This document shows positions 1 through 64,000 of a stretch of 64,000 nucleotides of DNA, piece by piece. The stretch is from Escherichia coli (GTDB taxonomy: Bacteria > Pseudomonadota > Gammaproteobacteria > Enterobacterales > Enterobacteriaceae): NCBI RefSeq assembly GCF_044324785.1, contig NZ_CP172127.1. One strand, given 5' to 3'. The position numbers and the translations under genes are program-made. Positions within the stretch are counted from its first letter, which is position 1; each line of letters opens with the position of its first letter. The notes under the pieces are model-generated. The model made no database searches and had not been told where the DNA came from. It worked only from the letters and a program-made list of their open reading frames with translations.

Positions 1-1340
1 TGCCAAAAGCGGCATTTGCGGATATGTGGTTCACCCTGAAAAAAGGGGAGCCCTGGAGTGGCATCGTGAAAAATCGCCGCAAAAATGGCGACCATTATTG
101 GGTGCGGGCCAATGCGGTACCGATGGTGCGCGAGGGAAAAATCAGTGGCTATATGTCGATTCGTACCCGGGCGACGGATGAAGAGATCGCGGCGGTGGAG
201 CCGCTGTACAAAGCGCTAAATGCCGGACGTACCGGTAAGCGTATTCATAAAGGCCTGGTGGTGCGTAAAGGCTGGCTGGGTAAACTGCCTTCATTACCGC
301 TTCGCTGGCGGGCGCGTGGCGTGATGACCCTGATGTTTATCTTGCTGGCGGTCATGCTTTGGTTTGTTGCTGCCCCGGTGGTGACGTATATCCTCTGTGC
401 GTTAGTGGTATTGTTGGCAAGCGCCTGTTTTGAATGGCAGATTGTGCGCCCGATAGAAAATGTCGCCCGTCAGGCACTGAAGGTGGCGACCGGAGAGCGT
501 AATAGTGTTGAGCATCTGAATCGCAGCGATGAGCTGGGGCTGACATTACGCGCGGTAGGGCAGCTTGGCCTGATGTGCCGTTGGCTAATTAACGATGTCT
601 CAAGCCAGGTGTCCAGTGTCAGAAACGGCAGTGAGACGCTGGCGAAAGGCACCGATGAACTGAACGAACATACCCAGCAGACAGTTGATAACGTTCAGCA
701 AACGGTGGCGACCATGAACCAAATGGCGGCGTCGGTGAAACAGAACTCTGCCACGGCGTCGGCTGCCGATAAACTGTCAATCACTGCCAGTAATGCGGCA
801 GTGCAGGGCGGGGAGGCGATGACCACGGTGATCAAGACAATGGACGATATCGCCGACAGTACCCAGCGCATTGGCACCATTACTTCGCTGATTAACGATA
901 TTGCGTTTCAGACCAATATTCTGGCCCTGAATGCGGCGGTGGAAGCGGCGCGTGCCGGCGAACAAGGCAAAGGTTTTGCAGTGGTGGCAGGGGAAGTGCG
1001 TCATTTAGCCAGCCGCAGCGCCAATGCTGCCAACGATATTCGCAAGCTGATTGATGCCAGTGCTGATAAGGTGCAATCCGGTTCGCAGCAGGTACATGCA
1101 GCCGGACGGACGATGGAAGATATTGTGGCACAGGTGAAAAACGTCACCCAATTGATCGCCCAGATTAGCCATTCAACGCTGGAACAGGCCGATGGGCTTT
1201 CCAGCCTGACCCGTGCAGTGGATGAGCTTAACCTCATCACCCAGAAAAATGCCGAGCTGGTGGAAGAGAGTGCGCAGGTGTCGGCGATGGTGAAACACCG
1301 CGCCAGCCGACTGGAAGACGCGGTGACGGTGCTGCATTAA
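1..1340 (+). CDS. aer: Aerotaxis receptor Aer, C-terminal ~445 codons (5' end outside window)
   Basis: Translation from base 3 reads [18 protein letters not shown]... which is internal to Aer; HAMP plus methyl-accepting signalling domain to stop at 1340. The ORF-track start at 24 is only an internal Met. Confidence 0.9.
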
Positions 1341-1368
1341 TCGGTATGTCGCATCCGGCAATCGGTGA

Positions 1369-1992
1369 TTAATCCAGTTGCGTAATATCAAAAGCGGCGC
1401 GGTCGATCACCGCAATGATCTTTTTTATTTGTGCATCAGTGATATCGCTCTGGTTGACGCGTAAATCCAGCACCGCTTTAAAATTATCCAGCGCCCGCTT
1501 CATTTGCGGGTTCTGGCGCAGCGCTGCGCCAACGCAACGCGCTTTGATGCGTTCTTCAATCATCTTCACCTGTTCGCGGTTTTCTTCCAGCCACTGCGCG
1601 CCTTGTTCGGTCAACGCAATCTGCTTCTTACCACCTTCCTCTTCGCGGATGGTAATCAGCGACTGCTCCTGGAGAAAATCCAGCGTCGGGTAGATGACGC
1701 CCGGGCTTGGGGTGTAATTCCCCTGGGTCAGATTTTCAATCGCTTTAATCAACTCGTAACCGTGGCTGTCATCGCGCGAGAGAATATCCAGAATCACCAG
1801 ACGCAATTCACCGTGACCAAAGAAACGCTGCCGACGACCGCCGCCGCGACCGTGGCGACCACCGCAGCATTGACCGTGTTCATGCTGGTGACCGTGTCCG
1901 CAGTGCTCGTGTTCTGACTTCTCACCTTTGCAGCAGCCCTCATGGCGTGGCTGGCCTTCATGTTTACAACACCCTTCGTGATGATGGCTCAT
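1369..1992 (-). CDS. yqjI: PadR-family Ni/Fe-responsive repressor YqjI with His/Cys-rich N-terminus
   Basis: 207 aa ORF, ATG at 1992; N-terminus MSHHHEGCCKHEG...HEHCGHGHQHEH followed by PadR-like wHTH; divergent from yqjH. Confidence 0.88.
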   Translation of the reverse strand: MSHHHEGCCKHEGQPRHEGCCKGEKSEHEHCGHGHQHEHGQCCGGRHGRGGGRRQRFFGHGELRLVILDILSRDDSHGYELIKAIENLTQGNYTPSPGVIYPTLDFLQEQSLITIREEEGGKKQIALTEQGAQWLEENREQVKMIEERIKARCVGAALRQNPQMKRALDNFKAVLDLRVNQSDITDAQIKKIIAVIDRAAFDITQLD

Positions 1993-2010
1993 ATCAGCCT
2001 CCTTTTGCTT

Positions 2011-2247
2011 AATTAGATATATCTAATTTATATCTGATATGAGCATTACTGCAAGTACAAAAATGATTTTTAAACGTGAATACACCTCACATCCAGGCCG
2101 GATAATACGTTCATGCCGCATCCGACAGCCTTGCTACGACGCTGAATGTCTTCTCATACTTCAGATATATCAGTTCTACAAATCGCTTGCATTTATCATG
2201 ATTAACAATCATTATCATTTGCGAAATTTATTTAGATATATCTGATT
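2011..2247. promoter_or_regulatory. yqjI-yqjH divergent control region: repeated AGATATATCT palindromes (2011-2028, 2162-2173, 2232-2247) and a Fur-box-like site (2195-2219)
   Basis: Perfect 18-bp palindrome AATTAGATATATCTAATT at 2011-2028; near-copy TTAGATATATCTGATT at 2232-2247; ATCATGATTAACAATCATTATCATT resembles the Fur consensus GATAATGATAATCATTATC. Confidence 0.6.
2093..2126. repeat. REP-like palindromic element
   Basis: caggccggataatacgttcatgccgcatccgac matches the E. coli REP consensus in inverted orientation. Confidence 0.5.
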
Positions 2248-2268
2248 ACTATCACGAAGGCGATAACA

Positions 2269-3033
2269 ATGAATAACTCCCCCCGCTACCCGCAGCGCGT
2301 TCGCAATGATCTGCGCTTCCGTGAACTGACTGTGCTACGCGTTGAGCGTATTAGCGCCGGTTTTCAGCGCATTGTCCTTGGCGGCGAGGCGCTGGACGGT
2401 TTTACATCGCGCGGCTTTGACGATCACAGCAAACTCTTCTTTCCTCAATCTGATGCTCACTTTGTGCCGCCAACGGTAACGGAAGAGGGTATCGTCTGGC
2501 CGGAAGGACCACGCCCACCGTCGCGTGACTATACGCCGCTGTATGACGAACTACGCCATGAACTGGCGATTGATTTCTTTATTCACGAAGGTGGCGTCGC
2601 CAGCAGCTGGGCAATGCAGGCGCAACCGGGCGATAAACTCACGGTGGCAGGTCCGCGAGGTTCGCTGGTGGTGCCAGAGGATTACGCGTATCAGCTGTAT
2701 GTCTGCGATGAATCCGGAATGCCCGCACTGCGCCGCCGCCTGGAAACGTTGAGCAAACTTGCCGTTAAACCGCAAGTTAGCGCGCTGGTTAGCGTGCGGG
2801 ATAACGCCTGCCAGGATTATCTCGCGCACCTTGATGGTTTTAATATCGAATGGCTGGCACATGATGAGCAGGCAGTAGATGCGCGTCTGGCGCAGATGCA
2901 AATCCCTGCCGATGATTACTTCATCTGGATAACCGGCGAAGGCAAAGTCGTTAAGAATTTAAGCCGCCGCTTTGAAGCGGAACAGTATGATCCACAGCGG
3001 GTACGTGCAGCGGCTTACTGGCACGCAAAGTAA
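2269..3033 (+). CDS. yqjH: NADPH-dependent ferric-siderophore reductase (siderophore-interacting protein)
   Basis: 254 aa ORF, ATG at 2269; FAD-binding siderophore-interacting family; Fur box and YqjI-type palindromes upstream. Confidence 0.9.
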   Translation: MNNSPRYPQRVRNDLRFRELTVLRVERISAGFQRIVLGGEALDGFTSRGFDDHSKLFFPQSDAHFVPPTVTEEGIVWPEGPRPPSRDYTPLYDELRHELAIDFFIHEGGVASSWAMQAQPGDKLTVAGPRGSLVVPEDYAYQLYVCDESGMPALRRRLETLSKLAVKPQVSALVSVRDNACQDYLAHLDGFNIEWLAHDEQAVDARLAQMQIPADDYFIWITGEGKVVKNLSRRFEAEQYDPQRVRAAAYWHAK

Positions 3034-3039
3034 CTGATA

Positions 3040-3076
3040 TATAAAAAGAAAAAGGCTGACGATTTCTCGTCAGCCT
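3040..3076 (-). terminator. Hairpin aggctgacgatttctcgtcagcct flanked by A/T tracts; terminator for ileX (minus), probably bidirectional for yqjH
   Basis: Inverted repeat GGCTGACGA/TCGTCAGCC; on the minus strand it is followed by a U-rich run. Confidence 0.55.
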
Positions 3077-3086
3077 TTGCTATATC

Positions 3087-3162
3087 TGGTGGCCCCTGCT
3101 GGACTTGAACCAGCGACCAAGCGATTATGAGTCGCCTGCTCTAACCACTGAGCTAAGGGGCC
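3087..3162 (-). tRNA. ileX: tRNA-Ile2 (anticodon CAU, lysidine-modified), with encoded CCA
   Basis: Reverse complement reads GGCCCCTTAGCTCAGTGGTTAGAGCAGGCGACTCATAATCGCTTGGTCGCTGGTTCAAGTCCAGCAGGGGCCACCA: cloverleaf with CAT anticodon and 3' CCA. Confidence 0.92.
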
Positions 3163-3286
3163 ATGGTAGCGGATTATAAAGTAACTCCGTGTCGCAATCC
3201 AGCCATTACCGCGCGCCTGCTGTTTTTATAAACAATGTATTTTCAATCCGTTATACTTTTCCTGGTGATGTTAGAAAGGAGTAAAT

Positions 3287-3793
3287 ATGGTTGAGGATAT
3301 TTTGGCTCCAGGGTTACGGGTCGTGTTTTGCGGTATCAACCCTGGGCTTTCATCCGCCGGGACTGGTTTTCCCTTTGCTCATCCGGCAAATCGCTTCTGG
3401 AAGGTGATATATCAGGCCGGGTTTACCGACCGTCAGTTGAAGCCGGAAGAGGCGCAGCATCTGCTGGATTATCGTTGTGGCGTCACCAAACTGGTAGACC
3501 GTCCAACGGTGCAAGCCAATGAAGTTTCAAAGCAAGAGCTACACGCAGGCGGGCGTAAGCTGATTGAAAAAATTGAAAATTACCAACCACAAGCGTTGGC
3601 GATTCTGGGCAAACAAGCATATGAACAGGGATTCAGCCAGCGCGGTGCACAGTGGGGGAAACAAACGCTCACCATTGGTTCGACGCAGATTTGGGTGCTG
3701 CCAAATCCCAGCGGTTTAAGTCGCGTTTCACTGGAGAAACTGGTTGAAGCGTATCGCGAGCTGGACCAGGCGCTGGTAGTGCGGGGCCTGTGA
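3287..3793 (+). CDS. mug: G/U mismatch-specific DNA glycosylase
   Basis: 168 aa ORF, ATG at 3287; N-terminal motif VFCGINPG typical of Mug/TDG. Confidence 0.92.
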
Positions 3794-3849
3794 AGTGCAG
3801 TGTAACGAAGTTATGAGCGGGCAAAGTACCGCTCCTTACAGATATGGGC

Positions 3850-4413
3850 TTATTCTTCCGCCAAACGGTCTCTGACTACCATAAGCGCAAATCCCAGCAG
3901 ATTTTTCCCCTTCCAGTGAGATGGCACACCGGCATGAGGATGATCTTTTGCAAGGCCAATCCCCCAGAGTTTATCCACCGGGCTGGCTTCAACCAAAATG
4001 CGGGACTGTGTATTTAGCAAGAATGTTTTCAATGCCGAATGTTGGCTAAATTTGTGATAGTTCCCTTCACAGACCAGCTCAAAGCAACTGGCTTGCCAGC
4101 GTTGTTCATCAAAGTTTGTCACCTGCCTCCCCAGCTTTTTGGCTTCTGCCGGGGTCGCCGCCGCCAGAATTCTGGCAAGCGTTTTACTGTCATTAAACAG
4201 CCGCGCTTTTCCTGCCATCATCCAGTGCTCTGCGGTAGCGTAGGTTATACCACCATAGGTAAAAGGCGAACCCTGCCACCACTGACTAAAGCAAGAGGCG
4301 GTAATTTCGTTATTCGAGGCAGGTTGATGGCCCCAGAACCACAGGTATTTCACTTTTTTCCCGGAATCAAGGGCGGAAAGAAGGGCGGGGAGAGAATAGT
4401 ATCCTTGCTGCAT
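3850..4413 (-). CDS. NADAR-domain (YbiA-like, DUF1768) protein; accessory gene between mug and the rpoD terminator
   Basis: 187 aa ORF with features I recognise as the YbiA/NADAR family (e.g. ...WGIGL...); ATG at 4413 immediately downstream of the rpoD terminator. Confidence 0.7.
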   Translation of the reverse strand: MQQGYYSLPALLSALDSGKKVKYLWFWGHQPASNNEITASCFSQWWQGSPFTYGGITYATAEHWMMAGKARLFNDSKTLARILAAATPAEAKKLGRQVTNFDEQRWQASCFELVCEGNYHKFSQHSALKTFLLNTQSRILVEASPVDKLWGIGLAKDHPHAGVPSHWKGKNLLGFALMVVRDRLAEE

Positions 4414-4426
4414 TGCCAGATTTCCT

Positions 4427-4457
4427 TAATAAAAAAGCCCTCACGATGGAGGGCTTA
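4427..4457 (-). terminator. rpoD rho-independent terminator
   Basis: Minus-strand transcript reads aagccctccatcgtgagggcttttttatt: GC-rich hairpin plus U tract directly after the rpoD stop. Confidence 0.75.
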
Positions 4458-4472
4458 TGCATATCTTTACGA

Positions 4473-6314
<1,842 letters not shown>

Positions 6315-6508
6315 AAGACGGTATCCACACTTATTTCATGAGGTTGGTGTTGGGCGATTGACCCGATGTCCTTCAGCCGTTAACGCTGAAATCCAACGGT
6401 TGTTTACCGCCAACGATAATTACGAGGGCGTACTTATATATTTGCCGCTGCCTCTCAGTGCGGCTGTCGGGGGCTTCCCGATCGCTCTTCGGCACTTAAG
6501 CCGTTAAA

Positions 6509-8254
6509 TCACTTTTTCGCCAGCTCCTGGTTTAATGTCCAGAGCTCCAGGCGTTCTTCGTTGCTTAAACCATGCGTGCGCTCACGAGCGATTAACTCTT
6601 CCTGGCGCAGTTCAAGCAGCGAATCAAACATATGGTTGAGTGAGTCGGTGAAGGTTTGCTCAGCAATATTCTTATCTGCTATATCGTCCCACATCGACAG
6701 TTTTTCAAGGGTGGCAGCATTATTTGTACCACGATAGTGCTCTAAAAGTTGCCCGGTGGTCAGACCTGGCTGGGAGAGACAAGTGTTGACCAGTTCTCTG
6801 AATAAGCCAAGTCCAGGGAGCTTATTTTCATCCAGATTCTCAAGCGGCGGGACCAACGTCGCTAATTCTGGATTTTGCACCAGCAACCCTATAAGTATAC
6901 GCATGGTCGTGCGTTTTAGCTGCGGAACAGGGCGAGAAACGCCGCTCTCTGCCGCTTTTGGGATTAATCGTTCAAGCTGGCTGTCATCAAGTATGCCTAA
7001 TTTGTTGCCTAATTCCTGACGAAGATATATTCGCAGCGTTTCGCCCGGCACTTGCGATATCAATGGCAGTGCCAGCGTACTCAAACGTGCCCGCCCGTCA
7101 GGGGTACTCAGATCAACTTGCGGCATCAGGCTGTTAAACAGAAATGCGGAGAGCGGCATCGCCTGCTCCATCCGCGCTTCAAACGCTTCTTTACCTTCTT
7201 TTCGTACCAGCGTGTCAGGGTCTTCGCCATCAGGCAAAAACATAAAGCGTAGCTGACGACCGTCTGTCATGTAAGGCAGCGCCGTTTCCAGCGCTCGCCA
7301 TGCGGCATCGCGGCCTGCACGGTCGCCGTCATAACAGCAAATGACATTGTTGGTCGCGCGGAACAACAGTTGTATGTGGTCGGCGGTGGTTGACGTACCT
7401 AACGACGCAACGGCGTAATTAATACCGTATTGCGCCAGCGCCACCACGTCCATATAGCCTTCGACCACAAGCAGACGATTGGGTTCAGCGTTATCCTGCT
7501 GCGCTTCATAAAGACCGTAAAGCTGGCGGCCTTTATGGAAAATGTCCGTTTCCGGCGAGTTCAGGTATTTGGGGGTATCGTTGCCCAGCACGCGTCCGCC
7601 AAAACCAATCACCCGACCGCGTTTATCGCGAATGGGGAACATCACCCGCTCGCGGAAACGATCGTAACTGCGTCCCTGATCGTTAGTGACCAACATGCCC
7701 GCATCAATCAATGACTGGCGATTTTCTGGATTGCCGCCAAACCGCTTCAGGACGTTGTCCCAGCCAGGGGGGGCAAAACCAATCGCAAAGCGGGCGATAA
7801 CCTCGTGGCTTAATCCGCGTTTTTCCAGATACTGGCGCGCAGACGTGGCAACAGGTTGCTGTAAAGATTGTTGGTAAAACGTATTCAGACCGTCCATCAA
7901 CTGATAAAGCGTTTGTCGTTGATGGCGCTCGATCTGGCTGGGGCCGCTACCTGCTTCAAATGGCACTTCAAGATTGTGCATTGCTGCCAGCTCTTCGACC
8001 GTTTCGACGAACTCAAGCTTGTCGTAGTTCATCAGGAAGTCGATCGCGTTGCCGTGCGCGCCACATCCAAAGCAGTGGTAAAACTGTTTCTCACCGTTAA
8101 CGGTGAATGATGGGGTTTTCTCGTTGTGGAATGGACAACACGCGTGGAAATTCTTGCCCTGCTTTTTCAGCTTCACACGGGCATCGATCAGATCGACGAT
8201 GTCAGTGCGTGCCAGCAGATCATTAATGAATACGCGTGGGATTCGTCCAGCCAT
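6509..8254 (-). CDS. dnaG: DNA primase
   Basis: 581 aa; zinc-ribbon CHC2 motif (CPFHNEKTPSF...HCFGCG), TOPRIM domain; in the rpsU-dnaG-rpoD operon. Confidence 0.98.
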   Translation of the reverse strand: MAGRIPRVFINDLLARTDIVDLIDARVKLKKQGKNFHACCPFHNEKTPSFTVNGEKQFYHCFGCGAHGNAIDFLMNYDKLEFVETVEELAAMHNLEVPFEAGSGPSQIERHQRQTLYQLMDGLNTFYQQSLQQPVATSARQYLEKRGLSHEVIARFAIGFAPPGWDNVLKRFGGNPENRQSLIDAGMLVTNDQGRSYDRFRERVMFPIRDKRGRVIGFGGRVLGNDTPKYLNSPETDIFHKGRQLYGLYEAQQDNAEPNRLLVVEGYMDVVALAQYGINYAVASLGTSTTADHIQLLFRATNNVICCYDGDRAGRDAAWRALETALPYMTDGRQLRFMFLPDGEDPDTLVRKEGKEAFEARMEQAMPLSAFLFNSLMPQVDLSTPDGRARLSTLALPLISQVPGETLRIYLRQELGNKLGILDDSQLERLIPKAAESGVSRPVPQLKRTTMRILIGLLVQNPELATLVPPLENLDENKLPGLGLFRELVNTCLSQPGLTTGQLLEHYRGTNNAATLEKLSMWDDIADKNIAEQTFTDSLNHMFDSLLELRQEELIARERTHGLSNEERLELWTLNQELAKK

Positions 8255-8364
8255 AGGCCCCGATTTTTAGCAATTCATAAACGAAAATAAGCCGCGCATT
8301 CCTTTCGGAAGCACGGCCTTACAACTACAACTCGGTCTGATCGGAGAGCAACGCTCTCGGGGAA

Positions 8365-8619
<255 letters not shown>

Positions 8620-8817
8620 TCAACGCCAGCTTATTTCAAAATGGTGCGGAATTTTACTGCAATTGCTGCTGCTTTGTAAAGCACCGCGGCCTTTTTTGAA
8701 AGGGACTTTTATAAGGGTGAGAAGTATACACGAGGCTTTCTCCAGGGGCGAACAAAGTTTTACATCAACCCGCATTGGTCCTACACTGCGCGGTAATAAA
8801 GCGAGGTAAAACAAGTC

Positions 8818-9831
8818 ATGCGTGTACTGGGTATTGAAACTTCCTGCGATGAAACCGGCATCGCCATTTACGACGATGAAAAAGGTTTGTTAGCCAACCA
8901 ATTGTATAGTCAGGTGAAATTGCACGCTGACTACGGCGGCGTAGTGCCTGAGCTGGCCTCCCGCGATCATGTGCGTAAAACCGTACCGTTGATCCAGGCG
9001 GCGCTAAAGGAGTCTGGTTTAACGGCAAAAGACATTGATGCTGTGGCCTATACCGCAGGCCCTGGATTAGTCGGCGCACTGCTGGTTGGCGCGACCGTGG
9101 GGCGTTCTCTGGCGTTTGCCTGGAACGTTCCGGCGATCCCTGTACACCATATGGAAGGGCATCTGTTAGCGCCGATGCTGGAAGATAACCCACCGGAATT
9201 TCCGTTTGTGGCGCTGCTGGTTTCCGGCGGTCATACGCAGTTAATCAGCGTGACTGGCATTGGTCAGTACGAGCTGCTCGGCGAGTCTATCGATGATGCG
9301 GCTGGTGAAGCGTTTGATAAAACCGCGAAGCTGCTGGGGCTGGATTATCCTGGCGGGCCATTACTGTCGAAAATGGCGGCTCAGGGTACAGCCGGGCGCT
9401 TTGTCTTCCCGCGCCCGATGACCGACCGTCCGGGGCTGGATTTCAGCTTCTCCGGCCTGAAAACCTTCGCGGCAAATACCATTCGTGACAACGGCACCGA
9501 CGACCAGACGCGTGCTGATATCGCCCGCGCCTTTGAAGATGCGGTGGTCGATACGCTGATGATTAAGTGCAAGCGGGCGCTGGATCAGACGGGCTTTAAG
9601 CGACTGGTCATGGCGGGCGGCGTGAGTGCTAACCGTACGTTACGGGCGAAGCTGGCTGAAATGATGAAAAAACGCCGCGGCGAAGTGTTCTACGCGCGTC
9701 CGGAATTTTGTACTGATAACGGCGCGATGATCGCCTATGCCGGAATGGTGCGGTTTAAAGCAGGCGCGACGGCGGATCTCGGCGTTAGCGTGCGTCCGCG
9801 CTGGCCGCTGGCGGAGTTACCGGCTGCGTAA
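8818..9831 (+). CDS. tsaD: tRNA N6-threonylcarbamoyladenosine synthase TsaD (Kae1/YgjD)
   Basis: 337 aa; [14 protein letters not shown]... ; divergent from rpsU. Confidence 0.96.
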
Positions 9832-9840
9832 AACTATCGA

Positions 9841-9864
9841 GTGCCGGAGAGTTACTTCCGGCAC
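9841..9864. terminator. Bidirectional hairpin between convergent tsaD and ttdT
   Basis: gtgccggagagttacttccggcac perfect stem. Confidence 0.5.
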
Positions 9865-9873
9865 CGTCCTTAC

Positions 9874-11337
9874 TTAAAGCAACACCACGGGCATCCACAG
9901 TAAGCCGGTAATCACCAGCAATACGAGGAATATCAGCCCAAAAATCGCCCCCAGTCGCCAGTAATCCGCCGTTGGCAGATAACCACTGCCGTAGTAAATC
10001 GGACTGGGGCCGGTGGCGTATGGTGTAAGAATGCTCCCCAGACCAATTGCCGCACCAACCATCAGGCAGAACACCGGCAGCGGGATTTCCGGCATCGCCA
10101 GCGCAGCGGCAATCATCATCGGTGCGAGGGCGGAGGTATACGCCGTGGCGCTGGCAAAGAAGTAGCGCAGCAGATAAAAGACCACAATCAACGCCACCAT
10201 CACCATCGTCGGCGAATAACCGCTTAAGCTGCCTGCTAACAGTTTGCCAAACCAGCTAATAAAACCGGTGTTGTTGAGTCCGGTAGCGAGGGTGATAAGC
10301 GAGGCCAGCCAGAAGAAAACGTTCCACGCGGCTTTATTACTGACAATGTCGTCCCAACTGATAATGCGCAGAAGCAGCATCAGCGCCACCACGCTGTAAC
10401 CGACCATCGCGGCATCGATATAATCACCGCCGAAAATCCACAGCACCAGCGCGCCTACCATCAGCCCAAGCATCCGTTTTTCACGAGAACAGAGCGGGCC
10501 CATTGCCTGCAGTTCCGTCTCTGCCCAGCGCGGCACCTGATCACCAGACTTCAGTACCGGCGGGTACAGCACGTAAGCCAGCCAGGGAACCAGCAGAACC
10601 AGTAAAATACTGAGCGGCAACATCCCGAGGAACCAGTCGCCCCAACTCAGTGTGGCGTGAGATGCGCTTTTCATCAGGCCAATTAACAGCAAGTTAGGTG
10701 CCATCGCCGTCAGGAAAATGGCGCTGGTCACGCAGTCGGCAACAATCCCCATCCACATGATGTACGAGCCAATGCTGCGTGAACTGCTGTCGTTTGGTTG
10801 TGATTGATAGAGCGGTGGCAGGTTACGGATGATGGGATAGATAATCCCCGCACCGCGCGCCGAGTTGGACGGTGTTACAGGTGCCAGGATCAGCTCGGAG
10901 AACATCACCGCATAGCCGAGAAACAGCGTACGATGCCCCATCTTTTTCACCAGAATCAGCGCGATACGTCGCCCCAGCCCGGTTTTTTCATAGCCTGTGC
11001 CAAACATAAAGGCGGCGAAAATCAGCCAGATAACCGAATTAGAAAAACCAGAAACCGCCCAGGAGAGGGATTTGGCGGTGAACTTAAAACCTGGCTGGGC
11101 GAGCTGCTCCGGGCTAAACAGCAGCCACGGCGAGAGAATGGCGATAATGGAGATACCCACCATCGCCACCACGGCACCCGGCACGGGTTCGAGGATCAGT
11201 CCAACGATCACGCCAGTAAAAACGGCAAAGTAGAGCCAGGTATGACTCTCCAGCCCTGCGGGAACCGGAATTAGAGCAATAATGGCGATGACCGCCAGCG
11301 GCGCAAGGTATCGCCACCATTCAGTGGAAGGTTTCAT
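9874..11337 (-). CDS. ttdT: L-tartrate/succinate antiporter (DASS family anion permease)
   Basis: 487 aa polytopic membrane protein; immediately downstream of ttdAB. Confidence 0.9.
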   Translation of the reverse strand: MKPSTEWWRYLAPLAVIAIIALIPVPAGLESHTWLYFAVFTGVIVGLILEPVPGAVVAMVGISIIAILSPWLLFSPEQLAQPGFKFTAKSLSWAVSGFSNSVIWLIFAAFMFGTGYEKTGLGRRIALILVKKMGHRTLFLGYAVMFSELILAPVTPSNSARGAGIIYPIIRNLPPLYQSQPNDSSSRSIGSYIMWMGIVADCVTSAIFLTAMAPNLLLIGLMKSASHATLSWGDWFLGMLPLSILLVLLVPWLAYVLYPPVLKSGDQVPRWAETELQAMGPLCSREKRMLGLMVGALVLWIFGGDYIDAAMVGYSVVALMLLLRIISWDDIVSNKAAWNVFFWLASLITLATGLNNTGFISWFGKLLAGSLSGYSPTMVMVALIVVFYLLRYFFASATAYTSALAPMMIAAALAMPEIPLPVFCLMVGAAIGLGSILTPYATGPSPIYYGSGYLPTADYWRLGAIFGLIFLVLLVITGLLWMPVVLL

Positions 11338-11385
11338 CGTGTTATGCCTGCGAAAAAGGAGAGGGGGTGAGCCTCTCCGGGAGGG

Positions 11386-11991
11386 TTATTTGATGTAGTG
11401 GACGTGCTCGCAAATCTCTTCCACGATGGGATCGCGGCGTTCGGCGAACAGCTTTTTGTTTTCGGCTATCAGGTTGTTGCCGTGGGTATCAATAGAGACA
11501 ATCAGCGGACCGAACTCTTTGACCCGGCAGACCCACAGCGACTCCGGCATCCCGAGTTCTGTCCAGTGCACTTCTTCAATCTCTTCCACCTGGGTTGCCG
11601 CCAGTACTGCGCAGCCTGCCGGGAAAATCACATGCAGCGCCTTGAATTTCTGGCAGCCTTCTTCGGTCAGCGGCCCCATTCCGCCTTTGCCGACCACCAG
11701 TTTCACGCCGGTCTGTTCGATAAATTCACGTTCAAAACTTTCCATACGCATACTGGTTGTCGGGCCGACGGATACCATCTCCCATTTGTCGCCGTTTTTG
11801 CGCACGATGGGGCCAGCGTGGAAAATCGCTTTGCCGTTGAGATCGTAAGGGATCGGACGTTTCAGTTCGATCAAGCGGCGGTGACAAACGTCGCGGCAGG
11901 TTACCAGCGTACCGGTCAGGTAGATCACATCGCCGACGCGAATATCTTGCAGATCTTCAGCTTTGATCGGGGTTGTCAGGATCTTTTTCAT
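11386..11991 (-). CDS. ttdB: L(+)-tartrate dehydratase beta subunit
   Basis: 201 aa fumarase class I C-terminal-like subunit; start overlaps the ttdA stop. Confidence 0.93.
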
Positions 11992-12899
11992 AACGCGCTC
12001 CGGGTGTGAGACAGATTTTCAAAGGTGAGATCGGCATGAACCAGCAGTGTGCCGCGACGATGCGCCCAGCAGCCTGTAGAAACAGCAACGCCGATGGTTG
12101 ACGGATGGCGGGCGGCAGATTCGATATGTACGCCCATCACTGAACTGTTGCCAGTCAGCCCTTGTGGACCAATCCCCAGACGGTTGAGTCCTTCTTCCAG
12201 GCGTACTTCCAGCTCTGCCGCTTTTGGATTTGGATGGCGGCTGCCAATCGGGCGCAAAATGGCTTTACGCGAGAGCACTGCGGCGGTTTCCACCGAGGTG
12301 GCGATGCCCACGCCTACCAGTACCGGTGGACAGGCGTTTACGGCGAGGGTGGAGATATTTTCGAAGACGAATTTCACCACGCCTTCGTATCCTTCCGACG
12401 GCATTAACACTTTCGAACGACCAGGTAGTGTGCAGCCGCCGCCTGCCATGTAAACTTCGATTTCCGCATCGTCACCGTCGGGGATGATATCCCAAGTGAC
12501 CCACGGTACGCCGCTGCCGGTATTTTTGCCGGTGTTCACTTCGTCAAAAATTTCTACCGCATTGTGACGCAGTGGCGCTTTGACGGTTGCCTCTTCCACG
12601 GCTTGCTTAAGAATGCTTTGCAGCTCGCCAAGCAGTGGGAAACGGGAACCGACCTTAACAAAAAACATGATTTCGCCGGTGTCCTGGCAGGCCGGGCGAT
12701 TCAGGTCGATTGCTTTTTGCATGTTGTCGAACATCGTGTGGTAGATGATTTTCCCCATCGACGACGTTTCGGCATCCTTTAGCTGTTTTAGTTTGTCCAC
12801 CACGTCATCGGGCATTCGGGTAGAAATCATGGCGGTAAAGTTAGCGACAATCTCCGTCAACTTATTCACTGCCTGTTGCTTATTACTTTCGCTCATCAT
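11988..12899 (-). CDS. ttdA: L(+)-tartrate dehydratase alpha subunit
   Basis: 303 aa, starts [11 protein letters not shown]...; Fe-S hydro-lyase alpha-type. Confidence 0.93.
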
Positions 12900-13105
12900 G
12901 GCAACTCCAGTTTATGTATTTGTCTGGAAAAATTCACCGCCACAAACTACCACTAAAAATGTGGTTTTATATTTTTTGCCGCCGTGAATATGTAATTCAC
13001 AGTTCGTGAATCAACGCGAAAATAAGAATGAATATTGCGCCAGAGCAGGGAATGGCAATGTTTTGCGAAATACACTGCGCTTATCACAACTGCGGATAAT
13101 TAACG

Positions 13106-14038
13106 ATGCTGAATAGCTGGCCTTTAGCCAAAGATTTGCAGGTACTGGTAGAAATCGTCCACAGCGGGAGTTTTAGCGCCGCAGCGGCGACGCTTGGGCA
13201 AACGCCTGCATTTGTCACCAAGCGGATCCAAATCCTTGAAAATACGCTGGCAACAACGCTGCTGAACCGCTCCGCTCGCGGCGTGGCGCTGACTGAAAGT
13301 GGCCAACGTTGTTACGAGCATGCGCTGGAAATCCTCACCCAATATCAGCGACTGGTCGATGACGTTACGCAAATCAAAACGCGCCCGGAGGGGATGATTC
13401 GTATTGGCTGTAGTTTTGGTTTTGGGCGCAGCCATATTGCGCCAGCTATTACCGAACTGATGCGCAATTATCCTGAGTTACAAGTGCATTTTGAATTGTT
13501 CGATCGGCAAATTGATTTAGTGCAGGATAATATTGATCTGGATATTCGTATTAATGACGAAATTCCTGATTATTATATTGCGCATCTTTTGACAAAAAAT
13601 AAACGAATATTATGTGCTGCACCTGAGTATCTGCAAAAATATCCGCAGCCACAATCCTTGCAGGAATTAAGTCGTCATGACTGTCTGGTGACCAAAGAGC
13701 GTGATATGACCCACGGAATATGGGAGTTGGGGAACGGTCAGGAGAAAAAATCGGTGAAGGTAAGCGGGCACCTTTCCTCCAATAGTGGTGAGATTGTGCT
13801 GCAATGGGCGCTGGAAGGAAAAGGAATTATGCTGCGTTCTGAGTGGGATGTTTTGCCGTTTCTGGAGAGTGGCAAACTGGTGCGAGTATTGCCGGAGTAT
13901 GCACAAAGCGCCAATATCTGGGCTGTTTACCGGGAGCCGCTCTATCGCAGCATGAAATTACGTGTCTGCGTGGAATTTCTGGCGGCATGGTGCCAGCAAC
14001 GGCTGGGCAAGCCCGACGAAGGCTATCAGGTTATGTAG
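13106..14038 (+). CDS. ttdR: LysR-family activator of the ttd operon
   Basis: 310 aa; LysR HTH N-terminus; divergent from ttdA. Confidence 0.92.
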
Positions 14039-14050
14039 ACTCGCGAAAAA

Positions 14051-14668
14051 TCACTCAGGATCCTTTTCGCGCTTTCTTTTGAATTTCGTCCAGATTTTTG
14101 TCTCTTGACGACGCCACAGACGCTGGATGTTGTCATGATGGCGCAGCAGGATCAGGCATGAGAGCATCGAAACCGGGAAGGTGAATTGTGGTTTAAACCA
14201 CCAGACGTAAAACGGAGCAATCAGTGCACTTACAATCGCTCCCAGCGACGAGTATCCGCTCAATAGCACGGTCAGTAACCAGGTTCCCGCCATTACTCCG
14301 GTGAGATCCCAGCCAATTGGTGCGATGGCACCAAAAGCGGTAGCAACGCCTTTTCCTCCTTTAAAACCGAAGAAAACGGGCCAGATGTGTCCAAGGCAGG
14401 CGGCGATGGCAATTAAGCCTAGCCAGAAGGGGCTGACACCTAATTCATACGCGCCCCAGACGGGCAACATTCCTTTCAGAACGTCGAAAATCAGTACTGC
14501 TACGGCTGCTCCCTTGCCACCGATACGTAACACATTGGTTGCGCCTGGATTGCCGGAGCCGCTGGTTCGCGGATCGGGCAGCCCACACAAGCGGCAAACC
14601 AGAATGGCACTGGAAATGGAGCCGCAGAGGTACGCGATGAGGATCATTCCAGGCGCGATTGCACTCAT
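14051..14668 (-). CDS. plsY: Glycerol-3-phosphate acyltransferase PlsY
   Basis: 205 aa membrane protein of the PlsY family. Confidence 0.93.
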
Positions 14669-14772
14669 AAGCTGTTCCGTTTTGAAAATTCGTGTTCAAC
14701 GATGAATCTGTGGATAATACGCACATTTCGCCGGAAGTGGTATCCGGTTAGCCAAAAAGCAGGCAGGACGTG

Positions 14773-15141
14773 ATGGATATTGTATTTATAGAGCAACTTT
14801 CGGTAATCACCACTATTGGTGTTTACGACTGGGAACAGACCATCGAACAGAAGTTAGTGTTCGATATCGAAATGGCGTGGGATAACCGTAAAGCGGCGAA
14901 AAGTGATGATGTGGCGGATTGCCTCAGTTACGCTGACATTGCAGAAACGGTGGTCAGCCATGTTGAGGGAGCGCGTTTTGCGTTGGTGGAGCGCGTGGCG
15001 GAAGAGGTGGCAGAATTACTGCTAACACGCTTTAACTCACCGTGGGTACGTATCAAACTCAGTAAGCCAGGCGCGGTGGCACGTGCCACGAATGTCGGCG
15101 TCATTATTGAGCGTGGCAATAATCCTAAAGAAAATAATTAA
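14773..15141 (+). CDS. folB: Dihydroneopterin aldolase
   Basis: 122 aa from ATG 14773 (MDIVFIEQLSVITTIGVYDWEQ...); the track start at 14770 is an in-frame GTG one codon upstream. Confidence 0.93.
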   Translation: MDIVFIEQLSVITTIGVYDWEQTIEQKLVFDIEMAWDNRKAAKSDDVADCLSYADIAETVVSHVEGARFALVERVAEEVAELLLTRFNSPWVRIKLSKPGAVARATNVGVIIERGNNPKENN

Positions 15142-15231
15142 TTTTACAGTTATAAAACCAAACGGCTATAACCGAGTCTTATTGCAGTATTTTTGACGAG
15201 CAATACATTTTTATTATTTAGGGGTTTATTG

Positions 15232-16053
15232 ATGAGCGATATGCACTCGCTGCTGGTAGCGGCAATATTGGGTGTGGTCGAAGGATTGACAGAATTTCTG
15301 CCGGTATCCAGCACAGGCCACATGATTATTGTCGGTCATTTGTTGGGATTTGAGGGAGATACGGCGAAAACCTTTGAAGTGGTGATCCAGTTAGGATCGA
15401 TTCTGGCTGTGGTTGTCATGTTCTGGCGACGTCTGTTTGGGCTGATCGGTATTCACTTTGGTCGCCCGTTGCAGCACGAAGGAGAAAGCAAAGGCCGTTT
15501 AACGCTGATCCACATTCTGCTTGGCATGATCCCGGCGGTGGTGCTGGGGTTGTTATTCCATGATGCTATCAAGTCCTTGTTTAATCCGATAAATGTGATG
15601 TATGCGCTGGTCGTTGGCGGTTTGTTGCTGATTGCCGCCGAATGCCTGAAACCAAAAGAACCGCGTGCGCCGGGTCTCGATGATATGACCTATCGTCAGG
15701 CGTTTATGATTGGTTGCTTCCAGTGTCTGGCGCTGTGGCCGGGTTTCTCTCGCTCCGGGGCGACCATTTCAGGTGGGATGCTGATGGGCGTGAGCCGTTA
15801 CGCTGCTTCCGAGTTCTCGTTCCTGCTGGCGGTGCCGATGATGATGGGTGCAACGGCGCTCGATCTCTACAAAAGCTGGGGCTTCCTGACAACCGGCGAT
15901 ATCCCGATGTTTGCCGTTGGGTTTATCACCGCTTTTGTGGTGGCGCTGATAGCGATTAAAACCTTCCTGCAATTGATTAAGCGCATTTCGTTTATCCCTT
16001 TCGCCATTTATCGCTTTATTGTGGCGGCTGCGGTGTATGTCGTGTTCTTTTGA
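15232..16053 (+). CDS. uppP: Undecaprenyl-diphosphate phosphatase
   Basis: 273 aa from ATG 15232 ([30 protein letters not shown]...); track ORF begins at an upstream TTG. Confidence 0.93.
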
Positions 16054-16065
16054 TTGAGGAATAGT

Positions 16066-16105
16066 GTCGGATATGACGCTTGTGCGTCTTATCCGACCTG
16101 GCCGG
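16066..16105. repeat. REP-like palindromic element between uppP and cca
   Basis: gtcggatatgacgcttgtgcgtcttatccgacctggccgg. Confidence 0.45.
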
Positions 16106-16133
16106 TGTCTGCAATATATTGAAATTCAAGTGC

Positions 16134-17372
16134 TTAATCAGGCTTTGGGCAACGTTGTTCCTTCCAGTTGGCTACCGCCGCAATCCGCCGTCGGGTCAGC
16201 TCCTCGCGAATCTCCACACCTTTAAATCCCGCTTCAACGACCGCTTTTGTCGGCACTGACTGCGCCACTTCCCAGGCTTCGCGCAACCAGCGGCCTTGCG
16301 GGTAGTCCGCTGATTCAAAACCGGTTCTGCCGCGCACGTCAGCCTCGCTGGTCAGCGCCAGTTGCTCGACACGCTGCGGTTTACGCCAGGCGTCAATGGA
16401 ATCAAATAATTTGACGATGGTTTTTGGGTTCAGCATTGGGAAGGTGTGGATGAGATCGTGAAACTCAGCCACCAGTCGGGCTAAATCGCGAATTTCATTT
16501 GGCACGCGCAGACGCTGGCATAGTTGTTCCACTAACTTCACACCCGCCGGGCCATGACCATGATGACGCGGCCAAAGTTCTGGCGGCGTCAGTCCTTTAC
16601 CGAGATCGTGGCATAGCGTTGCGAAACGGACATCGACCTGCGGACTCAGCATCGCCGCCATTGAGAGCGTCATTAAGGTGTGAATACCGGTGTCGATTTC
16701 CGGATGCCACCTGGCAGGGGCCGGAACGCCAAACAGGGCGTCAATTTCCGGGAATAAAACGCGCAGTGCGCCGCAATCACGCAGTACCTGGAAGAACACC
16801 TGGGGATTGCGGGTAGTGAGGGCGCTTTCCGTCTCTTTCCACACCCGTTCAGGCGTCAGGTGTTCCAGTTCACCCGCGTGGATCATCTCGCGCATCAGCG
16901 CCAGAGTTTCATCGGCAATACGAAAACCGAGGTGGGCATAACGCGCAGCAAAACGCGCCACGCGCAGTACGCGTAACGGATCTTCGCCAAAAGCGGGGGA
17001 AACATGGCGCAACAGACGATTTTGCAGATCGCCCAGACCGTTGTACGGGTCGATAATCTCGCCGTTATCGTCCTGGGCCAGCGCATTAATGGTCAGATCG
17101 CGCCGCTTAAGATCATCTTCCAGCGTGACATCCGGTGCGGCATAGCAGGTAAAACCGGTGTAACCGGAACCGGATTTCCGTTCGGTTCGTGCCAGCGCAT
17201 ACTCTTCATGGGTTTGCGGATGCAGAAAAACAGGAAAATCGCGGCCTACCTGCTGGTAGCCCGCGTCGAGCATCTCCTGTGGCGTACTGCCGACTACTAC
17301 CCAATCTCTGTCTTTGACCGGTAGCCCTAACAATGCATCCCGAACAGCACCACCGACCAGATAAATCTTCAC
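16134..17372 (-). CDS. cca: tRNA nucleotidyltransferase (CCA-adding enzyme) with HD domain
   Basis: 412 aa; [28 protein letters not shown]... Confidence 0.96.
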
Positions 17373-17435
17373 GCCATCATCCCTTCGTCAAATACACAAT
17401 TCCTAATAATAAGACAGTGCAACGAAGAAGGCGAT

Positions 17436-18056
17436 TTAGTTCATCCAGCGATCTTTACGTTTACGCGTTGGGATCAGGTGCGGCAGTACCAGGCCGAGCA
17501 GCAAGCCAAGCCCCAGCACGCCACCGCCATACATAAACCACTGCATGATGATGGTGCGCTGTTTGTCATCCAGCTGTACGCTGGCGGCATCGACCTTTTT
17601 CTGCGCGACAATCAGCTCGTTTTTCAGTTTCTGATTTTCTTCTTTTAACCCGTTGATCACGCTGTCGCTCTGCGCCACTTTTTGCTGCATTTCTGCGGTG
17701 CGCTGATTCCAGGTGTTATCGATATTGGTGAGCTTATCGGTCAGGGTTTTGACCTGATTTTCCAGATCTGGCACACGGGAGCGCAGGCTTGGCTCTGTGC
17801 TAAGTTGTTTCAACGGGATCCAGGCGGTACGGCCAGAGCTGTCTTTCACCTGGGCATAATTGGTGTTGGCGTCAGTTTGTAATAAGGTCACTTCCTCGCC
17901 GGCGTTAACCGTGCCCACGAGGCGATAATGGTCTCCCGGACCGCTACGGACCCAGGTGTTCAGTTCGTCAGAAACATAGCGCGTTTCTTCAGCGTGTGAG
18001 ACGGCAGTCGCGCTAAGTGCGAGTAAAGTTAATCCGATCAGGCGTAATTTTGGCAT
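17436..18056 (-). CDS. ygiM: SH3-domain protein YgiM (signal peptide, C-terminal TM anchor)
   Basis: 206 aa; N-terminal signal peptide, coiled-coil, C-terminal hydrophobic segment. Confidence 0.88.
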   Translation of the reverse strand: MPKLRLIGLTLLALSATAVSHAEETRYVSDELNTWVRSGPGDHYRLVGTVNAGEEVTLLQTDANTNYAQVKDSSGRTAWIPLKQLSTEPSLRSRVPDLENQVKTLTDKLTNIDNTWNQRTAEMQQKVAQSDSVINGLKEENQKLKNELIVAQKKVDAASVQLDDKQRTIIMQWFMYGGGVLGLGLLLGLVLPHLIPTRKRKDRWMN

Positions 18057-18297
18057 CAGGCTGTCGTTATTGTCATGGAAAGTGGAACGATAGTAGTGGC
18101 ATCAGTGTCGCTACGCAAAGCATTCGACATCAATCGGAATCCTCTGTGTCAGGTCTTGCCACTGCTTCAAACTTTTACGCCCGTCAAATTGCCCGTTGCA
18201 TGGCAATTTGGCGCAAAATACTATCTACTGACAAAAAAGATCGCATTAAGTTCGCCGTTCATCGTCACTTATGTGACATAACCGATAAGTAAAGGCT

Positions 18298-19599
18298 ATG
18301 GCTCAGGAAATCGAATTAAAGTTTATTGTTAATCACAGTGCCGTTGCGGCGCTGCGTGACCATCTCAATACGCTGGGCGGCGAGCACCATGACCCCGTGC
18401 AGTTGCTGAATATTTACTACGAAACGCCGGATAACTGGCTGCGTGGGCACGACATGGGCCTGCGTATTCGTGGCGAAAACGGTCGCTATGAGATGACCAT
18501 GAAAGTTGCAGGAAGAGTGACAGGCGGCTTACACCAGCGCCCGGAATATAACGTGGCGTTGAGCGAACCGACGCTCGACCTGGCGCAGTTACCGACGGAA
18601 GTCTGGCCGAATGGCGAATTGCCTGCCGATCTCGCTTCCCGCGTACAACCGCTGTTCAGCACCGATTTTTATCGCGAAAAGTGGCTGGTAGAGGTCGATG
18701 GTAGCCAAATTGAAATCGCCCTCGACCAGGGGGAAGTGAAAGCGGGGGAATTTGCTGAGCCTATCTGCGAGCTGGAACTGGAACTGCTTAGCGGCGACAC
18801 GCGCGCGGTGCTGAAACTGGCGAACCAACTGGTATCGCAAACCGGATTACGCCAGGGCAGCCTGAGCAAAGCGGCGCGTGGCTATCATCTGGCGCAGGGC
18901 AATCCCGCGCGTGAAATCAAACCGACCACCATTTTGCATGTTGCGGCAAAAGCTGATGTGGAACAGGGGCTGGAAGCGGCGCTCGAGCTGGCGTTAGCGC
19001 AATGGCAGTATCATGAAGAACTGTGGGTACGTGGCAACGATACGGCGAAAGAGCAGGTGCTGGCAGCCATTGGCCTTGTTCGCCATACGCTGATGCTGTT
19101 CGGTGGCATTGTGCCGCGTAAAGCGAGCACTCACTTACGTGATTTACTGACTCAATGCGAAGCGACCATCGCTTCTGCGGTGTCTGCCGTAACGGCGGTC
19201 TACTCTACCGAAACGGCAATGGCGAAGCTGGCGTTGACCGAATGGCTGGTAAGCAAAGCCTGGCAGCCGTTTTTAGATGCCAAAGCGCAGAGTAAAATGA
19301 GCGATTCCTTCAAACGCTTTGCCGATATCCATCTTTCCCGCCATGCCGCTGAACTGAAAAGCGTTTTCTGCCAGCCGTTGGGCGATCGCTACCGTGACCA
19401 GTTGCCACGCCTGACGCGTGATATTGACTCAATCCTGTTGCTGGCGGGTTACTACGATCCTGTCGTCGCGCAAGCCTGGCTGGAGAACTGGCAGGGGCTG
19501 CGTCACGCTATTGCGACCGGACAACGCATTGAAATTGAACATTTCCGTAATGAGGCAAACAATCAGGAACCGTTCTGGTTGCACAGCGGAAAACGTTAA
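18298..19599 (+). CDS. ygiF: Inorganic triphosphatase (CYTH plus CHAD domains)
   Basis: 433 aa; [11 protein letters not shown]... CYTH signature. Confidence 0.92.
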
Positions 19600-19621
19600 T
19601 CAGGCAAGGATAAAATCGCTT

Positions 19622-22462
19622 ATGAAGCCGCTCTCTTCACCATTACAGCAGTACTGGCAGACCGTTGTTGAGCGGCTGCCAGAGCCTTTAGCCGAGGAAT
19701 CACTTAGCATACAGGCGAAGTCAGTACTTACTTTCAGTGATTTTGTGCAGGACAGCGTGATTGCGCATCCAGAGTGGCTGACGGAACTGGAAAGCCAACC
19801 GCCGCAGGCCGACGAATGGCAGCATTACGCTGCCTGGTTGCAGGAGGCGCTCAGTAATGTGAGTGACGAAGCCGGGTTAATGCGCGAGCTGCGGCTATTC
19901 CGGCGGCGCATTATGGTGCGCATCGCCTGGGCGCAAACGCTGGCACTGGTTACTGAAGAGAGCATTTTGCAGCAGCTCAGTCATCTGGCGGAGACGCTGA
20001 TTGTTGCGGCGCGTGACTGGCTGTATGACGCCTGCTGCCGCGAGTGGGGAACGCCGTGCAATGCGCAGGGCGAAGCGCAACCGCTGCTGATTTTAGGCAT
20101 GGGTAAGCTGGGTGGCGGGGAATTGAATTTCTCCTCAGATATCGATCTGATTTTTGCCTGGCCGGAACATGGTTGTACCCAGGGCGGACGCCGGGAACTG
20201 GATAACGCCCAGTTTTTTACCCGCATGGGGCAGCGGCTGATTAAAGTGCTGGATCAACCAACGCAGGATGGCTTCGTCTATCGCGTGGATATGCGACTGC
20301 GTCCGTTTGGCGAAAGTGGCCCGCTGGTGCTGAGCTTTGCGGCGCTGGAAGATTATTACCAGGAGCAGGGGCGCGACTGGGAGCGTTACGCGATGGTCAA
20401 GGCGCGGATTATGGGCGATAGCGAAGGCGTCTATGCTAACGAGTTGCGTGCGATGCTGCGCCCGTTTGTTTTCCGTCGTTACATCGATTTCAGCGTGATT
20501 CAGTCGCTGCGCAACATGAAAGGAATGATTGCCCGTGAAGTGCGTCGACGCGGTTTGACCGACAACATCAAACTTGGCGCAGGCGGCATTCGCGAAATTG
20601 AATTTATCGTCCAGGTGTTCCAGCTCATTCGCGGCGGGCGTGAACCGTCGCTGCAATCGCGCTCTTTACTGCCAACGCTCAGCGCCATTTCCGCGCTGCA
20701 TCTGCTTTCTGAAAACGATGCTGAACTATTGCGAGTGGCGTATCTGTTCCTGCGGCGTCTGGAAAACCTGCTGCAAAGCATTAACGACGAACAAACCCAG
20801 ACGCTTCCTTCTGATGAGCTTAACCGTGCGCGGCTGGCGTGGGCGATGGACTTTGCTGACTGGCCGCAACTGACCGGGGCGCTGACCGTACATATGACCA
20901 ATGTGCGTCGGGTGTTTAATGAATTGATTGGCGACGATGAAAGTGAAACTCAGGAAGAGTCGCTGTCGGAACAGTGGCGTGAGCTGTGGCAGGATGCGTT
21001 GCAGGAAGATGACACCACGCCAGTGCTTGCGCATCTTAGCGAGGATGATCGCAAACAGGTGCTAACGCTGATTGCTGATTTTCGCAAAGAGCTGGATAAG
21101 CGTACCATCGGGCCGCGCGGGCGTCAGGTGCTCGACCATCTGATGCCGCATCTGCTAAGTGATGTCTGTGCGCGTGAAGACGCTGCTGTCACGCTGTCGC
21201 GCATTACCGCCTTGCTGGTGGGAATTGTTACCCGCACTACCTATTTAGAATTGCTCAGTGAATTCCCCGCGGCGCTTAAGCATTTGATTTCTCTGTGTGC
21301 CGCATCGCCGATGATTGCCAGCCAGCTAGCGCGTTATCCATTATTGCTGGACGAACTGCTCGATCCAAACACTCTCTACCAACCGACGGCGACGGATGCC
21401 TACCGTGATGAACTGCGCCAGTATTTGCTGCGCGTGCCGGAAGATGACGAAGAACAACAGCTTGAGGCGCTGCGTCAGTTCAAACAGGCGCAACTGTTAC
21501 GTATTGCGGCAGCGGATATCGCCGGTACGCTACCGGTAATGAAAGTGAGCGATCACTTAACCTGGCTGGCGGAGGCTATGATAGATGCCGTCGTTCAGCA
21601 GGCGTGGGTTCAAATGGTTGCCCGCTACGGTAAGCCAAATCACCTGAACGAACGCGAAGGGCGTGGTTTTGCGGTGGTCGGCTACGGCAAGCTGGGCGGC
21701 TGGGAGTTAGGCTACAGTTCCGATCTTGACCTGATCTTCCTCCATGATTGCCCGATGGATGCGATGACTGACGGCGAGCGGGAAATCGACGGGCGACAGT
21801 TTTATCTGCGTCTGGCGCAACGCATTATGCATCTGTTCAGTACGCGAACCTCTTCCGGCATTTTGTATGAAGTGGATGCACGGTTGCGTCCGTCCGGGGC
21901 GGCGGGAATGCTGGTGACATCCGCAGAAGCGTTTGCCGATTATCAGAAAAACGAGGCCTGGACGTGGGAACATCAGGCGCTGGTGCGTGCGCGTGTAGTG
22001 TACGGCGATCCGCAGCTCACCGCGCACTTTGACGCAGTACGCCGGGAGATTATGACGCTGCCGCGCGAAGGCAAAACCCTGCAAACAGAAGTGCGGGAAA
22101 TGCGCGAGAAAATGCGTGCCCATCTCGGCAATAAACATCGCGATCGCTTTGATATCAAAGCCGATGAAGGCGGAATTACCGATATCGAATTTATTACTCA
22201 ATATCTGGTGTTGCGCTACGCTCATGAAAAACCGAAGTTAACGCGCTGGTCAGACAACGTGCGCATTCTGGAACTACTGGCGCAAAACGACATTATGGAA
22301 GAGCAGGAAGCGATGGCGCTGACCCGTGCTTACACGACGCTGCGCGATGAACTTCATCATCTGGCATTACAGGAATTGCCGGGCCATGTGTCGGAGGATT
22401 GCTTCACCGCAGAGCGTGAACTGGTGCGGGCAAGCTGGCAGAAGTGGCTGGTGGAAGAATGA
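19622..22462 (+). CDS. glnE: Glutamine synthetase adenylyltransferase/deadenylylase
   Basis: 946 aa from ATG 19622 ([19 protein letters not shown]...); the track's 1014-aa version is an in-frame upstream extension overlapping ygiF. Confidence 0.95.
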
Positions 22463-22509
22463 AGTATGGTATTATCGCGCGCAAATTTTGAATCTCTCAG
22501 GAGACAGGA

Positions 22510-23943
22510 ATGAAAGTAACGCTGCCAGAGTTTGAACGTGCAGGAGTGATGGTGGTTGGTGATGTGATGCTGGATCGTTACTGGTACGGTCCCACCAGCC
22601 GTATCTCGCCGGAAGCGCCGGTGCCCGTGGTTAAAGTAAATACCATCGAAGAACGTCCGGGCGGCGCGGCTAACGTGGCGATGAATATCGCTTCTCTCGG
22701 TGCTAATGCACGCCTGGTCGGGTTGACGGGCATTGACGATGCGGCGCGCGCGCTGAGTAAATCTCTGGCCGACGTCAACGTCAAATGCGACTTCGTTTCT
22801 GTACCGACGCATCCGACCATCACCAAATTACGGGTACTTTCCCGCAACCAACAGCTGATCCGTCTGGATTTTGAAGAAGGTTTCGAAGGGGTTGATCCGC
22901 AGCCGCTGCACGAGCGGATTAATCAGGCGCTGAGTTCGATTGGCGCGCTGGTGCTCTCTGACTACGCGAAAGGTGCGCTGGCAAGCGTGCAGCAGATGAT
23001 CCAACTGGCGCGTAAAGCGGGCGTTCCGGTGCTGATTGATCCAAAAGGTACCGATTTTGAGCGCTACCGCGGCGCTACGCTGTTAACGCCGAATCTCTCG
23101 GAATTTGAAGCTGTTGTCGGTAAATGTAAGACCGAAGAAGAGATTGTTGAACGCGGCATGAAACTGATTGCCGATTACGAACTCTCGGCTCTGTTGGTGA
23201 CCCGTTCCGAACAGGGTATGTCGCTGCTGCAACCGGGTAAAGCGCCGCTGCATATGCCAACCCAGGCGCAGGAAGTGTATGACGTTACCGGTGCGGGCGA
23301 CACGGTGATTGGCGTCCTGGCGGCAACGCTGGCTGCGGGTAATTCACTGGAAGAAGCCTGCTTCTTTGCCAATGCGGCGGCAGGCGTGGTGGTCGGCAAA
23401 CTGGGGACATCCACGGTATCGCCGATCGAGCTGGAAAATGCAGTACGTGGACGTGCAGATACCGGCTTTGGTGTGATGACCGAAGAGGAACTGAAGCTTG
23501 CTGTAGCGGCGGCGCGTAAACGTGGTGAAAAAGTGGTAATGACCAACGGTGTCTTCGATATCCTACATGCCGGGCACGTCTCTTATCTGGCAAATGCCCG
23601 CAAGCTGGGTGACCGCTTGATTGTTGCCGTCAACAGCGATGCCTCCACCAAACGGCTGAAAGGGGATTCCCGCCCCGTTAACCCGCTCGAACAGCGTATG
23701 ATTGTGCTGGGCGCACTGGAAGCGGTCGACTGGGTAGTGTCGTTTGAAGAAGACACGCCGCAGCGCTTGATCGCCGGGATCCTGCCAGACCTGCTGGTGA
23801 AAGGTGGCGACTATAAACCAGAAGAGATTGCCGGGAGTAAAGAAGTCTGGGCCAACGGCGGCGAAGTGTTGGTGCTCAACTTTGAAGACGGTTGCTCGAC
23901 GACCAACATCATCAAGAAGATCCAACAGGATAAAAAAGGCTAA
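22510..23943 (+). CDS. hldE: Bifunctional heptose 7-phosphate kinase / heptose 1-phosphate adenylyltransferase
   Basis: 477 aa; ribokinase-like N-domain and cytidylyltransferase-like C-domain. Confidence 0.96.
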
Positions 23944-24021
23944 CCGGAAAGCGGTTCACAGATCTCGCTTCGAACCTGGCAGGCCTATTGACGCTGTTGT
24001 TTTTTCAACCTAGAGTAAAGG

Positions 24022-24170
24022 AACAAGGGTAAGGGAGGATTTCTCCCCCCTCTGAATTGGTTGTTAATAAGCCTGGAAACTTACTAGTAACAACACAATC
24101 AGTATGATGACGAGCTTCATCATAACCCTTTCCTTCTATAAGGCCCCTTCCTCGGGAGGGGCTTTCCCGT
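24022..24170 (+). ncRNA. sibE: Sib-type antisense sRNA (antitoxin), copy 1; ends approximate
   Basis: Sigma70-like promoter TTGACG-17-TAGAGT at 23988-24016; transcript would be fully complementary to the minus-strand ibs ORF; hairpin gccccttcctcgggaggggc plus T-rich tail near 24145-24170. The D/E label is positional inference from K-12 order. Confidence 0.6.
24064..24123 (-). CDS. ibsE: Ibs-family 19-aa hydrophobic toxin peptide MMKLVIILIVLLLVSFQAY
   Basis: Reverse complement is ATGATGAAGCTCGTCATCATACTGATTGTGTTGTTACTAGTAAGTTTCCAGGCTTATTAA; classic Ibs peptide; the overlapping plus-strand track ORF is an artefact. The D/E label is positional inference. Confidence 0.75.
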   Translation of the reverse strand: MMKLVIILIVLLLVSFQAY

Positions 24171-24397
24171 TTCAGCTCCTTGCTGACTCCCCGATTGTTG
24201 ATGAGCGCCAGACCCCGCGCAACGCTTTCCCAGAGGCAGTTTTCCTTTCCCCGAGCGGTCACGCAAAACGTTGCAACAGCCTGATCATTTGCACCTTTTA
24301 GCGGAACGCAGATATAAAAAATCCCCGGTTTTTTGGGCCAGGGATATGTGTTAATGAAACCTTCTTGACGCTGTTTTTTTTTCAACCTAAAGTAAAG

Positions 24398-24548
24398 GAA
24401 CAAGGGTGAGGGAGGATTTCTCCCCCCTCTGATTGGCTGTTAGTAAGCGTGGAAACTTATCAGTAACAACACAATCAGTATGATGATGAGCTTCATCATA
24501 ACCCTTTCCTTATACAAGGCCCCTTCTTCGGGAGGGGCTTTCCCGTTT
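24398..24548 (+). ncRNA. sibD: Sib-type antisense sRNA (antitoxin), copy 2; ends approximate
   Basis: Promoter TTGACG-17-TAAAGT at 24366-24394; complementary to the second ibs ORF; hairpin ggccccttcttcgggaggggc downstream. Confidence 0.6.
24440..24499 (-). CDS. ibsD: Ibs-family 19-aa hydrophobic toxin peptide MMKLIIILIVLLLISFHAY
   Basis: Reverse complement is ATGATGAAGCTCATCATCATACTGATTGTGTTGTTACTGATAAGTTTCCACGCTTACTAA. Confidence 0.75.
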   Translation of the reverse strand: MMKLIIILIVLLLISFHAY

Positions 24549-26248
24549 CAGCCCCTTGCTGACTTCCCGATTGTTGATGAACGCCGGACCCCGCGCAATG
24601 CTTTCCCAGAGGCAGTTTTGCCTTCCCCGAGCGGTCACGCAAAATGCTGCAACAGCCCGATCATTTGCACTTTTTATCGGAACGCAGATATAAAGAATCC
24701 CCGGCTTTTTGGGCCAGGGATGTTCATAGTTGAAAATTTATTCTACGTTTTCTGCGACGGGAGTTGTTGAGGTTAAGGGGGAAGTCAATGCCGCCAGCGA
24801 GCCGCCTGAAACGCCAATTTCATTGAGTAAGGAGTCAATCAGCGGTGCTTGTGTGCGGTAAGAGAGTGCGGCTGATAACGCTTGTTCCGCCAGGTTTCCG
24901 CCCCCCACATTACCCGTGTTTGCATCACCCGCAGCGCTGCCACGATTCAGACCATCGACCTGAATAATCTTGATACCGTCAATAGATTTCATCGGCTCAA
25001 CGGATTTTTCTATTACCGCAGGTAGCGCCTGCAACAAGGCCAGTTTGAATTTAAGGCTGGTTTGTTCATCAGAAAGTACGTTGATAGCATCGTTCAGCGC
25101 ACGTTGTGCTTCTGCTTCCGCCAGACCCTTTTTACGTGTAGCTTCGGCTAACTCAACGATAGCCGCCGCCTGCATCTCTGCGGCTTCTTTTTCTGCTTTT
25201 GCCCGGACAGTCAGTTCAACTGCTTTGGTTTCTGCATCCTGCGCGGCAGCGATTAGGGCAACTTGTTTAGCACGATCGGCTTCTGCGGTCTGGCGAGTGG
25301 TTTCTACGTTTTGTTGGGCGCTTACTGCTTCTGCGAGTGCAAGGTTAGCACGCGCTTCTGCCTGGGACTGTTGTTCCGATTTGGCGGCAATAGCGATCGA
25401 TTTCGTCTGGTTGGCGATTTCGGTGACCTGCTGCTGTTCGATCTCTTTAATGCGAACTTCACGTTCAGCTTCAACTTTTCTGGAACGGACGGCCTGTTCG
25501 CGGTCGATTTCCGTTTCCTGAATCTGTCGTTCAGCCAGAATTCGCGTCTGCTCTGCTTCCCGACGACGCTCGGCCTCAAAAGCTGCAATTTTCGCATTCT
25601 GCTCAGCGGTACGGGTTTTAACCTGCTGCTCCTGTTCAAGCGTCATAAACGCTTCTTGTTGTTCAATCTCCAGCTTCCGCGAAAGCGCATCACGATTTTT
25701 CTCACGCACCGCAACTTCTACATCCTGTTCAACTTCGTTACGTTCGCGACGACGGCGCTCCGTCTCCTGCGTCAGCTTGGTTAAACCTTCGGCGTCAAAG
25801 GCGTTGTTAGGATTGAAATGTTCTTTCGACGTCTGGTTAAAGTTGGTAAGTGAAACGCTTTCCAGTTCCAGACCGTTTTTCGACAGATCTTCAGCTACGG
25901 TATTTTGTACTCCCTGCACGAAGTTCTCGCGGGTATCCTGTAACTCATGCATGGTCATTTGTGCAGCTGTTGCACGGAGGGCATCGACGAATTTATCTTC
26001 AACCAACATACGTAAATCTTCTGGTGATAGCGTGCGTTGCCCCAACGTTTGGGCAGCGGTGGCAATCCCTTCTACTGAAGGTTTTACCCGCACAAAGAAA
26101 GCGACTACTACATCGACGCGCATACGATCTTTCGTAATCAGGCTATCAATGGTTGAGCGGCTGACTTCCAGCTTCAGAGTATTCATATTGATGGGGATTA
26201 TTTCATGAAAGATCGGCATCACGATTGCGCCACCGCTCATTACCACTT

Positions 26249-26257
26249 TTTGCCCAC
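26249..26257. repeat. Target-site duplication TTTGCCCAC (left copy)
   Basis: Identical 9-mer directly abuts both ends of the IS (26249-26257 and 27315-27323). Confidence 0.9.
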
Positions 26258-27314
26258 GGCTTTGTTGAATAAATCAGATTTCGGGTAAGTCTCCCCCGTA
26301 GCGGGTTGTGTTTTCAGGCAATACGCACGCTTTCAGGCATACCTGCTTTCGTCATTTTGTTCAGCGCTCGTACCAGGGCCATAGCCTCCGCAACCTGACC
26401 ATCGTAGTCACGCAGCGTCAGTGAACCCCCGAACAGCTGTTTTACCCGGTACATCGCCGTTTCCGCTATCGAGCGACGGTTGTAATCTGTTGTCCATTTC
26501 CACCGCGCATTACTCCCGGTCATTCGCTGATTAGCCACTGCACGGTTACGGTCTGCATATTCACCGGGCCAGTAACCCGCACCTTTTCGGGGAGGGATAA
26601 GCGCGCTGATTTTCTTACGCCGCAGTTCATCGTGACATAGCCGGGTATCGTAAGCGCCATCGGCGGCGGCTGACCTGATTTTCCGGTGGGTTTGCCGGAT
26701 TAACCCGGGGAAGGCCTCTGAGTCCGTAACGTTGTTCAGCGACAGGTCAGCGCAGATGATTTCATGTGTTTTACTGTCAACGGCGAGATGCAGCTTACGC
26801 CAGATACGGCGGCGTTCCTGGCCATGCTTTTTGACTTTCCACTCGCCTTCACCGAAGACCTTCAGCCCGGTGGAATCAATTACCAGGTGTGCGATTTCAC
26901 CCCGGGTGGGCGTTTTGAAACTGACATTAACCGACTTTGCCCGCCTGCTGACACAGCTGTAATCCGGGCAGCGTAGCGGAACGTTCATCAGAGAAAAAAT
27001 GGAATCAATAAAGCCCTGCGCAGCCCGCAGGGTCAGCCTGAATACGCGTTTAATGACCAGCACAGTAGTGATGGCAAGGTCAGAATAGCGCTGAGGTCTG
27101 CCTCGTGAAGAAGGTGTTGCTGACTCATACCAGGCCTGAATAGCTTCATCATCCAGCCAGAAAGTTATGGAGCCACGGTTGATGAGGGCTTTATTGTAGG
27201 TGGGCCAGTTGGTGATTTTGAACTTTTGCTTTGCCACGGAACGGTCTGCGTTGTCGGGAAGATACGTGATCTGATCCTTCAACTCAGCAAAAGTTCGATT
27301 TATTCAACAAAGCC
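26258..27314 (-). mobile_element. IS903-group insertion sequence (IS5 family), 1057 bp with 18-bp terminal inverted repeats GGCTTTGTTGAATAAATC
   Basis: Left IR at 26258-26275, right IR (reverse complement) at 27297-27314; length exactly 1057 bp; single transposase ORF; 9-bp TSD as expected for IS903. Confidence 0.93.
26314..27282 (-). CDS. IS903-type DDE transposase
   Basis: 322-aa ORF (TTG start in track) MKDQITYLPDNADRSVAKQKFKITNWPTYNKALINRGSITFWLDD...; lies within the IS boundaries. Confidence 0.9.
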   Translation of the reverse strand: MKDQITYLPDNADRSVAKQKFKITNWPTYNKALINRGSITFWLDDEAIQAWYESATPSSRGRPQRYSDLAITTVLVIKRVFRLTLRAAQGFIDSIFSLMNVPLRCPDYSCVSRRAKSVNVSFKTPTRGEIAHLVIDSTGLKVFGEGEWKVKKHGQERRRIWRKLHLAVDSKTHEIICADLSLNNVTDSEAFPGLIRQTHRKIRSAAADGAYDTRLCHDELRRKKISALIPPRKGAGYWPGEYADRNRAVANQRMTGSNARWKWTTDYNRRSIAETAMYRVKQLFGGSLTLRDYDGQVAEAMALVRALNKMTKAGMPESVRIA

Positions 27315-27323
27315 TTTGCCCAC
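27315..27323. repeat. Target-site duplication TTTGCCCAC (right copy)
   Basis: See left copy. Confidence 0.9.
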
Positions 27324-27491
27324 CTAAACCAGTACGAACAAAAGCTTGCTCTGCCGAAGCGCGACGATAGAGCCTGGCGAAAATAATTCCAATAATAAAC
27401 AGAATGCATACGGCAATAATCGCGGTAAACATCCAGGAGGGCACAGAATTAACAATATCATCCATTATTAAATTTCCTTTTGATTAATAAA

Positions 27492-28121
27492 TTACAATAT
27501 TTGGGGCCAGGGATTGTTTTCCGCCAAATATCGCGTTGCAGAAAGTCGGCAAATAATTAACACTTTGTCTCCTTTAGTGAAAATTTTTCCTTCTTCAGGC
27601 TCCAGTAGTAAATAATGTATTTGGCCAAATTGATCGGTGAGTTTTCCTTCGCAGGGATTACCTGAAGTGGCCTGATGACCGGTAATTAACGCCATGCTAC
27701 CAATATATTCTTCTTCTGTAATAGCTGAACTATGGTCGCGTGGAATCCAGGGCGCAACTATTTTACCGGTATAATGCACCGCAATAATCGTAAACAGTAA
27801 ACTGACAGGAACCACGAACAGGTTCGAAAGTGGTGATTGCCAGACCATGATGCAGGCATGCTGCAACAGGATGCCAATAAGACCAAAAAAACCAGCCAGT
27901 AAGCAGAGAACGACGAGAGCTGGCAATCTTCCGATATTGAGATAATGAAGTGCCTGGCTAATATGACCTGTGGTTATGGAATCATAATGGTCAAGATGTG
28001 CATCAAGAGCACCGGAGAGCATGTGACCGCAGATAAGCGCAAAAATTTCTAAAAGGCCGATCAACAGTACAAAGGAAATAGCGAAAAGATAAGGGGTATT
28101 ATAGTCGGCGAATAAAATCAT
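27492..28121 (-). CDS. yqiJ: NfeD-like inner membrane protein YqiJ (partner of YqiK)
   Basis: 209 aa, multiple TM helices; directly upstream of yqiK on the same strand. Confidence 0.88.
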
Positions 28122-28389
28122 ATGTCACTCCAATGTCCATTTAGTGACGCAATATTTACTTTGGGATAGTTTCCTTGCTTACATTTATCTTTGTTAATAA
28201 TAACACATGTTAGAGAAGTTCTGGAAGAGAAAGTCTTTTAATATGGTTTTTTATTTTTCACTAAAAAGTGTGATCGGGGACAATATATTTACGCACGTTA
28301 TGTTTAAAGGCACTACACTGATTGGGGAATACTGAAATCAGAAAAAGCATATGGCCTTAAAAGGTATGCGATAACCGGAGGATGTGCTT

Positions 28390-28590
28390 ATGGATCATAG
28401 TCTTAATTCTTTAAATAATTTCGATTTCCTGGCGCGTAGTTTTGCCAGAATGCACGCAGAAGGTCGCCCGGTCGATATTCTGGCCGTTACTGGTAACATG
28501 GATGAAGAACATAGAACCTGGTTTTGCGCACGTTATGCCTGGTATTGCCAACAGATGATGCAAACCAGAGAACTTGAATTAGAACACTGA
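28390..28590 (+). CDS. glgS: Surface composition regulator GlgS
   Basis: 66 aa from ATG 28390 [66 protein letters not shown]. Confidence 0.93.
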
Positions 28591-28595
28591 TATTA

Positions 28596-28618
28596 CGGGC
28601 CGTCTGGCCCGTTTTTGT
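28596..28618 (+). terminator. glgS rho-independent terminator
   Basis: gggccgtctggcccg hairpin followed by TTTTTGTGTT. Confidence 0.7.
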
Positions 28619-28624
28619 GTTGCT

Positions 28625-28924
28625 TTATTCTGCTTTATCAATAGGCGGGATAGCCGGAGGAGATTGAAGATCTGCTACCGAATTATTGCGCGCTTCCAGT
28701 TCACTGATGCGCTGCTCTAGTAATGCCAGTTTCTCACGAGTCCGTAACAGGACTTGCGTCTGTACGTCGAATTCTTCGCGGCTCACCAGATCGAGACGCG
28801 TCAGCTGCGCTTGTAGGGTTTGGCGGATTTTTTTCTCCACATCTTCCCCGAACTCCCTGATTCCTTTAGGCATTGATTCGTGAACCTGGCGAGCGATTTG
28901 CTCAATTTTTTTCGGGTCAATCAT
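28625..28924 (-). CDS. ubiK: Ubiquinone biosynthesis accessory factor UbiK (YqiC)
   Basis: Coiled-coil protein [60 protein letters not shown]...; start chosen at the MIDPKK Met, since the track ORF extends further upstream. Confidence 0.85.
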
Positions 28925-29044
28925 TGTAGTTTCCCTGTACTGATAGGTGTTGAGTGCCATTGTAGTGCGATAAGGGTAAGTCATAAACCAGAATTATGTG
29001 AAGCTATGCGTTGCTGCCGCTAATCATTAGCGTTATAGTGAATC

Positions 29045-29290
29045 CGCTTATTCTCAGGGCGGGGCGAAATTCCCCACCGGCGGTAAATCAACTCAGTTGA
29101 AAGCCCGCGAGCGCTTTGGGTGCGAACTCAAAGGACAGCAGATCCGGTGTAATTCCGGGGCCGACGGTTAGAGTCCGGATGGGAGAGAGTAACGATTCTG
29201 TCGGGCATGGACCCGCTCACGTTATTTTGGCTATATGCCGCCACTCCTAAGACTGCCCTGATTCTGGTAACCATAATTTTAGTGAGGTTT
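29045..29290 (+). ncRNA. FMN riboswitch (RFN element) and ribB leader
   Basis: Conserved RFN core AGGGCGGGGCGAAATTCCCCACCGGCGGTAAA...AGCCCGCGAGCGC...CAGATCCGGTGTAATTCCGGGGCCGACGGTTAGAGTCCGGATGGGAGAG directly upstream of ribB. Confidence 0.85.
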
Positions 29291-29297
29291 TTTTACC

Positions 29298-29951
29298 ATG
29301 AATCAGACGCTACTTTCCTCTTTTGGTACGCCTTTCGAACGTGTTGAAAATGCACTGGCTGCGCTGCGTGAAGGACGCGGTGTAATGGTGCTTGATGATG
29401 AAGACCGTGAAAACGAAGGCGATATGATCTTCCCGGCAGAAACCATGACCGTTGAGCAGATGGCGCTGACCATTCGCCACGGTAGCGGTATTGTTTGCCT
29501 GTGCATTACTGAAGATCGCCGTAAACAACTCGATCTGCCAATGATGGTAGAAAATAACACCAGCGCCTATGGCACCGGTTTTACCGTGACCATTGAAGCG
29601 GCTGAAGGTGTGACTACCGGTGTTTCTGCCGCTGACCGTATTACGACCGTTCGCGCAGCGATTGCCGATGGCGCAAAACCGTCAGATCTGAATCGCCCAG
29701 GCCACGTTTTCCCACTTCGCGCTCAGGCTGGTGGTGTACTGACGCGTGGCGGCCATACTGAAGCGACTATTGATCTGATGACGCTGGCAGGCTTTAAACC
29801 GGCTGGTGTGCTGTGTGAGCTGACTAATGACGATGGCACGATGGCGCGTGCACCAGAGTGCATTGAGTTTGCCAATAAACACAATATGGCGCTCGTGACT
29901 ATTGAAGACCTGGTGGCATACCGTCAGGCACATGAGCGTAAAGCCAGCTGA
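29298..29951 (+). CDS. ribB: 3,4-dihydroxy-2-butanone 4-phosphate synthase
   Basis: 217 aa; [42 protein letters not shown]... Confidence 0.96.
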
Positions 29952-29982
29952 AAACCGCTGCTTAATTTACTGCCTTAATCAA

Positions 29983-30020
29983 GAAACCGAAGTTGTAGCA
30001 GGCTTCGGTTTTTATTTTTC
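29983..30020 (+). terminator. ribB rho-independent terminator
   Basis: gaaaccgaagttgtagcaggcttcggttt hairpin followed by TTATTTTTC. Confidence 0.7.
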
Positions 30021-30212
30021 CCTGCTATGTAAGATGTTAATTCCGCTTCTCTTTCTATGAGAAAATTTCATTAATATCAGGCATTCTTTTTCATTATGAT
30101 CAAAATCATATAATTGTTCCGTTATTATGCGACCATATGAATATATCCGAAAAAGGATATGTGAAATTTATGCGCTAAATGTTTAGTATTGTTAAATATT
30201 AAGGGTAAAAGG

Positions 30213-30383
30213 ATGTTTATCGCCTGGTACTGGATTGTATTGATTGCTCTGGTTGTGGTGGGTTATTTCCTGCATTTGAAACGATATTGTCGGGCGTTTC
30301 GCCAGGACAGAGACGCCCTGCTTGAAGCGCGGAACAAATACTTAAACAGTACGAGAGAAGAGACAGCCGAAAAGGTAGAATAA
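30213..30383 (+). CDS. Small (56-aa) single-TM protein of unknown function
   Basis: ATG at 30213 preceded by aagggtaaaagg; MFIAWYWIVLIALVVVGYFLHLKRYCRAFRQDRDALLEARNKYLNSTREETAEKVE; one N-terminal TM helix and a charged tail. Confidence 0.5.
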   Translation: MFIAWYWIVLIALVVVGYFLHLKRYCRAFRQDRDALLEARNKYLNSTREETAEKVE

Positions 30384-30440
30384 GACTTTAGTGAAGCTGA
30401 CAGAAGTTGTCCATGCGCTGGACAACTTCTGATGTTGCTT

Positions 30441-31214
30441 TTAACCAATTCCCGCCGTTTGTAGCAGCACTAAACTGAATCCCATCACTGACATTCCACA
30501 TAGTACGCCATAGCTGGGGTTATTATTGGGGTCAATCTCTTTGGCGAGCGGCATTAATTCATCAACCGAGAGCGCCACCATAATTCCTGCAACCGCCGCC
30601 ATGATTGCCGCCATGACCACCGGAGAAATCATGCTACCGAGGATTAACCATGCCAGCACACCACCAAGAATTTCTGCCAGTCCGGAAATCCCCGCCCACA
30701 GAATCGCGGTACGTTTCGATCCTGTTGCAGCGTAAACCGGCCCTGCAACCGCCAGACCTTCAGGAATATTGTGCAACGCTACGGCCAGGGCGATACCAAA
30801 TCCCAGCTCCAGGTTGCTGCTCGCCGTGACAAAGGTGGCAATCCCTTCCGGGAAGTTATGCAGACTGATGCCGAGAGTGAGCAGAATGGCTGTGCGCTTG
30901 ATCGATTTTGGCAACGGCTGCACCGATTTTTGCATTAAATCCTGCGGATGTGCATGTGGCAACATGCGGTCTAGACCAAAATAGCCAAGCAGACCGAAGA
31001 TAAACATTCCATAACCCAACACAGGCGACATTCCTTCGGCGGCTAGTGCGGCAGGAAGCATTTCCATTAATGAGATGAGCAACATGATCCCCGCCGCAAA
31101 TCCTAGCGAAAACGCCAGTAAGCGGTTCGAGGGTTTTTGCCCGAGAACGCCGAGAAACGCGCCAATAAACGTGGCTGCCCCCGCCAGTATGGTCAGAATG
31201 AGAGGTACTGACAT
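30441..31214 (-). CDS. zupT: Zinc transporter ZupT (ZIP family)
   Basis: 257 aa from the Met of [22 protein letters not shown]...; track ORF has a 14-codon upstream extension. Confidence 0.93.
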
Positions 31215-31356
31215 CGACAACTCCTTATAAATCTTCACCTTCAGGCAGATCGTCAAAATAACTGATGATCATCATCATTGTTATCCGGGTTCTTACTCCG
31301 CCGAACAAGCGTATTGTGAGGATATCAAAATGACACCTTTAGTTAAGGATATCATC

Positions 31357-32145
31357 ATGTCTTCAACACGTATGCCAGCATTGTTTTTAGGTCACGGTAG
31401 TCCGATGAACGTGCTGGAAGATAATTTGTATACCCGCAGCTGGCAGAAGTTGGGGATGACATTGCCACGCCCGCAAGCGATTGTGGTGGTTTCGGCTCAC
31501 TGGTTTACCCGTGGAACAGGAGTGACCGCGATGGAGACGCCGCCCACGATTCATGACTTTGGTGGCTTCCCGCAGGCGCTGTACGATACGCATTATCCTG
31601 CTCCGGGTTCGCCTGCGCTGGCACAGCGTCTGGTTGAGCTGTTAGCGCCGATCCCGGTGACGCTGGATAAAGAAGCCTGGGGCTTTGACCACGGTTCCTG
31701 GGGCGTGCTGATTAAGATGTATCCTGACGCGGATATCCCGATGGTGCAGTTGAGTATCGACAGTAGCAAACCTGCCGCCTGGCATTTCGAAATGGGGCGC
31801 AAACTGGCAGCGCTGCGAGATGAAGGAATAATGTTGGTCGCCAGCGGTAACGTGGTGCATAACCTGCGCACAGTGAAGTGGCACGGTGATAGTTCACCGT
31901 ATCCGTGGGCGACGTCGTTTAATGAGTATGTGAAAGCGAATCTGACGTGGCAAGGGCCGGTAGAGCAGCATCCTCTGGTGAATTATCTCGACCATGAAGG
32001 TGGCGCGTTATCGAACCCAACGCCAGAGCACTATCTGCCGTTGTTGTATGTCTTAGGTGCGTGGGATGGGCAGGAGCCAATTACCATTCCGGTCGATGGT
32101 ATAGAAATGGGCAGTTTAAGTATGTTGTCGGTGCAGATAGGCTAA
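31357..32145 (+). CDS. ygiD: 4,5-DOPA dioxygenase extradiol-like protein
   Basis: Extradiol ring-cleavage dioxygenase class III family; start set at MSSTRMPALFLGHGSPMN; ATG at 31330 is an alternative. Confidence 0.88.
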   Translation: MSSTRMPALFLGHGSPMNVLEDNLYTRSWQKLGMTLPRPQAIVVVSAHWFTRGTGVTAMETPPTIHDFGGFPQALYDTHYPAPGSPALAQRLVELLAPIPVTLDKEAWGFDHGSWGVLIKMYPDADIPMVQLSIDSSKPAAWHFEMGRKLAALRDEGIMLVASGNVVHNLRTVKWHGDSSPYPWATSFNEYVKANLTWQGPVEQHPLVNYLDHEGGALSNPTPEHYLPLLYVLGAWDGQEPITIPVDGIEMGSLSMLSVQIG

Positions 32146-32150
32146 TAATT

Positions 32151-32174
32151 ACCGGATGGCGAGTGCCATCCGGT
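32151..32174. terminator. Bidirectional hairpin between convergent ygiD and ygiC
   Basis: accggatggcgagtgccatccggt perfect stem. Confidence 0.55.
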
Positions 32175-32182
32175 ATCATGGC

Positions 32183-33343
32183 TTATTCAACAAAAATATG
32201 TGGATAAAACCGAGACATATCCTGGGTGATCAATGCACGGTCTTCACGAATGCCAATTCCGGCAGGTTGATCGTTCACCAGCCAGCTACCAATCAGCATA
32301 TAGCTGTCGCCAAATTTCGGTAACGGGTGGAATTGCTGAACAATCATCCCTTCTTCGCCATACGGACCTTCCGCTGCTTCAATGGTTTTGCCGTTCTCAA
32401 TGATCGACACGTTTGCGCCTTCACGGGAGAAGATCGGTTTAACCACATATTTTTCCATTTGCGGATGATCATCTTCCGCAAAATAAGCAGGCAGCAGGTT
32501 CGGGTGATTCGGGAACATCTCCCACAGTAGCGGCAGAAGCGCTTTGTTGGAGATAATGCTCTTCCACGCCGGTTCCAGCCAGCGTACGCCTGCATCCTCC
32601 AGCTTGGTGGAGAACATCTCACGCAGCATAAATTCCCACGGGTACAGCTTGAACAGGTTAGAAATCACCTGATCCTGTAAATCCGTGAACTGACCTTTTT
32701 CGCCTAAACCGATATCGTCGATGTAGAGGAATTCAGTAGCGATTTCAGCTTCTGTCGCGCAGTCCTGCAAATACTGAATGGTTCCGCGATCTTCCACCGT
32801 GTCGCGACAGCAGGTGAGATGCAGCAACTGGAAGCCATACTGTTCACGCAGCTCGACAAAGCGATCGATCAGCTTCTCTTGCAGACTGTTAAACTGGTCG
32901 CTGCCTTCCGGCAGGTTACCGGCGTTAAGCTGATCTTCCAGCCAGATCCACTGAAAGAATGCGGCTTCATACAGTGACGTTGGCGTATCGGCGTTATTTT
33001 CCAGAAGTTTAGGTTCGCCAGTACCATCCCACGCCAGATCAAGACGCGAATAAAGCGATGGCTGGTGAGTCAGCCATGACTGGCGCACAAAACTCCAGGT
33101 GTGTTTTGGAATGCGGAATTTGGTCATCAGCTCATCGCTGGCGATCACTTTTTCCACCACTTTCAGGCACATCTGGTGCAGTTCGGCGGTGACTTCTTCC
33201 AGCTTTTCAACCTGGGCGAGGGTCAACTTGTAGTAAGCATCTTCACACCAGTACGGCTCGCCGTACATGGTGTGAAAATTGAAACCGTATTCGTGGGCTT
33301 TTTCGCGCCAGTCCGGGCGCTCGGTAATACTGACTCTTTCCAT
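32183..33343 (-). CDS. ygiC: Glutathionylspermidine synthase-like ATP-grasp protein
   Basis: 386 aa; in the tolC-ygiB-ygiC operon. Confidence 0.9.
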
Positions 33344-33348
33344 CGGTA

Positions 33349-34020
33349 TCAGCCACCCATTGAACGAGAAGAGGTGCCGGTTGCGCTACGCTGCATAGTG
33401 CTTTGTTTGACAACAGATTCACCAAAACCGCCACGGGTAACAGTAGTAGTGGTCGCCGGTTTTGGTGCCATTGCCGTCTTCGGTACGGTCATGGTGCGGC
33501 CTGGCTGGGCTGCGCCATAGTTTTTACCCGTCGCGTCGGTATATTTACCGTAAGCCGGGCTGGCTGGGTTTTTCGAGGAGAACAGCGGCTGCTGTGCAAA
33601 TCCCGCGCCGCCGCCCATCAGACGCCCCATCATGTAACCGGCCATCAGCGGCATCCAGAAACTCCCGCTGGATTGCTGGGCCTGCGCCTGGTTTTCTGGT
33701 GCCATACCAGCCTGGGCTGGTGCCTGCTGGCACTGACCTTCACCAAATTCAGCAACACAGTCTTCACGGGTGGCGTATTTCGGCGCAGTACGTTCGGCTT
33801 CTTTCAGCGCATTGTTGTACGCAGTGGTACATTCGGCGCTTTTGCCTGGGTTTGCAGCTGAACAGTCGTCAGCATTTTGATAGAGAGACACTGTTTCATC
33901 ACTCTTTTCACAGCCAGCCAGCATAAAAACAGTGGCAACCGCGAGAGCGACTGGTGTCAGATGGCGTGCGCTCCAGTTTTTGCGGAACGATGCGTGGCGT
34001 ATGGATTTTGTCCGTTTCAT
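33349..34020 (-). CDS. ygiB: DUF1190 lipoprotein YgiB
   Basis: 223 aa from [37 protein letters not shown] (lipobox). Confidence 0.88.
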
Positions 34021-34167
34021 TTTTGTCTTCCGGGACCAGTGGTAAATACCCATCAGAATAGAGGATGGCTGGTCGAAATTGAAGCGAGAAGGGGGAAGAA
34101 TGCGGCAGATAACCCGTATCTTTACGTTGCCTTACGTTCAGACGGGGCCGAAGCCCCGTCGTCGTCA

Positions 34168-35649
34168 TCAGTTACGGAAAGGGTTATGACCGTTACTGGT
34201 GGTAGTGCGTGCGGATGTTTGCTGAACGACGGGTGCCGGGCTATCAGGCGCATAACCATCAGCAATAGCATTCTGTTCCGGCGTTTGCGGGGCAACGTTT
34301 TCCGGATTAGTGGAAACCGGTTTGCTCAGCGCATTGTTCAGTGCCAGCAGATCCTGCTCGTTCAACGTACCCAGAGCTGATTTAATATTCAACTGGTTAA
34401 TCAGGTAGTTATAACGCGCATTCGCCAGCTCTTGCTTGGCGTTGTACAGCGTGGTGGTCGCATCTAACACATCAACGATGGTACGCGTACCGACCGAGTA
34501 GCCCGCTTCCATCGCGTCTAATGAGCTTTGAGCGGAAACTACGGCTTGTTTGTAGGCGTTAATACTACTGATAGAAGCATTAATGTTGTTGAAGGAGGAA
34601 CGTACGGTTTGCACGACGCTACGATGCGCGCTTTCCAGTTGCTCGCTGGCACCAACAAAGTTGTACTGTGCCTGTTTCACCTGCGAGTTAACCATTCCGC
34701 CCTGATAAATCGGCAGCGAGAAGCTCAGGCCAACTTTGTTCTGGCCCATATTGCTATCGTCATACTGGGTACCCGCGGCACCACGGGTTTTCGAACCGCT
34801 ATAAGAGGTGTCAGAAATCCCGGTAGAAGCCGTTAAATCCAGAGTCGGTAAGTGACCATCCTGCGCCTGGCGAATTTGCTCGCGCGCCAGGTCCTGGCTC
34901 AAGCGTGCCTGTAACAGCGACAGGTTGCGTTTTTCGGCTTCTTTCAGCAGCGCGTTAACCGGCTGCGGTTTGTCGGTTTTAAAGTTTTCAACATTCAGCG
35001 CCGCCAGTTCCGGATAGTAGTTACCGGTGATCTGGCGCAGCTGCTCTACCGCGTTATCAAGGTTATTACGTGCGGTCACTTCGTTCGCCAGCACGGTATC
35101 GTACTGCGCGCGGGCGTTCTGCACGTCGGTGATCGCTACCAGGCCCACGTTAAAACGTTGGGTGGTTTGATCTAATTGACGGTAGATCGCTTCTTTTTGT
35201 GCCTGTGTATAGGAAAGAACGTCAATAGCATTCAACACGTTGAAATAAGCGGTCGCGGTGTTGAGGATCAAGGTTTGCTGATCGGTCTGATACGTGACGT
35301 CCTGAATCCCTGCTGCTTTTTCCTGCAGCGTTAACGCACGCCATTTCGACATATCAAAAATGGATTGAGTTAACTGCAGGGACGCACTGGTCGCGTTAGA
35401 GTTGATGCCGTTCGCGTCGCGGTAGCCGTTGCTATAGGTGTAATCTGCACCTAAACCTAGCTGTGGCAGTAATGGACTGCGCGCTTCATTAATTTTTTCA
35501 AAGGCAGCATCACGATCGGCGGCAGACTTACGCAATTCCGGGTTACTAAGGCGTGCTTGCTGATAAACTTGCATCAGGTTCTCGGCCTGGCTCAACGAAC
35601 TGAACCCAGAAAGGCTCAGGCCGATAAGAATGGGGAGCAATTTCTTCAT
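34168..35649 (-). CDS. tolC: Outer membrane channel TolC
   Basis: 493 aa from MKKLLPILIGLSLSGFSSLSQAENLMQVYQQARLSNPELRKS... Confidence 0.98.
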   Translation of the reverse strand: MKKLLPILIGLSLSGFSSLSQAENLMQVYQQARLSNPELRKSAADRDAAFEKINEARSPLLPQLGLGADYTYSNGYRDANGINSNATSASLQLTQSIFDMSKWRALTLQEKAAGIQDVTYQTDQQTLILNTATAYFNVLNAIDVLSYTQAQKEAIYRQLDQTTQRFNVGLVAITDVQNARAQYDTVLANEVTARNNLDNAVEQLRQITGNYYPELAALNVENFKTDKPQPVNALLKEAEKRNLSLLQARLSQDLAREQIRQAQDGHLPTLDLTASTGISDTSYSGSKTRGAAGTQYDDSNMGQNKVGLSFSLPIYQGGMVNSQVKQAQYNFVGASEQLESAHRSVVQTVRSSFNNINASISSINAYKQAVVSAQSSLDAMEAGYSVGTRTIVDVLDATTTLYNAKQELANARYNYLINQLNIKSALGTLNEQDLLALNNALSKPVSTNPENVAPQTPEQNAIADGYAPDSPAPVVQQTSARTTTSNGHNPFRN

Positions 35650-35853
35650 TTGCATTCCTTGTGGTGAAGCAGTATTTAGCGCGATCAAACTGTAAAATTA
35701 TTGCGGATTCTAGCAGAAGCCGCTACCGCAAAAGGTTGGCGTTACGTGCCATAGGGCGTTAATGTGCCTCAATTTAACACATGACTGCTCAAACGGCAGT
35801 CAAACGTCGCTGAAATTCACATTTAATTCACTATTAGTGCCAGGACATTAACA

Positions 35854-36483
35854 ATGCTTAAGCCAGACAACCTGCCCGTTACATTTGGCAAAAACGATGT
35901 AGAAATTATTGCACGAGAAACACTTTATCGCGGCTTTTTTTCATTAGATCTTTATAGATTTCGTCATCGTCTATTCAACGGGCAAATGAGTCATGAGGTA
36001 CGGCGGGAAATTTTTGAGCGCGGTCACGCCGCAGTCTTGCTACCCTTTGACCCAGTGCGTGATGAAGTTGTGCTGATTGAGCAGATTCGGATTGCCGCGT
36101 ACGACACCAGCGAAACCCCCTGGCTACTGGAGATGGTTGCCGGGATGATTGAAGAGGGGGAAAGTGTGGAAGATGTTGCCCGTCGCGAAGCGATTGAAGA
36201 GGCGGGGCTGATAGTCAAACGGACCAAACCGGTGTTAAGTTTCCTGGCAAGCCCGGGGGGCACCAGTGAGCGTTCGTCAATTATGGTGGGCGAAGTGGAC
36301 GCCACGACCGCAAGCGGTATTCACGGTCTGGCTGATGAAAACGAAGATATTCGCGTTCATGTGGTAAGCCGGGAACAGGCATACCAGTGGGTAGAAGAGG
36401 GGAAAATCGACAACGCAGCGTCGGTCATCGCTTTGCAATGGCTGCAGCTGCATCATCAAGCGTTAAAAAATGAGTGGGCATAA
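35854..36483 (+). CDS. nudF: ADP-ribose pyrophosphatase (Nudix)
   Basis: 209 aa; Nudix box GX5EX7REUXEEXGU present ([22 protein letters not shown]). Confidence 0.95.
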
Positions 36484-36906
36484 ATGAAGCGTTACACACC
36501 TGACTTTCCTGAAATGATGCGCCTGTGCGAGATGAACTTTTCACAATTGCGCCGTTTGTTACCGCGCAATGACGCACCCGGCGAAACTGTAAGCTATCAG
36601 GTGGCAAACGCACAATATCGGCTGACGATTGTGGAATCGACCCGATACACTACCCTGGTGACAATAGAACAGACTGCGCCCGCGATCAGTTACTGGAGCC
36701 TTCCGTCAATGACGGTGCGTCTGTATCATGACGCGATGGTGGCTGAAGTGTGTTCAAGCCAGCAGATTTTTCGCTTCAAAGCGCGGTATGATTATCCTAA
36801 TAAAAAGTTGCATCAACGCGACGAAAAGCATCAAATTAATCAGTTTCTAGCGGACTGGTTGCGATACTGTTTAGCACATGGAGCGATGGCGATTCCGGTT
36901 TACTAG
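36484..36906 (+). CDS. yqiB: DUF1249 protein YqiB
   Basis: 140 aa; conserved position between nudF and cpdA. Confidence 0.88.
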
Positions 36907-36930
36907 CGTCGTGAAACCTAAGGACACCAT

Positions 36931-37758
36931 TTGGAAAGCCTGTTAACCCTTCCTCTGGCTGGTGAGGCCAGAGTCAGGATTTTACAAATTACCGACACTC
37001 ACCTGTTTGCGCAAAAGCACGAAGCCCTGTTGGGGGTAAACACCTGGGAAAGCTACCAGGCGGTGCTGGAGGCGATTCGGCCACACCAGCACGAATTCGA
37101 CCTGATTGTCGCGACAGGTGATTTAGCGCAGGATCAATCCTCTGCGGCCTATCAGCATTTCGCTGAAGGCATCGCAAGTTTTCGTGCGCCCTGCGTCTGG
37201 CTGCCGGGCAACCACGATTTCCAGCCCGCGATGTACAGCGCGTTACAGGATGCGGGTATCTCCCCGGCGAAGCGGGTGTTTATTGGTGAGCAATGGCAAA
37301 TCCTGTTGCTGGATAGCCAGGTGTTTGGCGTGCCGCACGGTGAGCTGAGCGAGTTTCAGCTTGAGTGGCTGGAACGTAAACTGGCCGATGCGCCAGAACG
37401 CCATACGTTGCTGCTGCTGCATCATCATCCGCTACCTGCAGGTTGTAGTTGGCTTGATCAACACAGCCTGCGTAACGCGGGCGAACTGGATACCGTGCTG
37501 GCGAAGTTTCCGCACGTCAAATACTTGCTGTGCGGTCATATTCATCAGGAGCTGGATCTCGACTGGAACGGTCGCCGCCTGCTGGCAACGCCGTCGACCT
37601 GTGTGCAATTTAAGCCGCACTGTTCCAACTTTACGCTGGACACCATCGCGCCCGGCTGGCGTACTCTCGAGTTACATGCTGATGGCACGCTGACCACCGA
37701 GGTGCATCGCCTGGCGGACACACGTTTCCAACCTGATACCGCTTCTGAAGGCTACTGA
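36931..37758 (+). CDS. cpdA: 3',5'-cyclic AMP phosphodiesterase (class III, metallophosphatase)
   Basis: 275 aa, [26 protein letters not shown]...; start codon at 36931 is TTG. Confidence 0.92.
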
Positions 37759-38339
37759 TGTCTACGCTTCTTTATTTACACGGTTTCAACAGCTCGCCGC
37801 GCTCTGCAAAAGCGAGCTTGTTAAAAAACTGGCTGGCGGAACATCACCCTGACGTTGAGATGATCATTCCGCAGTTGCCGCCGTATCCTTCCGACGCGGC
37901 AGAACTGCTGGAATCCATTGTCCTGGAACATGGCGGCGATTCGCTGGGTATTGTCGGTTCGTCACTGGGGGGATATTACGCCACCTGGTTGTCGCAATGT
38001 TTTATGCTGCCCGCAGTGGTGGTAAACCCGGCGGTGCGCCCGTTTGAACTGCTGACGGACTATCTCGGTCAGAACGAGAACCCCTACACCGGGCAGCAAT
38101 ATGTGCTAGAGTCACGCCATATTTACGATCTCAAAGTCATGCAGATTGACCCGCTGGAAGCGCCGGATTTGATCTGGCTGCTGCAACAGACGGGAGATGA
38201 AGTGCTGGATTACCGCCAGGCGGTGGCGTACTACGCTTCCTGCCGCCAGACTGTCATAGAAGGCGGCAACCACGCATTCACGGGCTTCGAAGATTATTTC
38301 AACCCGATCGTCGATTTTCTTGGTCTGCACCATCTCTGA
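37758..38339 (+). CDS. yqiA: Esterase YqiA (alpha/beta hydrolase)
   Basis: 193 aa; ATG overlaps the cpdA stop. Confidence 0.92.
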
Positions 38340-38364
38340 CGATCAACTCGAATTGCTAACTTAA

Positions 38365-40260
<1,896 letters not shown>

Positions 40261-40288
40261 TAATCCTCCCGGCAGAAGAATAAAACAT

Positions 40289-40322
40289 AGCCCGGTATAC
40301 AAGTGTATACCGGGCTTTTTTG
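40289..40322. terminator. Hairpin plus T-tract after parE, probably bidirectional with the convergent receptor gene
   Basis: agcccggtatacaagtgtataccgggct followed by TTTTTTT. Confidence 0.7.
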
Positions 40323-40323
40323 A

Positions 40324-42465
40324 TCAAAATTCCATTTTCACCGTGAATTGCACTGCACGCGGATCGCCAATCTGATTCCCCAGATTATTTGTGGCGATGG
40401 AAGAGGTGTAATACGTTTTATCAAACAGGTTTTTGACGTTTAATTGCAGTGTGACCGGATACTGCAATTTCATTTTGTATGCGGCGAAGGCATCGGCAAC
40501 GAAATAGCCAGGCAGATAATAGTCAGCCCCATTGGTTGCCGAACGACGGCTTACGCCATGTCCACCACCGCCAAACGTCAGTGTGTTATTGCCTGGCATG
40601 TTATGAATGTCATAGGTCAGGAATAGCGAACCGGTATGACGAGGAACATTCGGCAATGGTTTCCCTGCATAATCAGGATCTTCCAGAACCTTAGCATCGG
40701 TATAGCCGTAGCTGGCAATGATATTAATGTTTTCAGTTAATGCTCCCGCAAGGTCGACTTCTACCCCTCTTGAACGAACGCGGCCTGCCGTTTTGGCGAT
40801 GGTTTCATCACCAATACTTTCGGTATACAACACGTTACGTTTATGGATATCAAACAGCGCAATATCTGCGGTTATACCATCGAACAGCTCGAATTTTGCC
40901 CCGACTTCGTAAGCATTAGATGATTCCGGTGGAAGATCTCCGATGTAGCTGGCAATTGACGATTGCGGCATAAATGTTTGCGAATAATTAGCAAATAAGG
41001 ATACCGATGGCGTCAGTTTGTAGACTAACCCCAGTTTGGGCGTCCATTGTTCATCGCGGCTGTCAGTATTGACATTAAAAGGACGGCCTTTACCCGCATA
41101 CTGCGTGTAATACTGATAGCGGATCCCGGCGACGGCAATCCAGTTATCGGTCAGATAGAGCGCGTCCTGTGCATACGCTGAGTAGCTCTCCTGTTTGATC
41201 GTCTGATCACTGTCCGACGCCGAAACCGTTGTGCATTTGCTGGTAATACCATAAACGGGGTTGTAGATATTGAAATCTTTAGCTTTTTTACAGCGAATCA
41301 TATCTGTGCGCAGAAGATCATAATATTCATATGACACCCCACCCAGAATCTCATTATAGAATCCGGCAATATCAACATTCCCTTGCAGATCCGCACGAGT
41401 AGCATGCATACGCTGGGTAGATCCTTGGGTTGCATCAACACGCCGTGTCAGCGTTCCTGTCGTTGCATCATATGCGGTAACACGCGCCTGATTATCGCTG
41501 TATTTATCCTGGCTGTAGCTGTAATCAAAGCGCGCTGTCCACTGGCTATTGAGATGATATTCTGCGTTGAGTTGCGCCAGATCGGACTGACCATCTGTAA
41601 TATTAAACGGTTCGTCAAAACGTATTTTTCGATCAACGTTTACGGGCTGTTTCGTCGTAAGGTCGAAAATCGTTCCACGATCGAACGGAGTTTTATAGTC
41701 CCGATGGGAATAGAGCATGGTTACTGTTGCATTATCACCAAACCAGGTGAGTGACGGGGCAATAAATGTACTGCGCTCTTTACCGAAGTTTCGCCAGTAA
41801 TCTTCATCCTGCACTTCCCCGGTAAGGCGATACGCCAGCTGAGTGCCTTCAATGGGACCTGTGATATCAAGTTGCCCAGTGCCGCCACCAAAACTGGAGG
41901 AGGTGGCTGAAACCGAACCATGGAATGTTTTTTCCGGGCGCTTGGTCACGACGTTAATCAGTCCACCAGGATCGAGAATGCCATACAGCGTGGAGGCCGG
42001 ACCTTTTAGCACTTCCACACGTTCTGTGGCGGCGTTGAAACTGCGAGGAAGTACAGTTCGCAGGCCGTTGGTCATGATGGAGCCATCCCGGTTAGCACCA
42101 AACCCACGACGTACAAAGGCGTCCTGAGTTCCGCCTAATGTATTGGTCTGTACCACGTTACTGACGTTATAAAGCGCTTCATCCAGCGTCGTCGCATTCT
42201 GATTTTCCAGAACCTGATCGCTAACCGTATTGACCACCTGCGGGATATCCAGCATCGGCATATCGGTTAATGTCGCCGTGGAAGTGCTCAGAGGTTGATA
42301 ACCATCGGTCGCCTCAGTTGCGGTATTTGCATCCGCTGTAACAGTGATTGTTTCGCCATCTTTGGTCGTTGCAGTGTCGGTTGCATGAATCATTGGTGCT
42401 GCAAAGAGCAGTGAAAAGAGCGCCCGACCTTTGATTCCTGAGAATGAAGGTGTGAACTTAGCCAT
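40324..42465 (-). CDS. TonB-dependent outer-membrane siderophore receptor
   Basis: 713 aa; signal peptide, plug domain, beta-barrel, C-terminal aromatic residue (...FTVKMEF). Confidence 0.88.
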   Translation of the reverse strand: MAKFTPSFSGIKGRALFSLLFAAPMIHATDTATTKDGETITVTADANTATEATDGYQPLSTSTATLTDMPMLDIPQVVNTVSDQVLENQNATTLDEALYNVSNVVQTNTLGGTQDAFVRRGFGANRDGSIMTNGLRTVLPRSFNAATERVEVLKGPASTLYGILDPGGLINVVTKRPEKTFHGSVSATSSSFGGGTGQLDITGPIEGTQLAYRLTGEVQDEDYWRNFGKERSTFIAPSLTWFGDNATVTMLYSHRDYKTPFDRGTIFDLTTKQPVNVDRKIRFDEPFNITDGQSDLAQLNAEYHLNSQWTARFDYSYSQDKYSDNQARVTAYDATTGTLTRRVDATQGSTQRMHATRADLQGNVDIAGFYNEILGGVSYEYYDLLRTDMIRCKKAKDFNIYNPVYGITSKCTTVSASDSDQTIKQESYSAYAQDALYLTDNWIAVAGIRYQYYTQYAGKGRPFNVNTDSRDEQWTPKLGLVYKLTPSVSLFANYSQTFMPQSSIASYIGDLPPESSNAYEVGAKFELFDGITADIALFDIHKRNVLYTESIGDETIAKTAGRVRSRGVEVDLAGALTENINIIASYGYTDAKVLEDPDYAGKPLPNVPRHTGSLFLTYDIHNMPGNNTLTFGGGGHGVSRRSATNGADYYLPGYFVADAFAAYKMKLQYPVTLQLNVKNLFDKTYYTSSIATNNLGNQIGDPRAVQFTVKMEF

Positions 42466-42563
42466 TTAGTCTGTTATCCCAAAAACTCACGGATTGTCGT
42501 GAGTGAAAATTGTTTCTTGTTGCTCACTAAGCACTATCCGTTTGTTATCTCACCATCGGATAT

Positions 42564-42584
42564 GTAATTGAGAATCATTCAATC
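42564..42584. promoter_or_regulatory. Fur-box-like site in the divergent promoter region between the receptor and the ABC operon
   Basis: gtaattgagaatcattcaatc compared with consensus GATAATGATAATCATTATC; embedded in an AT-rich 370-bp intergenic region. Confidence 0.5.
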
Positions 42585-42838
42585 ATGCGGTGATGTAGTA
42601 GTAAATGAGAAATAACAAAAAATTGCTACATGTGTTTTTATGAGAGGTTAATGCAATTCAATTGATTGTAATTTATTAATATTTAATGGTTTTATTTTTA
42701 TCTTTAAAAATATTTCACCTGTTATTTACCTTGTTTTTGTATGGCTTTTAACTTCTTGACTACTACATTTTGTGGCGTCAAACTCTCAAAGGAGAATGAG
42801 TTTTATTTTTGTTTGTCTTTGATTAAGTTGGCGTACAC

Positions 42839-43648
42839 GTGGCACATAACGCAAAAGGGCAGGGGCTGATCCTCGACAATGTTTCTGCCGGGTATCACAC
42901 GAAAATCATTGTTGATGGTGTTTCTTTCTCCGTTCCCACAGAAAAAATGACCGTTCTGGTTGGGGCAAACGGCTGTGGAAAGTCGACGTTGCTCAGCACC
43001 ATTGCACGTATCTTGCAACCTATGGGCGGCTCGATATTGCTGGATGGTAAAGCGATTCACGAGCAACCAACGAAAGCGTTATCCCGTAGACTTGGGATCT
43101 TGCCGCAGTCGCCATTATTGCCGGAGGGATTAACCGTTTATGAACTGGTGTCGCGTGGGCGTTTTCCCTGGCAGAATTTCATTCGTCAATGGAGCGACGC
43201 CGACGAGCAGGCGGTAGAAGAGGCCCTGAAATTAACCGGTACGCAGGAGTTTGCACATTTACCTGTTGAAAAACTTTCTGGTGGGCAGCGCCAGCGTTGC
43301 TGGATTGCGATGGTGTTGGCGCAAAAGACGCCTTATATCCTGCTGGATGAACCCACAACCTGGCTTGATTTACGTTATCAGGTTGAAATTCTTGAGTTAT
43401 TACATGATTTAACGCGTCATCACGGGCGTACAGTCGTCGTGGTGTTGCATGATCTGAATTTTGCCGTCAATTATGGTGATACGTTGATATTTTTACGCCA
43501 GGGGAAAGTGGTGCGTGTGTTGAATGAGGGGGAACATTGCACGCCTGAGCTGGTAAAAGCTGTCTTTGACGTTGATGTTCACGCATCAATAAATCCTCTG
43601 ACGGGAAAGCCGTTCTTCATGCCGTTTCGTGGTGTAGAAAAAGTATGA
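42839..43648 (+). CDS. ABC transporter ATP-binding protein, FepC/FecE-like
   Basis: 269 aa; Walker A GANGCGKST, signature LSGGQRQR, Walker B ILLDEPT; GTG start at 42839 is the most upstream in-frame start. Confidence 0.88.
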   Translation: MAHNAKGQGLILDNVSAGYHTKIIVDGVSFSVPTEKMTVLVGANGCGKSTLLSTIARILQPMGGSILLDGKAIHEQPTKALSRRLGILPQSPLLPEGLTVYELVSRGRFPWQNFIRQWSDADEQAVEEALKLTGTQEFAHLPVEKLSGGQRQRCWIAMVLAQKTPYILLDEPTTWLDLRYQVEILELLHDLTRHHGRTVVVVLHDLNFAVNYGDTLIFLRQGKVVRVLNEGEHCTPELVKAVFDVDVHASINPLTGKPFFMPFRGVEKV

Positions 43649-44628
43649 TGCGCACAGGGCTGGTTACTGTAATTTTCCTCGCCTTACTGCTGGTGGGATG
43701 CGTGGTATATCCAGGGATTGGTGCCCGATTTATTGCACCACAAACGGTGTTGCAGGCATTTCTTCATTTTGATCCGCAAAACTTCGATCACAACGTAATT
43801 GTAAGACTCCGTTTGCCGCGTTTAGCGGCAGCATTGCTTACCGGTGCTTCTCTTGGAGTTGCTGGTGCTTTGTTGCAGGCTGTCATTCGTAACCCATTGG
43901 GGGAGCCACATATTTTAGGCTTAAATGCCGGAGCCGCTCTTGCTGTCGTTGCTGCCAGTGCGCTTGGGCTGGCCTTTCCGGTTGGACGCCCACTGCTGGC
44001 ATCTACGGGCGGCGCGTTATTGTTCCTGTTGATATTGCTGCTTTCCTCCGCAGGGCGTTCAGGGTTAACGCCAATGAAAGTTACTTTATGCGGCGTGGCG
44101 CTATCGGCGTTCGTGTCCTCAATAACGGCTGCAATCCTGATTCTTGACGAACAAACACTGCTGGCGATGCGGACATGGCTAGCAGGTGATTTAGCGGGGC
44201 AGGATTGGGCGACGCTGGGTACGTCCGCCTGGTTTTCTCTGGGGGGGGTTGTGTTAGCCATTTACCTTGCGCCCTCTCTTAACATGTTGGCACTGGGTGA
44301 TCGCATGGCGCAGGGGCTGGGCGTCTCGGTACTCCGCACGCGAACATTCACTCTGCTTGCGATCGCGTTGCTCTGTGGCGCAGCCGTATCGATTGCTGGC
44401 CCCATTGGTTTTGTCGGTCTGCTAGTACCGCAGATTGTCAGGCGTCTGGTATCTGCGGATCTGCGCGTTCTGCTCCCTCTTTCAGCTTGTGTCGGTGCCT
44501 TACTGCTATTACTGGCAGATATTATTGCCCGGACGCTTTTCACGCCCCATGAGCTGGCGACCGGTGTCATGACGGCGTTAGTTGGTGCGCCCGTTTTTGT
44601 CATTATGGCGACGAGGATGTTCAAATGA
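43645..44628 (+). CDS. ABC transporter permease (FecCD family)
   Basis: 327 aa polytopic membrane protein; start overlaps the upstream stop. Confidence 0.85.
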   Translation: MMRTGLVTVIFLALLLVGCVVYPGIGARFIAPQTVLQAFLHFDPQNFDHNVIVRLRLPRLAAALLTGASLGVAGALLQAVIRNPLGEPHILGLNAGAALAVVAASALGLAFPVGRPLLASTGGALLFLLILLLSSAGRSGLTPMKVTLCGVALSAFVSSITAAILILDEQTLLAMRTWLAGDLAGQDWATLGTSAWFSLGGVVLAIYLAPSLNMLALGDRMAQGLGVSVLRTRTFTLLAIALLCGAAVSIAGPIGFVGLLVPQIVRRLVSADLRVLLPLSACVGALLLLLADIIARTLFTPHELATGVMTALVGAPVFVIMATRMFK

Positions 44629-45674
44629 GTCGGATAATGAACGTCGGGCTACGTCCACTACGTGTTGGTAAGTTTTCGACACTGGTACGCCCTAAAAATC
44701 TGGTGTTGCTTGGTGGGCTGTTTCTGTTTGCGGTTGGAATACTGATATTCGGTCTGATGCATGGTTCTTTTTCTGTCCCGGCATCGGAAGTAGGACGAGC
44801 GTTGTTTGCTCCAGAAAACGTAAGCACAGACGCACGTTATATTGTGCAGGATATTCGCTTGCCGAGAGTCATCATGGCATTGCTATGCGGAGCCATGTTA
44901 GGTATGGCGGGGGCCGCGATGCAATCCATTGCGCGTAACGGCCTTGCCGATCCTGGTTTAATCGGCGTCAAAGAAGGATGTAGCGTGGCGGTGCTGTGGC
45001 TGATTTTCCAGTTTCCAATGCTGGGAATGTTCTGGCGTCCAGTGGCTGGTCTTGCTGGTGGCTTGTTGGTGGCTTTAATCGTGATTTTTTGTGCGCGCGA
45101 TATTTCCCGCCCGCGATTTGTTCTGATTGGTATTGGTGTTTCCTGGTTTTTCGCCGCCGGTATCGGTGTATTTATGACCACTGCAGATGTTCGAGATGTA
45201 CAAACTGCATTGATGTGGTTATCGGGAAGCCTGCATGCAGCTAACTGGATGTTAGTCGGTATTTCAGCCTGTTGGATGTTGCCAGCCGCTCTTTTATTGC
45301 TGTTCACCGCCAGGACGGCGGATATCGCTCTGCTTGGTCATCAGGTGGCAACCGGGTTAGGCGTGAATAGTTCTCGCCTGGCGTTGTTACGTGTCGCCGC
45401 ACCCATAATCCTGACAGCCGTCTGCGTTTCGTGTGTTGGTAACATCGGTTTTGTCGGATTGATAGCACCCCATATATCACGTTTTATTCTACGTGGCGGG
45501 CAGACGACATTACTGCTGGGGAGCGCGGTATCGGGGGCGTTGTTAGTCATCCTGGCGGATAGCATTGGTCGTTTGGCTTTTTTGCCTTTGCAACTGCCTG
45601 CCGGAATCATTATTTCATTGATTGGTGGACCATTCTTTTTGCTACTGCTCTGGCAGCGCAGGAACAGTTTTTAA
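44625..45674 (+). CDS. ABC transporter permease (FecCD family), second subunit
   Basis: 349 aa polytopic membrane protein; start overlaps the upstream stop. Confidence 0.85.
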   Translation: MSRIMNVGLRPLRVGKFSTLVRPKNLVLLGGLFLFAVGILIFGLMHGSFSVPASEVGRALFAPENVSTDARYIVQDIRLPRVIMALLCGAMLGMAGAAMQSIARNGLADPGLIGVKEGCSVAVLWLIFQFPMLGMFWRPVAGLAGGLLVALIVIFCARDISRPRFVLIGIGVSWFFAAGIGVFMTTADVRDVQTALMWLSGSLHAANWMLVGISACWMLPAALLLLFTARTADIALLGHQVATGLGVNSSRLALLRVAAPIILTAVCVSCVGNIGFVGLIAPHISRFILRGGQTTLLLGSAVSGALLVILADSIGRLAFLPLQLPAGIIISLIGGPFFLLLLWQRRNSF

Positions 45675-45684
45675 TGGGAGTTAT

Positions 45685-46632
45685 ATGCGTTTATTTTTTT
45701 CTCTGCTGATACTGTTGTCATTCTTTGCCCGCGCGACAGAACCTGTTCAGGTCTTTACTGATGATTTAGGGCGCAAAGTCACTGTTCCTGCTCATCCAAA
45801 GAGAATTGTCTCTTTACACGATCTTGATATCACTATTCCTCTGATTGAGCTCGGTGTACCTCCTGTCGCCAGCCACGGGCGAACCCGGCCTGACGGTAGC
45901 CATTTCATTCGATCAGGCGCGTTATTGACAGGTGTCGACTTTGATAATTCATCGATCGCTTTTATTGGCACCGCTGATATTGATATTGAAGCGATTGTGG
46001 CGGCAAAGCCTGACCTGATCATCACAGAACCGACCCGTAATACGCCCATTGAACAACTGGAAAAAATTGCGCCCACGGTGAGCATTGATCATCTCAAAGG
46101 CGGCGCGCCAGAAATCTACCGCAAGCTGGCAGAACTTACAGGAACGCAGTCGCAGCTGGCGATACTTGAACGCCGCTATCAGGCACAAATCAATGCGCTG
46201 AAGGCGACGCTGGACAGCCAAAAAATAACGGTATCGGTGATTCAGGCAAATCAGGGAAAAATTAATGTGATGCATAGCTATCATTCGCTGGGGCGGGTAT
46301 TACGCGATGCTGGTTTTCGCTTTCCGCCGCTGATTGAGAGCATTCCTGAAGGTGGGCGAATGGATGTGAGCGCAGAGCGTTTACCTGAACTGGATGCCGA
46401 TTTTGTTTTTGCAACCTGGCGCGGTGACACCGGTGGTAAACCTCAGGATGAGCTGGCAGCAATGGAAAAAGTCATGCCGGGATGGTGTCAGTTTCTGACG
46501 GCCTGTCGTTCCGGGCGCTATGTGCTGATTTCTCGTGAAGAGGCGATTTCTAACTCCTTTGCATCTCTGGGGCTGATGGCTGCGCAGATACAATCACAAA
46601 TTGCGGGACGACCTCTACCGGAGGCTAAATGA
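45685..46632 (+). CDS. Periplasmic substrate-binding protein (siderophore/chelate-binding cluster)
   Basis: 315 aa from ATG 45685 (MRLFFSLLILLSFFARA signal peptide) preceded by aatgggag RBS; track ORF extends upstream. Confidence 0.8.
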   Translation: MRLFFSLLILLSFFARATEPVQVFTDDLGRKVTVPAHPKRIVSLHDLDITIPLIELGVPPVASHGRTRPDGSHFIRSGALLTGVDFDNSSIAFIGTADIDIEAIVAAKPDLIITEPTRNTPIEQLEKIAPTVSIDHLKGGAPEIYRKLAELTGTQSQLAILERRYQAQINALKATLDSQKITVSVIQANQGKINVMHSYHSLGRVLRDAGFRFPPLIESIPEGGRMDVSAERLPELDADFVFATWRGDTGGKPQDELAAMEKVMPGWCQFLTACRSGRYVLISREEAISNSFASLGLMAAQIQSQIAGRPLPEAK

Positions 46633-47516
46633 TCCAGAAAGACAAAACGCGGGTTGATATTTATGGTGAGCGTTTTCGCACTCGCGCGAGTCAGTTAACG
46701 CCTGGGTTAAGAACTGTCGCAAGCTACATTAATGAGCATCGTGAAGTGGTACTCGAGCAAACGGCGATGGAAATTGCGGCCACGTTGAACACTTCCGATG
46801 CCACAGTTATCAGGGCTATACAGGCTCTGGGGTTTGCCGGGCTGCGTGATCTGAAACGCACTCTGGAACAGTGGCTTGGTCCAGCCCTTAGTTCCAGCGA
46901 AAAGATGTCTACGACGGTGAGTAACTTGACGAGCGATGTTAACACCGCAATCGACTTTGTTCTTGAAGGGCATTTGTATACTTGTAATGTCCTGTCAGAG
47001 CCTGAAAACCGCCACGCGCTTGCGCAAGCTGTAGCGTTGTTGGTGCAGGCACGGCAAGTCGCTATTTTTGGCATTGGCGCTTCGGGTATCCTGGCGGACT
47101 ATACCGCACGACTATTCAACCGCATAGGTTTGCCTGCCACGGCACTAAACCGTACGGGTATTGGCCTTGCCGAGCAACTGATCGCGCTTCAACGTGGCGA
47201 TGTTCTGATCATGATGGCGCAAAAATCTGCGCACCGGGAAGGGCTGACAACGCTTCGTGAGGCGAGGCGGCTGGGGATCCCTGTTATTTTGCTGACAAAC
47301 GCGCTGGATTCACGTTTTAGCAAAGACGCCAGTATCGTGATTCATGTTCCGCGCGGGGATGAAAAGGGGAAAACGCCACTACATGGTACGGTATTGTTGT
47401 GCCTGGAAATGATTGTTTGGTCGGTGGCTTCCGCGATGCCGCAGCGTGCGGTTAAAACCATTAAGCGAATTAACGATTTCCATCGGGGTTTGAAAACGGG
47501 AAGAAAGAATGGCTAA
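46629..47516 (+). CDS. RpiR/MurR-family transcriptional regulator (N-terminal HTH, C-terminal SIS domain)
   Basis: 295 aa; SIS-type nucleotide/sugar-phosphate-binding fold recognisable (…VAIFGIGASG…); start overlaps the SBP stop. Confidence 0.8.
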   Translation: MIQKDKTRVDIYGERFRTRASQLTPGLRTVASYINEHREVVLEQTAMEIAATLNTSDATVIRAIQALGFAGLRDLKRTLEQWLGPALSSSEKMSTTVSNLTSDVNTAIDFVLEGHLYTCNVLSEPENRHALAQAVALLVQARQVAIFGIGASGILADYTARLFNRIGLPATALNRTGIGLAEQLIALQRGDVLIMMAQKSAHREGLTTLREARRLGIPVILLTNALDSRFSKDASIVIHVPRGDEKGKTPLHGTVLLCLEMIVWSVASAMPQRAVKTIKRINDFHRGLKTGRKNG

Positions 47517-47524
47517 TCTGACCT

Positions 47525-47553
47525 GAGGCCGGTAGCAACACCGGCCTCTTTTC
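47525..47553. terminator. Hairpin plus T-tract between the regulator and ygiN
   Basis: gaggccggtagcaacaccggcctc followed by TTTTC. Confidence 0.65.
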
Positions 47554-47560
47554 AGGAATG

Positions 47561-47875
47561 TTAAATCCCCGGTTGCAGAATACGGATATTCATCTCCAGC
47601 ACGTCGCCTTTTACGGCTTCGCTGTACGCCTTCATGTGCGGGGTTTGCAGATGCGCTTCAAGATGCGCGATGCTTTCCCACTGCTCAATCATCACGATAG
47701 AATCCGGTGCCATAGACTGGAAACTCACGCCAGCAGCGCAATCCACCATTGGCGCATAGCCGTGGCAACCTTCTTCTTTCAGTACGGTTGGAACGATTTT
47801 AGCAAACTGATCCAATACCGCCTGACGGTGATGTTGACCAGGACGAGTACGGATTTCTGCGATTACGGTAAGCAT
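47561..47875 (-). CDS. ygiN: Quinol monooxygenase YgiN
   Basis: 104 aa MLTVIAEIRTRPGQHHRQAVLDQF... Confidence 0.93.
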   Translation of the reverse strand: MLTVIAEIRTRPGQHHRQAVLDQFAKIVPTVLKEEGCHGYAPMVDCAAGVSFQSMAPDSIVMIEQWESIAHLEAHLQTPHMKAYSEAVKGDVLEMNIRILQPGI

Positions 47876-47905
47876 GGTTAACTCCTTCTAAAGCCTGAGC
47901 TCTAG

Positions 47906-48487
47906 TTAACCAAAAATTTCCACAAGATGCTTGCGATATTCTTCAGTATAGCGGGGAACATCAGGCATTTTTATCACGTCATTAGCGATAAATGTCGGCA
48001 GCGGTTCCATGCCAAGGAATTGGTTTGCTTTATGGAATGGCAGATACACACCGTCAACGCCAACGCCGTGGAAGAACTGATCTTTTTCGGTGAAGGCTTC
48101 CATTGGTGCGTTCCAGGTCAGAGAAAGCATATATTTTTTGCCCTGTACCAGGCCGCCGGAACCGTATTTTTTCGACGGATCTTTGCGGGTACGACCATCG
48201 CTGGCATACAGAGTCCCGTGACCTTCGGTGAATACATCATCAATGTATTTTTTCACTGTCCACGGCGCGCCCATCCACCAGCCTGGCATCTGCCAGATCA
48301 CCACATCAGCCCAGAGAAAGTTTTGTACTTCCGCTTTGACATCGTAGTCGCTGTCGGCGCGAACGATGCGAACATCATGCCCGAGGTCGCGCAGTGTGCC
48401 ATCCGCGACTTCGGTCAGGGTGTTGTTCAGTTGACCATTGGAGTGGGCGAATTTTTTCGCGCCGTTGATAATCAGGATGTTGCTCAT
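47906..48487 (-). CDS. mdaB: NADPH:quinone oxidoreductase MdaB
   Basis: 193 aa MSNILIINGAKKFAHSNGQLNNTLTEVADG... Confidence 0.95.
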   Translation of the reverse strand: MSNILIINGAKKFAHSNGQLNNTLTEVADGTLRDLGHDVRIVRADSDYDVKAEVQNFLWADVVIWQMPGWWMGAPWTVKKYIDDVFTEGHGTLYASDGRTRKDPSKKYGSGGLVQGKKYMLSLTWNAPMEAFTEKDQFFHGVGVDGVYLPFHKANQFLGMEPLPTFIANDVIKMPDVPRYTEEYRKHLVEIFG

Positions 48488-48548
48488 TTTTTAACCTCAA
48501 GGTGAGACGTTTGTCGACTATAGTACGTCACAGAGCGGTACGGTGAAA

Positions 48549-48580
48549 TTAGCAAAATGTGCAAAGTCTTTTGCTAATTT
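48549..48580. promoter_or_regulatory. Perfect 10-bp inverted repeat ATTAGCAAAA-N12-TTTTGCTAAT upstream of mdaB and of the Hcp island
   Basis: attagcaaaatgtgcaaagtcttttgctaat, with an extra direct copy ttagcaaaag immediately 3'. Confidence 0.4.
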
Positions 48581-48736
48581 AGCAAAAGTCTGATCTTGCT
48601 CTGATTCACCGATGCGGGATAAATATTTTCTGAAAATGACAATACTGAAATCAACTTCCTATAAGTTCCCACAGGAGAGATGTATTATGTAAATGATAAA
48701 GTAGTTTTTCGGAAAAAATAATCATGGAGAATATAT

Positions 48737-49216
48737 ATGTCAAATATCATATACTTATCAATTAAAGGAAAAACACAAGGTTTGATCTCTGAGGGCTGTG
48801 GTTCGTATGCATCTATTGGTAATAAATATCAAATAAATCATGTGGATGAAATTTTTGTTTTACAGTTCGACCATTCTTTAAGTCGAGAATATAATGTAGT
48901 GCATCATCCCATAAAATTTTACAAGCCAATAGATAAATCCTCTCCTTTATTAAATGCTGCTCTTTCTGAAAATGAAGAGTTATCAGCTGTATTTAATTTT
49001 TATAGAATTAATTCTGGCGGTTGTATTGAAAGGTTTTACACAATTGAATTGCAAGGGGCATATTTATCGAATATTCTGACTTGTTATCCACACTCAATTA
49101 CACATGCGGGTAATCAACCGGAAGAGGTCATTGTTCTTAATTATAAAAATATAACATGGAAGCACCATATCGCGAGTACGGAATCATATAGCTGTTGGGA
49201 AGAAAGGATTTTTTAA
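48737..49216 (+). CDS. hcp: Hcp-family protein (type VI secretion tube protein), orphan copy
   Basis: 159 aa; conserved Hcp blocks: N-terminal Y-x-I-K-G...QGLI-x-GC, FVLQFDH, HHPIKFYKPIDKSSPLLNAAL, VIVLNYKNITWKH; RBS ggag 7 nt upstream; AT-rich context. Confidence 0.85.
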   Translation: MSNIIYLSIKGKTQGLISEGCGSYASIGNKYQINHVDEIFVLQFDHSLSREYNVVHHPIKFYKPIDKSSPLLNAALSENEELSAVFNFYRINSGGCIERFYTIELQGAYLSNILTCYPHSITHAGNQPEEVIVLNYKNITWKHHIASTESYSCWEERIF

Positions 49217-49218
49217 AT

Positions 49219-49926
49219 ATGAAAAGCGATCTCACTATAAAAAATAGATATTGTACAATTCCACAAACGAAGTTCCGTAAATGGGATGAAATGGACGTTT
49301 TACTCTGGAAGTTAGGAAAAAATGATTCGCGTCGCCGTTCAGGAGTATATTATTTAAATGCTTATAAAGATGCATATGTACAATATAATAGGGACAAAAT
49401 AATTAAACATGCATATGCCGCAGGGATTCGTCCAGAGTTATTGGGCGGCGTGGCCTGGATTGAGTCAGGAGGTATGCCTGAAAATTATAAGTTTCAGATA
49501 TATGAAACAAAAAGAATGATCGGATCGTTAGATATGCCTGAAAATAAAACATCATTTGGCTCAATGGGTATACAAATACGAACCGCAGCGATTACTCTAG
49601 GCCTTGACCCTTCAGAATTAACTACCAGAAATCAGTTAGAGTTAGCGACATGCCTGATGGAAGATGATTTTACCTTTAAAATTGCTGCTACTCATTTAAG
49701 AGATCTTGCCCTTTTTGATTATCCCTCTTCGGCAACACTGTATATGACGAATGAGCAGTATATTATGGCTGGTATTAGATATAATCGTGGTGTTGAACGA
49801 GATTTGGGTTTTTTTATTTATTTAATTAATAATTTGCCTGCGCGTGATACAGATGATTATAAATTCATCTCTTATGGTATGAGGTTGTTAGAGATTAGAG
49901 AACATATCAAAAAATTGATTAATTAG
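49219..49926 (+). CDS. Hypothetical protein with lytic-transglycosylase/lysozyme-like motifs; candidate Hcp-associated effector
   Basis: 235 aa from ATG 49219 (RBS ggaagaaagga); motifs WIESGG, SMGIQI and AGIRYNRG with spacing like the ES / GLMQ / AYNxG motifs of family-1 lytic transglycosylases; start 3 nt after the hcp stop. Confidence 0.6.
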   Translation: MKSDLTIKNRYCTIPQTKFRKWDEMDVLLWKLGKNDSRRRSGVYYLNAYKDAYVQYNRDKIIKHAYAAGIRPELLGGVAWIESGGMPENYKFQIYETKRMIGSLDMPENKTSFGSMGIQIRTAAITLGLDPSELTTRNQLELATCLMEDDFTFKIAATHLRDLALFDYPSSATLYMTNEQYIMAGIRYNRGVERDLGFFIYLINNLPARDTDDYKFISYGMRLLEIREHIKKLIN

Positions 49927-49935
49927 TAATCAGAG

Positions 49936-50265
49936 ATGTTAAAAAAACAACTACTATCAATATTTGAAGCACTATTATACATAATGCTTACTTATTGGTT
50001 AATAGATGCTTTTTTTGCTTTCAATAAGTATGACTGGATGCTTGAGTCGGGAGACAATATTTGCAGTATACCTTCCGTTTCAGGCGAAGATCGTATATTG
50101 CAAGCAATGATTGCAGCATTTTTTCTTCTGACGCCACTTATTATTCTTATCTTAAGAAAACTCTTTATGCGGGAAATGTTCGAGTTTTGGCTATATGTAT
50201 TCACGCTCGTTATTTGTTTGGTTTGTGGTTGGTGGCTTTTTTGGGGACGGTTTATATTTTGCTAA
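49936..50265 (+). CDS. Small 3-TM inner-membrane protein; candidate cognate immunity protein (possibly the YgiZ orthologue)
   Basis: 109 aa with three hydrophobic helices; immediately downstream of the putative effector; AT-rich. Confidence 0.55.
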   Translation: MLKKQLLSIFEALLYIMLTYWLIDAFFAFNKYDWMLESGDNICSIPSVSGEDRILQAMIAAFFLLTPLIILILRKLFMREMFEFWLYVFTLVICLVCGWWLFWGRFIFC

Positions 50266-50269
50266 TAGT

Positions 50270-50306
50270 AAAATCTATGAGAGTCGTTTTAACGGCTCTC
50301 ATAGAC
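50270..50306. terminator. 10-bp-stem hairpin closing the Hcp island, convergent with qseC
   Basis: tctatgagagtcgttttaacggctctcataga. Confidence 0.5.
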
Positions 50307-50313
50307 AGAGAAG

Positions 50314-51663
50314 TTACCAGCTCACCTTCGCCTCAAATCCACCTTGTTCCGCATTCCCAAACTCAACATTCATGCCATGCAATTTGGCGATTCGCTGGAC
50401 AATCGATAGCCCAAGTCCACTGCCGGTAGCGGTTTGTCCGGGTGGGCGATAGAAGCGTTCGCCAATTCTCGCCAGTGCCTCTGGTGTCACACCGGGGCCG
50501 TTATCCCTCACGATGAAATTATCGGCATTCAGCGTGACGTCTACCACGCTGCCCTGTGGACTGTAACGCACGGCGTTATCCAGAAGGTTTCGTACCAACA
50601 AACTTAGCAACAGCGGTTGTCCGGTGCGTTTGATGCCGTGGGCATTGAGTGTCAGTCGCACGTCAATTTTCGCCTGCTGCGCCGTGTGGTAAATATCCAT
50701 CACCGACGATTGCAGGAGATCTTCAAGCGGGATCTCCGCGACGTCCTGAAGGTTATCCAGTGAGTCCAGCCGCGATAGCGTGAGCAGTTGATCAACCAGA
50801 CGAGTAGCACGATCGATTCCGGAATGTAATTGAAGCAGCGCTTTTTTCCGCGCCTGCGGATCATCGTCAGAGAGCTGCGCAACTTCGGTTTGCACTTTCA
50901 GCGCCGTTAACGGGCTACGAAGTTCGTGAGCTGCGTCGGAGGTAAAGCGTCGTTCACGAACCATCATCGCATGTGTGCGGGCGAACAGTTGATTCAACGA
51001 CTCAACCAGTGGACGCACTTCGCTGGGTACGCCCGTCGCGTTTAGTGGTTTTTCCGAGTCAGGGTCACGCATACGTAGTGCCAGCGCCAGTTTGTTCAGC
51101 GGCGTGAGTTCACGACCCAGTAGTACCATCATGATGATTAACATAATCGGCAGTGCGACCAGCCACGGGATCAATTGTCCGGCAACAATCGCCAGCGCCA
51201 TGTCTTCACGGTATTCCCATTCCTGACCAACAACGATGCGATATTTGCCATCAGGTGAGGTCATCCAGACAAAACGCCAGGGATCGTCTTCACCGACCAG
51301 TTGCCCGTCAGCAAAACCTTCCCGCTGATAGCTATAGGGAATATCTTCTCCGTTATCGCCATCGTTAAGGACCATTCTGCCGTCGTGGGTAAAGATGGCA
51401 AAGGTCAGCGCATCGTCATCAACATGACCGTGTTTTAATTTATTTGGCGTCTGTGCCATGCGATCCGCCGCGTTGATTTCGTTGAGATCGAGCGTACTTA
51501 ACCGTTTGGCAAACAGCATCAGTTGGGTGTCGAACAACTCATCGACGTTATCCGTTGTTTGTTTCCAGGCGACAAAGCTGGAAAGCAGCCAGGTCACTGA
51601 GGCCAGAATTAAAAAGATTAGCGTCAGCCTGACTCGCAGACTAAGACGTTGGGTAAATTTCAT
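50314..51663 (-). CDS. qseC: Quorum-sensing/adrenergic sensor histidine kinase QseC
   Basis: 449 aa; two TM segments, HisKA and HATPase_c domains. Confidence 0.95.
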
Positions 51664-52319
51664 TTCTCACCTAATGTGTAGCCAATACCATGAACGGTAC
51701 GAATAAAATCACTGCCGAGTTTGCGTCGCAGATGATGCACATGCACTTCAACGGCATTACTGGTGACCTCTTCGTCCCAGGTATACAGTTTCTCTTCAAT
51801 CAGTTTGCGCGGCAGTACCCGACCAGCGTTACGCATCAGTAATTCCAGCAGGGCAAATTCTTTTGGTTTCAGTGTTAAGGGTTCGCCAGCCAGCGTGGCG
51901 ATACGTTTGCCGGGGTCGAGCATGACGTTACCGTGGCGCAGTTCGTTGCTGGCCTGGCCGTTGGTTCGGCGCATCAGAGCTTCCAGCCTGGCGGCGACTT
52001 CTATCAACGCAAAAGGTTTACACAGATAATCGTCAGCTCCCAGACGCAGCCCCTCTACACGTTCCGCTAACGCATCGCGCGCGGTCAGGATCAGTACCGG
52101 CTCACGCTGACCTTTTTCTCGCCATTCGCGCAAAATATCGCGACCATCCATGCCTGGTAAGGTTAAATCCAGGATCACCGCATCATAAGGCGCACTATAT
52201 AGCGCCTCTTTTCCCTGACGACCTTGTGTAAACCAGTCGACGCTAAAACCCATTTTACTAAGGCCCGTTTTGATGCCGTCGCCAATCAGCATGTCATCTT
52301 CTATCAGTAAAATTCGCAT
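51660..52319 (-). CDS. qseB: Response regulator QseB (OmpR family)
   Basis: 219 aa [20 protein letters not shown]...; stop overlaps the qseC start. Confidence 0.95.
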
Positions 52320-52470
52320 TTTTTCATCCCTGCGATAACCGTATTTGCTGCCAGTAAACCGTGTTGTAACGCGCTCTGTACAGCATTAAATTTTATTTTT
52401 TTCCCTTAAGAAGTTGTTAAGGACTATCTTGTTAAATGCTCGGAAACAGACATTAAAGGGAGTAATAAAC

Positions 52471-52863
52471 ATGAAAAAATTCGCAGCAGTAATCGCAGTA
52501 ATGGCCCTGTGCAGCGCACCGGTGATGGCAGCAGAGCAGGGCGGTTTTTCTGGCCCATCGGCAACGCAAAGTCAGGCCGGAGGATTCCAGGGGCCGAACG
52601 GCAGCGTAACGACCGTAGAAAGCGCAAAATCCCTGCGTGACGACACCTGGGTAACCCTGCGCGGCAATATCGTTGAACGCATCTCTGACGATCTCTACGT
52701 GTTCAAAGATGCCAGCGGTACTATCAATGTTGATATCGACCACAAACGCTGGAACGGCGTGACGGTGACGCCGAAAGATACGGTTGAGATTCAGGGTGAA
52801 GTCGATAAAGACTGGAATTCTGTTGAAATTGACGTCAAACAGATCCGCAAAGTAAATCCGTAA
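52471..52863 (+). CDS. ygiW: BOF/OB-fold periplasmic stress protein YgiW (VisP)
   Basis: 130 aa from MKKFAAVIAVMALCSAPVMA signal peptide. Confidence 0.9.
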   Translation: MKKFAAVIAVMALCSAPVMAAEQGGFSGPSATQSQAGGFQGPNGSVTTVESAKSLRDDTWVTLRGNIVERISDDLYVFKDASGTINVDIDHKRWNGVTVTPKDTVEIQGEVDKDWNSVEIDVKQIRKVNP

Positions 52864-52915
52864 TTGTTACCGCTCCCGGGACGCATTCCCGGGAATAATT
52901 TCGCAGGGAGGCAAA

Positions 52916-53398
52916 ATGACAAACCTGACACTGGATGTAAATATTATCGATTTCCCATCAATCCCTGTGGCGATGTTGCCGCACCGCTGTAGCCCTGAGT
53001 TGCTCAACTACAGCGTGGCGAAATTTATCATGTGGCGTAAAGAGACGGGGCTTTCTCCTGTTAACCAAAGCCAGACTTTTGGCGTCGCCTGGGACGACCC
53101 TGCCACCACCGCACCGGAAGCGTTTCGCTTTGATATCTGCGGCAGCGTTAGCGAACCGATCCCCGATAATCGTTATGGTGTGAGTAATGGTGAACTTACC
53201 GGTGGACGTTATGCTGTGGCCCGCCATGTTGGCGAGCTGGACGATATTTCACACACGATATGGGGCATCATTCGCCACTGGCTACCTGCAAGCGGCGAGA
53301 AAATGCGTAAAGCACCGATTCTGTTTCACTACACCAATCTTGCCGAAGGAGTGACAGAGCAGCGACTGGAAACGGATGTTTATGTACCGTTAGCGTGA
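52916..53398 (+). CDS. ygiV: GyrI-like (AraC effector-binding-domain) transcriptional repressor YgiV
   Basis: 160 aa. Confidence 0.88.
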   Translation: MTNLTLDVNIIDFPSIPVAMLPHRCSPELLNYSVAKFIMWRKETGLSPVNQSQTFGVAWDDPATTAPEAFRFDICGSVSEPIPDNRYGVSNGELTGGRYAVARHVGELDDISHTIWGIIRHWLPASGEKMRKAPILFHYTNLAEGVTEQRLETDVYVPLA

Positions 53399-53506
53399 TG
53401 GAGAATCTTTACCGGAGTGTGAGCCACATCACTCGCGATAAGTTTGAGCGAACAATGCCACAGGCGTATTGTTGTCGGGCTTATAATTTCTCCGGTAAGG
53501 AATACC

Positions 53507-55114
53507 ATGTATACGCGAAATTTATTATGGCTGGTCAGCCTGGTAAGTGCGGCTCCTCTCTACGCTGCTGACGTTCCCGCCAACACACCGCTCGCCCCGC
53601 AACAAGTCTTTCGTTACAACAATCATAGCGACCCAGGTACGCTCGACCCGCAAAAGGTAGAGGAGAATACTGCCGCGCAGATTGTGCTGGATCTGTTTGA
53701 AGGTCTGGTATGGATGGACGGTGAAGGCCAGGTGCAGCCCGCTCAGGCTGAACGCTGGGAGATACTGGACGGCGGCAAGCGCTATATTTTCCATCTGCGT
53801 AGCGGTTTGCAGTGGTCAGACGGTCAGCCTCTGACGGCAGAGGATTTTGTCCTCGGCTGGCAGCGCGCGGTTGACCCGAAAACGGCAAGCCCTTTTGCTG
53901 GCTATCTGGCACAGGCGCACATTAACAATGCCGCGGCTATTGTTGCGGGTAAAGCAGATGTTACATCGCTGGGTGTCAAAGCGATGGATGATCGTACTCT
54001 TGAAGTTACGCTTGAGCAGCCGGTTCCTTGGTTCACGACGATGCTCGCCTGGCCGACGCTGTTCCCGGTTCCCCATCATGTCATCGCGAAATATGGCGAT
54101 AGCTGGAGTAAGCCTGCGCATATGGTTTACAACGGTGCCTTTGTGCTTGAACAGTGGGTAGTTAACGAAAAGATTACTGCACGCAAAAATCCAAAGTACC
54201 GCGATGCGCAACATACAGTATTGCAACAGGTTGAGTATCTGGCGCTGGATAATTCGGTCACCGGCTATAACCGCTATCGCGCGGGAGAGGTCGATCTCAC
54301 CTGGGTTCCGGCGCAGCAAATTCCCACCATTGAAAAATCACTGCCTGGCGAGCTACGAATTATCCCGCGTCTGAACAGCGAATATTACAACTTTAACCTT
54401 GAGAAACCGCCATTTAACGATGTGCGGGTGCGTCGGGCGCTATATCTTACGGTTGATCGACAGCTTATTGCGCAAAAGGTACTGGGGTTGAGAACGCCCG
54501 CAACCACGCTGACGCCGCCAGAGGTAAAAGGCTTTAGCGCGACGACGTTCGATGAACTGCAAAAGCCAATGAGTGAGCGTGTCGCGATGGCAAAAGCCTT
54601 GCTGAAACAGGCGGGATACGACGCCTCTCATCCGCTACGCTTTGAGCTGTTCTACAACAAGTACGATCTGCATGAAAAAACCGCGATAGCGTTGTCTTCC
54701 GAATGGAAAAAATGGCTGGGTGCACAGGTGACGCTGCGCACAATGGAGTGGAAAACTTATCTTGATGCCCGACGAGCCGGTGATTTCATGCTGTCGCGGC
54801 AGTCGTGGGATGCGACGTATAATGATGCTTCCAGCTTCCTGAACACGCTCAAAAGCGATAGTGAAGAAAACGTCGGTCACTGGAAAAATGCGCAGTATGA
54901 CGCCTTACTAAACCAGGCCACGCAGATCACTGATGCGACAAAGCGTAATGCGTTGTATCAGCAGGCAGAAGTGATCATCAACCAACAGGCACCGCTGATT
55001 CCTATCTACTATCAGCCGTTAATCAAACTGCTTAAACCCTACGTTGGCGGTTTTCCGCTGCATAATCCCCAGGATTATGTCTACAGCAAAGAGTTGTATA
55101 TCAAGGCACATTGA
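53507..55114 (+). CDS. ygiS: Periplasmic solute-binding protein family 5 (oligopeptide/bile-salt binding) YgiS
   Basis: 535 aa from MYTRNLLWLVSLVSAAPLYA signal peptide. Confidence 0.9.
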   Translation: MYTRNLLWLVSLVSAAPLYAADVPANTPLAPQQVFRYNNHSDPGTLDPQKVEENTAAQIVLDLFEGLVWMDGEGQVQPAQAERWEILDGGKRYIFHLRSGLQWSDGQPLTAEDFVLGWQRAVDPKTASPFAGYLAQAHINNAAAIVAGKADVTSLGVKAMDDRTLEVTLEQPVPWFTTMLAWPTLFPVPHHVIAKYGDSWSKPAHMVYNGAFVLEQWVVNEKITARKNPKYRDAQHTVLQQVEYLALDNSVTGYNRYRAGEVDLTWVPAQQIPTIEKSLPGELRIIPRLNSEYYNFNLEKPPFNDVRVRRALYLTVDRQLIAQKVLGLRTPATTLTPPEVKGFSATTFDELQKPMSERVAMAKALLKQAGYDASHPLRFELFYNKYDLHEKTAIALSSEWKKWLGAQVTLRTMEWKTYLDARRAGDFMLSRQSWDATYNDASSFLNTLKSDSEENVGHWKNAQYDALLNQATQITDATKRNALYQQAEVIINQQAPLIPIYYQPLIKLLKPYVGGFPLHNPQDYVYSKELYIKAH

Positions 55115-55251
55115 TGCCTTTATCGCCGTCGGAGCACGTCCGGCGGCGCTATTCACGCTGATCTCCTGTGACTCGACGCGGCAGATAATGTAGTATCTCC
55201 GGCAATATTGCCCCTTTGAAGGCTGGCGAATAAGTTGAGGAATCAGAATTA

Positions 55252-57510
55252 ATGAGCGATATGGCAGAGCGCCTTGCGCTACATGAATTTACGGAAAACG
55301 CCTACTTAAACTACTCCATGTACGTGATCATGGACCGTGCGTTGCCGTTTATTGGTGATGGTCTGAAACCTGTTCAGCGCCGCATTGTGTATGCGATGTC
55401 TGAGCTGGGCCTGAATGCCAGCGCCAAATTTAAAAAATCGGCCCGTACCGTCGGTGACGTACTGGGTAAATACCATCCGCACGGCGATAGCGCCTGTTAT
55501 GAAGCGATGGTCCTGATGGCGCAGCCGTTCTCTTACCGTTATCCGCTGGTTGATGGTCAGGGGAACTGGGGAGCGCCGGACGATCCGAAATCGTTCGCAG
55601 CAATGCGTTACACCGAATCCCGGTTGTCGAAATATTCCGAGCTGCTATTGAGCGAGCTGGGGCAGGGGACGGCTGACTGGGTGCCAAACTTCGACGGCAC
55701 TTTGCAGGAGCCGAAAATGCTACCTGCCCGTCTGCCAAACATTTTGCTTAACGGCACCACCGGTATTGCCGTCGGCATGGCGACCGATATTCCACCGCAT
55801 AACCTGCGTGAAGTGGCTCAGGCGGCAATCGCATTAATCGACCAGCCGAAAACCACGCTCGACCAGCTGCTGGATATCGTGCAGGGGCCGGATTATCCGA
55901 CTGAAGCGGAAATTATCACTTCGCGCGCCGAGATCCGTAAAATCTACGAGAACGGACGTGGTTCAGTGCGTATGCGCGCGGTTTGGAAGAAAGAAGATGG
56001 CGCGGTGGTTATCAGCGCATTGCCGCATCAGGTTTCAGGTGCGCGCGTACTGGAGCAAATTGCTGCGCAAATGCGCAACAAAAAGCTGCCGATGGTTGAC
56101 GATCTGCGCGATGAATCTGACCACGAGAACCCGACCCGTCTGGTGATTGTGCCGCGTTCCAACCGCGTGGATATGGATCAGGTGATGAACCACCTCTTCG
56201 CAACCACCGATCTGGAAAAGAGCTATCGTATTAACCTCAATATGATCGGTCTGGATGGTCGTCCGGCGGTGAAAAACCTGCTGGAAATCCTCTCCGAATG
56301 GCTGGTGTTCCGCCGCGATACCGTGCGCCGCCGACTGAACTATCGTCTGGAGAAAGTCCTCAAGCGCCTGCATATCCTCGAAGGTTTGCTGGTGGCGTTT
56401 CTCAATATCGACGAAGTGATTGAGATCATTCGTAATGAAGATGAACCGAAACCGGCGCTGATGTCGCGGTTTGGCCTTACGGAAACCCAGGCGGAAGCGA
56501 TCCTCGAACTGAAACTGCGTCATCTTGCCAAACTGGAAGAGATGAAGATTCGCGGTGAGCAGAGTGAGCTGGAAAAAGAGCGCGACCAGTTGCAGGGCAT
56601 TTTGGCTTCCGAGCGTAAAATGAATAACCTGCTGAAGAAAGAACTGCAGGCAGACGCGCAAGCCTACGGTGACGAACGTCGTTCGCCGTTGCAGGAACGC
56701 GAAGAAGCGAAAGCGATGAGCGAGCACGACATGCTGCCGTCTGAACCTGTCACCATTGTGCTATCGCAGATGGGCTGGGTACGCAGCGCTAAAGGCCATG
56801 ATATCGACGCGCCGGGCCTGAATTATAAAGCGGGCGATAGCTTCAAAGCGGCGGTGAAAGGTAAGAGCAACCAACCGGTAGTGTTTGTTGATTCCACCGG
56901 TCGTAGCTATGCCATCGACCCGATCACGCTGCCGTCGGCGCGTGGTCAGGGCGAACCGCTCACCGGCAAATTAACGTTGCCGCCTGGGGCGACCGTTGAC
57001 CATATGCTGATGGAAAGCGACGATCAGAAACTGCTGATGGCTTCCGATGCGGGTTACGGTTTCGTCTGTACCTTTAACGATCTGGTGGCGCGTAACCGTG
57101 CAGGTAAGGCTTTGATCACCTTACCGGAAAATGCCCATGTTATGCCGCCGGTGGTGATTGAAGATGCTTCCGATATGCTGCTGGCAATCACTCAGGCAGG
57201 CCGTATGTTGATGTTCCCGGTAAGCGATCTGCCGCAGCTGTCGAAGGGCAAAGGCAACAAGATTATCAACATTCCATCGGCAGAAGCCGCGCGTGGAGAA
57301 GATGGTCTGGCGCAACTGTACGTTCTGCCGCCGCAAAGCACGCTGACCATTCATGTTGGGAAACGCAAAATTAAACTGCGTCCGGAAGAGCTACAGAAAG
57401 TCACTGGCGAACGTGGACGCCGCGGTACGTTGATGCGCGGTTTGCAGCGTATCGATCGTGTTGAGATCGACTCTCCTCGCCGTGCCAGCAGCGGTGATAG
57501 CGAAGAGTAA
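55252..57510 (+). CDS. parC: DNA topoisomerase IV subunit A
   Basis: 752 aa; active-site tyrosine region AMRYTE. Confidence 0.98.
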
Positions 57511-57550
57511 TATGCCGGGGAGGGCGCTGTTTCCTCCCGCTTGCAAGGAA

Positions 57551-57583
57551 CGCCGGATGAAACGTTAAGTCGTCATCCGGCAG
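57551..57583. repeat. REP-like palindromic element after parC
   Basis: cgccggatgaaacgttaagtcgtcatccggcag. Confidence 0.5.
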
Positions 57584-57743
57584 CGTATTCAACCCCCGGA
57601 AACGATAAAAATTCCCTTGAAACCGTTGTTTATTCATGCGTTGCGATTAACAATACGCTTTTCCAGAGAGCGGCTTTTAACAATGCCCTAACCTGATTTC
57701 AGGTGACGTACAATGCCAGTCTCTCAGACCTTCAGAGGGTGTT

Positions 57744-58481
57744 ATGCTATATATCTTTCGTCTTATTATTACCGTGATTTACAGCATCTTAGTCTGTGTA
57801 TTCGGCTCCATTTACTGCCTTTTCAGCCCGCGTAACCCGAAACATGTGGCCACCTTTGGGCATATGTTTGGTCGTCTTGCACCGCTGTTCGGCCTGAAAG
57901 TTGAGTGCCGCAAACCTGCGGATGCTGAAAGCTACGGCAATGCTATTTATATCGCTAACCACCAGAACAACTATGACATGGTGACAGCATCGAACATTGT
58001 GCAACCGCCGACGGTGACGGTAGGTAAAAAGAGCTTGCTGTGGATCCCCTTCTTCGGGCAGTTGTACTGGTTAACCGGCAACTTATTGATCGACAGAAAC
58101 AATCGCACTAAAGCTCACGGCACTATTGCGGAAGTCGTGAATCACTTCAAAAAACGCCGCATTTCCATCTGGATGTTCCCGGAAGGAACTCGCAGCCGTG
58201 GTCGCGGCCTGCTACCGTTCAAGACCGGGGCATTTCACGCGGCAATTGCGGCGGGCGTCCCGATTATTCCCGTGTGCGTCTCTACAACTTCGAATAAGAT
58301 TAATCTTAATCGTCTACACAACGGTCTGGTGATTGTCGAAATGCTGCCGCCAATTGACGTCAGTCAGTATGGCAAAGATCAGGTTCGCGAGTTGGCTGCC
58401 CATTGTCGTTCGATAATGGAACAAAAAATCGCTGAGCTCGATAAAGAAGTCGCAGAGCGCGAAGCCGCCGGAAAAGTTTAA
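57744..58481 (+). CDS. plsC: 1-acyl-sn-glycerol-3-phosphate acyltransferase
   Basis: 245 aa; acyltransferase HX4D motif NHQNNYD. Confidence 0.96.
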   Translation: MLYIFRLIITVIYSILVCVFGSIYCLFSPRNPKHVATFGHMFGRLAPLFGLKVECRKPADAESYGNAIYIANHQNNYDMVTASNIVQPPTVTVGKKSLLWIPFFGQLYWLTGNLLIDRNNRTKAHGTIAEVVNHFKKRRISIWMFPEGTRSRGRGLLPFKTGAFHAAIAAGVPIIPVCVSTTSNKINLNRLHNGLVIVEMLPPIDVSQYGKDQVRELAAHCRSIMEQKIAELDKEVAEREAAGKV

Positions 58482-58555
58482 GTCGGCAATCTGTATTTTT
58501 GCGGGGAACACTTTCCTGCACGGTATTACTTTAGCCAGTTTTACATGGAGCAAAT

Positions 58556-59968
58556 ATGTCACTCAGTCGGCGTCAGTTCATTCAGGCATCGGGGATTGCA
58601 CTTTGTGCAGGCGCTGTTCCCCTGAAGGCCAGCGCAGCCGGGCAACAGCAACCGCTACCCGTTCCGCCGCTGCTTGAATCTCGCCGTGGGCAACCGCTGT
58701 TTATGACTGTACAACGTGCGCACTGGTCATTTACGCCAGGGACACGCGCGTCGGTCTGGGGAATCAATGGTCGTTACCTGGGGCCGACTATCCGCGTCTG
58801 GAAGGGCGACGATGTTAAGCTTATTTACAGCAACCGCCTGACAGAAAATGTCTCAATGACGGTGGCCGGGCTACAGGTACCAGGCCCGCTGATGGGCGGT
58901 CCGGCACGGATGATGTCGCCAAACGCTGACTGGGCACCCGTACTGCCTATTCGCCAGAACGCAGCTACTCTGTGGTATCACGCCAATACTCCCAACCGCA
59001 CGGCTCAGCAGGTCTATAACGGCCTTGCCGGAATGTGGCTGGTGGAAGATGAAGTCAGCAAGTCGCTGCCTATCCCCAACCATTATGGTGTGGATGATTT
59101 TCCGGTCATTATCCAGGATAAACGGCTGGATAACTTTGGTACGCCAGAATACAACGAACCGGGAAGCGGCGGCTTTGTTGGTGATACGCTGCTGGTTAAC
59201 GGTGTACAAAGCCCGTACGTTGAAGTCTCGCGTGGCTGGGTGCGCTTGCGTCTGTTGAACGCGTCGAACTCTCGACGCTATCAACTACAGATGAGCGATG
59301 GTCGCCCGTTACATGTGATTTCTGGCGATCAGGGATTCCTGCCTGCTCCTGTATCGGTGAAGCAACTTTCGCTGGCACCGGGCGAGCGTCGTGAGATTCT
59401 GGTGGATATGAGCAACGGTGATGAAGTGTCGATCACCTGTGGCGAAGCGGCGAGCATTGTTGATCGTATTCGTGGCTTCTTTGAGCCATCCAGCATTCTG
59501 GTTTCTACGCTGGTGCTCACGCTGCGCCCAACCGGCCTTCTGCCGCTGGTCACAGACAGTCTTCCGATGCGCTTGCTGCCAACTGAAATCATGGCTGGTT
59601 CGCCGATTCGCAGTCGTGATATCAGTCTGGGTGATGACCCGGGTATTAATGGACAACTGTGGGACGTCAACCGTATTGATGTCACCGCGCAGCAAGGAAC
59701 GTGGGAACGCTGGACGGTACGCGCGGACGAGCCGCAAGCGTTCCATATTGAAGGCGTGATGTTCCAGATCCGTAACGTGAATGGTGCGATGCCGTTCCCG
59801 GAAGACAGAGGCTGGAAAGATACCGTTTGGGTTGACGGACAAGTGGAGCTGCTGGTTTATTTCGGTCAGCCTTCTTGGGCGCACTTCCCGTTCTACTTCA
59901 ACAGTCAGACGCTGGAAATGGCGGACCGTGGCTCGATAGGGCAACTGTTGGTCAATCCGGTACCGTAA
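58556..59968 (+). CDS. ftsP: Cell division protein FtsP (SufI), Tat-exported multicopper-oxidase-like
   Basis: 470 aa; twin-arginine signal MSLSRRQFIQASGIALCAGA. Confidence 0.96.
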   Translation: MSLSRRQFIQASGIALCAGAVPLKASAAGQQQPLPVPPLLESRRGQPLFMTVQRAHWSFTPGTRASVWGINGRYLGPTIRVWKGDDVKLIYSNRLTENVSMTVAGLQVPGPLMGGPARMMSPNADWAPVLPIRQNAATLWYHANTPNRTAQQVYNGLAGMWLVEDEVSKSLPIPNHYGVDDFPVIIQDKRLDNFGTPEYNEPGSGGFVGDTLLVNGVQSPYVEVSRGWVRLRLLNASNSRRYQLQMSDGRPLHVISGDQGFLPAPVSVKQLSLAPGERREILVDMSNGDEVSITCGEAASIVDRIRGFFEPSSILVSTLVLTLRPTGLLPLVTDSLPMRLLPTEIMAGSPIRSRDISLGDDPGINGQLWDVNRIDVTAQQGTWERWTVRADEPQAFHIEGVMFQIRNVNGAMPFPEDRGWKDTVWVDGQVELLVYFGQPSWAHFPFYFNSQTLEMADRGSIGQLLVNPVP

Positions 59969-60078
59969 TCTTCATACTCGCCCGAGGAGGGCGAGTATGG
60001 AATACCTTTCGATTTCTCTTTCGTTCCGGCTTATAATCCCCGGCCTTTGATTATTTTTTTATCATTTCTGGAAGCAAA

Positions 60079-62298
60079 ATGAGCTCTATCTCCCTGATCC
60101 AACCGGATCGCGACCTGTTCTCCTGGCCGCAGTACTGGGCCGCCTGTTTTGGACCGGCACCGTTTTTGCCGATGTCTCGTGAAGAGATGGATCAACTTGG
60201 CTGGGATAGCTGCGACATCATTTTGGTTACTGGCGACGCGTATGTCGATCACCCAAGCTTCGGGATGGCGATTTGCGGTCGTATGCTGGAAGCGCAGGGC
60301 TTTCGTGTCGGGATCATTGCCCAACCGGACTGGAGCAGCAAAGACGACTTTATGCGTCTGGGTAAACCGAATCTGTTTTTCGGTGTTACTGCTGGCAACA
60401 TGGACTCGATGATCAACCGCTATACCGCCGATCGCCGTTTACGTCATGACGATGCCTACACACCGGATAACGTCGCGGGTAAGCGCCCGGATCGCGCCAC
60501 GCTAGTTTATACCCAGCGTTGTAAAGAGGCGTGGAAAGATGTGCCGGTGATCCTCGGCGGTATTGAGGCTAGTCTGCGCCGTACCGCGCATTATGATTAC
60601 TGGTCCGATACCGTGCGCCGTTCCGTGCTGGTGGATTCGAAAGCCGACATGCTGATGTTCGGTAACGGTGAGCGTCCGCTGGTGGAAGTGGCGCATCGTC
60701 TGGCGATGGGCGAGCCGATTAGTGAAATCCGCGATGTGCGTAATACCGCGATTATCGTAAAAGAGGCGTTGCCAGGCTGGAGCGGTGTGGATTCCACCCG
60801 TCTTGATACCCCAGGGAAAATCGACCCAATCCCGCATCCGTATGGCGAAGATTTGCCCTGTGCGGATAACAAACCGGTGGCCCCGAAAAAGCAGGAAGCC
60901 AAAGCCGTAACCGTGCAGCCGCCGCGCCCGAAACCGTGGGAAAAAACCTACGTATTGCTGCCTTCTTTCGAGAAAGTGAAGGGCGATAAAGTGCTGTACG
61001 CCCATGCTTCGCGTATTCTGCACCACGAAACTAACCCAGGCTGCGCCCGCGCATTGATGCAAAAACATGGCGACCGCTATGTGTGGATCAACCCGCCTGC
61101 TATTCCGCTCTCTACCGAAGAGATGGACAGCGTTTTTGCGCTGCCGTACAAGCGCGTGCCGCATCCGGCCTATGGCAATGCTCGTATTCCGGCTTACGAA
61201 ATGATCCGTTTCTCGGTCAACATTATGCGTGGCTGCTTTGGTGGCTGTTCTTTCTGTTCTATTACCGAGCATGAAGGGCGCATTATTCAGAGCCGTTCGG
61301 AAGATTCGATCATCAATGAGATCGAAGCGATCCGCGACACCGTTCCAGGTTTTACGGGCGTAATTTCCGATCTCGGTGGGCCAACTGCCAACATGTATAT
61401 GTTGCGCTGCAAATCGCCACGCGCTGAACAGACCTGCCGCCGCTTGTCGTGTGTTTACCCGGATATTTGTCCGCATATGGACACTAACCACGAACCGACG
61501 ATCAACCTCTATCGCCGTGCGCGTGATCTGAAAGGCATTAAAAAGATCCTGATCGCTTCCGGCGTACGTTATGACATCGCCGTGGAAGATCCGCGCTATA
61601 TCAAAGAGCTGGCGACCCATCACGTCGGCGGTTATCTGAAGATTGCCCCGGAACATACCGAAGAAGGGCCGTTGTCGAAGATGATGAAGCCGGGCATGGG
61701 CAGCTATGACCGCTTTAAAGAGTTGTTCGATACCTACTCGAAACAGGCAGGTAAAGAGCAGTATTTGATCCCGTATTTCATCTCGGCACACCCCGGTACG
61801 CGCGATGAAGATATGGTGAATCTGGCGCTGTGGCTGAAAAAGCACCGCTTCCGCCTCGACCAGGTACAGAACTTCTACCCGTCGCCGCTGGCTAACTCGA
61901 CCACTATGTATTACACCGGCAAAAACCCGCTGGCGAAGATTGGTTATAAAAGTGAAGACGTCTTTGTACCGAAGGGCGACAAGCAGCGTCGCCTGCATAA
62001 AGCGTTGTTGCGTTACCACGATCCGGCAAACTGGCCGTTAATCCGCCAGGCGCTGGAAGCGATGGGCAAAAAGCATCTGATTGGCAGCCGTCGCGATTGC
62101 TTAGTGCCTGCGCCAACCATTGAAGAGATGCGTGAGGCTCGTCGCCAGAACCGCAATACCCGTCCGGCGTTGACTAAACATACGCCGATGGCGACCCAGC
62201 GTCAGATGCCTGCTACAGCAAAAAAAGCGTCGTCTACGCAATCTCGTCCGGTGAATACTGGTGCGAAGAAACGCCCTAAAGCGGCGGTTGGACGTTAA
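60079..62298 (+). CDS. ygiQ: Radical SAM protein YgiQ (UPF0313)
   Basis: 739 aa; Cys-rich radical-SAM region CFGGCSFCS; lysine-rich C-terminal tail. Confidence 0.93.
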
Positions 62299-62304
62299 AA
62301 AATA

Positions 62305-62340
62305 TCCCCGGCAACTGACACGCTACCGGGGATTTTTTTA
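62305..62340. terminator. Bidirectional rho-independent terminator between ygiQ and yqhH
   Basis: atccccggcaactgacacgctaccggggat flanked by A-tract upstream and T-tract downstream. Confidence 0.75.
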
Positions 62341-62598
62341 TCATTCTGCGTACATACGCAAGCAGCGCAGGCAATCAAAATAGTCCTGAGCATCAAGACG
62401 CGTATTGGCTCTGTTAGCGTCGGATTTGGCAGCATAGATTTGTGGGCGTAATGCTTTCATATCCTGCTCAAGCCGGGCGATTTTGGCATTTAATGTTTGC
62501 ACATTGCTCGCCAGCTGATTGACCTTTTGCTCATTGACGCAGCCACTGAGCAAGCAGGTTGCCAGAACAACAGCTCCCACGGTGAAAATCGTTTTCAT
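62341..62598 (-). CDS. yqhH: Small lipoprotein YqhH (Lpp-like coiled coil)
   Basis: 85 aa [20 protein letters not shown] lipobox followed by heptad repeats. Confidence 0.88.
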
Positions 62599-62648
62599 AT
62601 AGTGTTCCCTTTTATTTATTGTTCCGGCTAATTGTTATTTAATTCAGC

Positions 62649-63575
62649 TCATTGCTTTAATCTGGCGGCGGTTTTTGCCTCGATCTGCTTAAGTAGGCTG
62701 CCGCTGTTCGGGCGGATAAAATCAGCGATTTCCCACTTACCTTCGCGCCGCTGTAAAACCAGTTCTTGCTCTTCGTTGTTGCCATTGGTCAGCGTAAAAC
62801 GAACATGAATGCGGGCGGAATCGGCGGTTTTATCCAGGACACGGATTTCATCAACGCGTGAAAATAGCGACTCTTCGCCAAAACAGATCGGATTGTCGTA
62901 AATAAATTGCCGTTCTATTTGCATATCTTCATCGGGATTGTTGGCAGTCTTGAAGGTGGTTTTGTAGAAGGCATTGACCGCCTGGCGGTAAGAGTCGGAA
63001 ACCACCCACGTCCACGGCCAGCTATAATCAGCAATATGTTCAAAGAGTTCGGCAACAAAGGCTTCCGGCTGTTCTTTTTGCAACGAAGCTATAGCGGCCA
63101 GCGTTTTTTCATTCTCGCTATTAACTGCTTGTAAGACGCTGCCATGATTGCTGACAATATCGTCAATGACCCAACGACCATTTTCCGCCACCATTTTCAG
63201 TGTCTGCGTGGTCTTTTCTTTATCGTCTTTAAAGATACGAAAGCGCACAACGGCATCGGCATGATCGGCGTCAGGTTGGGTTATCGCTACGCTTTCTAAC
63301 ACCAGATCGCCAAAATCCTGACAATCACAAACCGGATCATAATCCAGCCAGCCAATATTGCCCGGTAGTGTAAGATTGTCGTTCAGGGTAAGCGCCTGTT
63401 GAATACGCGCTGAAGTTATCGCCCGCTCTCCGGTTTCACCGAAATAAGGCGTACTGGCATCTGATTTATAGTTCTGATAAATCTGCCGGACTGTTTGTTC
63501 TACGGTCTGTGAGGGGGGCTGTGCGTGTACGGTAAAACTTGCCAGGGCTGCTAAAAACAGAAGTATTATTTTCAT
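62649..63575 (-). CDS. yqhG: DUF3828 periplasmic protein YqhG
   Basis: 308 aa with signal peptide MKIILLFLAALASFTVHA. Confidence 0.88.
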   Translation of the reverse strand: MKIILLFLAALASFTVHAQPPSQTVEQTVRQIYQNYKSDASTPYFGETGERAITSARIQQALTLNDNLTLPGNIGWLDYDPVCDCQDFGDLVLESVAITQPDADHADAVVRFRIFKDDKEKTTQTLKMVAENGRWVIDDIVSNHGSVLQAVNSENEKTLAAIASLQKEQPEAFVAELFEHIADYSWPWTWVVSDSYRQAVNAFYKTTFKTANNPDEDMQIERQFIYDNPICFGEESLFSRVDEIRVLDKTADSARIHVRFTLTNGNNEEQELVLQRREGKWEIADFIRPNSGSLLKQIEAKTAARLKQ

Positions 63576-63774
63576 CTGTTTTTCACCTCTCCGTTGCGTT
63601 TATCCCGGATATAGATGAGTTGTTCTTTTAAGAGCTTCCGGCTCTGCATGATGATGTCCTTATATTTGGCATTCCTGAACAAGGAAGAGTAACAACGGGC
63701 GGGACGCGAGGGGAATAAATGATTTCTGAAAAGTCCGGTAGCGGAACATTACCGCCACCGGGAGAATTTGCATG

Positions 63775-64000
63775 TTAGCCGCCGAACTGGTCAGGATCGG
63801 GACCGAGACGCTTGCCCTGATCGAGTTTTGCAATTTCGCCGAGTTCGTCTTTGTCGAGACGGAAATCCCAGACATCAAAGTTTTCGGCAATACGTGAAGG
63901 TGTGACCGATTTCGGGATCACCACCAGGCCGCTATCCAGATGCCAGCGGATAACAATCTGCGCCGGGGTTTTGCCGTATTTATCTGCCAGATCGCGAATG
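63775..64000 (-). CDS. dkgA: 2,5-diketo-D-gluconate reductase A / methylglyoxal reductase (aldo-keto reductase), C-terminal ~75 codons; 5' end outside window
   Basis: Minus-strand reading ends ...GLDPDQFGG* at 63775; aldo-keto reductase C-terminal region. Confidence 0.8.
   Translation of the reverse strand, partial: IRDLADKYGKTPAQIVIRWHLDSGLVVIPKSVTPSRIAENFDVWDFRLDKDELGEIAKLDQGKRLGPDPDQFGG

Follow-up and report, generated by a model that had tools for sequence, protein, structure and literature searches.

The fit iron-chelate uptake locus in the parE-ygiN interval of an Escherichia coli chromosome

What occupies the interval between parE and ygiN in this E. coli genome, and how did it come to be there? 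In the window (the whole stretch of 64,000 nucleotides that was analyzed), six intact ORFs (40324-47516, 7193 bp) lie between the two genes, whereas K-12 W3110 has parE, 47 bp and then ygiN. The initial annotation had described an accessory cluster, consisting of a TonB-dependent receptor and an FecCD-type ABC importer and missing from K-12 at this position, and had tentatively named it fit; the ORFs and the W3110 sequence bear out the description, and the evidence below supports the name. As judged from the ORFs and their family matches, the locus consists of a minus-strand gene, fitA, followed by the divergent plus-strand genes fitB-fitC-fitD-fitE-fitR, and no further ORF was found within it. 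With high confidence, we identify 40324-47516 as the E. coli fit system (fitA / fitBCDE-fitR), a chromosomal locus for the uptake of ferric chelates.

The fit system (fitA, fitBCDE, fitR) was reportedly described by Ouyang and Isaacson in Infect Immun in 2006. It is also treated in Ouyang and Isaacson, Open Microbiol J 2008 (PMC2593036), from which we took both the primers and the assignment of functions to fitA, fitBCDE and fitR. All 17 published fit primers place on the six genes and their promoter, in the expected order and with 0 to 3 mismatches: the fitA qPCR primers at 41645-41721 (0 mismatches), those for fitB at 42996-43082 (0 mismatches), fitC at 44264-44359 (2 mismatches each), fitD at 45329-45388, fitE at 46232-46303 and fitR at 46686-46703, 46732-46819 and 47496-47513 (0 mismatches), while the 'fit promoter' primers bracket the intergenic region at 42487-42845. 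The counterpart region of CFT073, which includes the genes c3771-c3775 named the Fit pathway (PMC7157518), is 97.3% identical, the proteins of all six full-length ORFs are 97-99% identical to those of CFT073, and nucleotide identity to other fit-bearing genomes is 97-99.5%. The 'fit operon' region of BEN2908, missing from MG1655 according to a 2026 paper, is likewise 7193 bp long, and the locus shows three traits of fit: six genes with a divergent receptor, sequence identity with published fit genes and proteins, and a strain-variable region of about 7.2 kb that K-12 MG1655 and W3110 do not have. Gene content, order, orientation, size and sequence all agree, and so does the location beside parE, which CFT073 shares; the differences are strain-level polymorphisms only, and the window holds another allele of the same locus. 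Gene content and identity with fit are established by this analysis.

The fitA gene (40324-42465, minus strand) encodes a TonB-dependent outer-membrane siderophore receptor of 713 aa. When the receptor was compared with characterized systems, as the initial annotation had proposed, it passed the cutoff of the TonB-dependent siderophore receptor subfamily TIGR01783 (372.8 bits, cutoff 223.5) and that of no substrate-specific model. Scores against the equivalogs for FhuA, FoxA, FhuE, Fiu, FecA, FepA/CirA, BtuB and heme receptors were all far under cutoff, the best being 236.6 bits against a cutoff of 884 (PRK14050), with 228 bits for FhuA (cutoff 803) and 167 for FoxA (cutoff 1300); FitA is the orthologue of no characterized receptor model. 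Among solved structures, FoxA, CntO, the enantio-pyochelin receptor and FhuA come closest, with scores of only about 168 bits, and FitA is equally similar to FoxA and to CntO, the receptor for pseudopaline, a Zn/Ni/Co metallophore.

The divergent plus-strand operon starts with fitB (42839-43648), which has a GTG start and encodes a 269-aa ABC transporter ATPase; its best NCBIfam matches are FecE, FepC and FhuC-type ATPases (E 1e-85 to 1e-61; FecE 7e-85), all under equivalog cutoffs. Two FecCD-family permeases follow, FitC (43645-44628, 327 aa) and FitD (44637-45674, 345 aa from the ATG at 44637 used by RefSeq/PGAP, another ATG being present at 44625), which match the FecC, FecD, FhuB and BtuC models with E values of 1e-70 to 1e-43. 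The fitE gene (45685-46632; the mechanical ORF begins at TTG 45622) encodes a periplasmic substrate-binding protein of 315 aa with a signal peptide, MRLFFSLLILLSFFARA. Comparison of this protein with characterized systems, also proposed initially, pointed to FitE: 295 of the 297 residues of the mature protein (19-315) are identical in PDB 3BE5/3BE6. This structure is said to come from Shi et al. in Proteins in 2009. Both entries are Ec-FitE (PMC10553834); among solved proteins, YfiY and hydroxamate binders of the FhuD type come next (E 1e-15 to 1e-13), and the nearest relatives all bind ferric siderophores. With two FecCD subunits, an ATPase and a cluster-A (Peripla_BP_2-like) binding protein, the importer belongs to the FecCD/BtuCD-type (type II) ABC importers, at family level only since all its subunits lie under equivalog cutoffs. 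The last gene, fitR (46629-47516), encodes a 295-aa repressor of the MurR/RpiR family, as attested by an N-terminal Pfam HTH_6 domain (residues 14-81, 3.6e-10), a C-terminal Pfam SIS domain (residues 138-247, 1.3e-13) and similarity to MurR/RpiR regulators in the PDB (E 2e-15).

Overlapping start and stop codons had been noticed along the operon. ATGA overlaps do join fitB to fitC and fitE to fitR; the one between fitC and fitD exists only with the first ATG (44625) as the start, the PGAP start lying 8 nt past the fitC stop, and fitD and fitE do not overlap, being separated by a 10-nt gap that contains a GGGAG Shine-Dalgarno sequence.

Control of fit by Fur and FitR is established by published experiments. 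Fur represses the fitA-fitB intergenic region, fit expression rises about 3-fold with dipyridyl, and mutation of fur raises fitA 23-fold, or 52-fold when fitR is mutated as well (PMC2593036). FitR is an autorepressor that binds a fitA-fitB intergenic fragment in EMSA; its overexpression lowers fitB 3.2-fold, and fitR knockout derepresses fitB, expression and regulation having been demonstrated in strain i484 (PMC2593036). In CFT073, Fur targets c3771-c3775 directly (PMC7157518).

The divergent promoter-operator region (42466-42838, 373 bp, 36-38% GC) offers candidate sites for both regulators. A footprint over 22 loci from more than 12 genera reveals four invariant blocks, and it is this cross-genus conservation that suggests the positions of promoters, Fur boxes and FitR operators given here. 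The block TTGAATGATTCTCAATTACA (42563-42582, minus strand) would contain the -10 box (TTGAAT) of PfitA, overlapping a Fur-box-like sequence that matches the Fur consensus at 12 of 19 positions, a score that is not significant by itself, the window having 2.2 sites of this kind per kb. A second Fur-box-like block, GAGAATGAGTTTTATTTTT (42792-42810, plus strand), lies just downstream of the putative -10 box of PfitB (CAAACT, 42779-42784), matches the consensus at 13 of 19 positions on the minus strand, and is invariant across genera. These Fur-box matches, at 12-13 of 19 positions, are weak on sequence alone. A conserved 13-nt motif, ATGTAGTAGT, is present at both predicted -35 boxes. Copy 1, ATGTAGTAGTAAA (42593-42605, plus strand), has as its complement TTTACTACTACAT, which holds the putative -35 box (TTTACT) of PfitA; copy 2, ATGTAGTAGTCAA, is inverted (42756-42768, minus strand) and reads on the plus strand as TTGACTACTACAT, which holds the putative -35 box (TTGACT) of PfitB. 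The window contains these two matches against 0.07 expected. Of 41 loci, 35 contain the exact motif, which occurs nowhere but in their fitA-fitB intergenic region; when up to 2 mismatches are tolerated, every fit-bearing locus has a pair in this region. The start-to-start spacing of the copies is 163 bp here, and across loci it is either 162-164 bp or 184-186 bp, with nothing in between. We propose the two copies as candidate FitR operators 1 and 2; together with the invariant Fur-like blocks, the motif pair is consistent with the published Fur and FitR control.

How the system would work can be sketched from the families of its components. FitA, powered by TonB-ExbBD, would move a ferric siderophore over the outer membrane; FitE would bind the chelate in the periplasm, and a FitC/FitD heterodimeric permease with two copies of FitB would import it. 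Transcription would start from two divergent sigma-70 promoters within the intergenic region, both closed by Fur-Fe2+ at sufficient iron and both repressed, independently of Fur, by FitR, the product of the last operon gene, whose SIS domain presumably recognizes a small effector that is anionic or resembles a phosphosugar.

The K-12 FhuA/FhuCDB system shares this design (TonB-dependent receptor, cluster-A binding protein, FecCD-type permease, ATPase and Fur control), and the characterized proteins closest to FitA and FitE include FhuA and proteins of the FhuD type. The homology is only distant, as seen from the FhuA model score of FitA given above and an E value of 1e-13 for FitE against Bacillus subtilis FhuD. 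Moreover, fit has two separate permease genes where Fhu has the fused FhuB, a divergently transcribed receptor and a dedicated RpiR-type repressor. The ferric citrate system, fecIR-fecABCDE, also has two separate permease genes, and its FecE and FecC are the best NCBIfam matches of FitB and FitC. Yet FitB, FitC and FitD fall under the FecE, FecC and FecD equivalog cutoffs, FitE under the FecB subfamily cutoff and FitA far under that of FecA. Few iron systems of E. coli have a regulator of their own; fec is among them, and is induced by an ECF sigma/anti-sigma cascade through an N-terminal extension of FecA, whereas fit uses a cytoplasmic HTH_6-SIS repressor. FitR shares its two domains, and its action as repressor of a divergent promoter region, with MurR, HexR, RpiR and the NanR of Vibrio. 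Phosphosugars are the signals of the known family members, which control the catabolism of sugars; FitR instead controls a metal-chelate importer.

How the locus came to its present site is a separate question. The initial annotation had seen terminators at both ends, which is correct. A bidirectional hairpin at 40289-40316, between the stop codons of parE (40260) and fitA (40324), has a 12-bp stem with 7 GC pairs followed by TTTTTT, and folds with -23.8 kcal/mol (z -7.7) on the plus strand and -22.7 kcal/mol (z about -7) on the minus strand; its left arm, AACATAGCCCGGT, is common to the 47-bp spacer of K-12, an equal score being reached in 4 of 2000 shuffles. A plus-strand hairpin after fitR at 47525-47548, GAGGCCGGU-AGCAAC-ACCGGCCUC then UUUU, lies between the fitR and ygiN stops, 12 nt before the latter (9-bp stem, -23.3 kcal/mol, z -4.5); a consensus terminator scan missed it because the stem absorbs the first T of the tail.

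From these terminators it had been suggested that a horizontally acquired module was inserted here, a reading that is poorly supported. That a genomic island was recently placed into an ancestral K-12-like junction would fit with a compact, self-contained module bounded by terminators, and with its distribution: the whole locus is present in 1870 of 5426 complete E. coli genomes, about a third, and 3268 have the intact 47-bp junction without fit. A second, unrelated module of 8.3 kb is found in the interval in 405 genomes, which makes parE-ygiN a variable hotspot, and the six genes reside elsewhere on the chromosome in Citrobacter, Kosakonia, Kluyvera, Yokenella, Erwinia and Pantoea, so that the module must have moved at some point in the history of the family. 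The GC3 of fit (0.46-0.53) is also somewhat lower than that of the flanks (0.52-0.64). However, the marks of a mobile genomic island are missing: the borders show no tRNA, integrase or IS element and no direct repeat of 7 bp or more, and GC content is 48-55%, near the window mean of 51%, against 32-35% in the nearby hcp island. Divergence of fit tracks that of parE, ygiN and mdaB, at 97.3-98.0% nucleotide identity for fit genes and 96.2-99.7% for these flanks relative to CFT073, and 91-97% and 92-98%, respectively, relative to two more distant Escherichia genomes. Finally, the order parE-fitA-fitBCDER-ygiN-mdaB recurs in the same orientation in Enterobacter and Lelliottia, whose proteins are 70-90% identical in amino-acid sequence, and parE-fitA-fitBCDER also in Silvania and Huaxiibacter. 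Recent acquisition is therefore unlikely, and the K-12 arrangement is more probably the derived, deleted state, as judged from the E. coli genomes, the two more distant Escherichia genomes and the other genera named here.

As for the cargo, it is probably a xenosiderophore, and the substrate is said not to be enterobactin (PMC5907654). A hydroxamate or carboxylate-hydroxamate type is our best guess, and only a guess, because FitA lies under every substrate-specific cutoff and the class is suggested by weak similarities (FoxA and FhuA for FitA, YfiY and FhuD for FitE). It is quite improbable that fit imports a different metal-chelate, such as a metallophore for Co, Ni, Zn or Cd, or a non-metal nutrient, and that its regulation by iron is incidental, even if FitA ties between FoxA and CntO, a sugar-phosphate-type regulator is unusual for iron systems, and fit has been called 'related to Fe2+, Co2+ and Cd2+ uptake' (PMC12928451, 2026): fit is documented to be under direct control of Fur and to be induced when iron is chelated, FitA passes the siderophore receptor cutoff, and the closest solved relatives of FitE are all binders of ferric siderophores. 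Least credible of all is that this strain carries a mere remnant, in decay or without function, a view for which one could invoke a fitR frameshift in at least one genome (strain 16843) and the lack of an obvious Shine-Dalgarno sequence before the GTG start of fitB in Escherichia and Enterobacter, but against which stand six full-length ORFs with CFT073-like proteins, promoter blocks invariant across genera, the regulated expression in i484, and amino-acid identities to Enterobacter (FitA 89-90%, FitE 85-86%) that exceed the nucleotide identities (77-79% and 77-78%) and so indicate purifying selection.

The stretch is the already described, ordinary fit locus and not a new system. Two small additions to the knowledge of fit are made here, the paired conserved 13-nt motif with its fixed spacing and the alternative 8.3-kb module at parE-ygiN. 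We infer that fit did not insert recently but has long resided in the parE-ygiN interval, and that K-12-like lineages have lost it.

The six genes at 40324-47516, between parE and ygiN, are the already described fit system of E. coli, which has reportedly borne that name since 2006; the structure of its binding protein, FitE, is said to have been published in 2009, and fit routinely appears in comparative genomics of ExPEC, AIEC and APEC strains. Nothing is new in this identity, and as a discovery the locus matters little. The initial annotation suggested fit tentatively, and primers, protein structure and genome comparisons all agree with it. The FitR regulator was published in 2008, in a paper that describes FitA as receptor, FitB as ATPase, FitC and FitD as permeases, FitE as binding protein and FitR as regulator (PMC2593036); all 17 of the primers taken from that paper, for fitA to fitE, fitR and the promoter, map in the window inside the expected gene with 0 to 3 mismatches. 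Mature FitE is identical at 295 of 297 positions to PDB 3BE5/3BE6 (Shi et al. 2009), named Ec-FitE in later literature (PMC10553834). The region is 97.3% identical to that of CFT073, where c3771-c3775 go by the name of Fit pathway and Fur targets them directly (PMC7157518), and its length, 7193 bp, is that of the 'fit operon' region described in a 2026 genome paper as common to ExPEC and AIEC and missing from MG1655 (PMC12928451).

In the ORF listing of 37-50.5 kb, cpdA, yqiA, parE (38368-40260, plus strand), the six fit ORFs, ygiN (47561-47875, minus strand) and mdaB follow one another, and the fit ORFs (fitA on the minus strand, fitBCDER on the plus strand) fill 40324-47516 exactly. FitA matches the NCBIfam model of TonB-dependent siderophore receptors (TIGR01783, 372.8 bits for a cutoff of 223.5), and the top NCBIfam match of FitB, an ABC ATPase, is FecE. 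According to NCBIfam and Pfam, FitC and FitD are FecCD-family permeases, FitE is an iron-siderophore-type binding protein, and FitR is a MurR/RpiR regulator with HTH_6 and SIS domains. Both the 63-bp gap between parE and fitA and the 44-bp gap between fitR and ygiN hold a strong hairpin followed by a T-run; in K-12 W3110, parE and ygiN are 47 bp apart. ORFs, protein families, hairpins and the W3110 junction therefore confirm the earlier description of a six-gene receptor and FecCD-type importer cluster, bounded by terminators at both ends and missing from K-12 at this position, in all but one detail. Of the overlapping start and stop codons then reported, ATGA overlaps exist at fitB/fitC and fitE/fitR, and one is possible at fitC/fitD, depending on which ATG is chosen for fitD, but 10 nt, including a Shine-Dalgarno sequence, separate fitD from fitE. 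In Escherichia and Enterobacter, the start codon of fitB is GTG and no Shine-Dalgarno sequence can be recognised (window 42815-42841); at the aligned position of the Kosakonia, Citrobacter and Erwinia orthologues, AGGAG precedes an ATG. This suggests that the first gene of the operon may be weakly translated in E. coli.

FitR is known to repress both divergent promoters and to bind the fitA-fitB intergenic fragment. Fur represses independently: loss of fur raises fitA 23-fold, and loss of both fur and fitR 52-fold; the FitR operators were left unmapped in the 2008 paper (PMC2593036). In an alignment of the intergenic region from 22 loci, covering more than 12 genera, four blocks are invariant and the remaining DNA cannot be aligned. 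Two of the four, at 42563-42582 and 42792-42810, are AT-rich and Fur-box-like, and overlap the inferred -10 or transcription start of PfitA and PfitB, respectively. They are not claimed as Fur boxes from sequence alone, because a scan with the 19-bp Fur consensus matched only 12-13 of 19 positions, and such weak sites are common by chance (2.2 per kb). The 13-nt motif ATGTAGTAGT(A/C)AA occurs at 42593-42605 and, inverted, at 42756-42768, each copy containing an inferred -35 element (TTTACT or TTGACT). These two are the only matches in the whole window, for 0.07 expected, and among all fetched loci the exact motif is confined to the intergenic region. The inverted pair is kept from Escherichia to Erwinia (loci L001 and L003-L041), and the distance from start to start is 162-164 bp in 22 sequences and 184-186 bp in 19, with no intermediates; the two classes lie about two turns of the helix apart, and the sequence between the motifs is not conserved. 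We infer that the pair are good candidates for FitR operators. Since the spacing is fixed at one of two values while the intervening DNA drifts, FitR may bind both motifs and require that they face one side of the helix. If FitR needs both motifs so placed, a repression loop would span the whole divergent control region, and if its SIS domain answers a phosphosugar-like signal, iron-chelate import would be coupled to carbon or cell-envelope metabolism; that both should hold together is rather improbable in our estimation. To our knowledge, no coupling of this type has been described for other enterobacterial iron systems. The conserved paired motif is of modest residual value, as a concrete target for footprinting.

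From family membership, FitA would transport the ligand across the outer membrane in a TonB-dependent manner, FitE would capture it in the periplasm, and FitC and FitD, with two copies of FitB, would import it. The substrate is not enterobactin, according to a 2018 paper (PMC5907654), and our literature searches found no later identification. No substrate-specific receptor model in NCBIfam scores FitA above its cutoff, and the nearest solved structures to FitA, FoxA, CntO, the enantio-pyochelin receptor and FhuA, are about equally distant; the nearest solved relatives of FitE, besides FitE itself, are YfiY and FhuD-type hydroxamate binders. In Kosakonia and Citrobacter, where fit lies elsewhere on the chromosome, there are no siderophore-biosynthesis genes beside it and no clue to the substrate; its neighbours there encode only unrelated products, namely AraC regulators, DNA methyltransferases, a GGDEF protein and a NapH-like protein. 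Three loci, from Erwinia, Affinibrenneria and Pantoea, have additional ORFs between fitE and fitR (L030, at 2600-5666, L032 and L040); the Erwinia insert has a 379-aa ORF without NCBIfam match and two ORFs for PstS-like binding proteins. These extra ORFs may provide an accessory step of iron release, which the E. coli system lacks.

A survey of 5426 complete E. coli genomes found the whole fit locus in 1870, O157:H7 and CFT073 included, an intact empty parE-ygiN junction in 3268, and an unrelated module of 8.3 kb in that interval in 405. This module encodes a DUF2608 protein, a porin, a phytase-like esterase, a sugar kinase, a SIS protein, an ADP-ribosylglycohydrolase, a GntR regulator and an MFS transporter; it occupies 9101-17431 of the fetched locus of E. 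coli F437 (L042) and 9501-17787 of that of E. coli 16843 (L043), at a position corresponding to the window junction at about 40261-40323. Some of the genomes that carry it have it in place of fit; others, roughly 118 by arithmetic, have both in the tandem order parE-module-fit-ygiN, with the module between parE and fitA. The parE-ygiN interval is thus a variable hotspot with multiple states. In strain 16843, which has both modules, fitR is annotated as frameshifted. In some Enterobacter genomes and one metagenome-assembled genome (L006, L009, L033 and L024), additional DNA of 1.4-6.9 kb separates parE from fitA. Comparison of the 3.6-6.9 kb present there in some Enterobacter loci showed no homology with the E. 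coli module, so that Enterobacter, too, varies at this junction.

Between mdaB and qseC, the window has a low-GC segment (48737-50265, 32-35% GC) with genes for Hcp/TssD (TIGR03344, 199 bits), a 235-aa ORF without Pfam or NCBIfam match, and ygiZ (DUF2645). K-12 keeps only ygiZ, and CFT073 has all three. This segment may represent an orphan module made up of Hcp, effector and immunity genes.

As to its history, fit was at first read as an inserted, horizontally acquired island, which is probably the wrong way round. A FitA scan with one genome per species gave 39 loci, whose synteny was tabulated by tblastn. In Enterobacter and Lelliottia the order is parE-fitA-fitBCDER-ygiN-mdaB, in the same place and orientation as in the window, with 70-90% protein identity, and Silvania and Huaxiibacter have parE-fitA-fitBCDER, ygiN and mdaB being unmatched in those loci. 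Within Escherichia, the divergence of fit tracks that of its flanks: fit genes and flanks are 97.3-98.0% and 96.2-99.7% identical, respectively, to those of CFT073, and 91-97% and 92-98% to those of two divergent Escherichia genomes with fit at this site. A search of the fit borders for tRNA genes, mobility genes and direct repeats of at least 7 bp found none, and the composition of fit is close to the genome average, unlike that of the foreign hcp segment 1.2 kb further on. The K-12 spacer itself is compatible with insertion or deletion alike: it shares only the left hairpin arm of the fit borders (4 of 2000 shuffles were as good), and the similarity at its right end is insignificant (300 of 2000). 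Synteny, co-divergence with the flanks, unmarked borders and near-average composition together argue that fit has long resided in the parE-ygiN interval and that the K-12 arrangement probably arose by deletion. At deeper evolutionary levels the module has moved, the six genes being found together elsewhere on the chromosome in Citrobacter, Kosakonia, Kluyvera, Yokenella, Erwinia, Pantoea and Affinibrenneria. A second point of modest value is that fit exemplifies an 'accessory' region, probably ancestral, which K-12-like lineages would have lost; K-12 should not be taken as the default state.

Follow-up and report, generated by a model that had tools for sequence, protein, structure and literature searches.

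The 373-bp gap between fitA and fitB-E-fitR (positions 42466-42838 of the window, i.e., the stretch of 64,000 nucleotides of Escherichia coli chromosome analyzed here) is very probably the bidirectional, iron-repressed control region of the fit locus, with two Fur boxes and an additional FitR layer (probability approximately 0.88). Fur-dependent, iron-responsive control of fit together with an RpiR-type layer is supported and already published (2008; ChIP-exo 2023), and recognizing box 1 as a Fur site adds nothing conceptually, as the literature has described fit as a Fur target since 2008. Our base-level map of two Fur boxes, two predicted promoters, candidate FitR operators and the fitA leader is a modest incremental addition, and the mapped features, conserved over approximately 12 enterobacterial genera, are concrete mutagenesis targets for those working on fit. 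Within this map, we infer the exact promoter hexamers, the transcription starts and the assignment of the TGTAGTAGT boxes to FitR.

The fit locus and its intergenic region

40324-42465, minus strand: fitA, TonB-dependent siderophore receptor gene (open reading frame and family match)
42466-42838, unstranded: intergenic bidirectional control region (open reading frames, RefSeq records of N3 and Sakai, GC content, PMC2593036)
42839-43648, plus strand: FecE-like ATPase gene (open reading frame and family match)
46629-47516: fitR, MurR/RpiR regulator gene (open reading frame and family match)

The other genes of the insert encode two FecCD permeases and a siderophore-binding protein, again by family match. 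The fit locus has six genes in two divergent units, with the receptor on one side and the ATPase, two permeases, a periplasmic binding protein and a regulator with HTH and SIS domains on the other. The gap is bounded by the ATG of fitA (42465, minus strand) and the GTG of the ATPase gene (42839, plus strand), the same start codons that RefSeq gives in strain N3. In one RefSeq match the neighbors read tolC-nudF-yqiB-cpdA-yqiA-parE, the six-gene insert and ygiN-mdaB-qseCB, and RefSeq E. coli genomes carry the fit insert between parE and ygiN. The Sakai record uses the names fitA and fitC, and the six-gene layout is the same in N3 and Sakai. Given the family matches, the parE-ygiN site and the Sakai gene names, we identify the gap as the published fit control region.

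Of 5426 complete E. coli genomes, 1870 matched a 701-bp query around the gap (90-100% identity), and fit can be described as an accessory iron-uptake locus present in about one third of complete E. coli genomes. It is reportedly commoner among pathogenic isolates. The same six-gene layout is kept in Erwinia, Kluyvera, Citrobacter, Serratia, Sodalis, Raoultella and Dryocola, which suggests that the cassette and its control region move as one unit. As the first-pass annotation had stated, the gap between receptor gene and ABC operon is AT-rich: its GC content is 30.6% (whole window, 51.4%), which ranks within the bottom 0.3% of 373-bp windows.

Two side observations concern the loci outside E. 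coli. The neighborhoods of the cassette differ among the seven genera named above (loci L056-L058 and L062-L066). In locus L061, labeled Pseudomonas cerasi, three extra genes (one PepSY_TM and two PBP_like_2) lie between the binding-protein gene and fitR (3507-6504), and the flanking genes are those of the Serratia locus L062; because of these shared flanks, the organism label of L061 may be wrong.

Fur and FitR act on both fit promoters

The intergenic DNA was cloned in both orientations by Ouyang and Isaacson (2008) as the "bidirectional fit promoter," and iron deprivation induced the reporters in both directions (PMC2593036). In the same study fitA was upregulated 23-fold in a fur mutant, and purified FitR, an RpiR-type protein, shifted a 347-bp intergenic fragment in EMSA. 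FitR repressed both fit promoters independently of Fur, with an effect of only 2- to 5-fold compared to at least 23-fold for Fur (PMC2593036). The authors did not identify the exact Fur and FitR sites (PMC2593036).

Fur ChIP-exo combined with RNA-seq of fur deletions was later reported for nine strains, three of which carry fit (Gao et al., 2023; PMC10164565). All three have Fur ChIP-exo peaks in the gap under iron-replete conditions (PMC10164565), at the following coordinates:

CFT073: 3607758-70 and 3607968-80 (PMC10164565)
042: 3539587-99, 3539695-707 and 3539800-12 (PMC10164565)
Sakai: 3917060-72 and 3917271-83, in an older version of the record (PMC10164565)

The peaks were placed on the window through the 373-bp gap, which is identical in the three strain records. 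For Sakai, adding 128 bp, the length difference between the record versions, brings both peaks into the gap, where their relative positions agree with those of the other strains. Mapped in this way, the peaks of all three strains fall at 42575-42587 and 42785-42800, and strain 042 has one more:

42680-42692, unstranded: middle Fur ChIP-exo peak, strain 042 only, with weak matrix sites (4.9-7.4 bits) at 42647-42700

The region of this middle peak is not conserved outside Escherichia. The two outer peaks, which are 13-bp calls, lie 8-10 bp from the centers of box 1 and box 2. As a calibration, 7-13 bp separate the nfeF box of CFT073 from the corresponding ChIP-exo peak; since this well-established box shows such a distance, an offset of 8-10 bp is normal. 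The published peaks, as mapped here, place Fur near both boxes in vivo.

Deletion of fur gave log2 fold changes of 8.1, 3.5 and 3.9 for fitA and of 5.9, 1.8 and 3.3 for the ATPase gene, and fitA was the fit gene most strongly derepressed (PMC10164565). From the sequence, the first-pass annotation had proposed iron-responsive control of the receptor gene, the operon or both, possibly layered with the RpiR-type regulator. Published reporters, fur-deletion data and ChIP-exo support the first proposal for both units, and the Fur-independent repression of both promoters by FitR supports the second (PMC2593036, PMC10164565).

Two further observations concern Fur peaks inside fitA. An intragenic peak approximately 1483-1495 bp into the gene (window approximately 40970-40982) in CFT073, 042 and Sakai coincides with TGCGAATAATTAGCA at 40979-40993, in which 10 of 12 positions agree with the ChIP-exo Fur motif. 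A Sakai-only peak, P119, assigned to parE in the data set, maps to about 41963-41975 of the window; after the 128-bp version correction it lies approximately 490-502 bp into fitA and is not intergenic as labeled.

Conserved blocks and predicted promoters

A scan of one genome per species gave 39 loci with a fitA orthologue (71-99% protein identity) from Escherichia, Enterobacter, Lelliottia, Silvania, Huaxiibacter, Citrobacter, Kosakonia, Kluyvera, Yokenella, Erwinia, Pantoea and Affinibrenneria. In all 39, the ATPase gene diverges from fitA across a gap of 369-588 bp. Four blocks of the alignment are invariant, amid poorly conserved DNA:

42563-42588: B1, TGTAATTGAGAATCATTCAAnCAyG, holds the site of the first-pass annotation
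42594-42607: B2, TGTAGTAGTAAAyG, candidate FitR operator
42755-42767: B3, CTTGACTACTACA, an inverted copy of B2
about 42786-42812: B4, AAAGAGAATGAGwkTTATTTTTATTT, holds Fur box 2

Both Fur boxes are invariant or nearly so across 44 distinct orthologous regions from approximately 12 genera. From invariant hexamers at conserved spacing in approximately 44 regions, two promoters can be predicted:

42577-42605, minus strand: predicted fitA promoter, -35 TTTACT (42605-42600), 17-nt spacer, -10 TTGAAT (42582-42577)
42756-42784, plus strand: predicted ABC-operon (fitB) promoter, -35 TTGACT (42756-42761), 17-nt spacer, -10 CAAACT (42779-42784)

An invariant TG (42585-42584) precedes the predicted fitA -10, and the fitB -10 keeps the pattern CAnnnT in all genera. 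Transcription is predicted to start near 42570 on the minus strand for fitA and near 42790 on the plus strand for the ABC operon. The hexamers are weak by consensus; a sigma-70 consensus scan of 42300-43000 called no promoter, and the two predictions are therefore based on conservation only.

A weak and a strong Fur box

42564-42582, unstranded: Fur box 1 GTAATTGAGAATCATTCAA, the site of the first-pass annotation, inside the invariant block 42563-42588, overlapping the predicted fitA -10 and +1
42792-42810, unstranded: Fur box 2 GAGAATGAGTTTTATTTTT, 17.1 bits, just 3' of the predicted ABC-operon -10
2198-2222 (matrix site 2204): known nfeF/yqjH Fur box AACAATCATTATCATTTGC in the nfeR-nfeF (yqjI-yqjH) gap, just upstream of nfeF, 19.3 bits, rank 1 in the window

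The 21-mer gtaattgagaatcattcaatc, which the first-pass annotation had quoted as matching the Fur consensus at most positions, is present at 42564-42584. Its description holds in a loose sense only: box 1 agrees with the classic consensus GATAATGATAATCATTATC at 12 of 19 positions, but 101 positions of the window do equally well or better. For the published ChIP-exo motif TGAnAATnATTcTCA the agreement is 9 of 12 specified positions, with 42 window positions equal or better. Mismatch counts against these two consensus sequences are too permissive, as approximately 100 positions of the window equal box 1, and a trained matrix was used instead. This symmetric 19-bp matrix was built from the best site in each of 15 Fur-regulated intergenic regions of K-12 (fepA-fes, fepD-entS, fepB-entC, fhuA, fiu, fhuE, cirA, exbB, feoA, ryhB, fecA, fecI, nfeF-nfeR, tonB and fhuF), which in leave-one-out scoring obtained 8.4 to 20.0 bits, with exbB and fhuE the weakest (8.4).

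With the matrix, box 1 obtains 9.4 bits, slightly more than the weakest known regions, and takes rank 20 among approximately 64,000 window positions, but not above the maximum found in shuffles of the AT-rich gap (9.1 +/- 2.6 bits). The sequence match alone is therefore no more than chance, because shuffles of the gap score as high. The right half-site is poor (ATTCAAT compared to ATTATCA), and the left half, TGAGAATCATT, agrees exactly with the ChIP-exo motif over 11 positions. The 19-mer is identical in 39 of the 44 distinct orthologous regions, from Escherichia to Erwinia. Taken together, conservation, published Fur binding and derepression in fur deletions make box 1 credible as a Fur site.

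Box 2 ranks second in the window, its 17.1 bits are well within the range of known Fur sites, and shuffles attain this score with a p of about 0.006. Weaker sites overlap it 6 bp to either side (42786 and 42798), and it is the best matrix match in 41 of the 44 orthologous regions. A core resembling GAGAATsAkT is common to both boxes. The first-pass annotation took the weaker of the two and did not mention the stronger one by the operon. The nfeF box serves as an internal positive control, though it is part of the training set of the matrix. Outside fit, the window also holds matches of 12-15 bits at 13018-13036, 29019-29037 and 27379-27397; these may be non-functional, and the K-12 ChIP-exo list has no peak from exbB to yqjH.

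In an alternative reading, only box 2 is a true Fur site, while box 1 is a chance AT-rich likeness conserved as the -10 and start region of fitA, and Fur represses fitA by spreading or polymerizing over the AT-rich spacer, or indirectly. Such a reading would account for a score within the shuffled range, overlap with the predicted -10 TTGAAT could by itself explain part of the conservation of box 1, and Fur footprints are known to span 30-103 bp (PMC2189734). We nevertheless regard it as unlikely. All three strains have a separate ChIP-exo peak by box 1, at a distance of 210-213 bp from the one by box 2; the invariant block of 26 bp goes far beyond the needs of a -10 hexamer; the left half-site matches the ChIP-exo motif exactly; and of all fit genes it is fitA that responds most to loss of Fur.

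With Fur acting at both boxes, the arrangement suggests classic promoter occlusion, as both boxes overlap the -10/+1 regions of the promoters predicted from conservation. In iron-sufficient cells, Fe2+-Fur would occupy a Fur box at both sigma-70 promoters, which are arranged back to back. Box 1 would cover -10 to about +8 of the predicted fitA promoter and the box 2 cluster about +1 to +26 of the predicted operon promoter, so that Fur bound to both boxes would block RNA polymerase at both promoters. FitR provides an independent second layer on the same fragment, and would bind at two invariant inverted TGTAGTAGT boxes that lie over both -35 hexamers.

Candidate FitR operators at a constrained distance

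42594-42607, minus strand: invariant box TGTAGTAGTAAAyG (cATTTACTACTACA on the minus strand), candidate FitR operator, overlaps the fitA -35
42755-42767, plus strand: invariant box CTTGACTACTACA, candidate FitR operator and inverted partner of the former, overlaps the fitB -35
42622-42631, plus strand: partial third box ATTGCTACAT (alignment)

The box at 42594-42607 is invariant in all orthologous regions aligned. Where 0.12 would be expected, the window has three copies of the 9-mer ACTACTACA, and two of them form the inverted TGTAGTAGT / ACTACTACA pair. The third copy (26104) lies within a coding region and has no flanking TTG, and is probably a chance occurrence. The partial third box reads yGaCTACA in Enterobacter, Kosakonia and Citrobacter and is absent in Kluyvera and Erwinia.

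As 6-7 invariant bases extend beyond each -35, the boxes are probably read by something other than sigma-70. FitR is the obvious candidate because it binds the fragment, represses both promoters and is encoded in every locus checked. From the sequence, we hypothesize that the TGTAGTAGT boxes might be FitR operators. The gene fitR co-occurs with the inverted boxes in every locus checked, and for the same reason its presence or absence is uninformative as a test of the operators. A co-variation test would use a diverged helix-turn-helix, and none was found among the best 120 of 780 FitR matches, these 120 being orthologues of at least 69% identity.

The palindrome TTGA-N7-TCAA in block B1 raises the question of whether that block could itself be mainly a FitR operator, leaving the TGTAGTAGT boxes as extended -35 elements or as sites of another factor. 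Some regulators of the RpiR family (HexR) do bind palindromes of the type TTGT-N7/8-ACAA. The block is also more invariant than typical Fur boxes, and FitR binds somewhere on the fragment (PMC2593036). Against this, Fur ChIP-exo peaks lie on the block, box 2, itself a strong Fur match, has a similar GAGAATsAkT core, and the effect of FitR (2- to 5-fold) is small beside that of Fur (at least 23-fold). Moreover, the operon promoter has no copy of TTGA-N7-TCAA, yet FitR represses both promoters, and we find this assignment quite improbable. That the gap is chiefly a target of a nucleoid protein (e.g., H-NS) that silences an acquired island, with the Fur-like matches a by-product of composition, would suit an accessory locus (1870 of 5426 genomes) whose spacer core (42600-42760) has 22% GC in Escherichia and weak Fur-like matches scattered over it, but this is highly improbable as an explanation, as only Escherichia shows the extreme AT-richness (30-44% GC in the same spacer of other genera) whereas the boxes do not vary, Fur is directly implicated by Fur-dependent derepression and by its ChIP-exo peaks, and such silencing is in any case compatible with Fur control.

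Returning to Fur at B1 and FitR at the TGTAGTAGT boxes, the distance between the latter can be compared across regions. In the 44 regions, the center-to-center spacing falls into two classes: 164-166 bp in Escherichia and the Enterobacter group, and 186-188 bp in Citrobacter, Kosakonia, Kluyvera, Yokenella, Erwinia, Pantoea and Affinibrenneria. Ungapped identity of the spacer between genera is about 37%, compared to 27% for shuffles, and the adjoining non-coding stretches are 102-254 bp and 41-106 bp long. The length of the spacer between the boxes is strongly constrained. Independent loci retrieved through FitR orthologues have spacings of 187 bp (Serratia), 187 bp (Sodalis), 186 bp (Dryocola) and 178 bp (Raoultella). 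The idea that the classes are separated by exactly two helical turns (165 compared to 187 bp) was not upheld, given the 178 bp of Raoultella. The candidate FitR operators with their constrained spacing are a new, as yet unproven, addition to the description of fit.

One locus with a different arrangement was also seen. On a Tatumella-type contig (L065, 2072-2650), the fit operon occurs without fitA and has azlCD upstream instead. This locus keeps the operon-side box CTTGACTACTACA and a strong Fur box (17.4 bits), has a degenerate version of the other box (TGTAGTAGTCACC) at a distance of 181 bp, and lacks the Fur box of the first-pass annotation.

A predicted structured fitA leader

42466-42570, minus strand: predicted structured fitA 5' leader, approximately 105 nt if transcription starts near 42570 (per-species folds, covariation)
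42561-42536, minus strand: leader stem P1, encloses a small hairpin
42504-42485, minus strand: leader hairpin P2, with a U-run (42485-42481) after it, just 5' of the ribosome-binding region

The leader folds alike in every species: P1 with its small hairpin, an unpaired conserved motif of the GGGCAAUGA type (GUGAGCAAC in this strain), P2 and the U-run. The sequence of P2 is wholly different between genera, and the U-run is missing in the Erwinia group only. RNAalifold on a plain MAFFT alignment recovered P1 only, with compensatory changes in 4 of 4 pairs, and P2 required a covariance-model alignment. The covariance model was built from ten Enterobacter sequences and the structure described here, and recovered the leader in 28 sources. 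In the resulting alignment, 93.7% of cells were paired, compared to 81.3% when shuffled and 28-45% with partners slid, and 12 of 15 leader pairs showed a compensatory change; these pairing figures are optimistic, as the alignment is fitted to the model.

A search of the gap against Rfam 15 found no family at gathering score. The sole match, to a plant microRNA, is a chance hit (22.5 bits against a gathering score of 65). Pairing of RyhB with the leader motif GGGCAAUG was considered and rejected: the longest Watson-Crick run averages 6.3 nt compared to 5.5 +/- 1.0 nt in shuffles, which is not significant, and an unconstrained prediction of the RyhB duplex was uninformative. P2 and the U-run (42504-42481) resemble a terminator, and the leader may be an attenuator, or a module that acts on mRNA stability or translation. 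The covarying structured leader is a second new addition that is still unproven. Beyond Fur, fit control might have two further features: a length-constrained dual-repressor switch, in which a multimeric FitR would bridge both operators, and a novel structured fitA leader, which would add control after initiation; we put this forward tentatively and consider it somewhat doubtful as a whole.

Comparison with known systems

The closest comparison is the published fit locus, which has the same gene order and families, the same parE-ygiN site, a promoter region of approximately 350-370 bp and dual repression by Fur and FitR (PMC2593036). There is no difference in kind, and what is added here are the box positions, the promoter hexamers and their conservation.

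The enterobactin cluster (fepA-fes, fepD-entS and fepB-entC) resembles fit in having divergent units, Fur boxes over the promoters and several ChIP-exo peaks in each gap. Unlike fit, these regions lack a second repressor of their own. In leave-one-out scoring, their Fur boxes reach 12-19 bits, compared to 9.4 bits for fit box 1, and the fit promoters, in contrast to those of the enterobactin regions, are separated by about 220 bp and have one Fur box each.

The fecABCDE/FecIR system, a parallel drawn by the 2008 authors, likewise combines Fur repression with a locus-specific regulator (PMC2593036). However, while Fec is activated through a cascade of an ECF sigma factor and an anti-sigma factor upon substrate at the receptor, fit has a cytoplasmic repressor of the RpiR/MurR type (HTH_6 and SIS). 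MurR (murR-murQP) and HexR are similar to FitR in that they have HTH_6 and SIS domains, are encoded beside their target and repress their own operon. The operators of MurR and HexR are adjacent palindromes in divergent promoter regions. The candidate operator of fit differs from these in being an inverted TGTAGTAGT pair whose members lie approximately 165 or 187 bp apart.

Follow-up and report, generated by a model that had tools for sequence, protein, structure and literature searches.

The question raised by this locus is what an RpiR-type regulator, in which a helix-turn-helix domain is joined to a SIS domain, is doing at the end of an apparent siderophore uptake operon, and what it might sense there. 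The gene is an open reading frame of 295 codons, ATG to stop, spanning exactly positions 46629-47516 on the plus strand of the window (the whole stretch of 64,000 nucleotides that was analysed). The domain assignment made in the initial annotation holds: Pfam places HTH_6 (PF01418) at residues 14-81 (E 3.6e-10) and SIS (PF01380) at residues 138-247 (E 1.3e-13), and RefSeq labels the identical gene "MurR/RpiR family transcriptional regulator". The best structural matches of the AlphaFold2 model (mean pLDDT 90) are RccR, NanR and MurR, and comparison with the SIS domains of 3SHO, MurR and NanR gives target-normalised TM-scores of about 0.8 with rmsd of 2.5-3 Å. The protein scores below every curated cut-off of the named NCBIfam equivalogs, including AlsR, HexR and MurR (best scores 52-80 bits, against 296-920); it is a member of the RpiR/MurR family, yet an orthologue of no named NCBIfam regulator. 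More than 780 homologues are found at E<=1e-10, orthologues retain the same gene context, and a chance open reading frame is ruled out.

The gene is fitR of the published E. coli fit system, fitA / fitBCDE-fitR (Ouyang & Isaacson, Infect Immun 2006; Open Microbiol J 2008, PMC2593036), with no difference at the level of the gene. Each of the 17 published fit primers finds its expected gene, with 0-3 mismatches (those for fitR lie at 46629, 46686-46703, 46732-46819 and 47496-47513), and the gene order and products, a receptor divergent from an ATPase, two permeases, a binding protein and a regulator, are those described previously (PMC2593036). The cluster is inserted between parE and ygiN in the E. 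coli chromosome. A plasmid location was considered and rejected, as the sole "plasmid" match is a 4.9-Mb record, a chromosome. fitA (40324-42465, minus strand) encodes a TonB-dependent siderophore receptor of 713 aa that scores 372.8 bits against TIGR01783 (cut-off 223.5), with the published qPCR primers at 41645-41721 matching perfectly. Divergent from it on the plus strand are fitB (42839-43648; 269 aa, GTG start), the transporter ATPase by RefSeq and its FecE/FepC-like NCBIfam matches, with qPCR primers at 42996-43082, again with no mismatches; fitC (43645-44628) and fitD (44637-45674), both FecCD-family permeases by NCBIfam and RefSeq, with published primers at 44264-44359 and 45329-45388; and fitE (45685-46632; primers at 46232-46303), a periplasmic siderophore-type substrate-binding protein of solved structure (PDB 3BE5/3BE6). 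By phmmer, FitE matches 3BE5 over residues 19-315 (E 2.2e-195), and 3BE6 is named Ec-FitE (PMC10553834). The fitR start codon overlaps the fitE stop codon (ATGA, 46629-46632), so that fitR is, as had been supposed, the last of five co-directional genes in this TonB-receptor/FecCD cluster. Between fitR and the convergent ygiN, a GC-rich terminator-like hairpin can be read at 47525-47552 on the plus strand (GAGGCCGGT-AGCAAC-ACCGGCCTC, then TTTT); the consensus terminator scan missed it because its T-run has only four T.

The 2008 study had already noted the combination of a helix-turn-helix with a sugar-isomerase domain, and established by lacZ fusions, qRT-PCR, complementation and EMSA that FitR represses the two divergent promoters, fitA and fitB, about 2-5 fold, that it thereby represses its own operon, that it binds the fitA-fitB intergenic DNA, and that its action does not depend on Fur and adds to that of Fur (PMC2593036). 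Fur represses the fit genes as well, with 23-fold induction in a fur mutant (PMC2593036), and the island is induced by iron limitation and has been described as associated with human-pathogenic isolates (PMC2593036, PMC5907654). The proposal that the regulator controls its own operon is therefore confirmed by published genetics and EMSA; FitR is added to Fur and does not replace it (PMC2593036). Since domains, repression and binding were all published in 2008, the association of an RpiR/SIS regulator with a siderophore-type operon is already known. The published work on fit defines no operator, ligand, peculiarity of the pocket or distribution outside E. coli; what is new here is the pairing of orthologues with receptors, the candidate operators and the substitutions in the pocket.

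Of 5426 complete E. coli genomes, 1870, roughly one in three, carry the fit island. We considered 80 loci encoding FitR orthologues at 66-98% identity, and in almost all of them fitR adjoins the gene for FitA or for a second type of TonB-dependent receptor, 35-39% identical to FitA, that is not accompanied by ABC transporter genes; 17 loci consist of this receptor and fitR only (type-2). In 75 related loci the sequence extends far enough upstream to judge; 70 of them have a TonB receptor, and the other five have fitBCDE or a receptor remnant. A receptor, fit-type genes or a remnant of FitE likewise lie next to homologues from Orrella, Xanthobacter and metagenomes that are only 40-51% identical; several other distant homologues are on contigs too short to reveal context. 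Across the 80 related loci, fitR has no conserved neighbour of the sugar kinase, isomerase, glycosidase or PTS kind. The genes 3' of fitR in the type-2 loci (L048) are not conserved and match no family, and they therefore say nothing about the substrate. The fit-type operons of Erwinia sp. JUb26, Pantoea coffeiphila and Orrella each include two genes for PstS-like (phosphate-binding-protein-like) proteins.

Comparison of the intergenic regions suggests where FitR may bind. The fragment shifted by FitR in EMSA (PMC2593036) maps to 42487-42845. Within it we predict one operator, O_A, at 42594-42630, an inverted TGTAG/CTACA repeat of the form TGTAGTAGTAAA-N20-CTACA, whose fitA-proximal end coincides with a -35-like TTTACT reading toward fitA. 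In 73 of 89 loci its 12-mer occurs exactly once, always at the equivalent position, where about 0.2 occurrences would be expected by chance. The CTACA partner follows 31-32 nt downstream, beyond a variable spacer, in 33 of 54 type-1 and 16 of 17 type-2 regions; it is absent from the Klebsiella oxytoca group, Raoultella, Kluyvera and some Erwinia. A second predicted operator, O_B, at 42756-42767, is TTGACTACTACA, the reverse complement of a TGTAGTAGT box, fused to the -35-like TTGACT of the fitB promoter and invariant across an alignment of 12 type-1 intergenic regions. Together with positions 42593-42605 it forms a long-range inverted repeat of 13 nt, 92% complementary, and 53 of the 54 type-1 regions contain the 9-mer ACTACTACA in both orientations. 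(A third copy of the 9-mer, at 26104, is within chance, about 0.5 being expected per window.) The boxes are invariant across genera amid otherwise divergent intergenic DNA, they precede the different type of receptor in 16 of the 17 loci having only receptor and fitR, and they accompany fitR even where the neighbouring receptor is of the other type or a mere remnant.

The identity of these boxes points in the same direction. The RpiR-family repressor RccR has TGTAGT/ACTACA as its half-site, proven on the PaceA probe (TGTAGTAGT...ACTACA) by footprinting and mutagenesis, and the boxes in the fit promoters are identical to this half-site; residue R62 of FitR, which is invariant, also aligns with RccR R53, critical for DNA binding. 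As the half-site is the same, the TGTAGTAGTAAA(-N20-CTACA) and TTGACTACTACA boxes are probable FitR operators, as judged from comparative sequence data. Because they overlap -35-like hexamers, part of their conservation could reflect contacts with sigma-70 or another protein, and the boxes might be promoter elements, or sites for some other factor, with FitR binding elsewhere in the intergenic region. The fusion of the TGTAGTAGT/ACTACTACA boxes to TTGACT and TTTACT would fit that explanation, but we consider it unlikely: the fitA-fitB region has no other conserved blocks apart from two Fur-like boxes, the boxes travel with fitR whatever the state of the receptor, and the half-site is that of RccR. 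The -35 and -10 elements were themselves assigned by hand, the consensus scan having returned no sigma-70 promoter within the fitA-fitB intergenic region.

Of the two Fur-box-like elements, the one on the fitA promoter side (42564-42582) is GTAATTGAGAATCATTCAA, with 12 of 19 consensus positions, and it is nearly invariant in 12 divergent type-1 and 11 type-2 regions. The second (42792-42810), GAGAATGAGTTTTATTTTT, lies downstream of the putative fitB -10, matches at 12-13 of 19 positions, and contains a block, GAGAATGAG.TTTATTTTT, that is conserved across genera. A count of 12 of 19 is not significant by itself, there being 115 such sites in the window, and the case for the Fur boxes is made by conservation and published genetics.

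The more difficult problem is what FitR senses. In RccR, the phosphate of the ligand is held by S139, S183, S185 and S188, which align with FitR S152, A197, K199 and H202. The first loop is kept in FitR (FGIGAS152G, of the G-x-G-x-S type), while the second reads A197-Q-K199-S-A-H202-R-E where RccR has S183-Q-S185-G-R-S188-K-D, so that the canonical S-x-S-G-x-S/T phosphate loop is absent and three of the four phosphate serines are replaced. The replacements at A197, K199 and H202 are invariant in 11 orthologues, and the wider FitR subfamily also departs from the canonical loop, with LAYGxxYxE. Q198, K199, S200, H202, R203, E204, G205, R242, H252 and other residues in the region of the pocket are invariant in orthologues at 69-89% identity. 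Judging from these substitutions, the ligand of FitR is probably no canonical phosphosugar. The initial annotation had suggested that the transported substrate, or a signal controlling it, is sugar-derived; with the three serines replaced and no sugar gene conserved in the 80 loci, that idea is left unsupported. FitR might nevertheless bind a phosphorylated ligand of some kind, since S152 and R165 (RccR R152) are retained and K199, H202 and R203 could bind phosphate; more generally, the basic K-x-x-H-R loop could bind an anionic ligand. It could also be, given the PstS-like pair that recurs in some operons, that the substrate carries a phosphate or phosphonate group. As for the substrate of the E. 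coli system, it is not enterobactin according to a secondary citation (PMC5907654), and we found nothing newer in the literature on the substrate of FitA or FitE.

A true sensor of a phosphosugar or sugar derivative, reporting a glycosylated or amino-sugar chelator or coupling iron uptake to carbon status, would be in keeping with the SIS fold and with the fact that all characterised full-length relatives bind phosphosugars (RccR binds KDPG, NanR ManNAc-6P, MurR MurNAc-6P). The retained S152 and R165, the basic loop and the PstS-like pair might be read the same way. We nonetheless regard such a sensor as improbable: apart from the replaced serines and the want of conserved sugar-metabolic neighbours, a quadruple Ser-to-Ala mutant of RccR loses its response to KDPG, and FitA clusters with hydroxamate/pyochelin-type receptors and FitE with siderophore-binding proteins. 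At the other extreme, FitR may have no small-molecule effector at all, the SIS domain serving for oligomerisation only. The protein would then be a constitutive negative autoregulator, by which expression noise or overshoot of the fit genes, themselves under Fur, is kept in check. In the published assays repression was weak and needed no added ligand, and nothing but deletion of fitR relieved it, with no inducing condition found (PMC2593036); the canonical ligand loop, moreover, is degenerate. All of this would be expected of a protein without an effector. However, the altered loop, along with R242 and H252, is invariant among the orthologues, which argues for selection on a specific site and not for decay, and conservation of the regulator with a single receptor, even where there are no ABC genes, suits a switch that responds to a signal; we therefore doubt this explanation too, if a little less than the sugar sensor.

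The reading that we favour, with somewhat better than even confidence, is that FitR is a dedicated one-component repressor of the fit island, acting from operators at the -35 elements and relieved by substrate induction, with a ligand that is probably not a phosphosugar. FitR would probably be a tetramer, by analogy with RccR and MurR, and would recognise RccR-type TGTAGT/ACTACA half-sites. The composite site would lie at and upstream of the fitA -35 and the TTGACTACTACA box on the fitB -35, so that occupancy would block RNA polymerase at both promoters, and the Fur boxes would cover the -10/+1 regions. The SIS domain would be the effector module, its phosphate-clamping serines having given way to A197, K199 and H202. 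Substrate induction seems the most likely logic, in which FitR would bind what FitA-E imports, or a product formed from it in the cytoplasm, and repression would be lifted; full expression of the transporter would then be reached only when iron is low (Fur off) and the cognate chelator is present (FitR off).

This proposal can be set beside regulators that are better understood. RccR/HexR of Pseudomonas (PDB 8JU9/8K3B), which responds to KDPG, is the best match to FitR in both structure and sequence, with the same HTH_6 and SIS domains and repressor activity; its TGTAGT/ACTACA half-sites, with variable spacers, are identical to the boxes conserved in the fit promoters. The two are nevertheless just 23-24% identical, RccR governs central carbon metabolism where FitR governs iron-chelator transport, S183, S185 and S188 of RccR are A, K and H in FitR, and the composite FitR site, with its longer spacer, would be 37 bp overall against 15 or 28 bp for RccR. 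NanR (Vibrio vulnificus, S. pneumoniae) and MurR (E. coli) have in common with FitR the fold and the logic proposed here: they are encoded with uptake or catabolic genes, and their inducer is a phosphorylated catabolite that arises in the cytoplasm from the imported substrate. Their ligands, however, are phosphosugars held in the canonical S-x-S-G-x-S/T loop (VSSSGSTKE in 4IVN, against MAQKSAHRE in FitR), and nothing connects them with TonB or iron.

Siderophore-responsive regulators of receptor genes, layered on Fur, are otherwise of the AraC type (PchR, YbtA, AlcR) or sigma/anti-sigma systems of the FecIR type. Their role would be that of FitR, in that the receptor is made only when the cognate chelator is present, but they belong to unrelated protein families and are activators, whereas FitR represses. 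FecIR-type control also needs a signalling domain on the receptor. The nearest structures to FitA are FoxA, FetA and FhuA; FitA residues 33-710 align with FoxA residues 87-774, so the signalling domain of FoxA has no counterpart in FitA, which lacks any STN extension, and no sigma/anti-sigma gene was found in the island in the open reading frame list or RefSeq. As FitA has no signalling domain of the FecA/FoxA type, surface signalling would not be available to this system.

We suggest, more tentatively and at well under even confidence, that FitR and its relatives are a distinct branch of the RpiR family in which the pocket has been re-tooled (K199/H202/R203, R242, H252) for a ligand other than a phosphosugar, namely the chelator imported by a FitA-type receptor or its cytoplasmic breakdown product. 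The comparative results make the question of the ligand testable, as they provide a candidate operator, a set of pocket residues and a conserved core of regulator and receptor, and the fit chelator could be sought with a PfitB reporter in a fitR+ background as the biosensor. If the suggestion is correct, FitR would represent a new class of one-component repressors that respond to a chelator and go together with TonB-dependent receptors, a class spanning the Enterobacterales and reaching the Burkholderiales and Rhizobiales.

The window is a segment of the E. coli chromosome running tolC-nudF-cpdA-yqiA-parE ... ygiN-mdaB-qseCB, with 7.2 kb of inserted DNA separating parE from ygiN. This insert, the fit system already described in E. 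coli, encodes the FitA receptor, FitB ATPase, FitC and FitD permeases, FitE binding protein and FitR regulator (Ouyang & Isaacson 2008, PMC2593036). The gene order agrees with that description: the TonB-dependent siderophore receptor gene fitA (40324-42465, minus strand) is divergent from a co-directional set comprising the ATPase gene fitB (42839-43648), the FecCD permease genes fitC (43645-44628) and fitD (44637-45674), the binding protein gene fitE (45685-46632) and, last, a 295-aa ORF occupying exactly 46629-47516 on the plus strand. The start ATG of this ORF shares ATGA with the preceding stop codon, and a GC-rich hairpin followed by TTTT (47525-47552) lies 3' of it, ahead of the convergent ygiN. 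Each of the 17 primers of PMC2593036 matches where expected, at 0-3 mismatches; among them are those used to clone fitR, at 46629 and 47496-47513, and those for the EMSA 'fit promoter' fragment, at 42487-42845. PDB 3BE5/3BE6, called Ec-FitE in PMC10553834, is identical to FitE over residues 19-315 (E 2e-195). It is close to certain that the ORF is fitR. The fit island is chromosomal and is found in 1870 of 5426 complete E. coli genomes (at least 80% coverage).

The initial annotation placed an HTH plus SIS regulator at the end of a TonB/FecCD operon, and gene order, the ORF itself, Pfam (HTH_6, residues 14-81, E 3.6e-10; SIS, residues 138-247, E 1.3e-13) and a fold search all bear this out. 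The AlphaFold2 model (mean pLDDT 90) best matches RccR (8K3B/8JU9), NanR (4IVN, 9DQN) and MurR, with the SIS domain superposing at 2.5-3 A, while FitR scores far below every named NCBIfam equivalog cut-off. Such a regulator in the fit operon is real but already known, FitR having been described in 2006/2008. Its effect on the operon, by which the observation might have been refuted, is likewise already in print in PMC2593036: excess FitR lowers the activity of fitA- and fitB-lacZ fusions about 3-fold, knocking out fitR raises it 2-5 fold, complementation brings repression back, and His-tagged FitR specifically shifts the intergenic fragment. In the published pBAD-fitR1, the ORF is cloned from codon 20 onward (primer core 46686; site 46686-46703), yet fit is still repressed; the published size is 28 kDa versus about 32 kDa predicted from 295 aa, and the model is of low confidence over residues 1-10 (pLDDT block 58). 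FitR may thus do without its first 19 residues, or the real start may lie further downstream.

In alignments of the intergenic region, which is otherwise divergent, only two Fur-box-like elements (42564-42582 and 42792-42810) and the boxes TGTAGTAGTAAA (42594-42605) and TTGACTACTACA (42756-42767) are invariant, the latter containing TGTAGTAGT in reverse complement, joined to a -35-like hexamer. Of 89 loci, 73 carry the 12-mer TGTAGTAGTAAA exactly once, always at a constant relative position and in one orientation (about 0.2 expected by chance). CTACA follows exactly 31-32 nt past its start in 33 of 54 regions between fitA and fitBCDE-fitR and in 16 of 17 regions between fitR and a second receptor type (TBDR2), thus forming an inverted repeat TGTAG-N27-CTACA; the 20-nt spacer ahead of CTACA varies freely. 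The boxes travel with fitR under either adjacent receptor type, with Fur-like and TGTAGTAGTAAA-N20-CTACA boxes present at the TBDR2 promoter as well. The half-site is that of RccR, the closest solved relative of FitR, for which TGTAGT/ACTACA is experimentally proven at 15-bp and 28-bp spacings (PaceA probe TGTAGTAGTCTTGAAAAAACACTACA) and half-site mutation abolishes binding (PMC5489143, PMC11014249). FitR R62, invariant throughout the subfamily, aligns with R53, a residue on which RccR depends for DNA binding. Given this conservation, the pairing with fitR, the shared half-site and the R53/R62 match, the boxes are quite probably FitR operators. These predicted operators overlap both -35 regions, which would account for the repression of both promoters, and FitR, if tetrameric like RccR and MurR, could span the roughly 165 bp from one site to the other. 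A reading in which FitR does not bind the conserved boxes seems improbable; it bears on the operator question only and is compatible with either of the alternatives for the FitR signal considered below. Outside the island, the 9-mer ACTACTACA turns up a third time, at 26104-26112, which is within what chance would give (about 0.5 per window).

FitR orthologues (66-98% identity) were found at 80 loci, all in Enterobacterales, by scanning one genome per species and assigning architectures by tblastn with six Fit proteins and further queries. The full fitA/fitBCDE-fitR arrangement is present at 52 (Escherichia, Enterobacter, Kosakonia, Citrobacter, the Klebsiella oxytoca group, Raoultella, Kluyvera and some Erwinia). 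At 17 loci (Serratia, Pantoea, Rahnella, Erwinia, Enterobacter cancerogenus and one Tatumella sp., locus L065), TBDR2 lies divergent and immediately upstream of fitR without ABC genes. Shimwellia has TBDR2 with fitBCDE-fitR, four loci (three Tatumella and Pantoea sp. A4) have fitBCDE-fitR without a receptor, Erwinia typographi has only a receptor remnant, and five truncated loci are uninformative on architecture. TBDR2 is a different receptor, 35-39% identical to FitA and 68-100% among its copies. It lies, for example, at 7445-9574 of locus L048 and at 16 others (L050, L058, L075 and L077 among them); the pair without an adjacent importer also occurs on Pantoea ananatis plasmid pPANA1. Among distant homologues, that of Orrella dioscoreae (45% identity) ends a single-strand series of TBDR, ATPase, two FecCD permeases, binding protein and two PstS-like proteins, a receptor fragment accompanies two further homologues, divergent from the 42% one and downstream of the 40% one, and that of Xanthobacter autotrophicus (51%) has what is left of a FitE C-terminus ahead of it. 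Because orthologous loci and distant homologues keep this association, the conserved core is the regulator plus a TonB-dependent receptor. The Xanthobacter remnant is a 49-aa ORF directly upstream (locus L082, 7727-7876; 40% over 32 aa) with RND efflux genes as neighbours, and the locus looks like a decayed fit-type operon that kept its regulator.

Erwinia sp. JUb26 and Pantoea coffeiphila carry three additional genes between fitE and fitR, one encoding a PepSY_TM protein (FoxB-like ferric-siderophore reductase) and two encoding paralogous PstS-like (PBP_like_2) periplasmic proteins; the PstS-like pair recurs in the Orrella operon at 34-46% identity (extra or PstS-like genes at 6926-9992 in loci L038 and L040 and 6010-7946 in L083). 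Near the E. coli island, an AT-rich insert (about 38% GC) between mdaB and ygiZ (48737-49926), absent from strain AST215, holds an orphan gene for a type VI secretion tube protein (Hcp/TssD, 159 aa; TIGR03344, E 4.5e-59) and next to it an overlapping 243-aa ORF that had no match in an NCBIfam search and may encode an effector or immunity protein linked to Hcp.

The initial annotation also took an RpiR/SIS regulator in a siderophore-type operon as a hint of a sugar-derived substrate or signal. RccR grips the phosphate of KDPG through S139, S183, S185 and S188, and changing all four to alanine abolishes its response. The phmmer alignment places FitR S152, A197, K199 and H202 at these positions, so that whereas the second phosphate-binding loop reads ISQSGRSKD in RccR and VSSSGSTKE in NanR (4IVN), it reads MAQKSAHRE in FitR and LAYGxxYxE in the wider subfamily (26-51% identity). 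All 11 orthologues compared (69-89% identity) keep FitR Q198, K199, S200, H202, R203, E204 and G205 unchanged. From these sequences, the pocket is a site under selection and not a canonical phosphosugar site, which leaves the sugar proposal unsupported and a true phosphosugar or sugar-derived signal doubtful, despite the family to which FitR belongs. A phosphate-bearing ligand is nevertheless possible because the PstS-like pair recurs in the Erwinia sp. JUb26, Pantoea coffeiphila and Orrella operons and the FitR loop is basic. FitR might instead be a ligand-free autoregulatory damper, repressing its own operon as published; set beside the invariant pocket, this is unlikely, if somewhat less so than a sugar signal.

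Unlike FoxA/FecA-type transducers, FitA has no N-terminal signalling domain, making a cytoplasmic sensor the only dedicated regulatory route. In 2018 the Fit substrate was stated to be unknown and not enterobactin (PMC5907654), and literature searches found no later identification. Induction of the operon by its substrate, acting as a non-phosphosugar ligand, is a tentative proposal on its own; taken as a whole, the account combining fitR identity, the predicted operator and substrate induction is the best explanation and probably correct. FitR and Fur would then constitute an AND gate, with the operon fully on only when iron is low and the cognate chelator is present.

Follow-up and report, generated by a model that had tools for sequence, protein, structure and literature searches.

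Between mdaB and qseC in Escherichia coli lies a three-gene block that is probably an interbacterial-competition operon relying on a type VI secretion system (T6SS) whose genes lie elsewhere, in which an orphan Hcp tube protein is followed by a putative cell-wall toxin, ORF2, and a putative immunity protein, YgiZ. A first-pass annotation of the 64,000-nucleotide stretch analysed here (the window) had proposed an Hcp-effector-immunity cassette at this position, and computation supports that reading through the Hcp profile match, the predicted fold and domain fusions of ORF2, the linkage to DUF2645, the polymorphism of the locus, and a T6SS elsewhere in a near-identical genome. Horizontal acquisition of the block as an operon is part of the same explanation, which we hold to be likely as a whole. 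A full-text search of the literature on the locus, families and proteins found no description of the ORF2 family or of the locus.

The mdaB-qseC intergenic interval runs from 48488 to 50313, that is, from the base past the mdaB start to the base preceding the qseC stop, and holds three tightly spaced plus-strand open reading frames of 159, 235 and 109 codons (Table 1). ORF2 opens with an ATG 2 nt past the hcp TAA, and ygiZ begins 9 nt past the ORF2 TAG. As the first reading had noted, this same-strand block is AT-rich within core sequence of about 50% GC: in 300-nt windows its GC fraction is 0.30-0.39, against about 0.50-0.55 on both flanks, and 48592-50314 has 33.9% GC compared to 51.4% for the whole 64 kb. 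The block had also been described as bounded exactly by the mdaB start and the qseC stop. Its right end does lie at qseC, but its left end falls at about 48592, as 48488-48591 is core sequence that is also present in E. coli O157:H7, where the whole block is absent and the junction lies at about 48591/50315. Positions 48592-48648 are common to ygiZ-only strains, and K-12 and PI7 diverge past 48648. The nested palindromes AAATTAGCAAAA and TTTTGCTAATTT lie inside the core segment. A promoter consensus scan of the block gave sites no more numerous than in shuffled sequence, and none was assigned; the terminator consensus scan, with a count likewise not above that of shuffled sequence, found no terminator-like site in the spacer between ygiZ and qseC.

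Table 1. Features of the mdaB-qseC interval and its neighbours, in window coordinates
Feature	Position	Strand	Basis or remark
mdaB	47906-48487	-	Left neighbour of interval
Core mdaB upstream region, outside insert	48488..48591	.	Same sequence in K-12, strain PI7 and O157:H7
Left arm of AT-rich insert: leader and presumed hcp-operon promoter region	48592..48736	+	Junction comparison
Orphan hcp (tssD), 159 aa, type VI secretion tube protein	48737..49216	+	TIGR03344, PF05638
ORF2, 235 aa, 27.4 kDa, pI 8.9; putative Hcp-carried peptidoglycan glycosidase / lytic-transglycosylase-like effector	49219..49926	+	Predicted fold
ygiZ (DUF2645), 109 aa, three-helix inner-membrane protein, putative cognate immunity	49936..50265	+	PF10840
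Right end of insert, 48-nt spacer from ygiZ stop to convergent qseC stop	50266..50313	.	O157:H7 resumes at ~50315
qseC	50314-51663	-	Right neighbour; convergent with ygiZ

The first gene encodes an Hcp-family protein, as initially annotated. Its product matches TIGR03344 over the full length (199.1 bits against a cutoff of 58.9, 4.5e-59; residues 1-157 on profile positions 1-167) and PF05638 at 9.3e-20, and its closest PDB chains are Hcp proteins (about 1e-21). It shares 50% identity, in a gapless alignment of its full 159 residues, with the Hcp (also 159 aa) from the T6SS-2 cluster of a near-identical genome, and 32% with the T6SS-1 Hcp. On sequence grounds, ORF1 and the Hcp of the T6SS-2 cluster are tube proteins of one subtype. 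Two previously described genes were considered as the same locus or gene and rejected: hcp2B of APEC adjoins vgrG2 (PMC5874247), and hcp3 of porcine ExPEC PCN033 is 1149 bp long (PMC4882540). As a proxy for the source of the window we used a genome that is 99.9% identical and collinear, with genes at the same coordinates. In it, no other T6SS genes are present in the 64 kb, and a complete T6SS-2 is found at aspV, so that in this proxy the machinery does lie outside the window, as had been predicted.

Comparison of the interval across 5426 complete E. coli genomes revealed three states. Both hcp and ORF2 are present in 1261 genomes (23%), every one of which also carries ygiZ; ygiZ occurs without hcp-ORF2 in ~3336, the commonest state; and ~829 have neither the cassette nor ygiZ. 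In total, ygiZ is found in 4597 genomes (85%), and relative to K-12 the only extra genes in the interval are hcp and ORF2. With ORF2 confined to 23% of genomes, ORF2 and ygiZ are not a conserved housekeeping pair of all E. coli. Judged from gene content, this polymorphism, in which the effector never occurs without ygiZ and ygiZ often occurs alone, supports an effector-immunity locus. The pattern recurs in E. coli between yjeM and mscM, where a paralogous toxin is paired with YjeO (DUF2645). Two candidate remnants were rejected: yjeN has no similarity to the paralogous toxin, and tblastn found no decayed hcp or ORF2 in the K-12-specific ~150 bp upstream of ygiZ.

A genuine module by descent could also have become stranded, with no compatible or active T6SS to deliver it in many carriers, so that protection by ygiZ alone matters today. 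Several observations fit such a relic. Only 275 of the 1261 carriers (22%) have the T6SS-2 sheath gene tssC, and 893 (71%) have T6SS-1 tssC; 93 to 368 carriers (7%-29%, at megablast sensitivity) have neither. The orphan Hcp is distant from that of T6SS-1, lone ygiZ is the commonest state, and CFT073, which carries both the cassette and a T6SS, has a tssF annotated as frameshifted. Yet the genes are intact in 1260 of the 1261 carriers at a coverage of at least 80%, and dN/dS is 0.1-0.3 for hcp, ORF2 and ygiZ (0.10 for hcp and 0.15 for ORF2, window versus CFT073). The cassette is also 2-3 fold enriched among T6SS-positive genomes (T6SS-1 tssC in 893 carriers versus 324 expected, T6SS-2 tssC in 275 versus 128, figures that are confounded by phylogeny), and the near-identical genome has a complete T6SS-2. 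On balance we consider a stranded relic unlikely and favour a cassette that is still delivered, through a presumably compatible resident T6SS.

What the cassette would deliver is suggested mainly by predicted structure. ORF2 has no match in Pfam even at E<=10, and 22 close homologues have none either; searches of NCBIfam and PADLOC returned nothing, and single-sequence and profile searches of the PDB gave sub-threshold matches only. It does match phrog_11932 at 2e-29, a family annotated as function unknown. Among the viral structures of BFVD nothing was significant (best E 0.18), and a close phage origin for ORF2 was dropped. The predicted structure, which is of low confidence at residues 1-18 and 87-114, has a lysozyme-like alpha-helical fold, and its best structural matches are all degradative enzymes of polymeric peptidoglycan. 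The predicted catalytic residue, Glu82 (codon 49462-49464; numbered from Met1, E83 in the 236-aa translation used), is invariant at the equivalent position in 22 close and 77 distant relatives. Profile alignment places this glutamate on Glu64 of MltE (3t36_A 47-73 versus profile 65-91), as does hhalign, whose match spans 25 columns only at 23% probability. The motif around it, AWIESGGMP in ORF2 and AIESGGNP in MltE, is shared with the family-1 lytic transglycosylases (MltE/EmtA, Slt70, MltC; SLT PF01464, GH23), and two further conserved motifs downstream, S-x-G-x(4)-Q and Y-N-R-G, resemble GLMQ and AYNxG of those enzymes. ORF2 differs from them in several respects. It does not score with the SLT HMM, which 1 of the 77 distant relatives matches at E<=1e-3 and 9 match at E<=0.1; a family-specific conserved segment (FRKWDExD..W) is added at its N-terminus and residues 87-114 form an insertion, neither of which has a counterpart in MltE; and it is a mobile accessory gene, whereas they are housekeeping autolysins. 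It also has no signal peptide or lipobox (N-terminal hydropathy maximum 0.07). As modelled, then, ORF2 is a protein of lytic-transglycosylase/lysozyme fold with an invariant Glu at the predicted catalytic position and no export signal.

The company kept by ORF2 and its relatives points in the same direction. A contig scan with narrow peptide patterns, which covers close relatives rather than distant ones, yielded 8 close loci. The order hcp-ORF2-DUF2645 recurs in every other close-family context examined, on chromosomes and plasmids of seven more enterobacterial genera, and hcp lies directly upstream of ORF2 in all close-family loci examined (eight genera including E. coli). The genes overlap or are separated by at most 15 nt in Chania, Pectobacterium (2 species), Serratia, Pseudocitrobacter, Buttiauxella (2), Citrobacter and E. 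coli. In Serratia the cassettes occur on plasmids and on the chromosome, and one genome has two copies. The trio thus stays linked in different genera and on different replicons, and no phage genes surround the cassette in any context examined. Moreover, DUF2645 lies directly 3' of the toxin domain in 12 of 12 further distinct contexts with a readable full downstream gene; it follows a PAAR-fused toxin with no hcp nearby (L026) as well as stand-alone toxins. More distant relatives, for example L014, have unrelated genes downstream instead.

The toxin domain family comprises 420 clusters at 50% identity and has no Pfam model. Delivery modules fused to the domain among the 77 distant relatives are PAAR (3-4 cases), eCIS_core (11), WXG100 (1) and DUF4280 (1), and wall-binding or lytic partners are OmpA-like (5) and PG_binding_1 (3-5) domains, in addition to endolysin modules and Phage_Mu_F. 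The PAAR fusion P0041 scores with PF05488 at 6e-17. Fusions to Rhs-core ends were judged by eye and from AFDB names; relatives there are named SLT-domain, PAAR, RHS and eCIS-core. A single metagenomic in-frame Hcp-toxin fusion (P0002) looks like a deletion product. ORF2 has the conserved hcp linkage expected of a T6SS cargo effector, together with the lack of a Sec/Tat signal and a homologous domain fused to spike components. The early impression that it has no housekeeping identity is borne out by its patchy distribution, missing signal and lysozyme-like fold, and by the fusion of its domain to delivery modules.

The third gene had been described as encoding a small protein with three transmembrane segments. 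The topology stands, with three hydrophobic helices recognizable in the sequence and placed at 2-27, 50-77 and 81-107 in the AF2 model (pLDDT 88.7), but the gene is not anonymous: it is K-12 ygiZ, whose product matches PF10840 at 1e-10 (residues 13-109 on model positions 5-98 of 98; RefSeq name ygiZ, DUF2645 family protein). Positive-inside reasoning from the sequence would place the loop at 28-49 and the C-terminus in the periplasm, exposing ~30 residues. Only two residues are invariant among 17 homologues with identities down to 18%, Cys43 (50062-50064) and Cys109 (50260-50262), a pattern that fits a periplasmic disulfide. Known Tgi and Tai immunity proteins are soluble periplasmic proteins or lipoproteins; by comparison, a polytopic membrane immunity protein against a peptidoglycan-degrading T6SS effector would be of an unusual type.

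This topology raises the possibility that ORF2 spares mature sacculi, and instead works at the surface of the membrane, either on glycan strands that are nascent or still lipid-linked or by binding a component of the membrane, hence the membrane antidote. The polytopic nature of the immunity candidate and its small predicted periplasmic portion would suit such a target, as would the N-terminal segment and insertion that are absent from MltE. We nevertheless strongly doubt it: the best structural matches act on polymeric peptidoglycan, and the OmpA-like and PG_binding_1 domains fused to relatives bind the mature wall.

YgiZ might also have an independent function, in the membrane or in envelope stress, and be a mere chance neighbour of the toxin gene in E. 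coli. In K-12 it has its own promoter, activated by BglJ-RcsB, which counteracts H-NS repression elsewhere, for example at bgl and leuO (PMC3950696); its T7-driven overexpression is tolerated in BL21(DE3) and raises sabinene tolerance (PMC7181518); and most of the 85% of E. coli that carry it are without the toxin. However, chance would have to place DUF2645 directly 3' of Hcp-linked, PAAR-fused and stand-alone toxins in unrelated contexts, repeat the pattern at yjeM-mscM, and leave none of the 1261 hcp-ORF2 genomes without ygiZ, while orphan immunity genes are already a known pattern (PMC9796082; PMC6730261). We therefore regard this alternative as very improbable. As would be expected of an immunity gene, DUF2645 is downstream of the toxin and co-inherited with it whatever the delivery module, and if ygiZ is an antidote to the toxin of carriers, this would explain why it stands alone in most E. 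coli, K-12 included. Exceedingly improbable is a phage-type lysis pair of endolysin and three-helix holin, or a wall-remodelling helper of the cell's own secretion machine, with ORF2 not an exported toxin: the phrog_11932 match, the succession of a signal-less lysozyme-like protein and a small three-helix membrane protein, and the relatives fused to endolysin modules and Phage_Mu_F would fit, but there is neither phage context nor a significant match among predicted viral structures, ygiZ overexpression is tolerated and beneficial, unlike that of a holin (PMC7181518), hcp is the constant partner where other relatives have PAAR, Rhs or eCIS trafficking domains, and a self-acting enzyme would have to reach the periplasm of the cell that makes it, for which ORF2 has no route.

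The cassette resembles several known systems and differs from each in some respects. Tse3-Tsi3 (Tge1-Tgi1) of Pseudomonas aeruginosa likewise pairs a signal-less SLT/lysozyme-like T6SS enzyme, acting in the recipient periplasm, with an adjacent immunity gene (PMC3792639). But Tse3, a 409-residue chain in 4luq compared to 235 residues for ORF2, has no detectable sequence similarity to ORF2 and is absent from its PDB sequence-search matches, and ORF2, unlike Tse3, comes with an hcp gene dedicated to it. Whereas Tsi3 is soluble and periplasmic, YgiZ is a three-helix membrane protein. With no sequence similarity to Tse3 or Tge2 and no soluble Tgi-type immunity protein, the pair falls outside Tge1-3/Tgi1-3. 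In the hcp island of Pantoea, hcp is likewise followed by effector and immunity genes, and orphan immunity genes are kept after effector loss or replacement (PMC9796082). In E. coli, bioRxiv 2024.03.05.583533, citing Ma et al. 2017, describes hcp loci outside the main cluster, like the orphan hcp, and delivery of Hcp-ET1 by T6SS-2. In contrast to the Hcp-ET fusions, Hcp and toxin are separate proteins here, and neither the toxin nor the immunity protein belongs to the families described for the Pantoea island and Hcp-ET. Finally, as in polymorphic toxin systems, the ORF2 domain occurs as a C-terminal module after PAAR, Rhs-core ends, eCIS_core and WXG100, and DUF2645 3' of the PAAR-fused form is a polymorphic-toxin-like arrangement; ORF2 of the window, unlike these fused toxins, is a stand-alone cargo with a dedicated Hcp.

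How might such a cassette work? The dedicated Hcp hexamer would bind and stabilise ORF2 in its lumen, for which a 27-kDa protein is large. The loaded Hcp would then stack with the rest of the resident T6SS tube and be shot into an adjacent Gram-negative cell, in whose periplasm ORF2 may cut the glycan backbone of peptidoglycan with Glu82 as the single acid catalyst, and the weakened wall would lead to lysis or growth arrest of the recipient. YgiZ would shield sister cells, its acidic 22-residue loop and C-terminal tail, both predicted to be periplasmic and probably stapled by a Cys43-Cys109 disulfide, binding and blocking the incoming ORF2. In strains that lost hcp-ORF2 or never had them, ygiZ would persist as an orphan immunity gene that guards against attacks from carriers. 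H-NS represses the T6SS-2 hcp2B operon (PMC5874247); the AT-rich operon described here is probably also silenced by H-NS, and may be induced by envelope or host signals.

A broader and more speculative proposal is that DUF2645 (YgiZ, YjeO) is a family of membrane immunity proteins against an undescribed lysozyme-like toxin superfamily on T6SS (Hcp/PAAR), Rhs, eCIS and type VII carriers, and is membrane-embedded because the toxin hits nascent or lipid-linked glycan at the membrane surface and not the mature sacculus. Although we think this decidedly unlikely, it would mean that a T6SS effector can attack the cell wall in a new way, and two long-unassigned K-12 genes, ygiZ and yjeO, would be explained as orphan antidotes that most E. 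coli retain.

If the wall-toxin reading that we prefer is confirmed, ygiZ and by extension yjeO, inner-membrane genes of K-12 and of most strains, would be protection against a wall toxin that about one in four E. coli would fire, uropathogenic lineages such as CFT073 among them. The toxin would belong to a new domain family of which several secretion and injection systems make use. To our knowledge, an antidote embedded in the membrane would stand apart from the soluble ones that act against wall-degrading enzymes. Should the reading be true, the three natural states of mdaB-qseC (weapon and shield, shield only, neither) would offer a handy setting in which to study how strains compete in the gut and the urinary tract.

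The first-pass annotation had described an AT-rich block of three same-strand genes at 48488-50313. These bounds match exactly the interval from the mdaB start to the qseC stop, which is filled by three plus-strand ORFs. GC content in 300-nt windows is 0.30-0.39 inside and 0.50-0.55 on either side, and block 48592-50314 has 33.9% GC versus 51.4% for the window. Positions 48546-48591, within core sequence upstream of mdaB, hold nested perfect palindromes (AAATTAGCAAAA / TTTTGCTAATTT and AGTCTTTTGCTAA / TTAGCAAAAGTCT) that are kept in K-12 and O157:H7 and look like a candidate site of a dimeric regulator of mdaB.

Coordinates of the cassette genes, their neighbours and related loci in other genomes
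Feature	Sequence	Position	Strand	Remarks
mdaB	window	47906-48487	minus	left neighbour; start borders interval
ORF1 (orphan hcp)	window	48737-49216	plus	159 aa
ORF2	window	49219-49926	plus	235 aa; ATG 2 nt past ORF1 TAA
ORF3 (ygiZ)	window	49936-50265	plus	109 aa; begins 9 nt past ORF2 TAG
qseC	window	50314-51663	minus	right neighbour; stop borders interval
Cassette on Serratia conjugative plasmids	L010-L012	5507-7058		beside TraI, TraX, RepA leader
yjeM-mscM interval	L028	8001-9028		example
yjeM-mscM interval	L031	4002-5806		example
yjeM-mscM interval	L030	1202-1827		example

Elsewhere in the window, the segment between parE and ygiN (40324-47516) encodes a TonB-dependent receptor, a Fec-like ABC transporter and a MurR/RpiR regulator, a block not known from K-12. 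Only ~109 nt separate ygiV and ygiS (53399-53506), where K-12 presumably carries the mqsRA toxin-antitoxin pair; mqsRA is therefore absent at this site. Two Ibs-family type I toxin genes lie between hldE and yqiK (21468-21903) by the annotation of a collinear genome.

The Hcp assignment of ORF1 held when checked by HMM: TIGR03344 matches over the full length at 199 bits (curated cutoff 58.9), PF05638 matches at 9e-20, and the nearest solved chains are Hcp proteins (~1e-21). To place this Hcp among T6SS machines, we used NZ_CP148331.1, a genome 99.9% identical over the locus, with gene coordinates that coincide with those of the window. By its annotation the 64-kb window holds no other T6SS gene, as had been claimed, and a complete T6SS-2 lies elsewhere, at aspV (tssA-C, tssE-H, tssJ, tssK, tssM, a TssL-type IcmH/DotU gene, tagH, vasI, a VasL-domain gene, two hcp, two vgrG and PAAR); its metV site is empty. 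The 159-aa Hcp that closes this cluster aligns with the orphan Hcp without gaps, at equal length and 50% identity; the orphan Hcp is 28% identical to the 172-aa Hcp adjoining vgrG and 32% identical to the T6SS-1 Hcp of CFT073. CFT073 itself has the cassette and a T6SS-1 cluster at metV, in which tssF is annotated as a frameshifted pseudogene (L033 34165-35923), so that its T6SS may no longer be in working state.

ORF2 has no Pfam (E<=10), NCBIfam or PADLOC match, and 22 homologues run against Pfam likewise gave nothing; ORF2 does hit phrog_11932 (2e-29), whose function is unknown. The protein (27.4 kDa, pI 8.9) has no hydrophobic N-terminal segment and thus no export signal. An AlphaFold model built on the 22 homologues (pLDDT 76, pTM 0.76; core >90) is of low confidence only at residues 1-18 and 87-114. 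The remote-homology check proposed for ORF2 gave a lytic-transglycosylase/lysozyme fold and an invariant Glu at the catalytic position. This Glu lies in the motif AWIESGG of the family alignment, which also conserves T-S-x-G-x(4)-Q, R-Y-N-R-G and S-Y-G. Both a PDB-sequence profile search and hhalign pair AWIESGGMP of ORF2 with AIESGGNP of MltE, a family-1 lytic transglycosylase, so that the invariant Glu falls on MltE Glu64, the residue changed in the inactive E64Q structure 4hjy. Neither sequence match is strong (E 1.5; hhalign probability 23%, 25 columns), and by themselves the two would not suffice; homology is established by the fold match, and it is fold rather than sequence that places ORF2 with the SLT family.

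ORF3 is YgiZ, a DUF2645 protein (PF10840 1e-10; RefSeq name), which the papers on ygiZ place in the inner membrane without assigning it a function. The small three-TM protein that had been proposed is borne out by the AlphaFold model (pLDDT 88.7), in which a 22-residue loop and then a short turn connect three long helices (2-27, 50-77 and 81-107). The loop is acidic (pI 4.1), and the turn (RKLFMRE) and the N-terminus carry Lys/Arg residues; by the positive-inside rule, the loop and C-terminus should therefore be periplasmic. Across 17 aligned DUF2645 proteins, down to 18% identity, only Cys43 of the loop and the C-terminal Cys109 never vary, a pattern that would fit a periplasmic disulfide joining loop and tail.

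The mdaB-qseC interval takes three states among 5426 complete E. coli genomes, and a housekeeping pair shared by all strains was not seen. hcp and ORF2 occur in 1261 genomes, always with ygiZ (e.g. CFT073); ygiZ stands alone in ~3336 of the 4597 genomes that have it (e.g. K-12 and REL606); and the interval is empty in ~829 (e.g. O157:H7). A toxin never found without its putative antidote, and an antidote mostly found alone, is the pattern expected of effector-immunity loci with orphan immunity genes, for which comparison cases exist (PMC9796082, PMC6730261). Within E. coli, purifying selection acts on each of the three genes (dN/dS 0.10-0.29). K-12 follows the window sequence to 48648 and then has ~150 bp of unrelated DNA with its own ygiZ promoter, in which no trace of hcp or ORF2 was found; the first 25 nt of ygiZ also differ between the two. 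A second locus lends independent support to the immunity reading, with the toxin in few strains and DUF2645 in most: in 45 of the 5426 genomes, the yjeM-mscM interval holds an ORF2 paralogue (237 aa, 34% identical) followed by a YjeO-family DUF2645 gene, and in most other strains it holds yjeN-yjeO only. We rejected yjeN as a toxin remnant. In ECOD1 the toxin gene at this locus is broken by IS1.

Sheath genes are enriched among the E. coli genomes carrying hcp and ORF2, as judged by concatenated queries that return the union of genomes. T6SS-2 tssC is present in 552 genomes (union with the cassette, 1538), giving 275 with both against 128 expected if independent; for T6SS-1 tssC (1393 genomes; union 1761) the corresponding numbers are 893 and 324. 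At least one of the two sheath genes is found in 71-93% of carriers. Though real, the enrichment is confounded with phylogeny. T6SS-1 is the system found in most carriers; the T6SS-2 Hcp is the closer relative of the orphan Hcp.

The order hcp-ORF2-DUF2645 recurs in other genera, with gaps of <=15 nt or stop/start overlaps at all loci listed. The cassette lies within an integrase/transposase island in Chania, between pagP and an EamA gene in Pectobacterium, and on conjugative plasmids in Serratia. Beyond these, eight species-representative loci carry it: two each in Pseudocitrobacter and Buttiauxella, one each in Pectobacterium zantedeschiae and Citrobacter werkmanii, and two diverged copies in the single genome of Serratia sp. 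H1w (L021, L023), both accompanied by a separate Hcp and DUF2645. Since the flanks change from genus to genus, the unit is mobile. At locus L013 (9-2877), a 43%-identical ORF2 homologue comes right after a pair of small membrane ORFs and the C-terminal portion of a ClpB/ClpV-like ATPase, and behind it begins a DUF2645-like gene that shares the loop Cys motif, which suggests that the pair can also sit within a main T6SS cluster. The Chania multitudinisentens island (L002 12287-13314) further holds, 3 kb downstream of the cassette, a Pesticin-domain gene and then an LprI (lysozyme-inhibitor-like) gene, another candidate pairing of a wall-degrading toxin with its inhibitor.

An ORF2-profile search of 1.84 billion representative proteins returned 420 clusters at E<=1e-3, of which 339 reach E<=1e-10, and distant relatives also keep the invariant Glu. 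In 79 of 184 family sequences, the domain is preceded by 60 or more extra N-terminal residues. Among the 77 of these scanned with Pfam, the partners were eCIS_core (11), OmpA (5), PG_binding_1 (3-5), PAAR (3-4) and, once each, DUF4280, WXG100, Phage_Mu_F and SLT (9 at E<=0.1). Several extended relatives, judged by eye, have the tail of an Rhs core at their N-terminus, and AFDB relatives bear the names RHS repeat-associated, PAAR and eCIS-core. The PAAR, Rhs, eCIS and WXG100 fusions thus make the ORF2 domain a widely reused polymorphic-toxin module, and the peptidoglycan-binding partners indicate the cell wall as its substrate. The stop codon of P0041, a clear PAAR-toxin fusion (PF05488 6e-17), overlaps the start of the DUF2645 gene (100 aa) behind it, and two stand-alone ORF2 relatives are both followed by a DUF2645 gene. 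The pairing outlasts a change of carrier, as is usual for toxin domains and the immunity genes that match them. Two metagenomic proteins differ in kind: P0002, a single occurrence joining Hcp residues 1-99 in frame to ORF2 from ~residue 12, is most likely a deletion product, and P0005, a 97%-identical ORF2 body under an unrelated signal-peptide-like N-terminus, is possibly an assembly chimera.

We consider it likely that the cassette encodes an Hcp-delivered wall toxin, ORF2, with YgiZ as its immunity protein; our main reservations concern the compatibility of the orphan Hcp with the machine, the SLT assignment by fold instead of sequence, and the kind of immunity protein. The dedicated Hcp ring would bear ORF2 and join the tube of the resident T6SS, ORF2 would be injected into the periplasm of a neighbour cell and cut peptidoglycan glycan strands via Glu82, and in sister cells the periplasmic loop and tail of YgiZ would capture or occlude it. 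For an enzyme that degrades the wall, a polytopic membrane protein is an unusual antidote, which prompts a more novel but rather unlikely reading, in which ORF2 would act on nascent or lipid-linked glycan at the membrane surface. H-NS probably keeps expression low, because the sequence is AT-rich, K-12 ygiZ is activated by BglJ-RcsB, which counteracts H-NS at bgl and leuO (PMC3950696), and H-NS represses the T6SS-2 hcp2B operon (PMC5874247).

No published description of the cassette was found in the full text of open-access papers and bioRxiv, and its identification with the hcp2B operon, Hcp-ET or PCN033 hcp3 was rejected in each case. Closest in function are the Tge/Tgi effector-immunity pairs (Tse3-Tsi3; PMC3792639) and Hcp-linked cargo islands (PMC9796082); however, ORF2 is not a sequence member of Tge1-3, and YgiZ differs from the Tgi type of immunity. 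We regard the cassette as an effector-immunity family, so far uncharacterised, that belongs to a well-known class, the T6SS cell-wall toxins linked to an Hcp. It matters chiefly in that it offers a concrete function, open to testing, for ygiZ and yjeO, together with a new toxin domain common to several injection systems.

Follow-up and report, generated by a model that had tools for sequence, protein, structure and literature searches.

LysR-type regulators classically recognize a T-N11-A dyad near position -65 of the promoter, with the ABS near -35. Class II marboxes lie in forward orientation with their centre between -36 and -55 and overlap the -35 element; the structure of MarA on DNA was reportedly described by Rhee et al. 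in 1998, and the marbox consensus is said to read AYnGCACnnWnnRYYAAAY. MdaB and YgiN form a quinone reductase and quinol monooxygenase pair, which is implicated in drug and redox tolerance. To our knowledge, the mdaB-ygiN promoter has never been mapped, its regulation being loosely ascribed to the mar regulon and QseB, and we know of no physiological role assigned so far to the LysR-type regulator YafC in E. coli.

The closest described operator is that of the crgA-mdaB locus of Neisseria meningitidis (PDB ID 3HHG; PMC2724274), where the LysR-type regulator CrgA activates the divergent mdaB gene and gives a 63-bp DNase footprint with two T-N11-A sites. CrgA-type proteins were crystallised as octamers, not as tetramers, and YafC is named as a close E. 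coli homologue of CrgA (PMC2724274). The second type of described system is the class II mar/sox/rob promoter, whose marbox definition is quoted in PMC12052159. mdaB is given as a member of the mar regulon in PMC2989944, citing Martin & Rosner 2002, and the literature states that MarA activates mdaB. Deletion of ramA in Salmonella lowers mdaB 3.2-fold, which is, with nfsA and acrA, the joint-largest fall after ramA itself, and ygiN also falls (PMC3139621). The EcoCyc high-quality MarA targets reproduced in PMC12052159 S3 do not include mdaB, and the main text of the MarA ChIP-seq paper does not name it.

The analysed stretch of E. coli DNA has a length of 64 kb and is called the window below. 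In its list of open reading frames, the local order in plus-strand coordinates is an rpiR-like gene, ygiN (47561-47875, minus strand), mdaB (47906-48487, minus strand, ATG at 48487), a 249-bp intergenic region, an hcp-like gene (48737-49216, plus strand, ATG at 48737), a 243-aa ORF, ygiZ (49936-50265, plus strand), and qseC (50314-51663, minus strand), and the RefSeq annotation of a 99.8% identical strain has the same order. RefSeq annotation of near-identical loci identifies ygiN as a quinol monooxygenase and mdaB as an NADPH:quinone oxidoreductase. The two genes are co-transcribed in Salmonella (PMC2653508) and, from the ORFs and the annotation, make up the proposed regulated operon (47561-48487, minus strand).

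The hcp-like gene, the 243-aa ORF, and ygiZ constitute an accessory segment whose mdaB-side junction lies at 48591/48592. Homology to strains O157:H7 and 536 stops at 48591, where these two strains, which lack ygiZ, continue directly with the qseC stop codon at a distance of about 109 bp from the mdaB ATG; K-12 carries only ygiZ between qseC and mdaB. The hcp-ygiZ segment is present as in the window in about 1260 E. coli genomes, and the DNA upstream of 48591 is thus structurally polymorphic within the species. As judged from these alignments, 48591/48592 delimits, on the distal side, the ancestral intergenic region between qseC and mdaB, which is about 106 bp long. In 76 of 80 other species, qseC lies on the mdaB strand and its stop codon precedes the mdaB ATG by 102 to 112 bp, or by 144 bp in one of them, which argues that the short intergenic region is ancestral and that the ygiZ and hcp segments are insertions.

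Next to this junction, a repeat search finds two perfect 12-nt inverted arms, AAATTAGCAAAA and TTTTGCTAATTT, at 48546-48557 and 48569-48580, with an 11-nt spacer. The preliminary description had reported this inverted repeat as 10-bp arms with an N12 spacer at 48549-48580; the repeat itself stands, and its arm length, spacer, and start are corrected here. Its distances of 59 to 93 bp to the mdaB ATG and of 157 bp to that of hcp agree with those first reported. Also confirmed is the adjacent third direct copy: the 9-mer TTAGCAAAA occurs three times within 40 bp, one copy being 48579-48587. The middle arm and this third copy form a second inverted repeat (48565-48577 and 48579-48591, separated by a single nucleotide), and within it lies a perfect 21-bp palindrome, CTTTTGCTAA-T-TTAGCAAAAG, at 48568-48588; this second palindrome is the stronger one and had gone unnoted. 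Perfect arms of at least 12 nt with a spacer of at most 20 nt are found in none of 2000 dinucleotide shuffles of the 249-bp intergenic region, indicating that the inverted repeat is real and non-random; perfect arms of at least 10 nt occur in 0.85% of these shuffles. Other perfect inverted repeats of at least 11 bp are found at only about five places in the window.

The perfection of the reported repeat depends on a single T/G polymorphism at 48575, where K-12, O157:H7, and 536 have G, so that their middle arm reads TTTTGCGAAT. The exact 46-mer 48546-48591 is present in 219 of 5397 complete E. coli genomes (about 4%); the remaining 5178 are 95 to 99% identical to it, with a single mismatch in the sampled rows. 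Position 48575 is the last base of a 7-nt spacer whose sequence varies freely across species, which explains why the T is tolerated. The perfect symmetry in this strain is a strain-specific embellishment by a neutral SNP in a variable spacer, and the outer parts of the arms, ATTA and TAAT, are Escherichia-specific.

The signal that selection has preserved becomes visible in a phylogenetic footprint of the mdaB loci of the 80 other species and the window, giving 81 Enterobacteriaceae sequences. Read in the mdaB sense, the block ATTATTGC-N7-GCAAAAGACTTTGCACATTTTGCT(A/C)ATTT shows a conservation of at least 90% in each column. The pairing that is kept across genera is CTTTTGC-N7-GCAAAAG, formed by the middle arm and the third copy: the flanks ATTATTGC or ACTTTTGC on one side and GCAAAAG on the other are found in 81/81 sequences, and the spacer between them is exactly 7 nt in 81/81, its sequence being free. 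The symmetric transcription factor operator that had been proposed from the repeat is therefore supported, while the highlighted pair of arms is not its functional dyad. The reported pair is a composite of the promoter-proximal half of this distal dyad and of RE2 of a candidate marbox, which would at the same time be a second LysR half-site. As a palindrome, it combines the distal inner half with a TTTT-GC that straddles the spacer and the outer half of a proximal site, and it is a by-product of two conserved sites rather than a dyad of its own. Its 11-bp spacer is invariant because it contains the GCAC of the marbox.

What lies upstream of the block varies among the 80 species: 76 have the qseC stop codon there, the four outgroups have a divergent parC gene, and a few species have ygiZ or hcp islands. 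Downstream, the block is continued ungapped by about 17 variable bases, a TAnnAT hexamer, and the ribosome-binding site. The distance from the operator to the mdaB -10 hexamer and ATG is thus fixed whatever the upstream neighbour, which indicates that it serves mdaB, not hcp, a choice that the preliminary description had left undecided. The outgroups with divergent parC and without qseC upstream are Shimwellia, Tenebrionibacter, Mangrovibacter, and the isolate 4M9. They keep TTATTGC-N7-GCAAAAG at the same distance, with the dyad centre at -90 to -93 from the mdaB ATG versus -91 in E. coli; CTTTGC is kept in three of the four, and RE2 of the marbox is missing. The TTGC-N7-GCAA dyad is therefore the oldest element. 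TTTTGC-N7-GCAAAA occurs only once in the window, as the distal dyad, and no further copy of the composite motif is found in the window or the 80 mdaB loci, save a coding-sequence match in parE. Outside the family, Acinetobacter johnsonii and a Neisseriaceae genome, whose MdaB proteins are 76 to 79% identical, have neither the dyad nor an adjacent LysR-type regulator gene upstream of mdaB. From its conservation, we regard the element as a genuine and strongly selected regulatory element of mdaB-ygiN, which is ordinary in kind, presumably a LysR operator with a marbox.

The TAnnAT column is present in nearly all 81 species, with variants such as TAAAAT, TAGAAT, TAACAT, and TATCAT and without gaps relative to the operator. 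In the window, it reads TACTAT (48520-48525, minus strand), the putative -10 of the mdaB-ygiN promoter, and a weak -35-like hexamer, TTCACC (48542-48547, minus strand), can be read 16 bp upstream of it. A promoter scan of the orthologous Salmonella region gives TTCACC-16-TAGAAT. Transcription of mdaB would accordingly be expected to start near 48513-48515. Mapping of the mdaB start failed in Salmonella (PMC2653508). For K-12, a start is listed at U00096.2 3170500 (PMC12052159 S2), which corresponds, after coordinate conversion, to window base 48539 and is the only listed K-12 start near the marbox. An extended -10-like sequence within RE2 of the marbox, TGCTAATTT (48546-48554, minus strand), would set the start at 48539, at a distance of 52 nt from the ATG, and may account for the listed K-12 start.

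The distal dyad, CTTTTGC-TAAATTA-GCAAAAG in the mdaB sense (48568-48588, minus strand, centre 48578), is the proposed YafC recognition site (RBS). It contains TGC-N7-GCA and thereby a T-N11-A dyad, and its centre lies at -64/-65 from the start predicted by the conserved -10, the listed K-12 start lying elsewhere. It is followed by a proximal second site, CTTTGC-ACATTTT-GCTAATTT (48546-48566, minus strand), which repeats the layout of the half-sites in reverse orientation and reaches the -35. The inner half of the proximal site, CTTTGC, is found in all enterics, including three of the four outgroups, and conservation of the outer half is confined to the core Enterobacteriaceae. The proximal site may be the ABS of a YafC-type regulator. 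On the predicted start, a T-N11-A dyad near -65, a less symmetric site near -35, and about 45 to 50 bp of contiguous conservation would be shared with generic LysR systems such as CbnR, OxyR, and BenM, whereas the regulator gene is not divergently adjacent as it is there.

The closest match is to the CrgA operator, which likewise lies upstream of an orthologous mdaB gene. In reverse complement, the CrgA footprint reads CATCTG-ATTATTTC-ATTTGAC-GCAAAAG-TGTTTTCTTA-TTTTTGC-ACTTTTA-AATTATAA. The enteric dyad agrees with CrgA site 2, ATTATTTC-ATTTGAC-GCAAAAG, at 14 of 15 positions with the same spacing (ATTATT[T/G]C-N7-GCAAAAG; P=5e-5 from 20000 shuffles). The dyad has the same orientation in N. meningitidis, and its centre lies at -89 from the mdaB ATG, versus -91 in E. 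coli. The second Neisseria site, TTTTTGC-N7-AATTATAA, shares the TTTGC inner half and is the equivalent of the enteric proximal site, although it lies 10 bp, one helical turn, further downstream. Three further differences set the two operators apart. crgA is divergent from and adjacent to mdaB, and the footprint covers its own promoter, whereas the enteric yafC gene is located elsewhere and has a dyad of its own at the start codon. The proximal site is overlaid by a marbox in enterics and not in Neisseria. Finally, binding of CrgA is seen as a footprint, whereas binding of YafC in E. coli is predicted.

The regulators agree as well. In a BLASTP comparison, YafC and CrgA are 60% identical over 289 aa, with a near-identical wHTH, and both pass the NCBIfam equivalog model NF040888 "trans_reg_YafC" (520.8 and 471.5 bits, at a cut-off of 470), whereas YcaN and TtdR do not pass it. 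yafC is found in 5411 of 5426 complete E. coli genomes; it lies outside the window, and from this frequency it is presumably present in this strain. In K-12, the yafC ATG is directly preceded by TTTTGC-AACAGGA-GCAAAA (P=5e-5 in shuffles), and TTTTGC-N7-GCAA[A/C]A, with seven spacer bases of varying sequence, stands immediately before the yafC ATG in five of six genera, namely in E. coli, Citrobacter, Lelliottia, Dickeya, and Franconibacter; the yafC leader of the Salmonella locus examined lacks the dyad's left half. A dyad at the yafC start fits LysR autoregulation, which predicts a regulator-specific dyad at the regulator's own gene. Taken together, these similarities suggest that YafC binds at the mdaB operator. 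ChIP-exo data for YafC exist (PMC6237786; Gao 2018), and RegulonDB holds curated interactions from them (PMC10767902), so that the YafC-mdaB link may already be contained in the database.

The promoter-proximal half of the operator has a second candidate function. On the mdaB strand, positions 48565-48546 read TTTGCACATTTTGCTAATTT in forward orientation, a candidate marbox (M1) that matches 12 of the 14 specified positions of AYnGCACnnWnnRYYAAAY and whose core 15-mer, GCACATTTTGCTAAT, has one mismatch to gcannwwntgnnaaa (14/15). Marbox-quality matches are no commoner in the window than expected by chance, and the consensus match by itself therefore carries little weight. M1 also resembles the marRAB marbox ATGCCACGTTTTGCTAAATC, which is identical to M1 positions 5 to 17 at 12 of 13 positions and shares CAC-N-TTTTGCTAA with it. 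In K-12, GATTTAGCAAAACGTGGCAT stands upstream of the mar -35, and the RE2 half of this marRAB marbox is the 9-mer TTAGCAAAA that is repeated here. M1 is invariant in at least 76 species, including its inner 7 nt; the proximal spacer, ACATTTT, does not vary, in contrast to the free distal spacer, as an overlaid marbox would impose.

As in class II mar/sox/rob promoters, M1 is an asymmetric 20-bp site in forward orientation that would overlap a weak -35. Its centre lies at about -42 from the predicted start, which is a class II position, and at -16 from the K-12 start listed in PMC12052159, which would be a non-activating geometry. Unlike typical described marboxes, the mdaB candidate would share its DNA with half-sites of a second regulator. 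GCACATTTTGCTAAT and GCTAAATTCGCAAAA are both listed as predicted mdaB marboxes (PMC12052159 S2 Table). The early pointer to MarA/SoxS/Rob-type boxes is supported, and M1 would be a site for MarA, SoxS, and Rob, and for RamA in other genera.

We consider it likely that the element is a composite mdaB-ygiN operator, in which a YafC/CrgA-type LysR site is combined with a MarA/SoxS/Rob/RamA marbox. In the mdaB sense, it is arranged as the outer half ATTATTGC or ACTTTTGC, N7, the inner half GCAAAAG, A, the inner half CTTTGC, N7, and the outer half GCTAATTT. The four half-sites, each one helical turn apart, form a large pseudo-palindrome, whose promoter-proximal pair coincides with the class II-positioned marbox. 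YafC would sit as an oligomer on the region of about 45 bp, occupying the recognition dyad at 48568-48588 and the weaker CTTTGC-N7-GCTAAT dyad at 48546-48566. An electrophile or quinone signal might then alter the YafC contact at the promoter-proximal site and switch on mdaB-ygiN, as CrgA does in Neisseria. The marbox at 48546-48565 would overlap this second LysR site and the weak -35, so that monomeric MarA, SoxS, or Rob (RamA in Salmonella and Klebsiella) could activate the same promoter under drug or redox stress. On this shared DNA, YafC and the MarA-type factors might cooperate or exclude each other.

The alternative that survives best, which we nevertheless consider unlikely, is that the operator consists of marboxes only. 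One or two monomeric MarA/SoxS/Rob sites, M1 (GCACATTTTGCTAAT) and M2 (GCTAAATTAGCAAAA), would lie 21 bp apart on the same helix face, and the dyad symmetry would be a by-product of the internal GCA...TGC pseudo-repeat of marboxes. Both 15-mers are predicted for mdaB in PMC12052159 S2, the conserved distal positions A-T-T-G-C ... G-C-A-A-A-A correspond to marbox positions 1 to 5 and 13 to 18, and the literature on MarA- and RamA-dependent mdaB expression agrees with this explanation. However, positions A6 and C7 of the distal RE1 fall in the freely variable spacer, and the outgroups lack M1 and yet have the distal dyad. Two marboxes also leave the 14/15 match to a LysR footprint and the dyad at yafC unexplained, and their consensus does not rise above chance in the window.

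Regulation by QseB (PreA), the response regulator encoded upstream, would place mdaB-ygiN in a local qseBC regulon. In Salmonella, mdaB rises 7- to 32-fold when PreA is overexpressed, and a PreA site in the mdaB promoter has been hypothesised (PMC2653508); moreover, in 76 of 80 species a few nucleotides separate the start of the conserved block from the qseC stop codon. The element itself is a dyad of inverted halves and not the direct repeat that is typical of OmpR/PhoB-type regulators. Neither the ygiW-qseB region of the 80 loci nor the rest of the window contains a related motif, and loci without a neighbouring qseBC retain the dyad. Read-through or an indirect route could account for the PreA effect, and an operator for QseB is in our view very improbable.

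To the same small degree, we believe in a function at the RNA level, either as a hairpin or terminator that ends the qseBC transcript or as alternative hairpins of an extended mdaB leader. The palindrome directly follows the qseC stop codon in the ancestral arrangement, and preB and mdaB are not co-transcribed in Salmonella (PMC2653508). The sense RNA of this strain folds at -16.5 kcal/mol (z = -3.85), but the fold varies, with differing structures and z = -1.75 in Klebsiella, 0.07 in Enterobacter, and -0.85 in Citrobacter, and among six species folded it is strong only in this strain and Salmonella. Most genera have a conserved A:A mismatch (ATTATTGC against GCAAAAG), and since the arms do not vary, they offer no covariation to test. 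The dyad persists without an upstream co-directional gene. Terminator scans find no terminator-like site, and with a fold that is not conserved across genera, we reject an intrinsic terminator.

The least probable explanation is a recombination or attachment site used by the hcp-ygiZ segment at 48591/48592. In its favour, the insertion point of this segment agrees to within a few nucleotides in E. coli, Citrobacter werkmanii, and a Pseudocitrobacter, and a fourth TTAGCAAAA copy lies at the ygiZ stop codon. Against it, all 81 species have the dyad, whether or not they carry the segment, neither an integrase nearby nor a flanking direct repeat of the dyad is found, and one extra 9-mer in 64 kb is expected by chance (0.78 per window). 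The shared insertion position is explained by exchange via conserved sequence in qseC and mdaB on either side. Several other regulators were rejected. YcaN, the LysR-type regulator beside ycaK, a Flavodoxin_2 paralogue, has no dyad in its own intergenic region and fails the YafC equivalog model, and the LysR-type regulator encoded in the window itself (13127-13981) is TtdR, not a CrgA orthologue. SlyA (TTAGCAAGCTAA), PurR, sigma-54, Fur, and AphB have the wrong spacing or half-site orientation in a comparison by eye.

Our literature search found no description of a YafC-mdaB link or of the shared site in E. coli. The locus offers a lesson for reading such regions, in that the functional dyad is a neighbouring, less obvious pairing and the eye-catching perfect palindrome misleads. 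The CrgA-type box recognised here explains why about 45 bp of non-coding DNA is nearly frozen across the family. It provides a concrete and testable candidate target for YafC, with quinones and electrophiles as the likely class of signal, and a compact model of how two activators that are unrelated, one a LysR-type oligomer and the other an AraC-type monomer, may work on one promoter stretch. Tentatively, and with somewhat more doubt than confidence, we extend this to the suggestion that YafC might be the dedicated regulator of the MdaB-YgiN quinone redox cycle across the Enterobacteriaceae, acting through an operator that is recognisable in beta- and gamma-proteobacteria, and that MarA, SoxS, Rob, and RamA might later have been grafted onto its promoter-proximal half in the core enterics, bringing two stress pathways together on the same 45 bp.

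A second K-12 transcription start catalogued in PMC12052159, 100 nt 5' of the mdaB ATG, falls in the distal dyad, on its first T; this dyad is the CTTTTGC-N7-GCAAAAG predicted to be a YafC site in the conserved operator block upstream of mdaB. A TAAGAT -10 element lying within the ygiZ-side insertion fits this start (K-12 region 3172419-3172430), and the same hexamer reads CAAGAT in the window (48596-48601). Because its -10 element sits in the insertion and is altered in the window, the second K-12 start is probably lineage-specific. At the T/G polymorphism at 48575, the T allele creates TGCTAATTT on the plus strand (48569-48580), which is the same extended -10-like element as found on the mdaB strand, but directed at hcp.

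The accessory segment next to the operator (48592-50311) is composed of the hcp-like gene, an ORF of 243 amino acids, and ygiZ, and its insertion point is the few nucleotides separating the mdaB operator from the qseC stop codon. The identical position is occupied by the same hcp-like/243-aa ORF/ygiZ segment in Citrobacter werkmanii and in a Pseudocitrobacter, E. whittamii and K-12 carry only ygiZ, and O157:H7 and 536 lack the entire segment, with a GGTAAG duplication at the joint instead. The hcp-like ORF (48737-49216) has 159 codons and is open in this strain; in ST2747, a strain 99.8% identical, the annotation marks the 480-bp orthologue as a pseudogene containing an internal stop. The gene encodes an orphan Hcp, other type VI genes being absent nearby.

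YafC is a LysR-type regulator, and the TTTTGC-N7-GCAAAA dyad is present at yafC in five other genera. In Salmonella enterica, where yafC is called with a TTG start, the leader (region 1380-1503 of the yafC locus) is missing the left half of the dyad; autoregulation may have been lost, or the start may have been mis-called. In Citrobacter, Dickeya, and Franconibacter, an MFS transporter gene is divergent from yafC across a gap of only about 105 bp and a dkgB-like aldo-keto reductase gene follows next after yafC, while the divergent neighbor in E. coli is yafD. The transporter and reductase genes beside yafC are candidates for further YafC targets.

Among the marbox matches in the window that lie 5' of a known regulon member, the best-ranked is ATGGCACGTAACGCCAACC, a one-mismatch marbox on the minus strand (35734-35752) in the intergenic region between tolC (34168-35688, minus strand) and nudF (35854-36483, plus strand). 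This is presumably the known Mar/Sox/Rob site of tolC.

In two genomes, E. coli EC05 and NZ_OZ546993.1, homology to the window stops within the mdaB operator, at about 48552 and 48582, respectively, which suggests that an insertion or rearrangement has split the marbox or the dyad in each. Both genomes could be usable as natural mutants of the mdaB operator.
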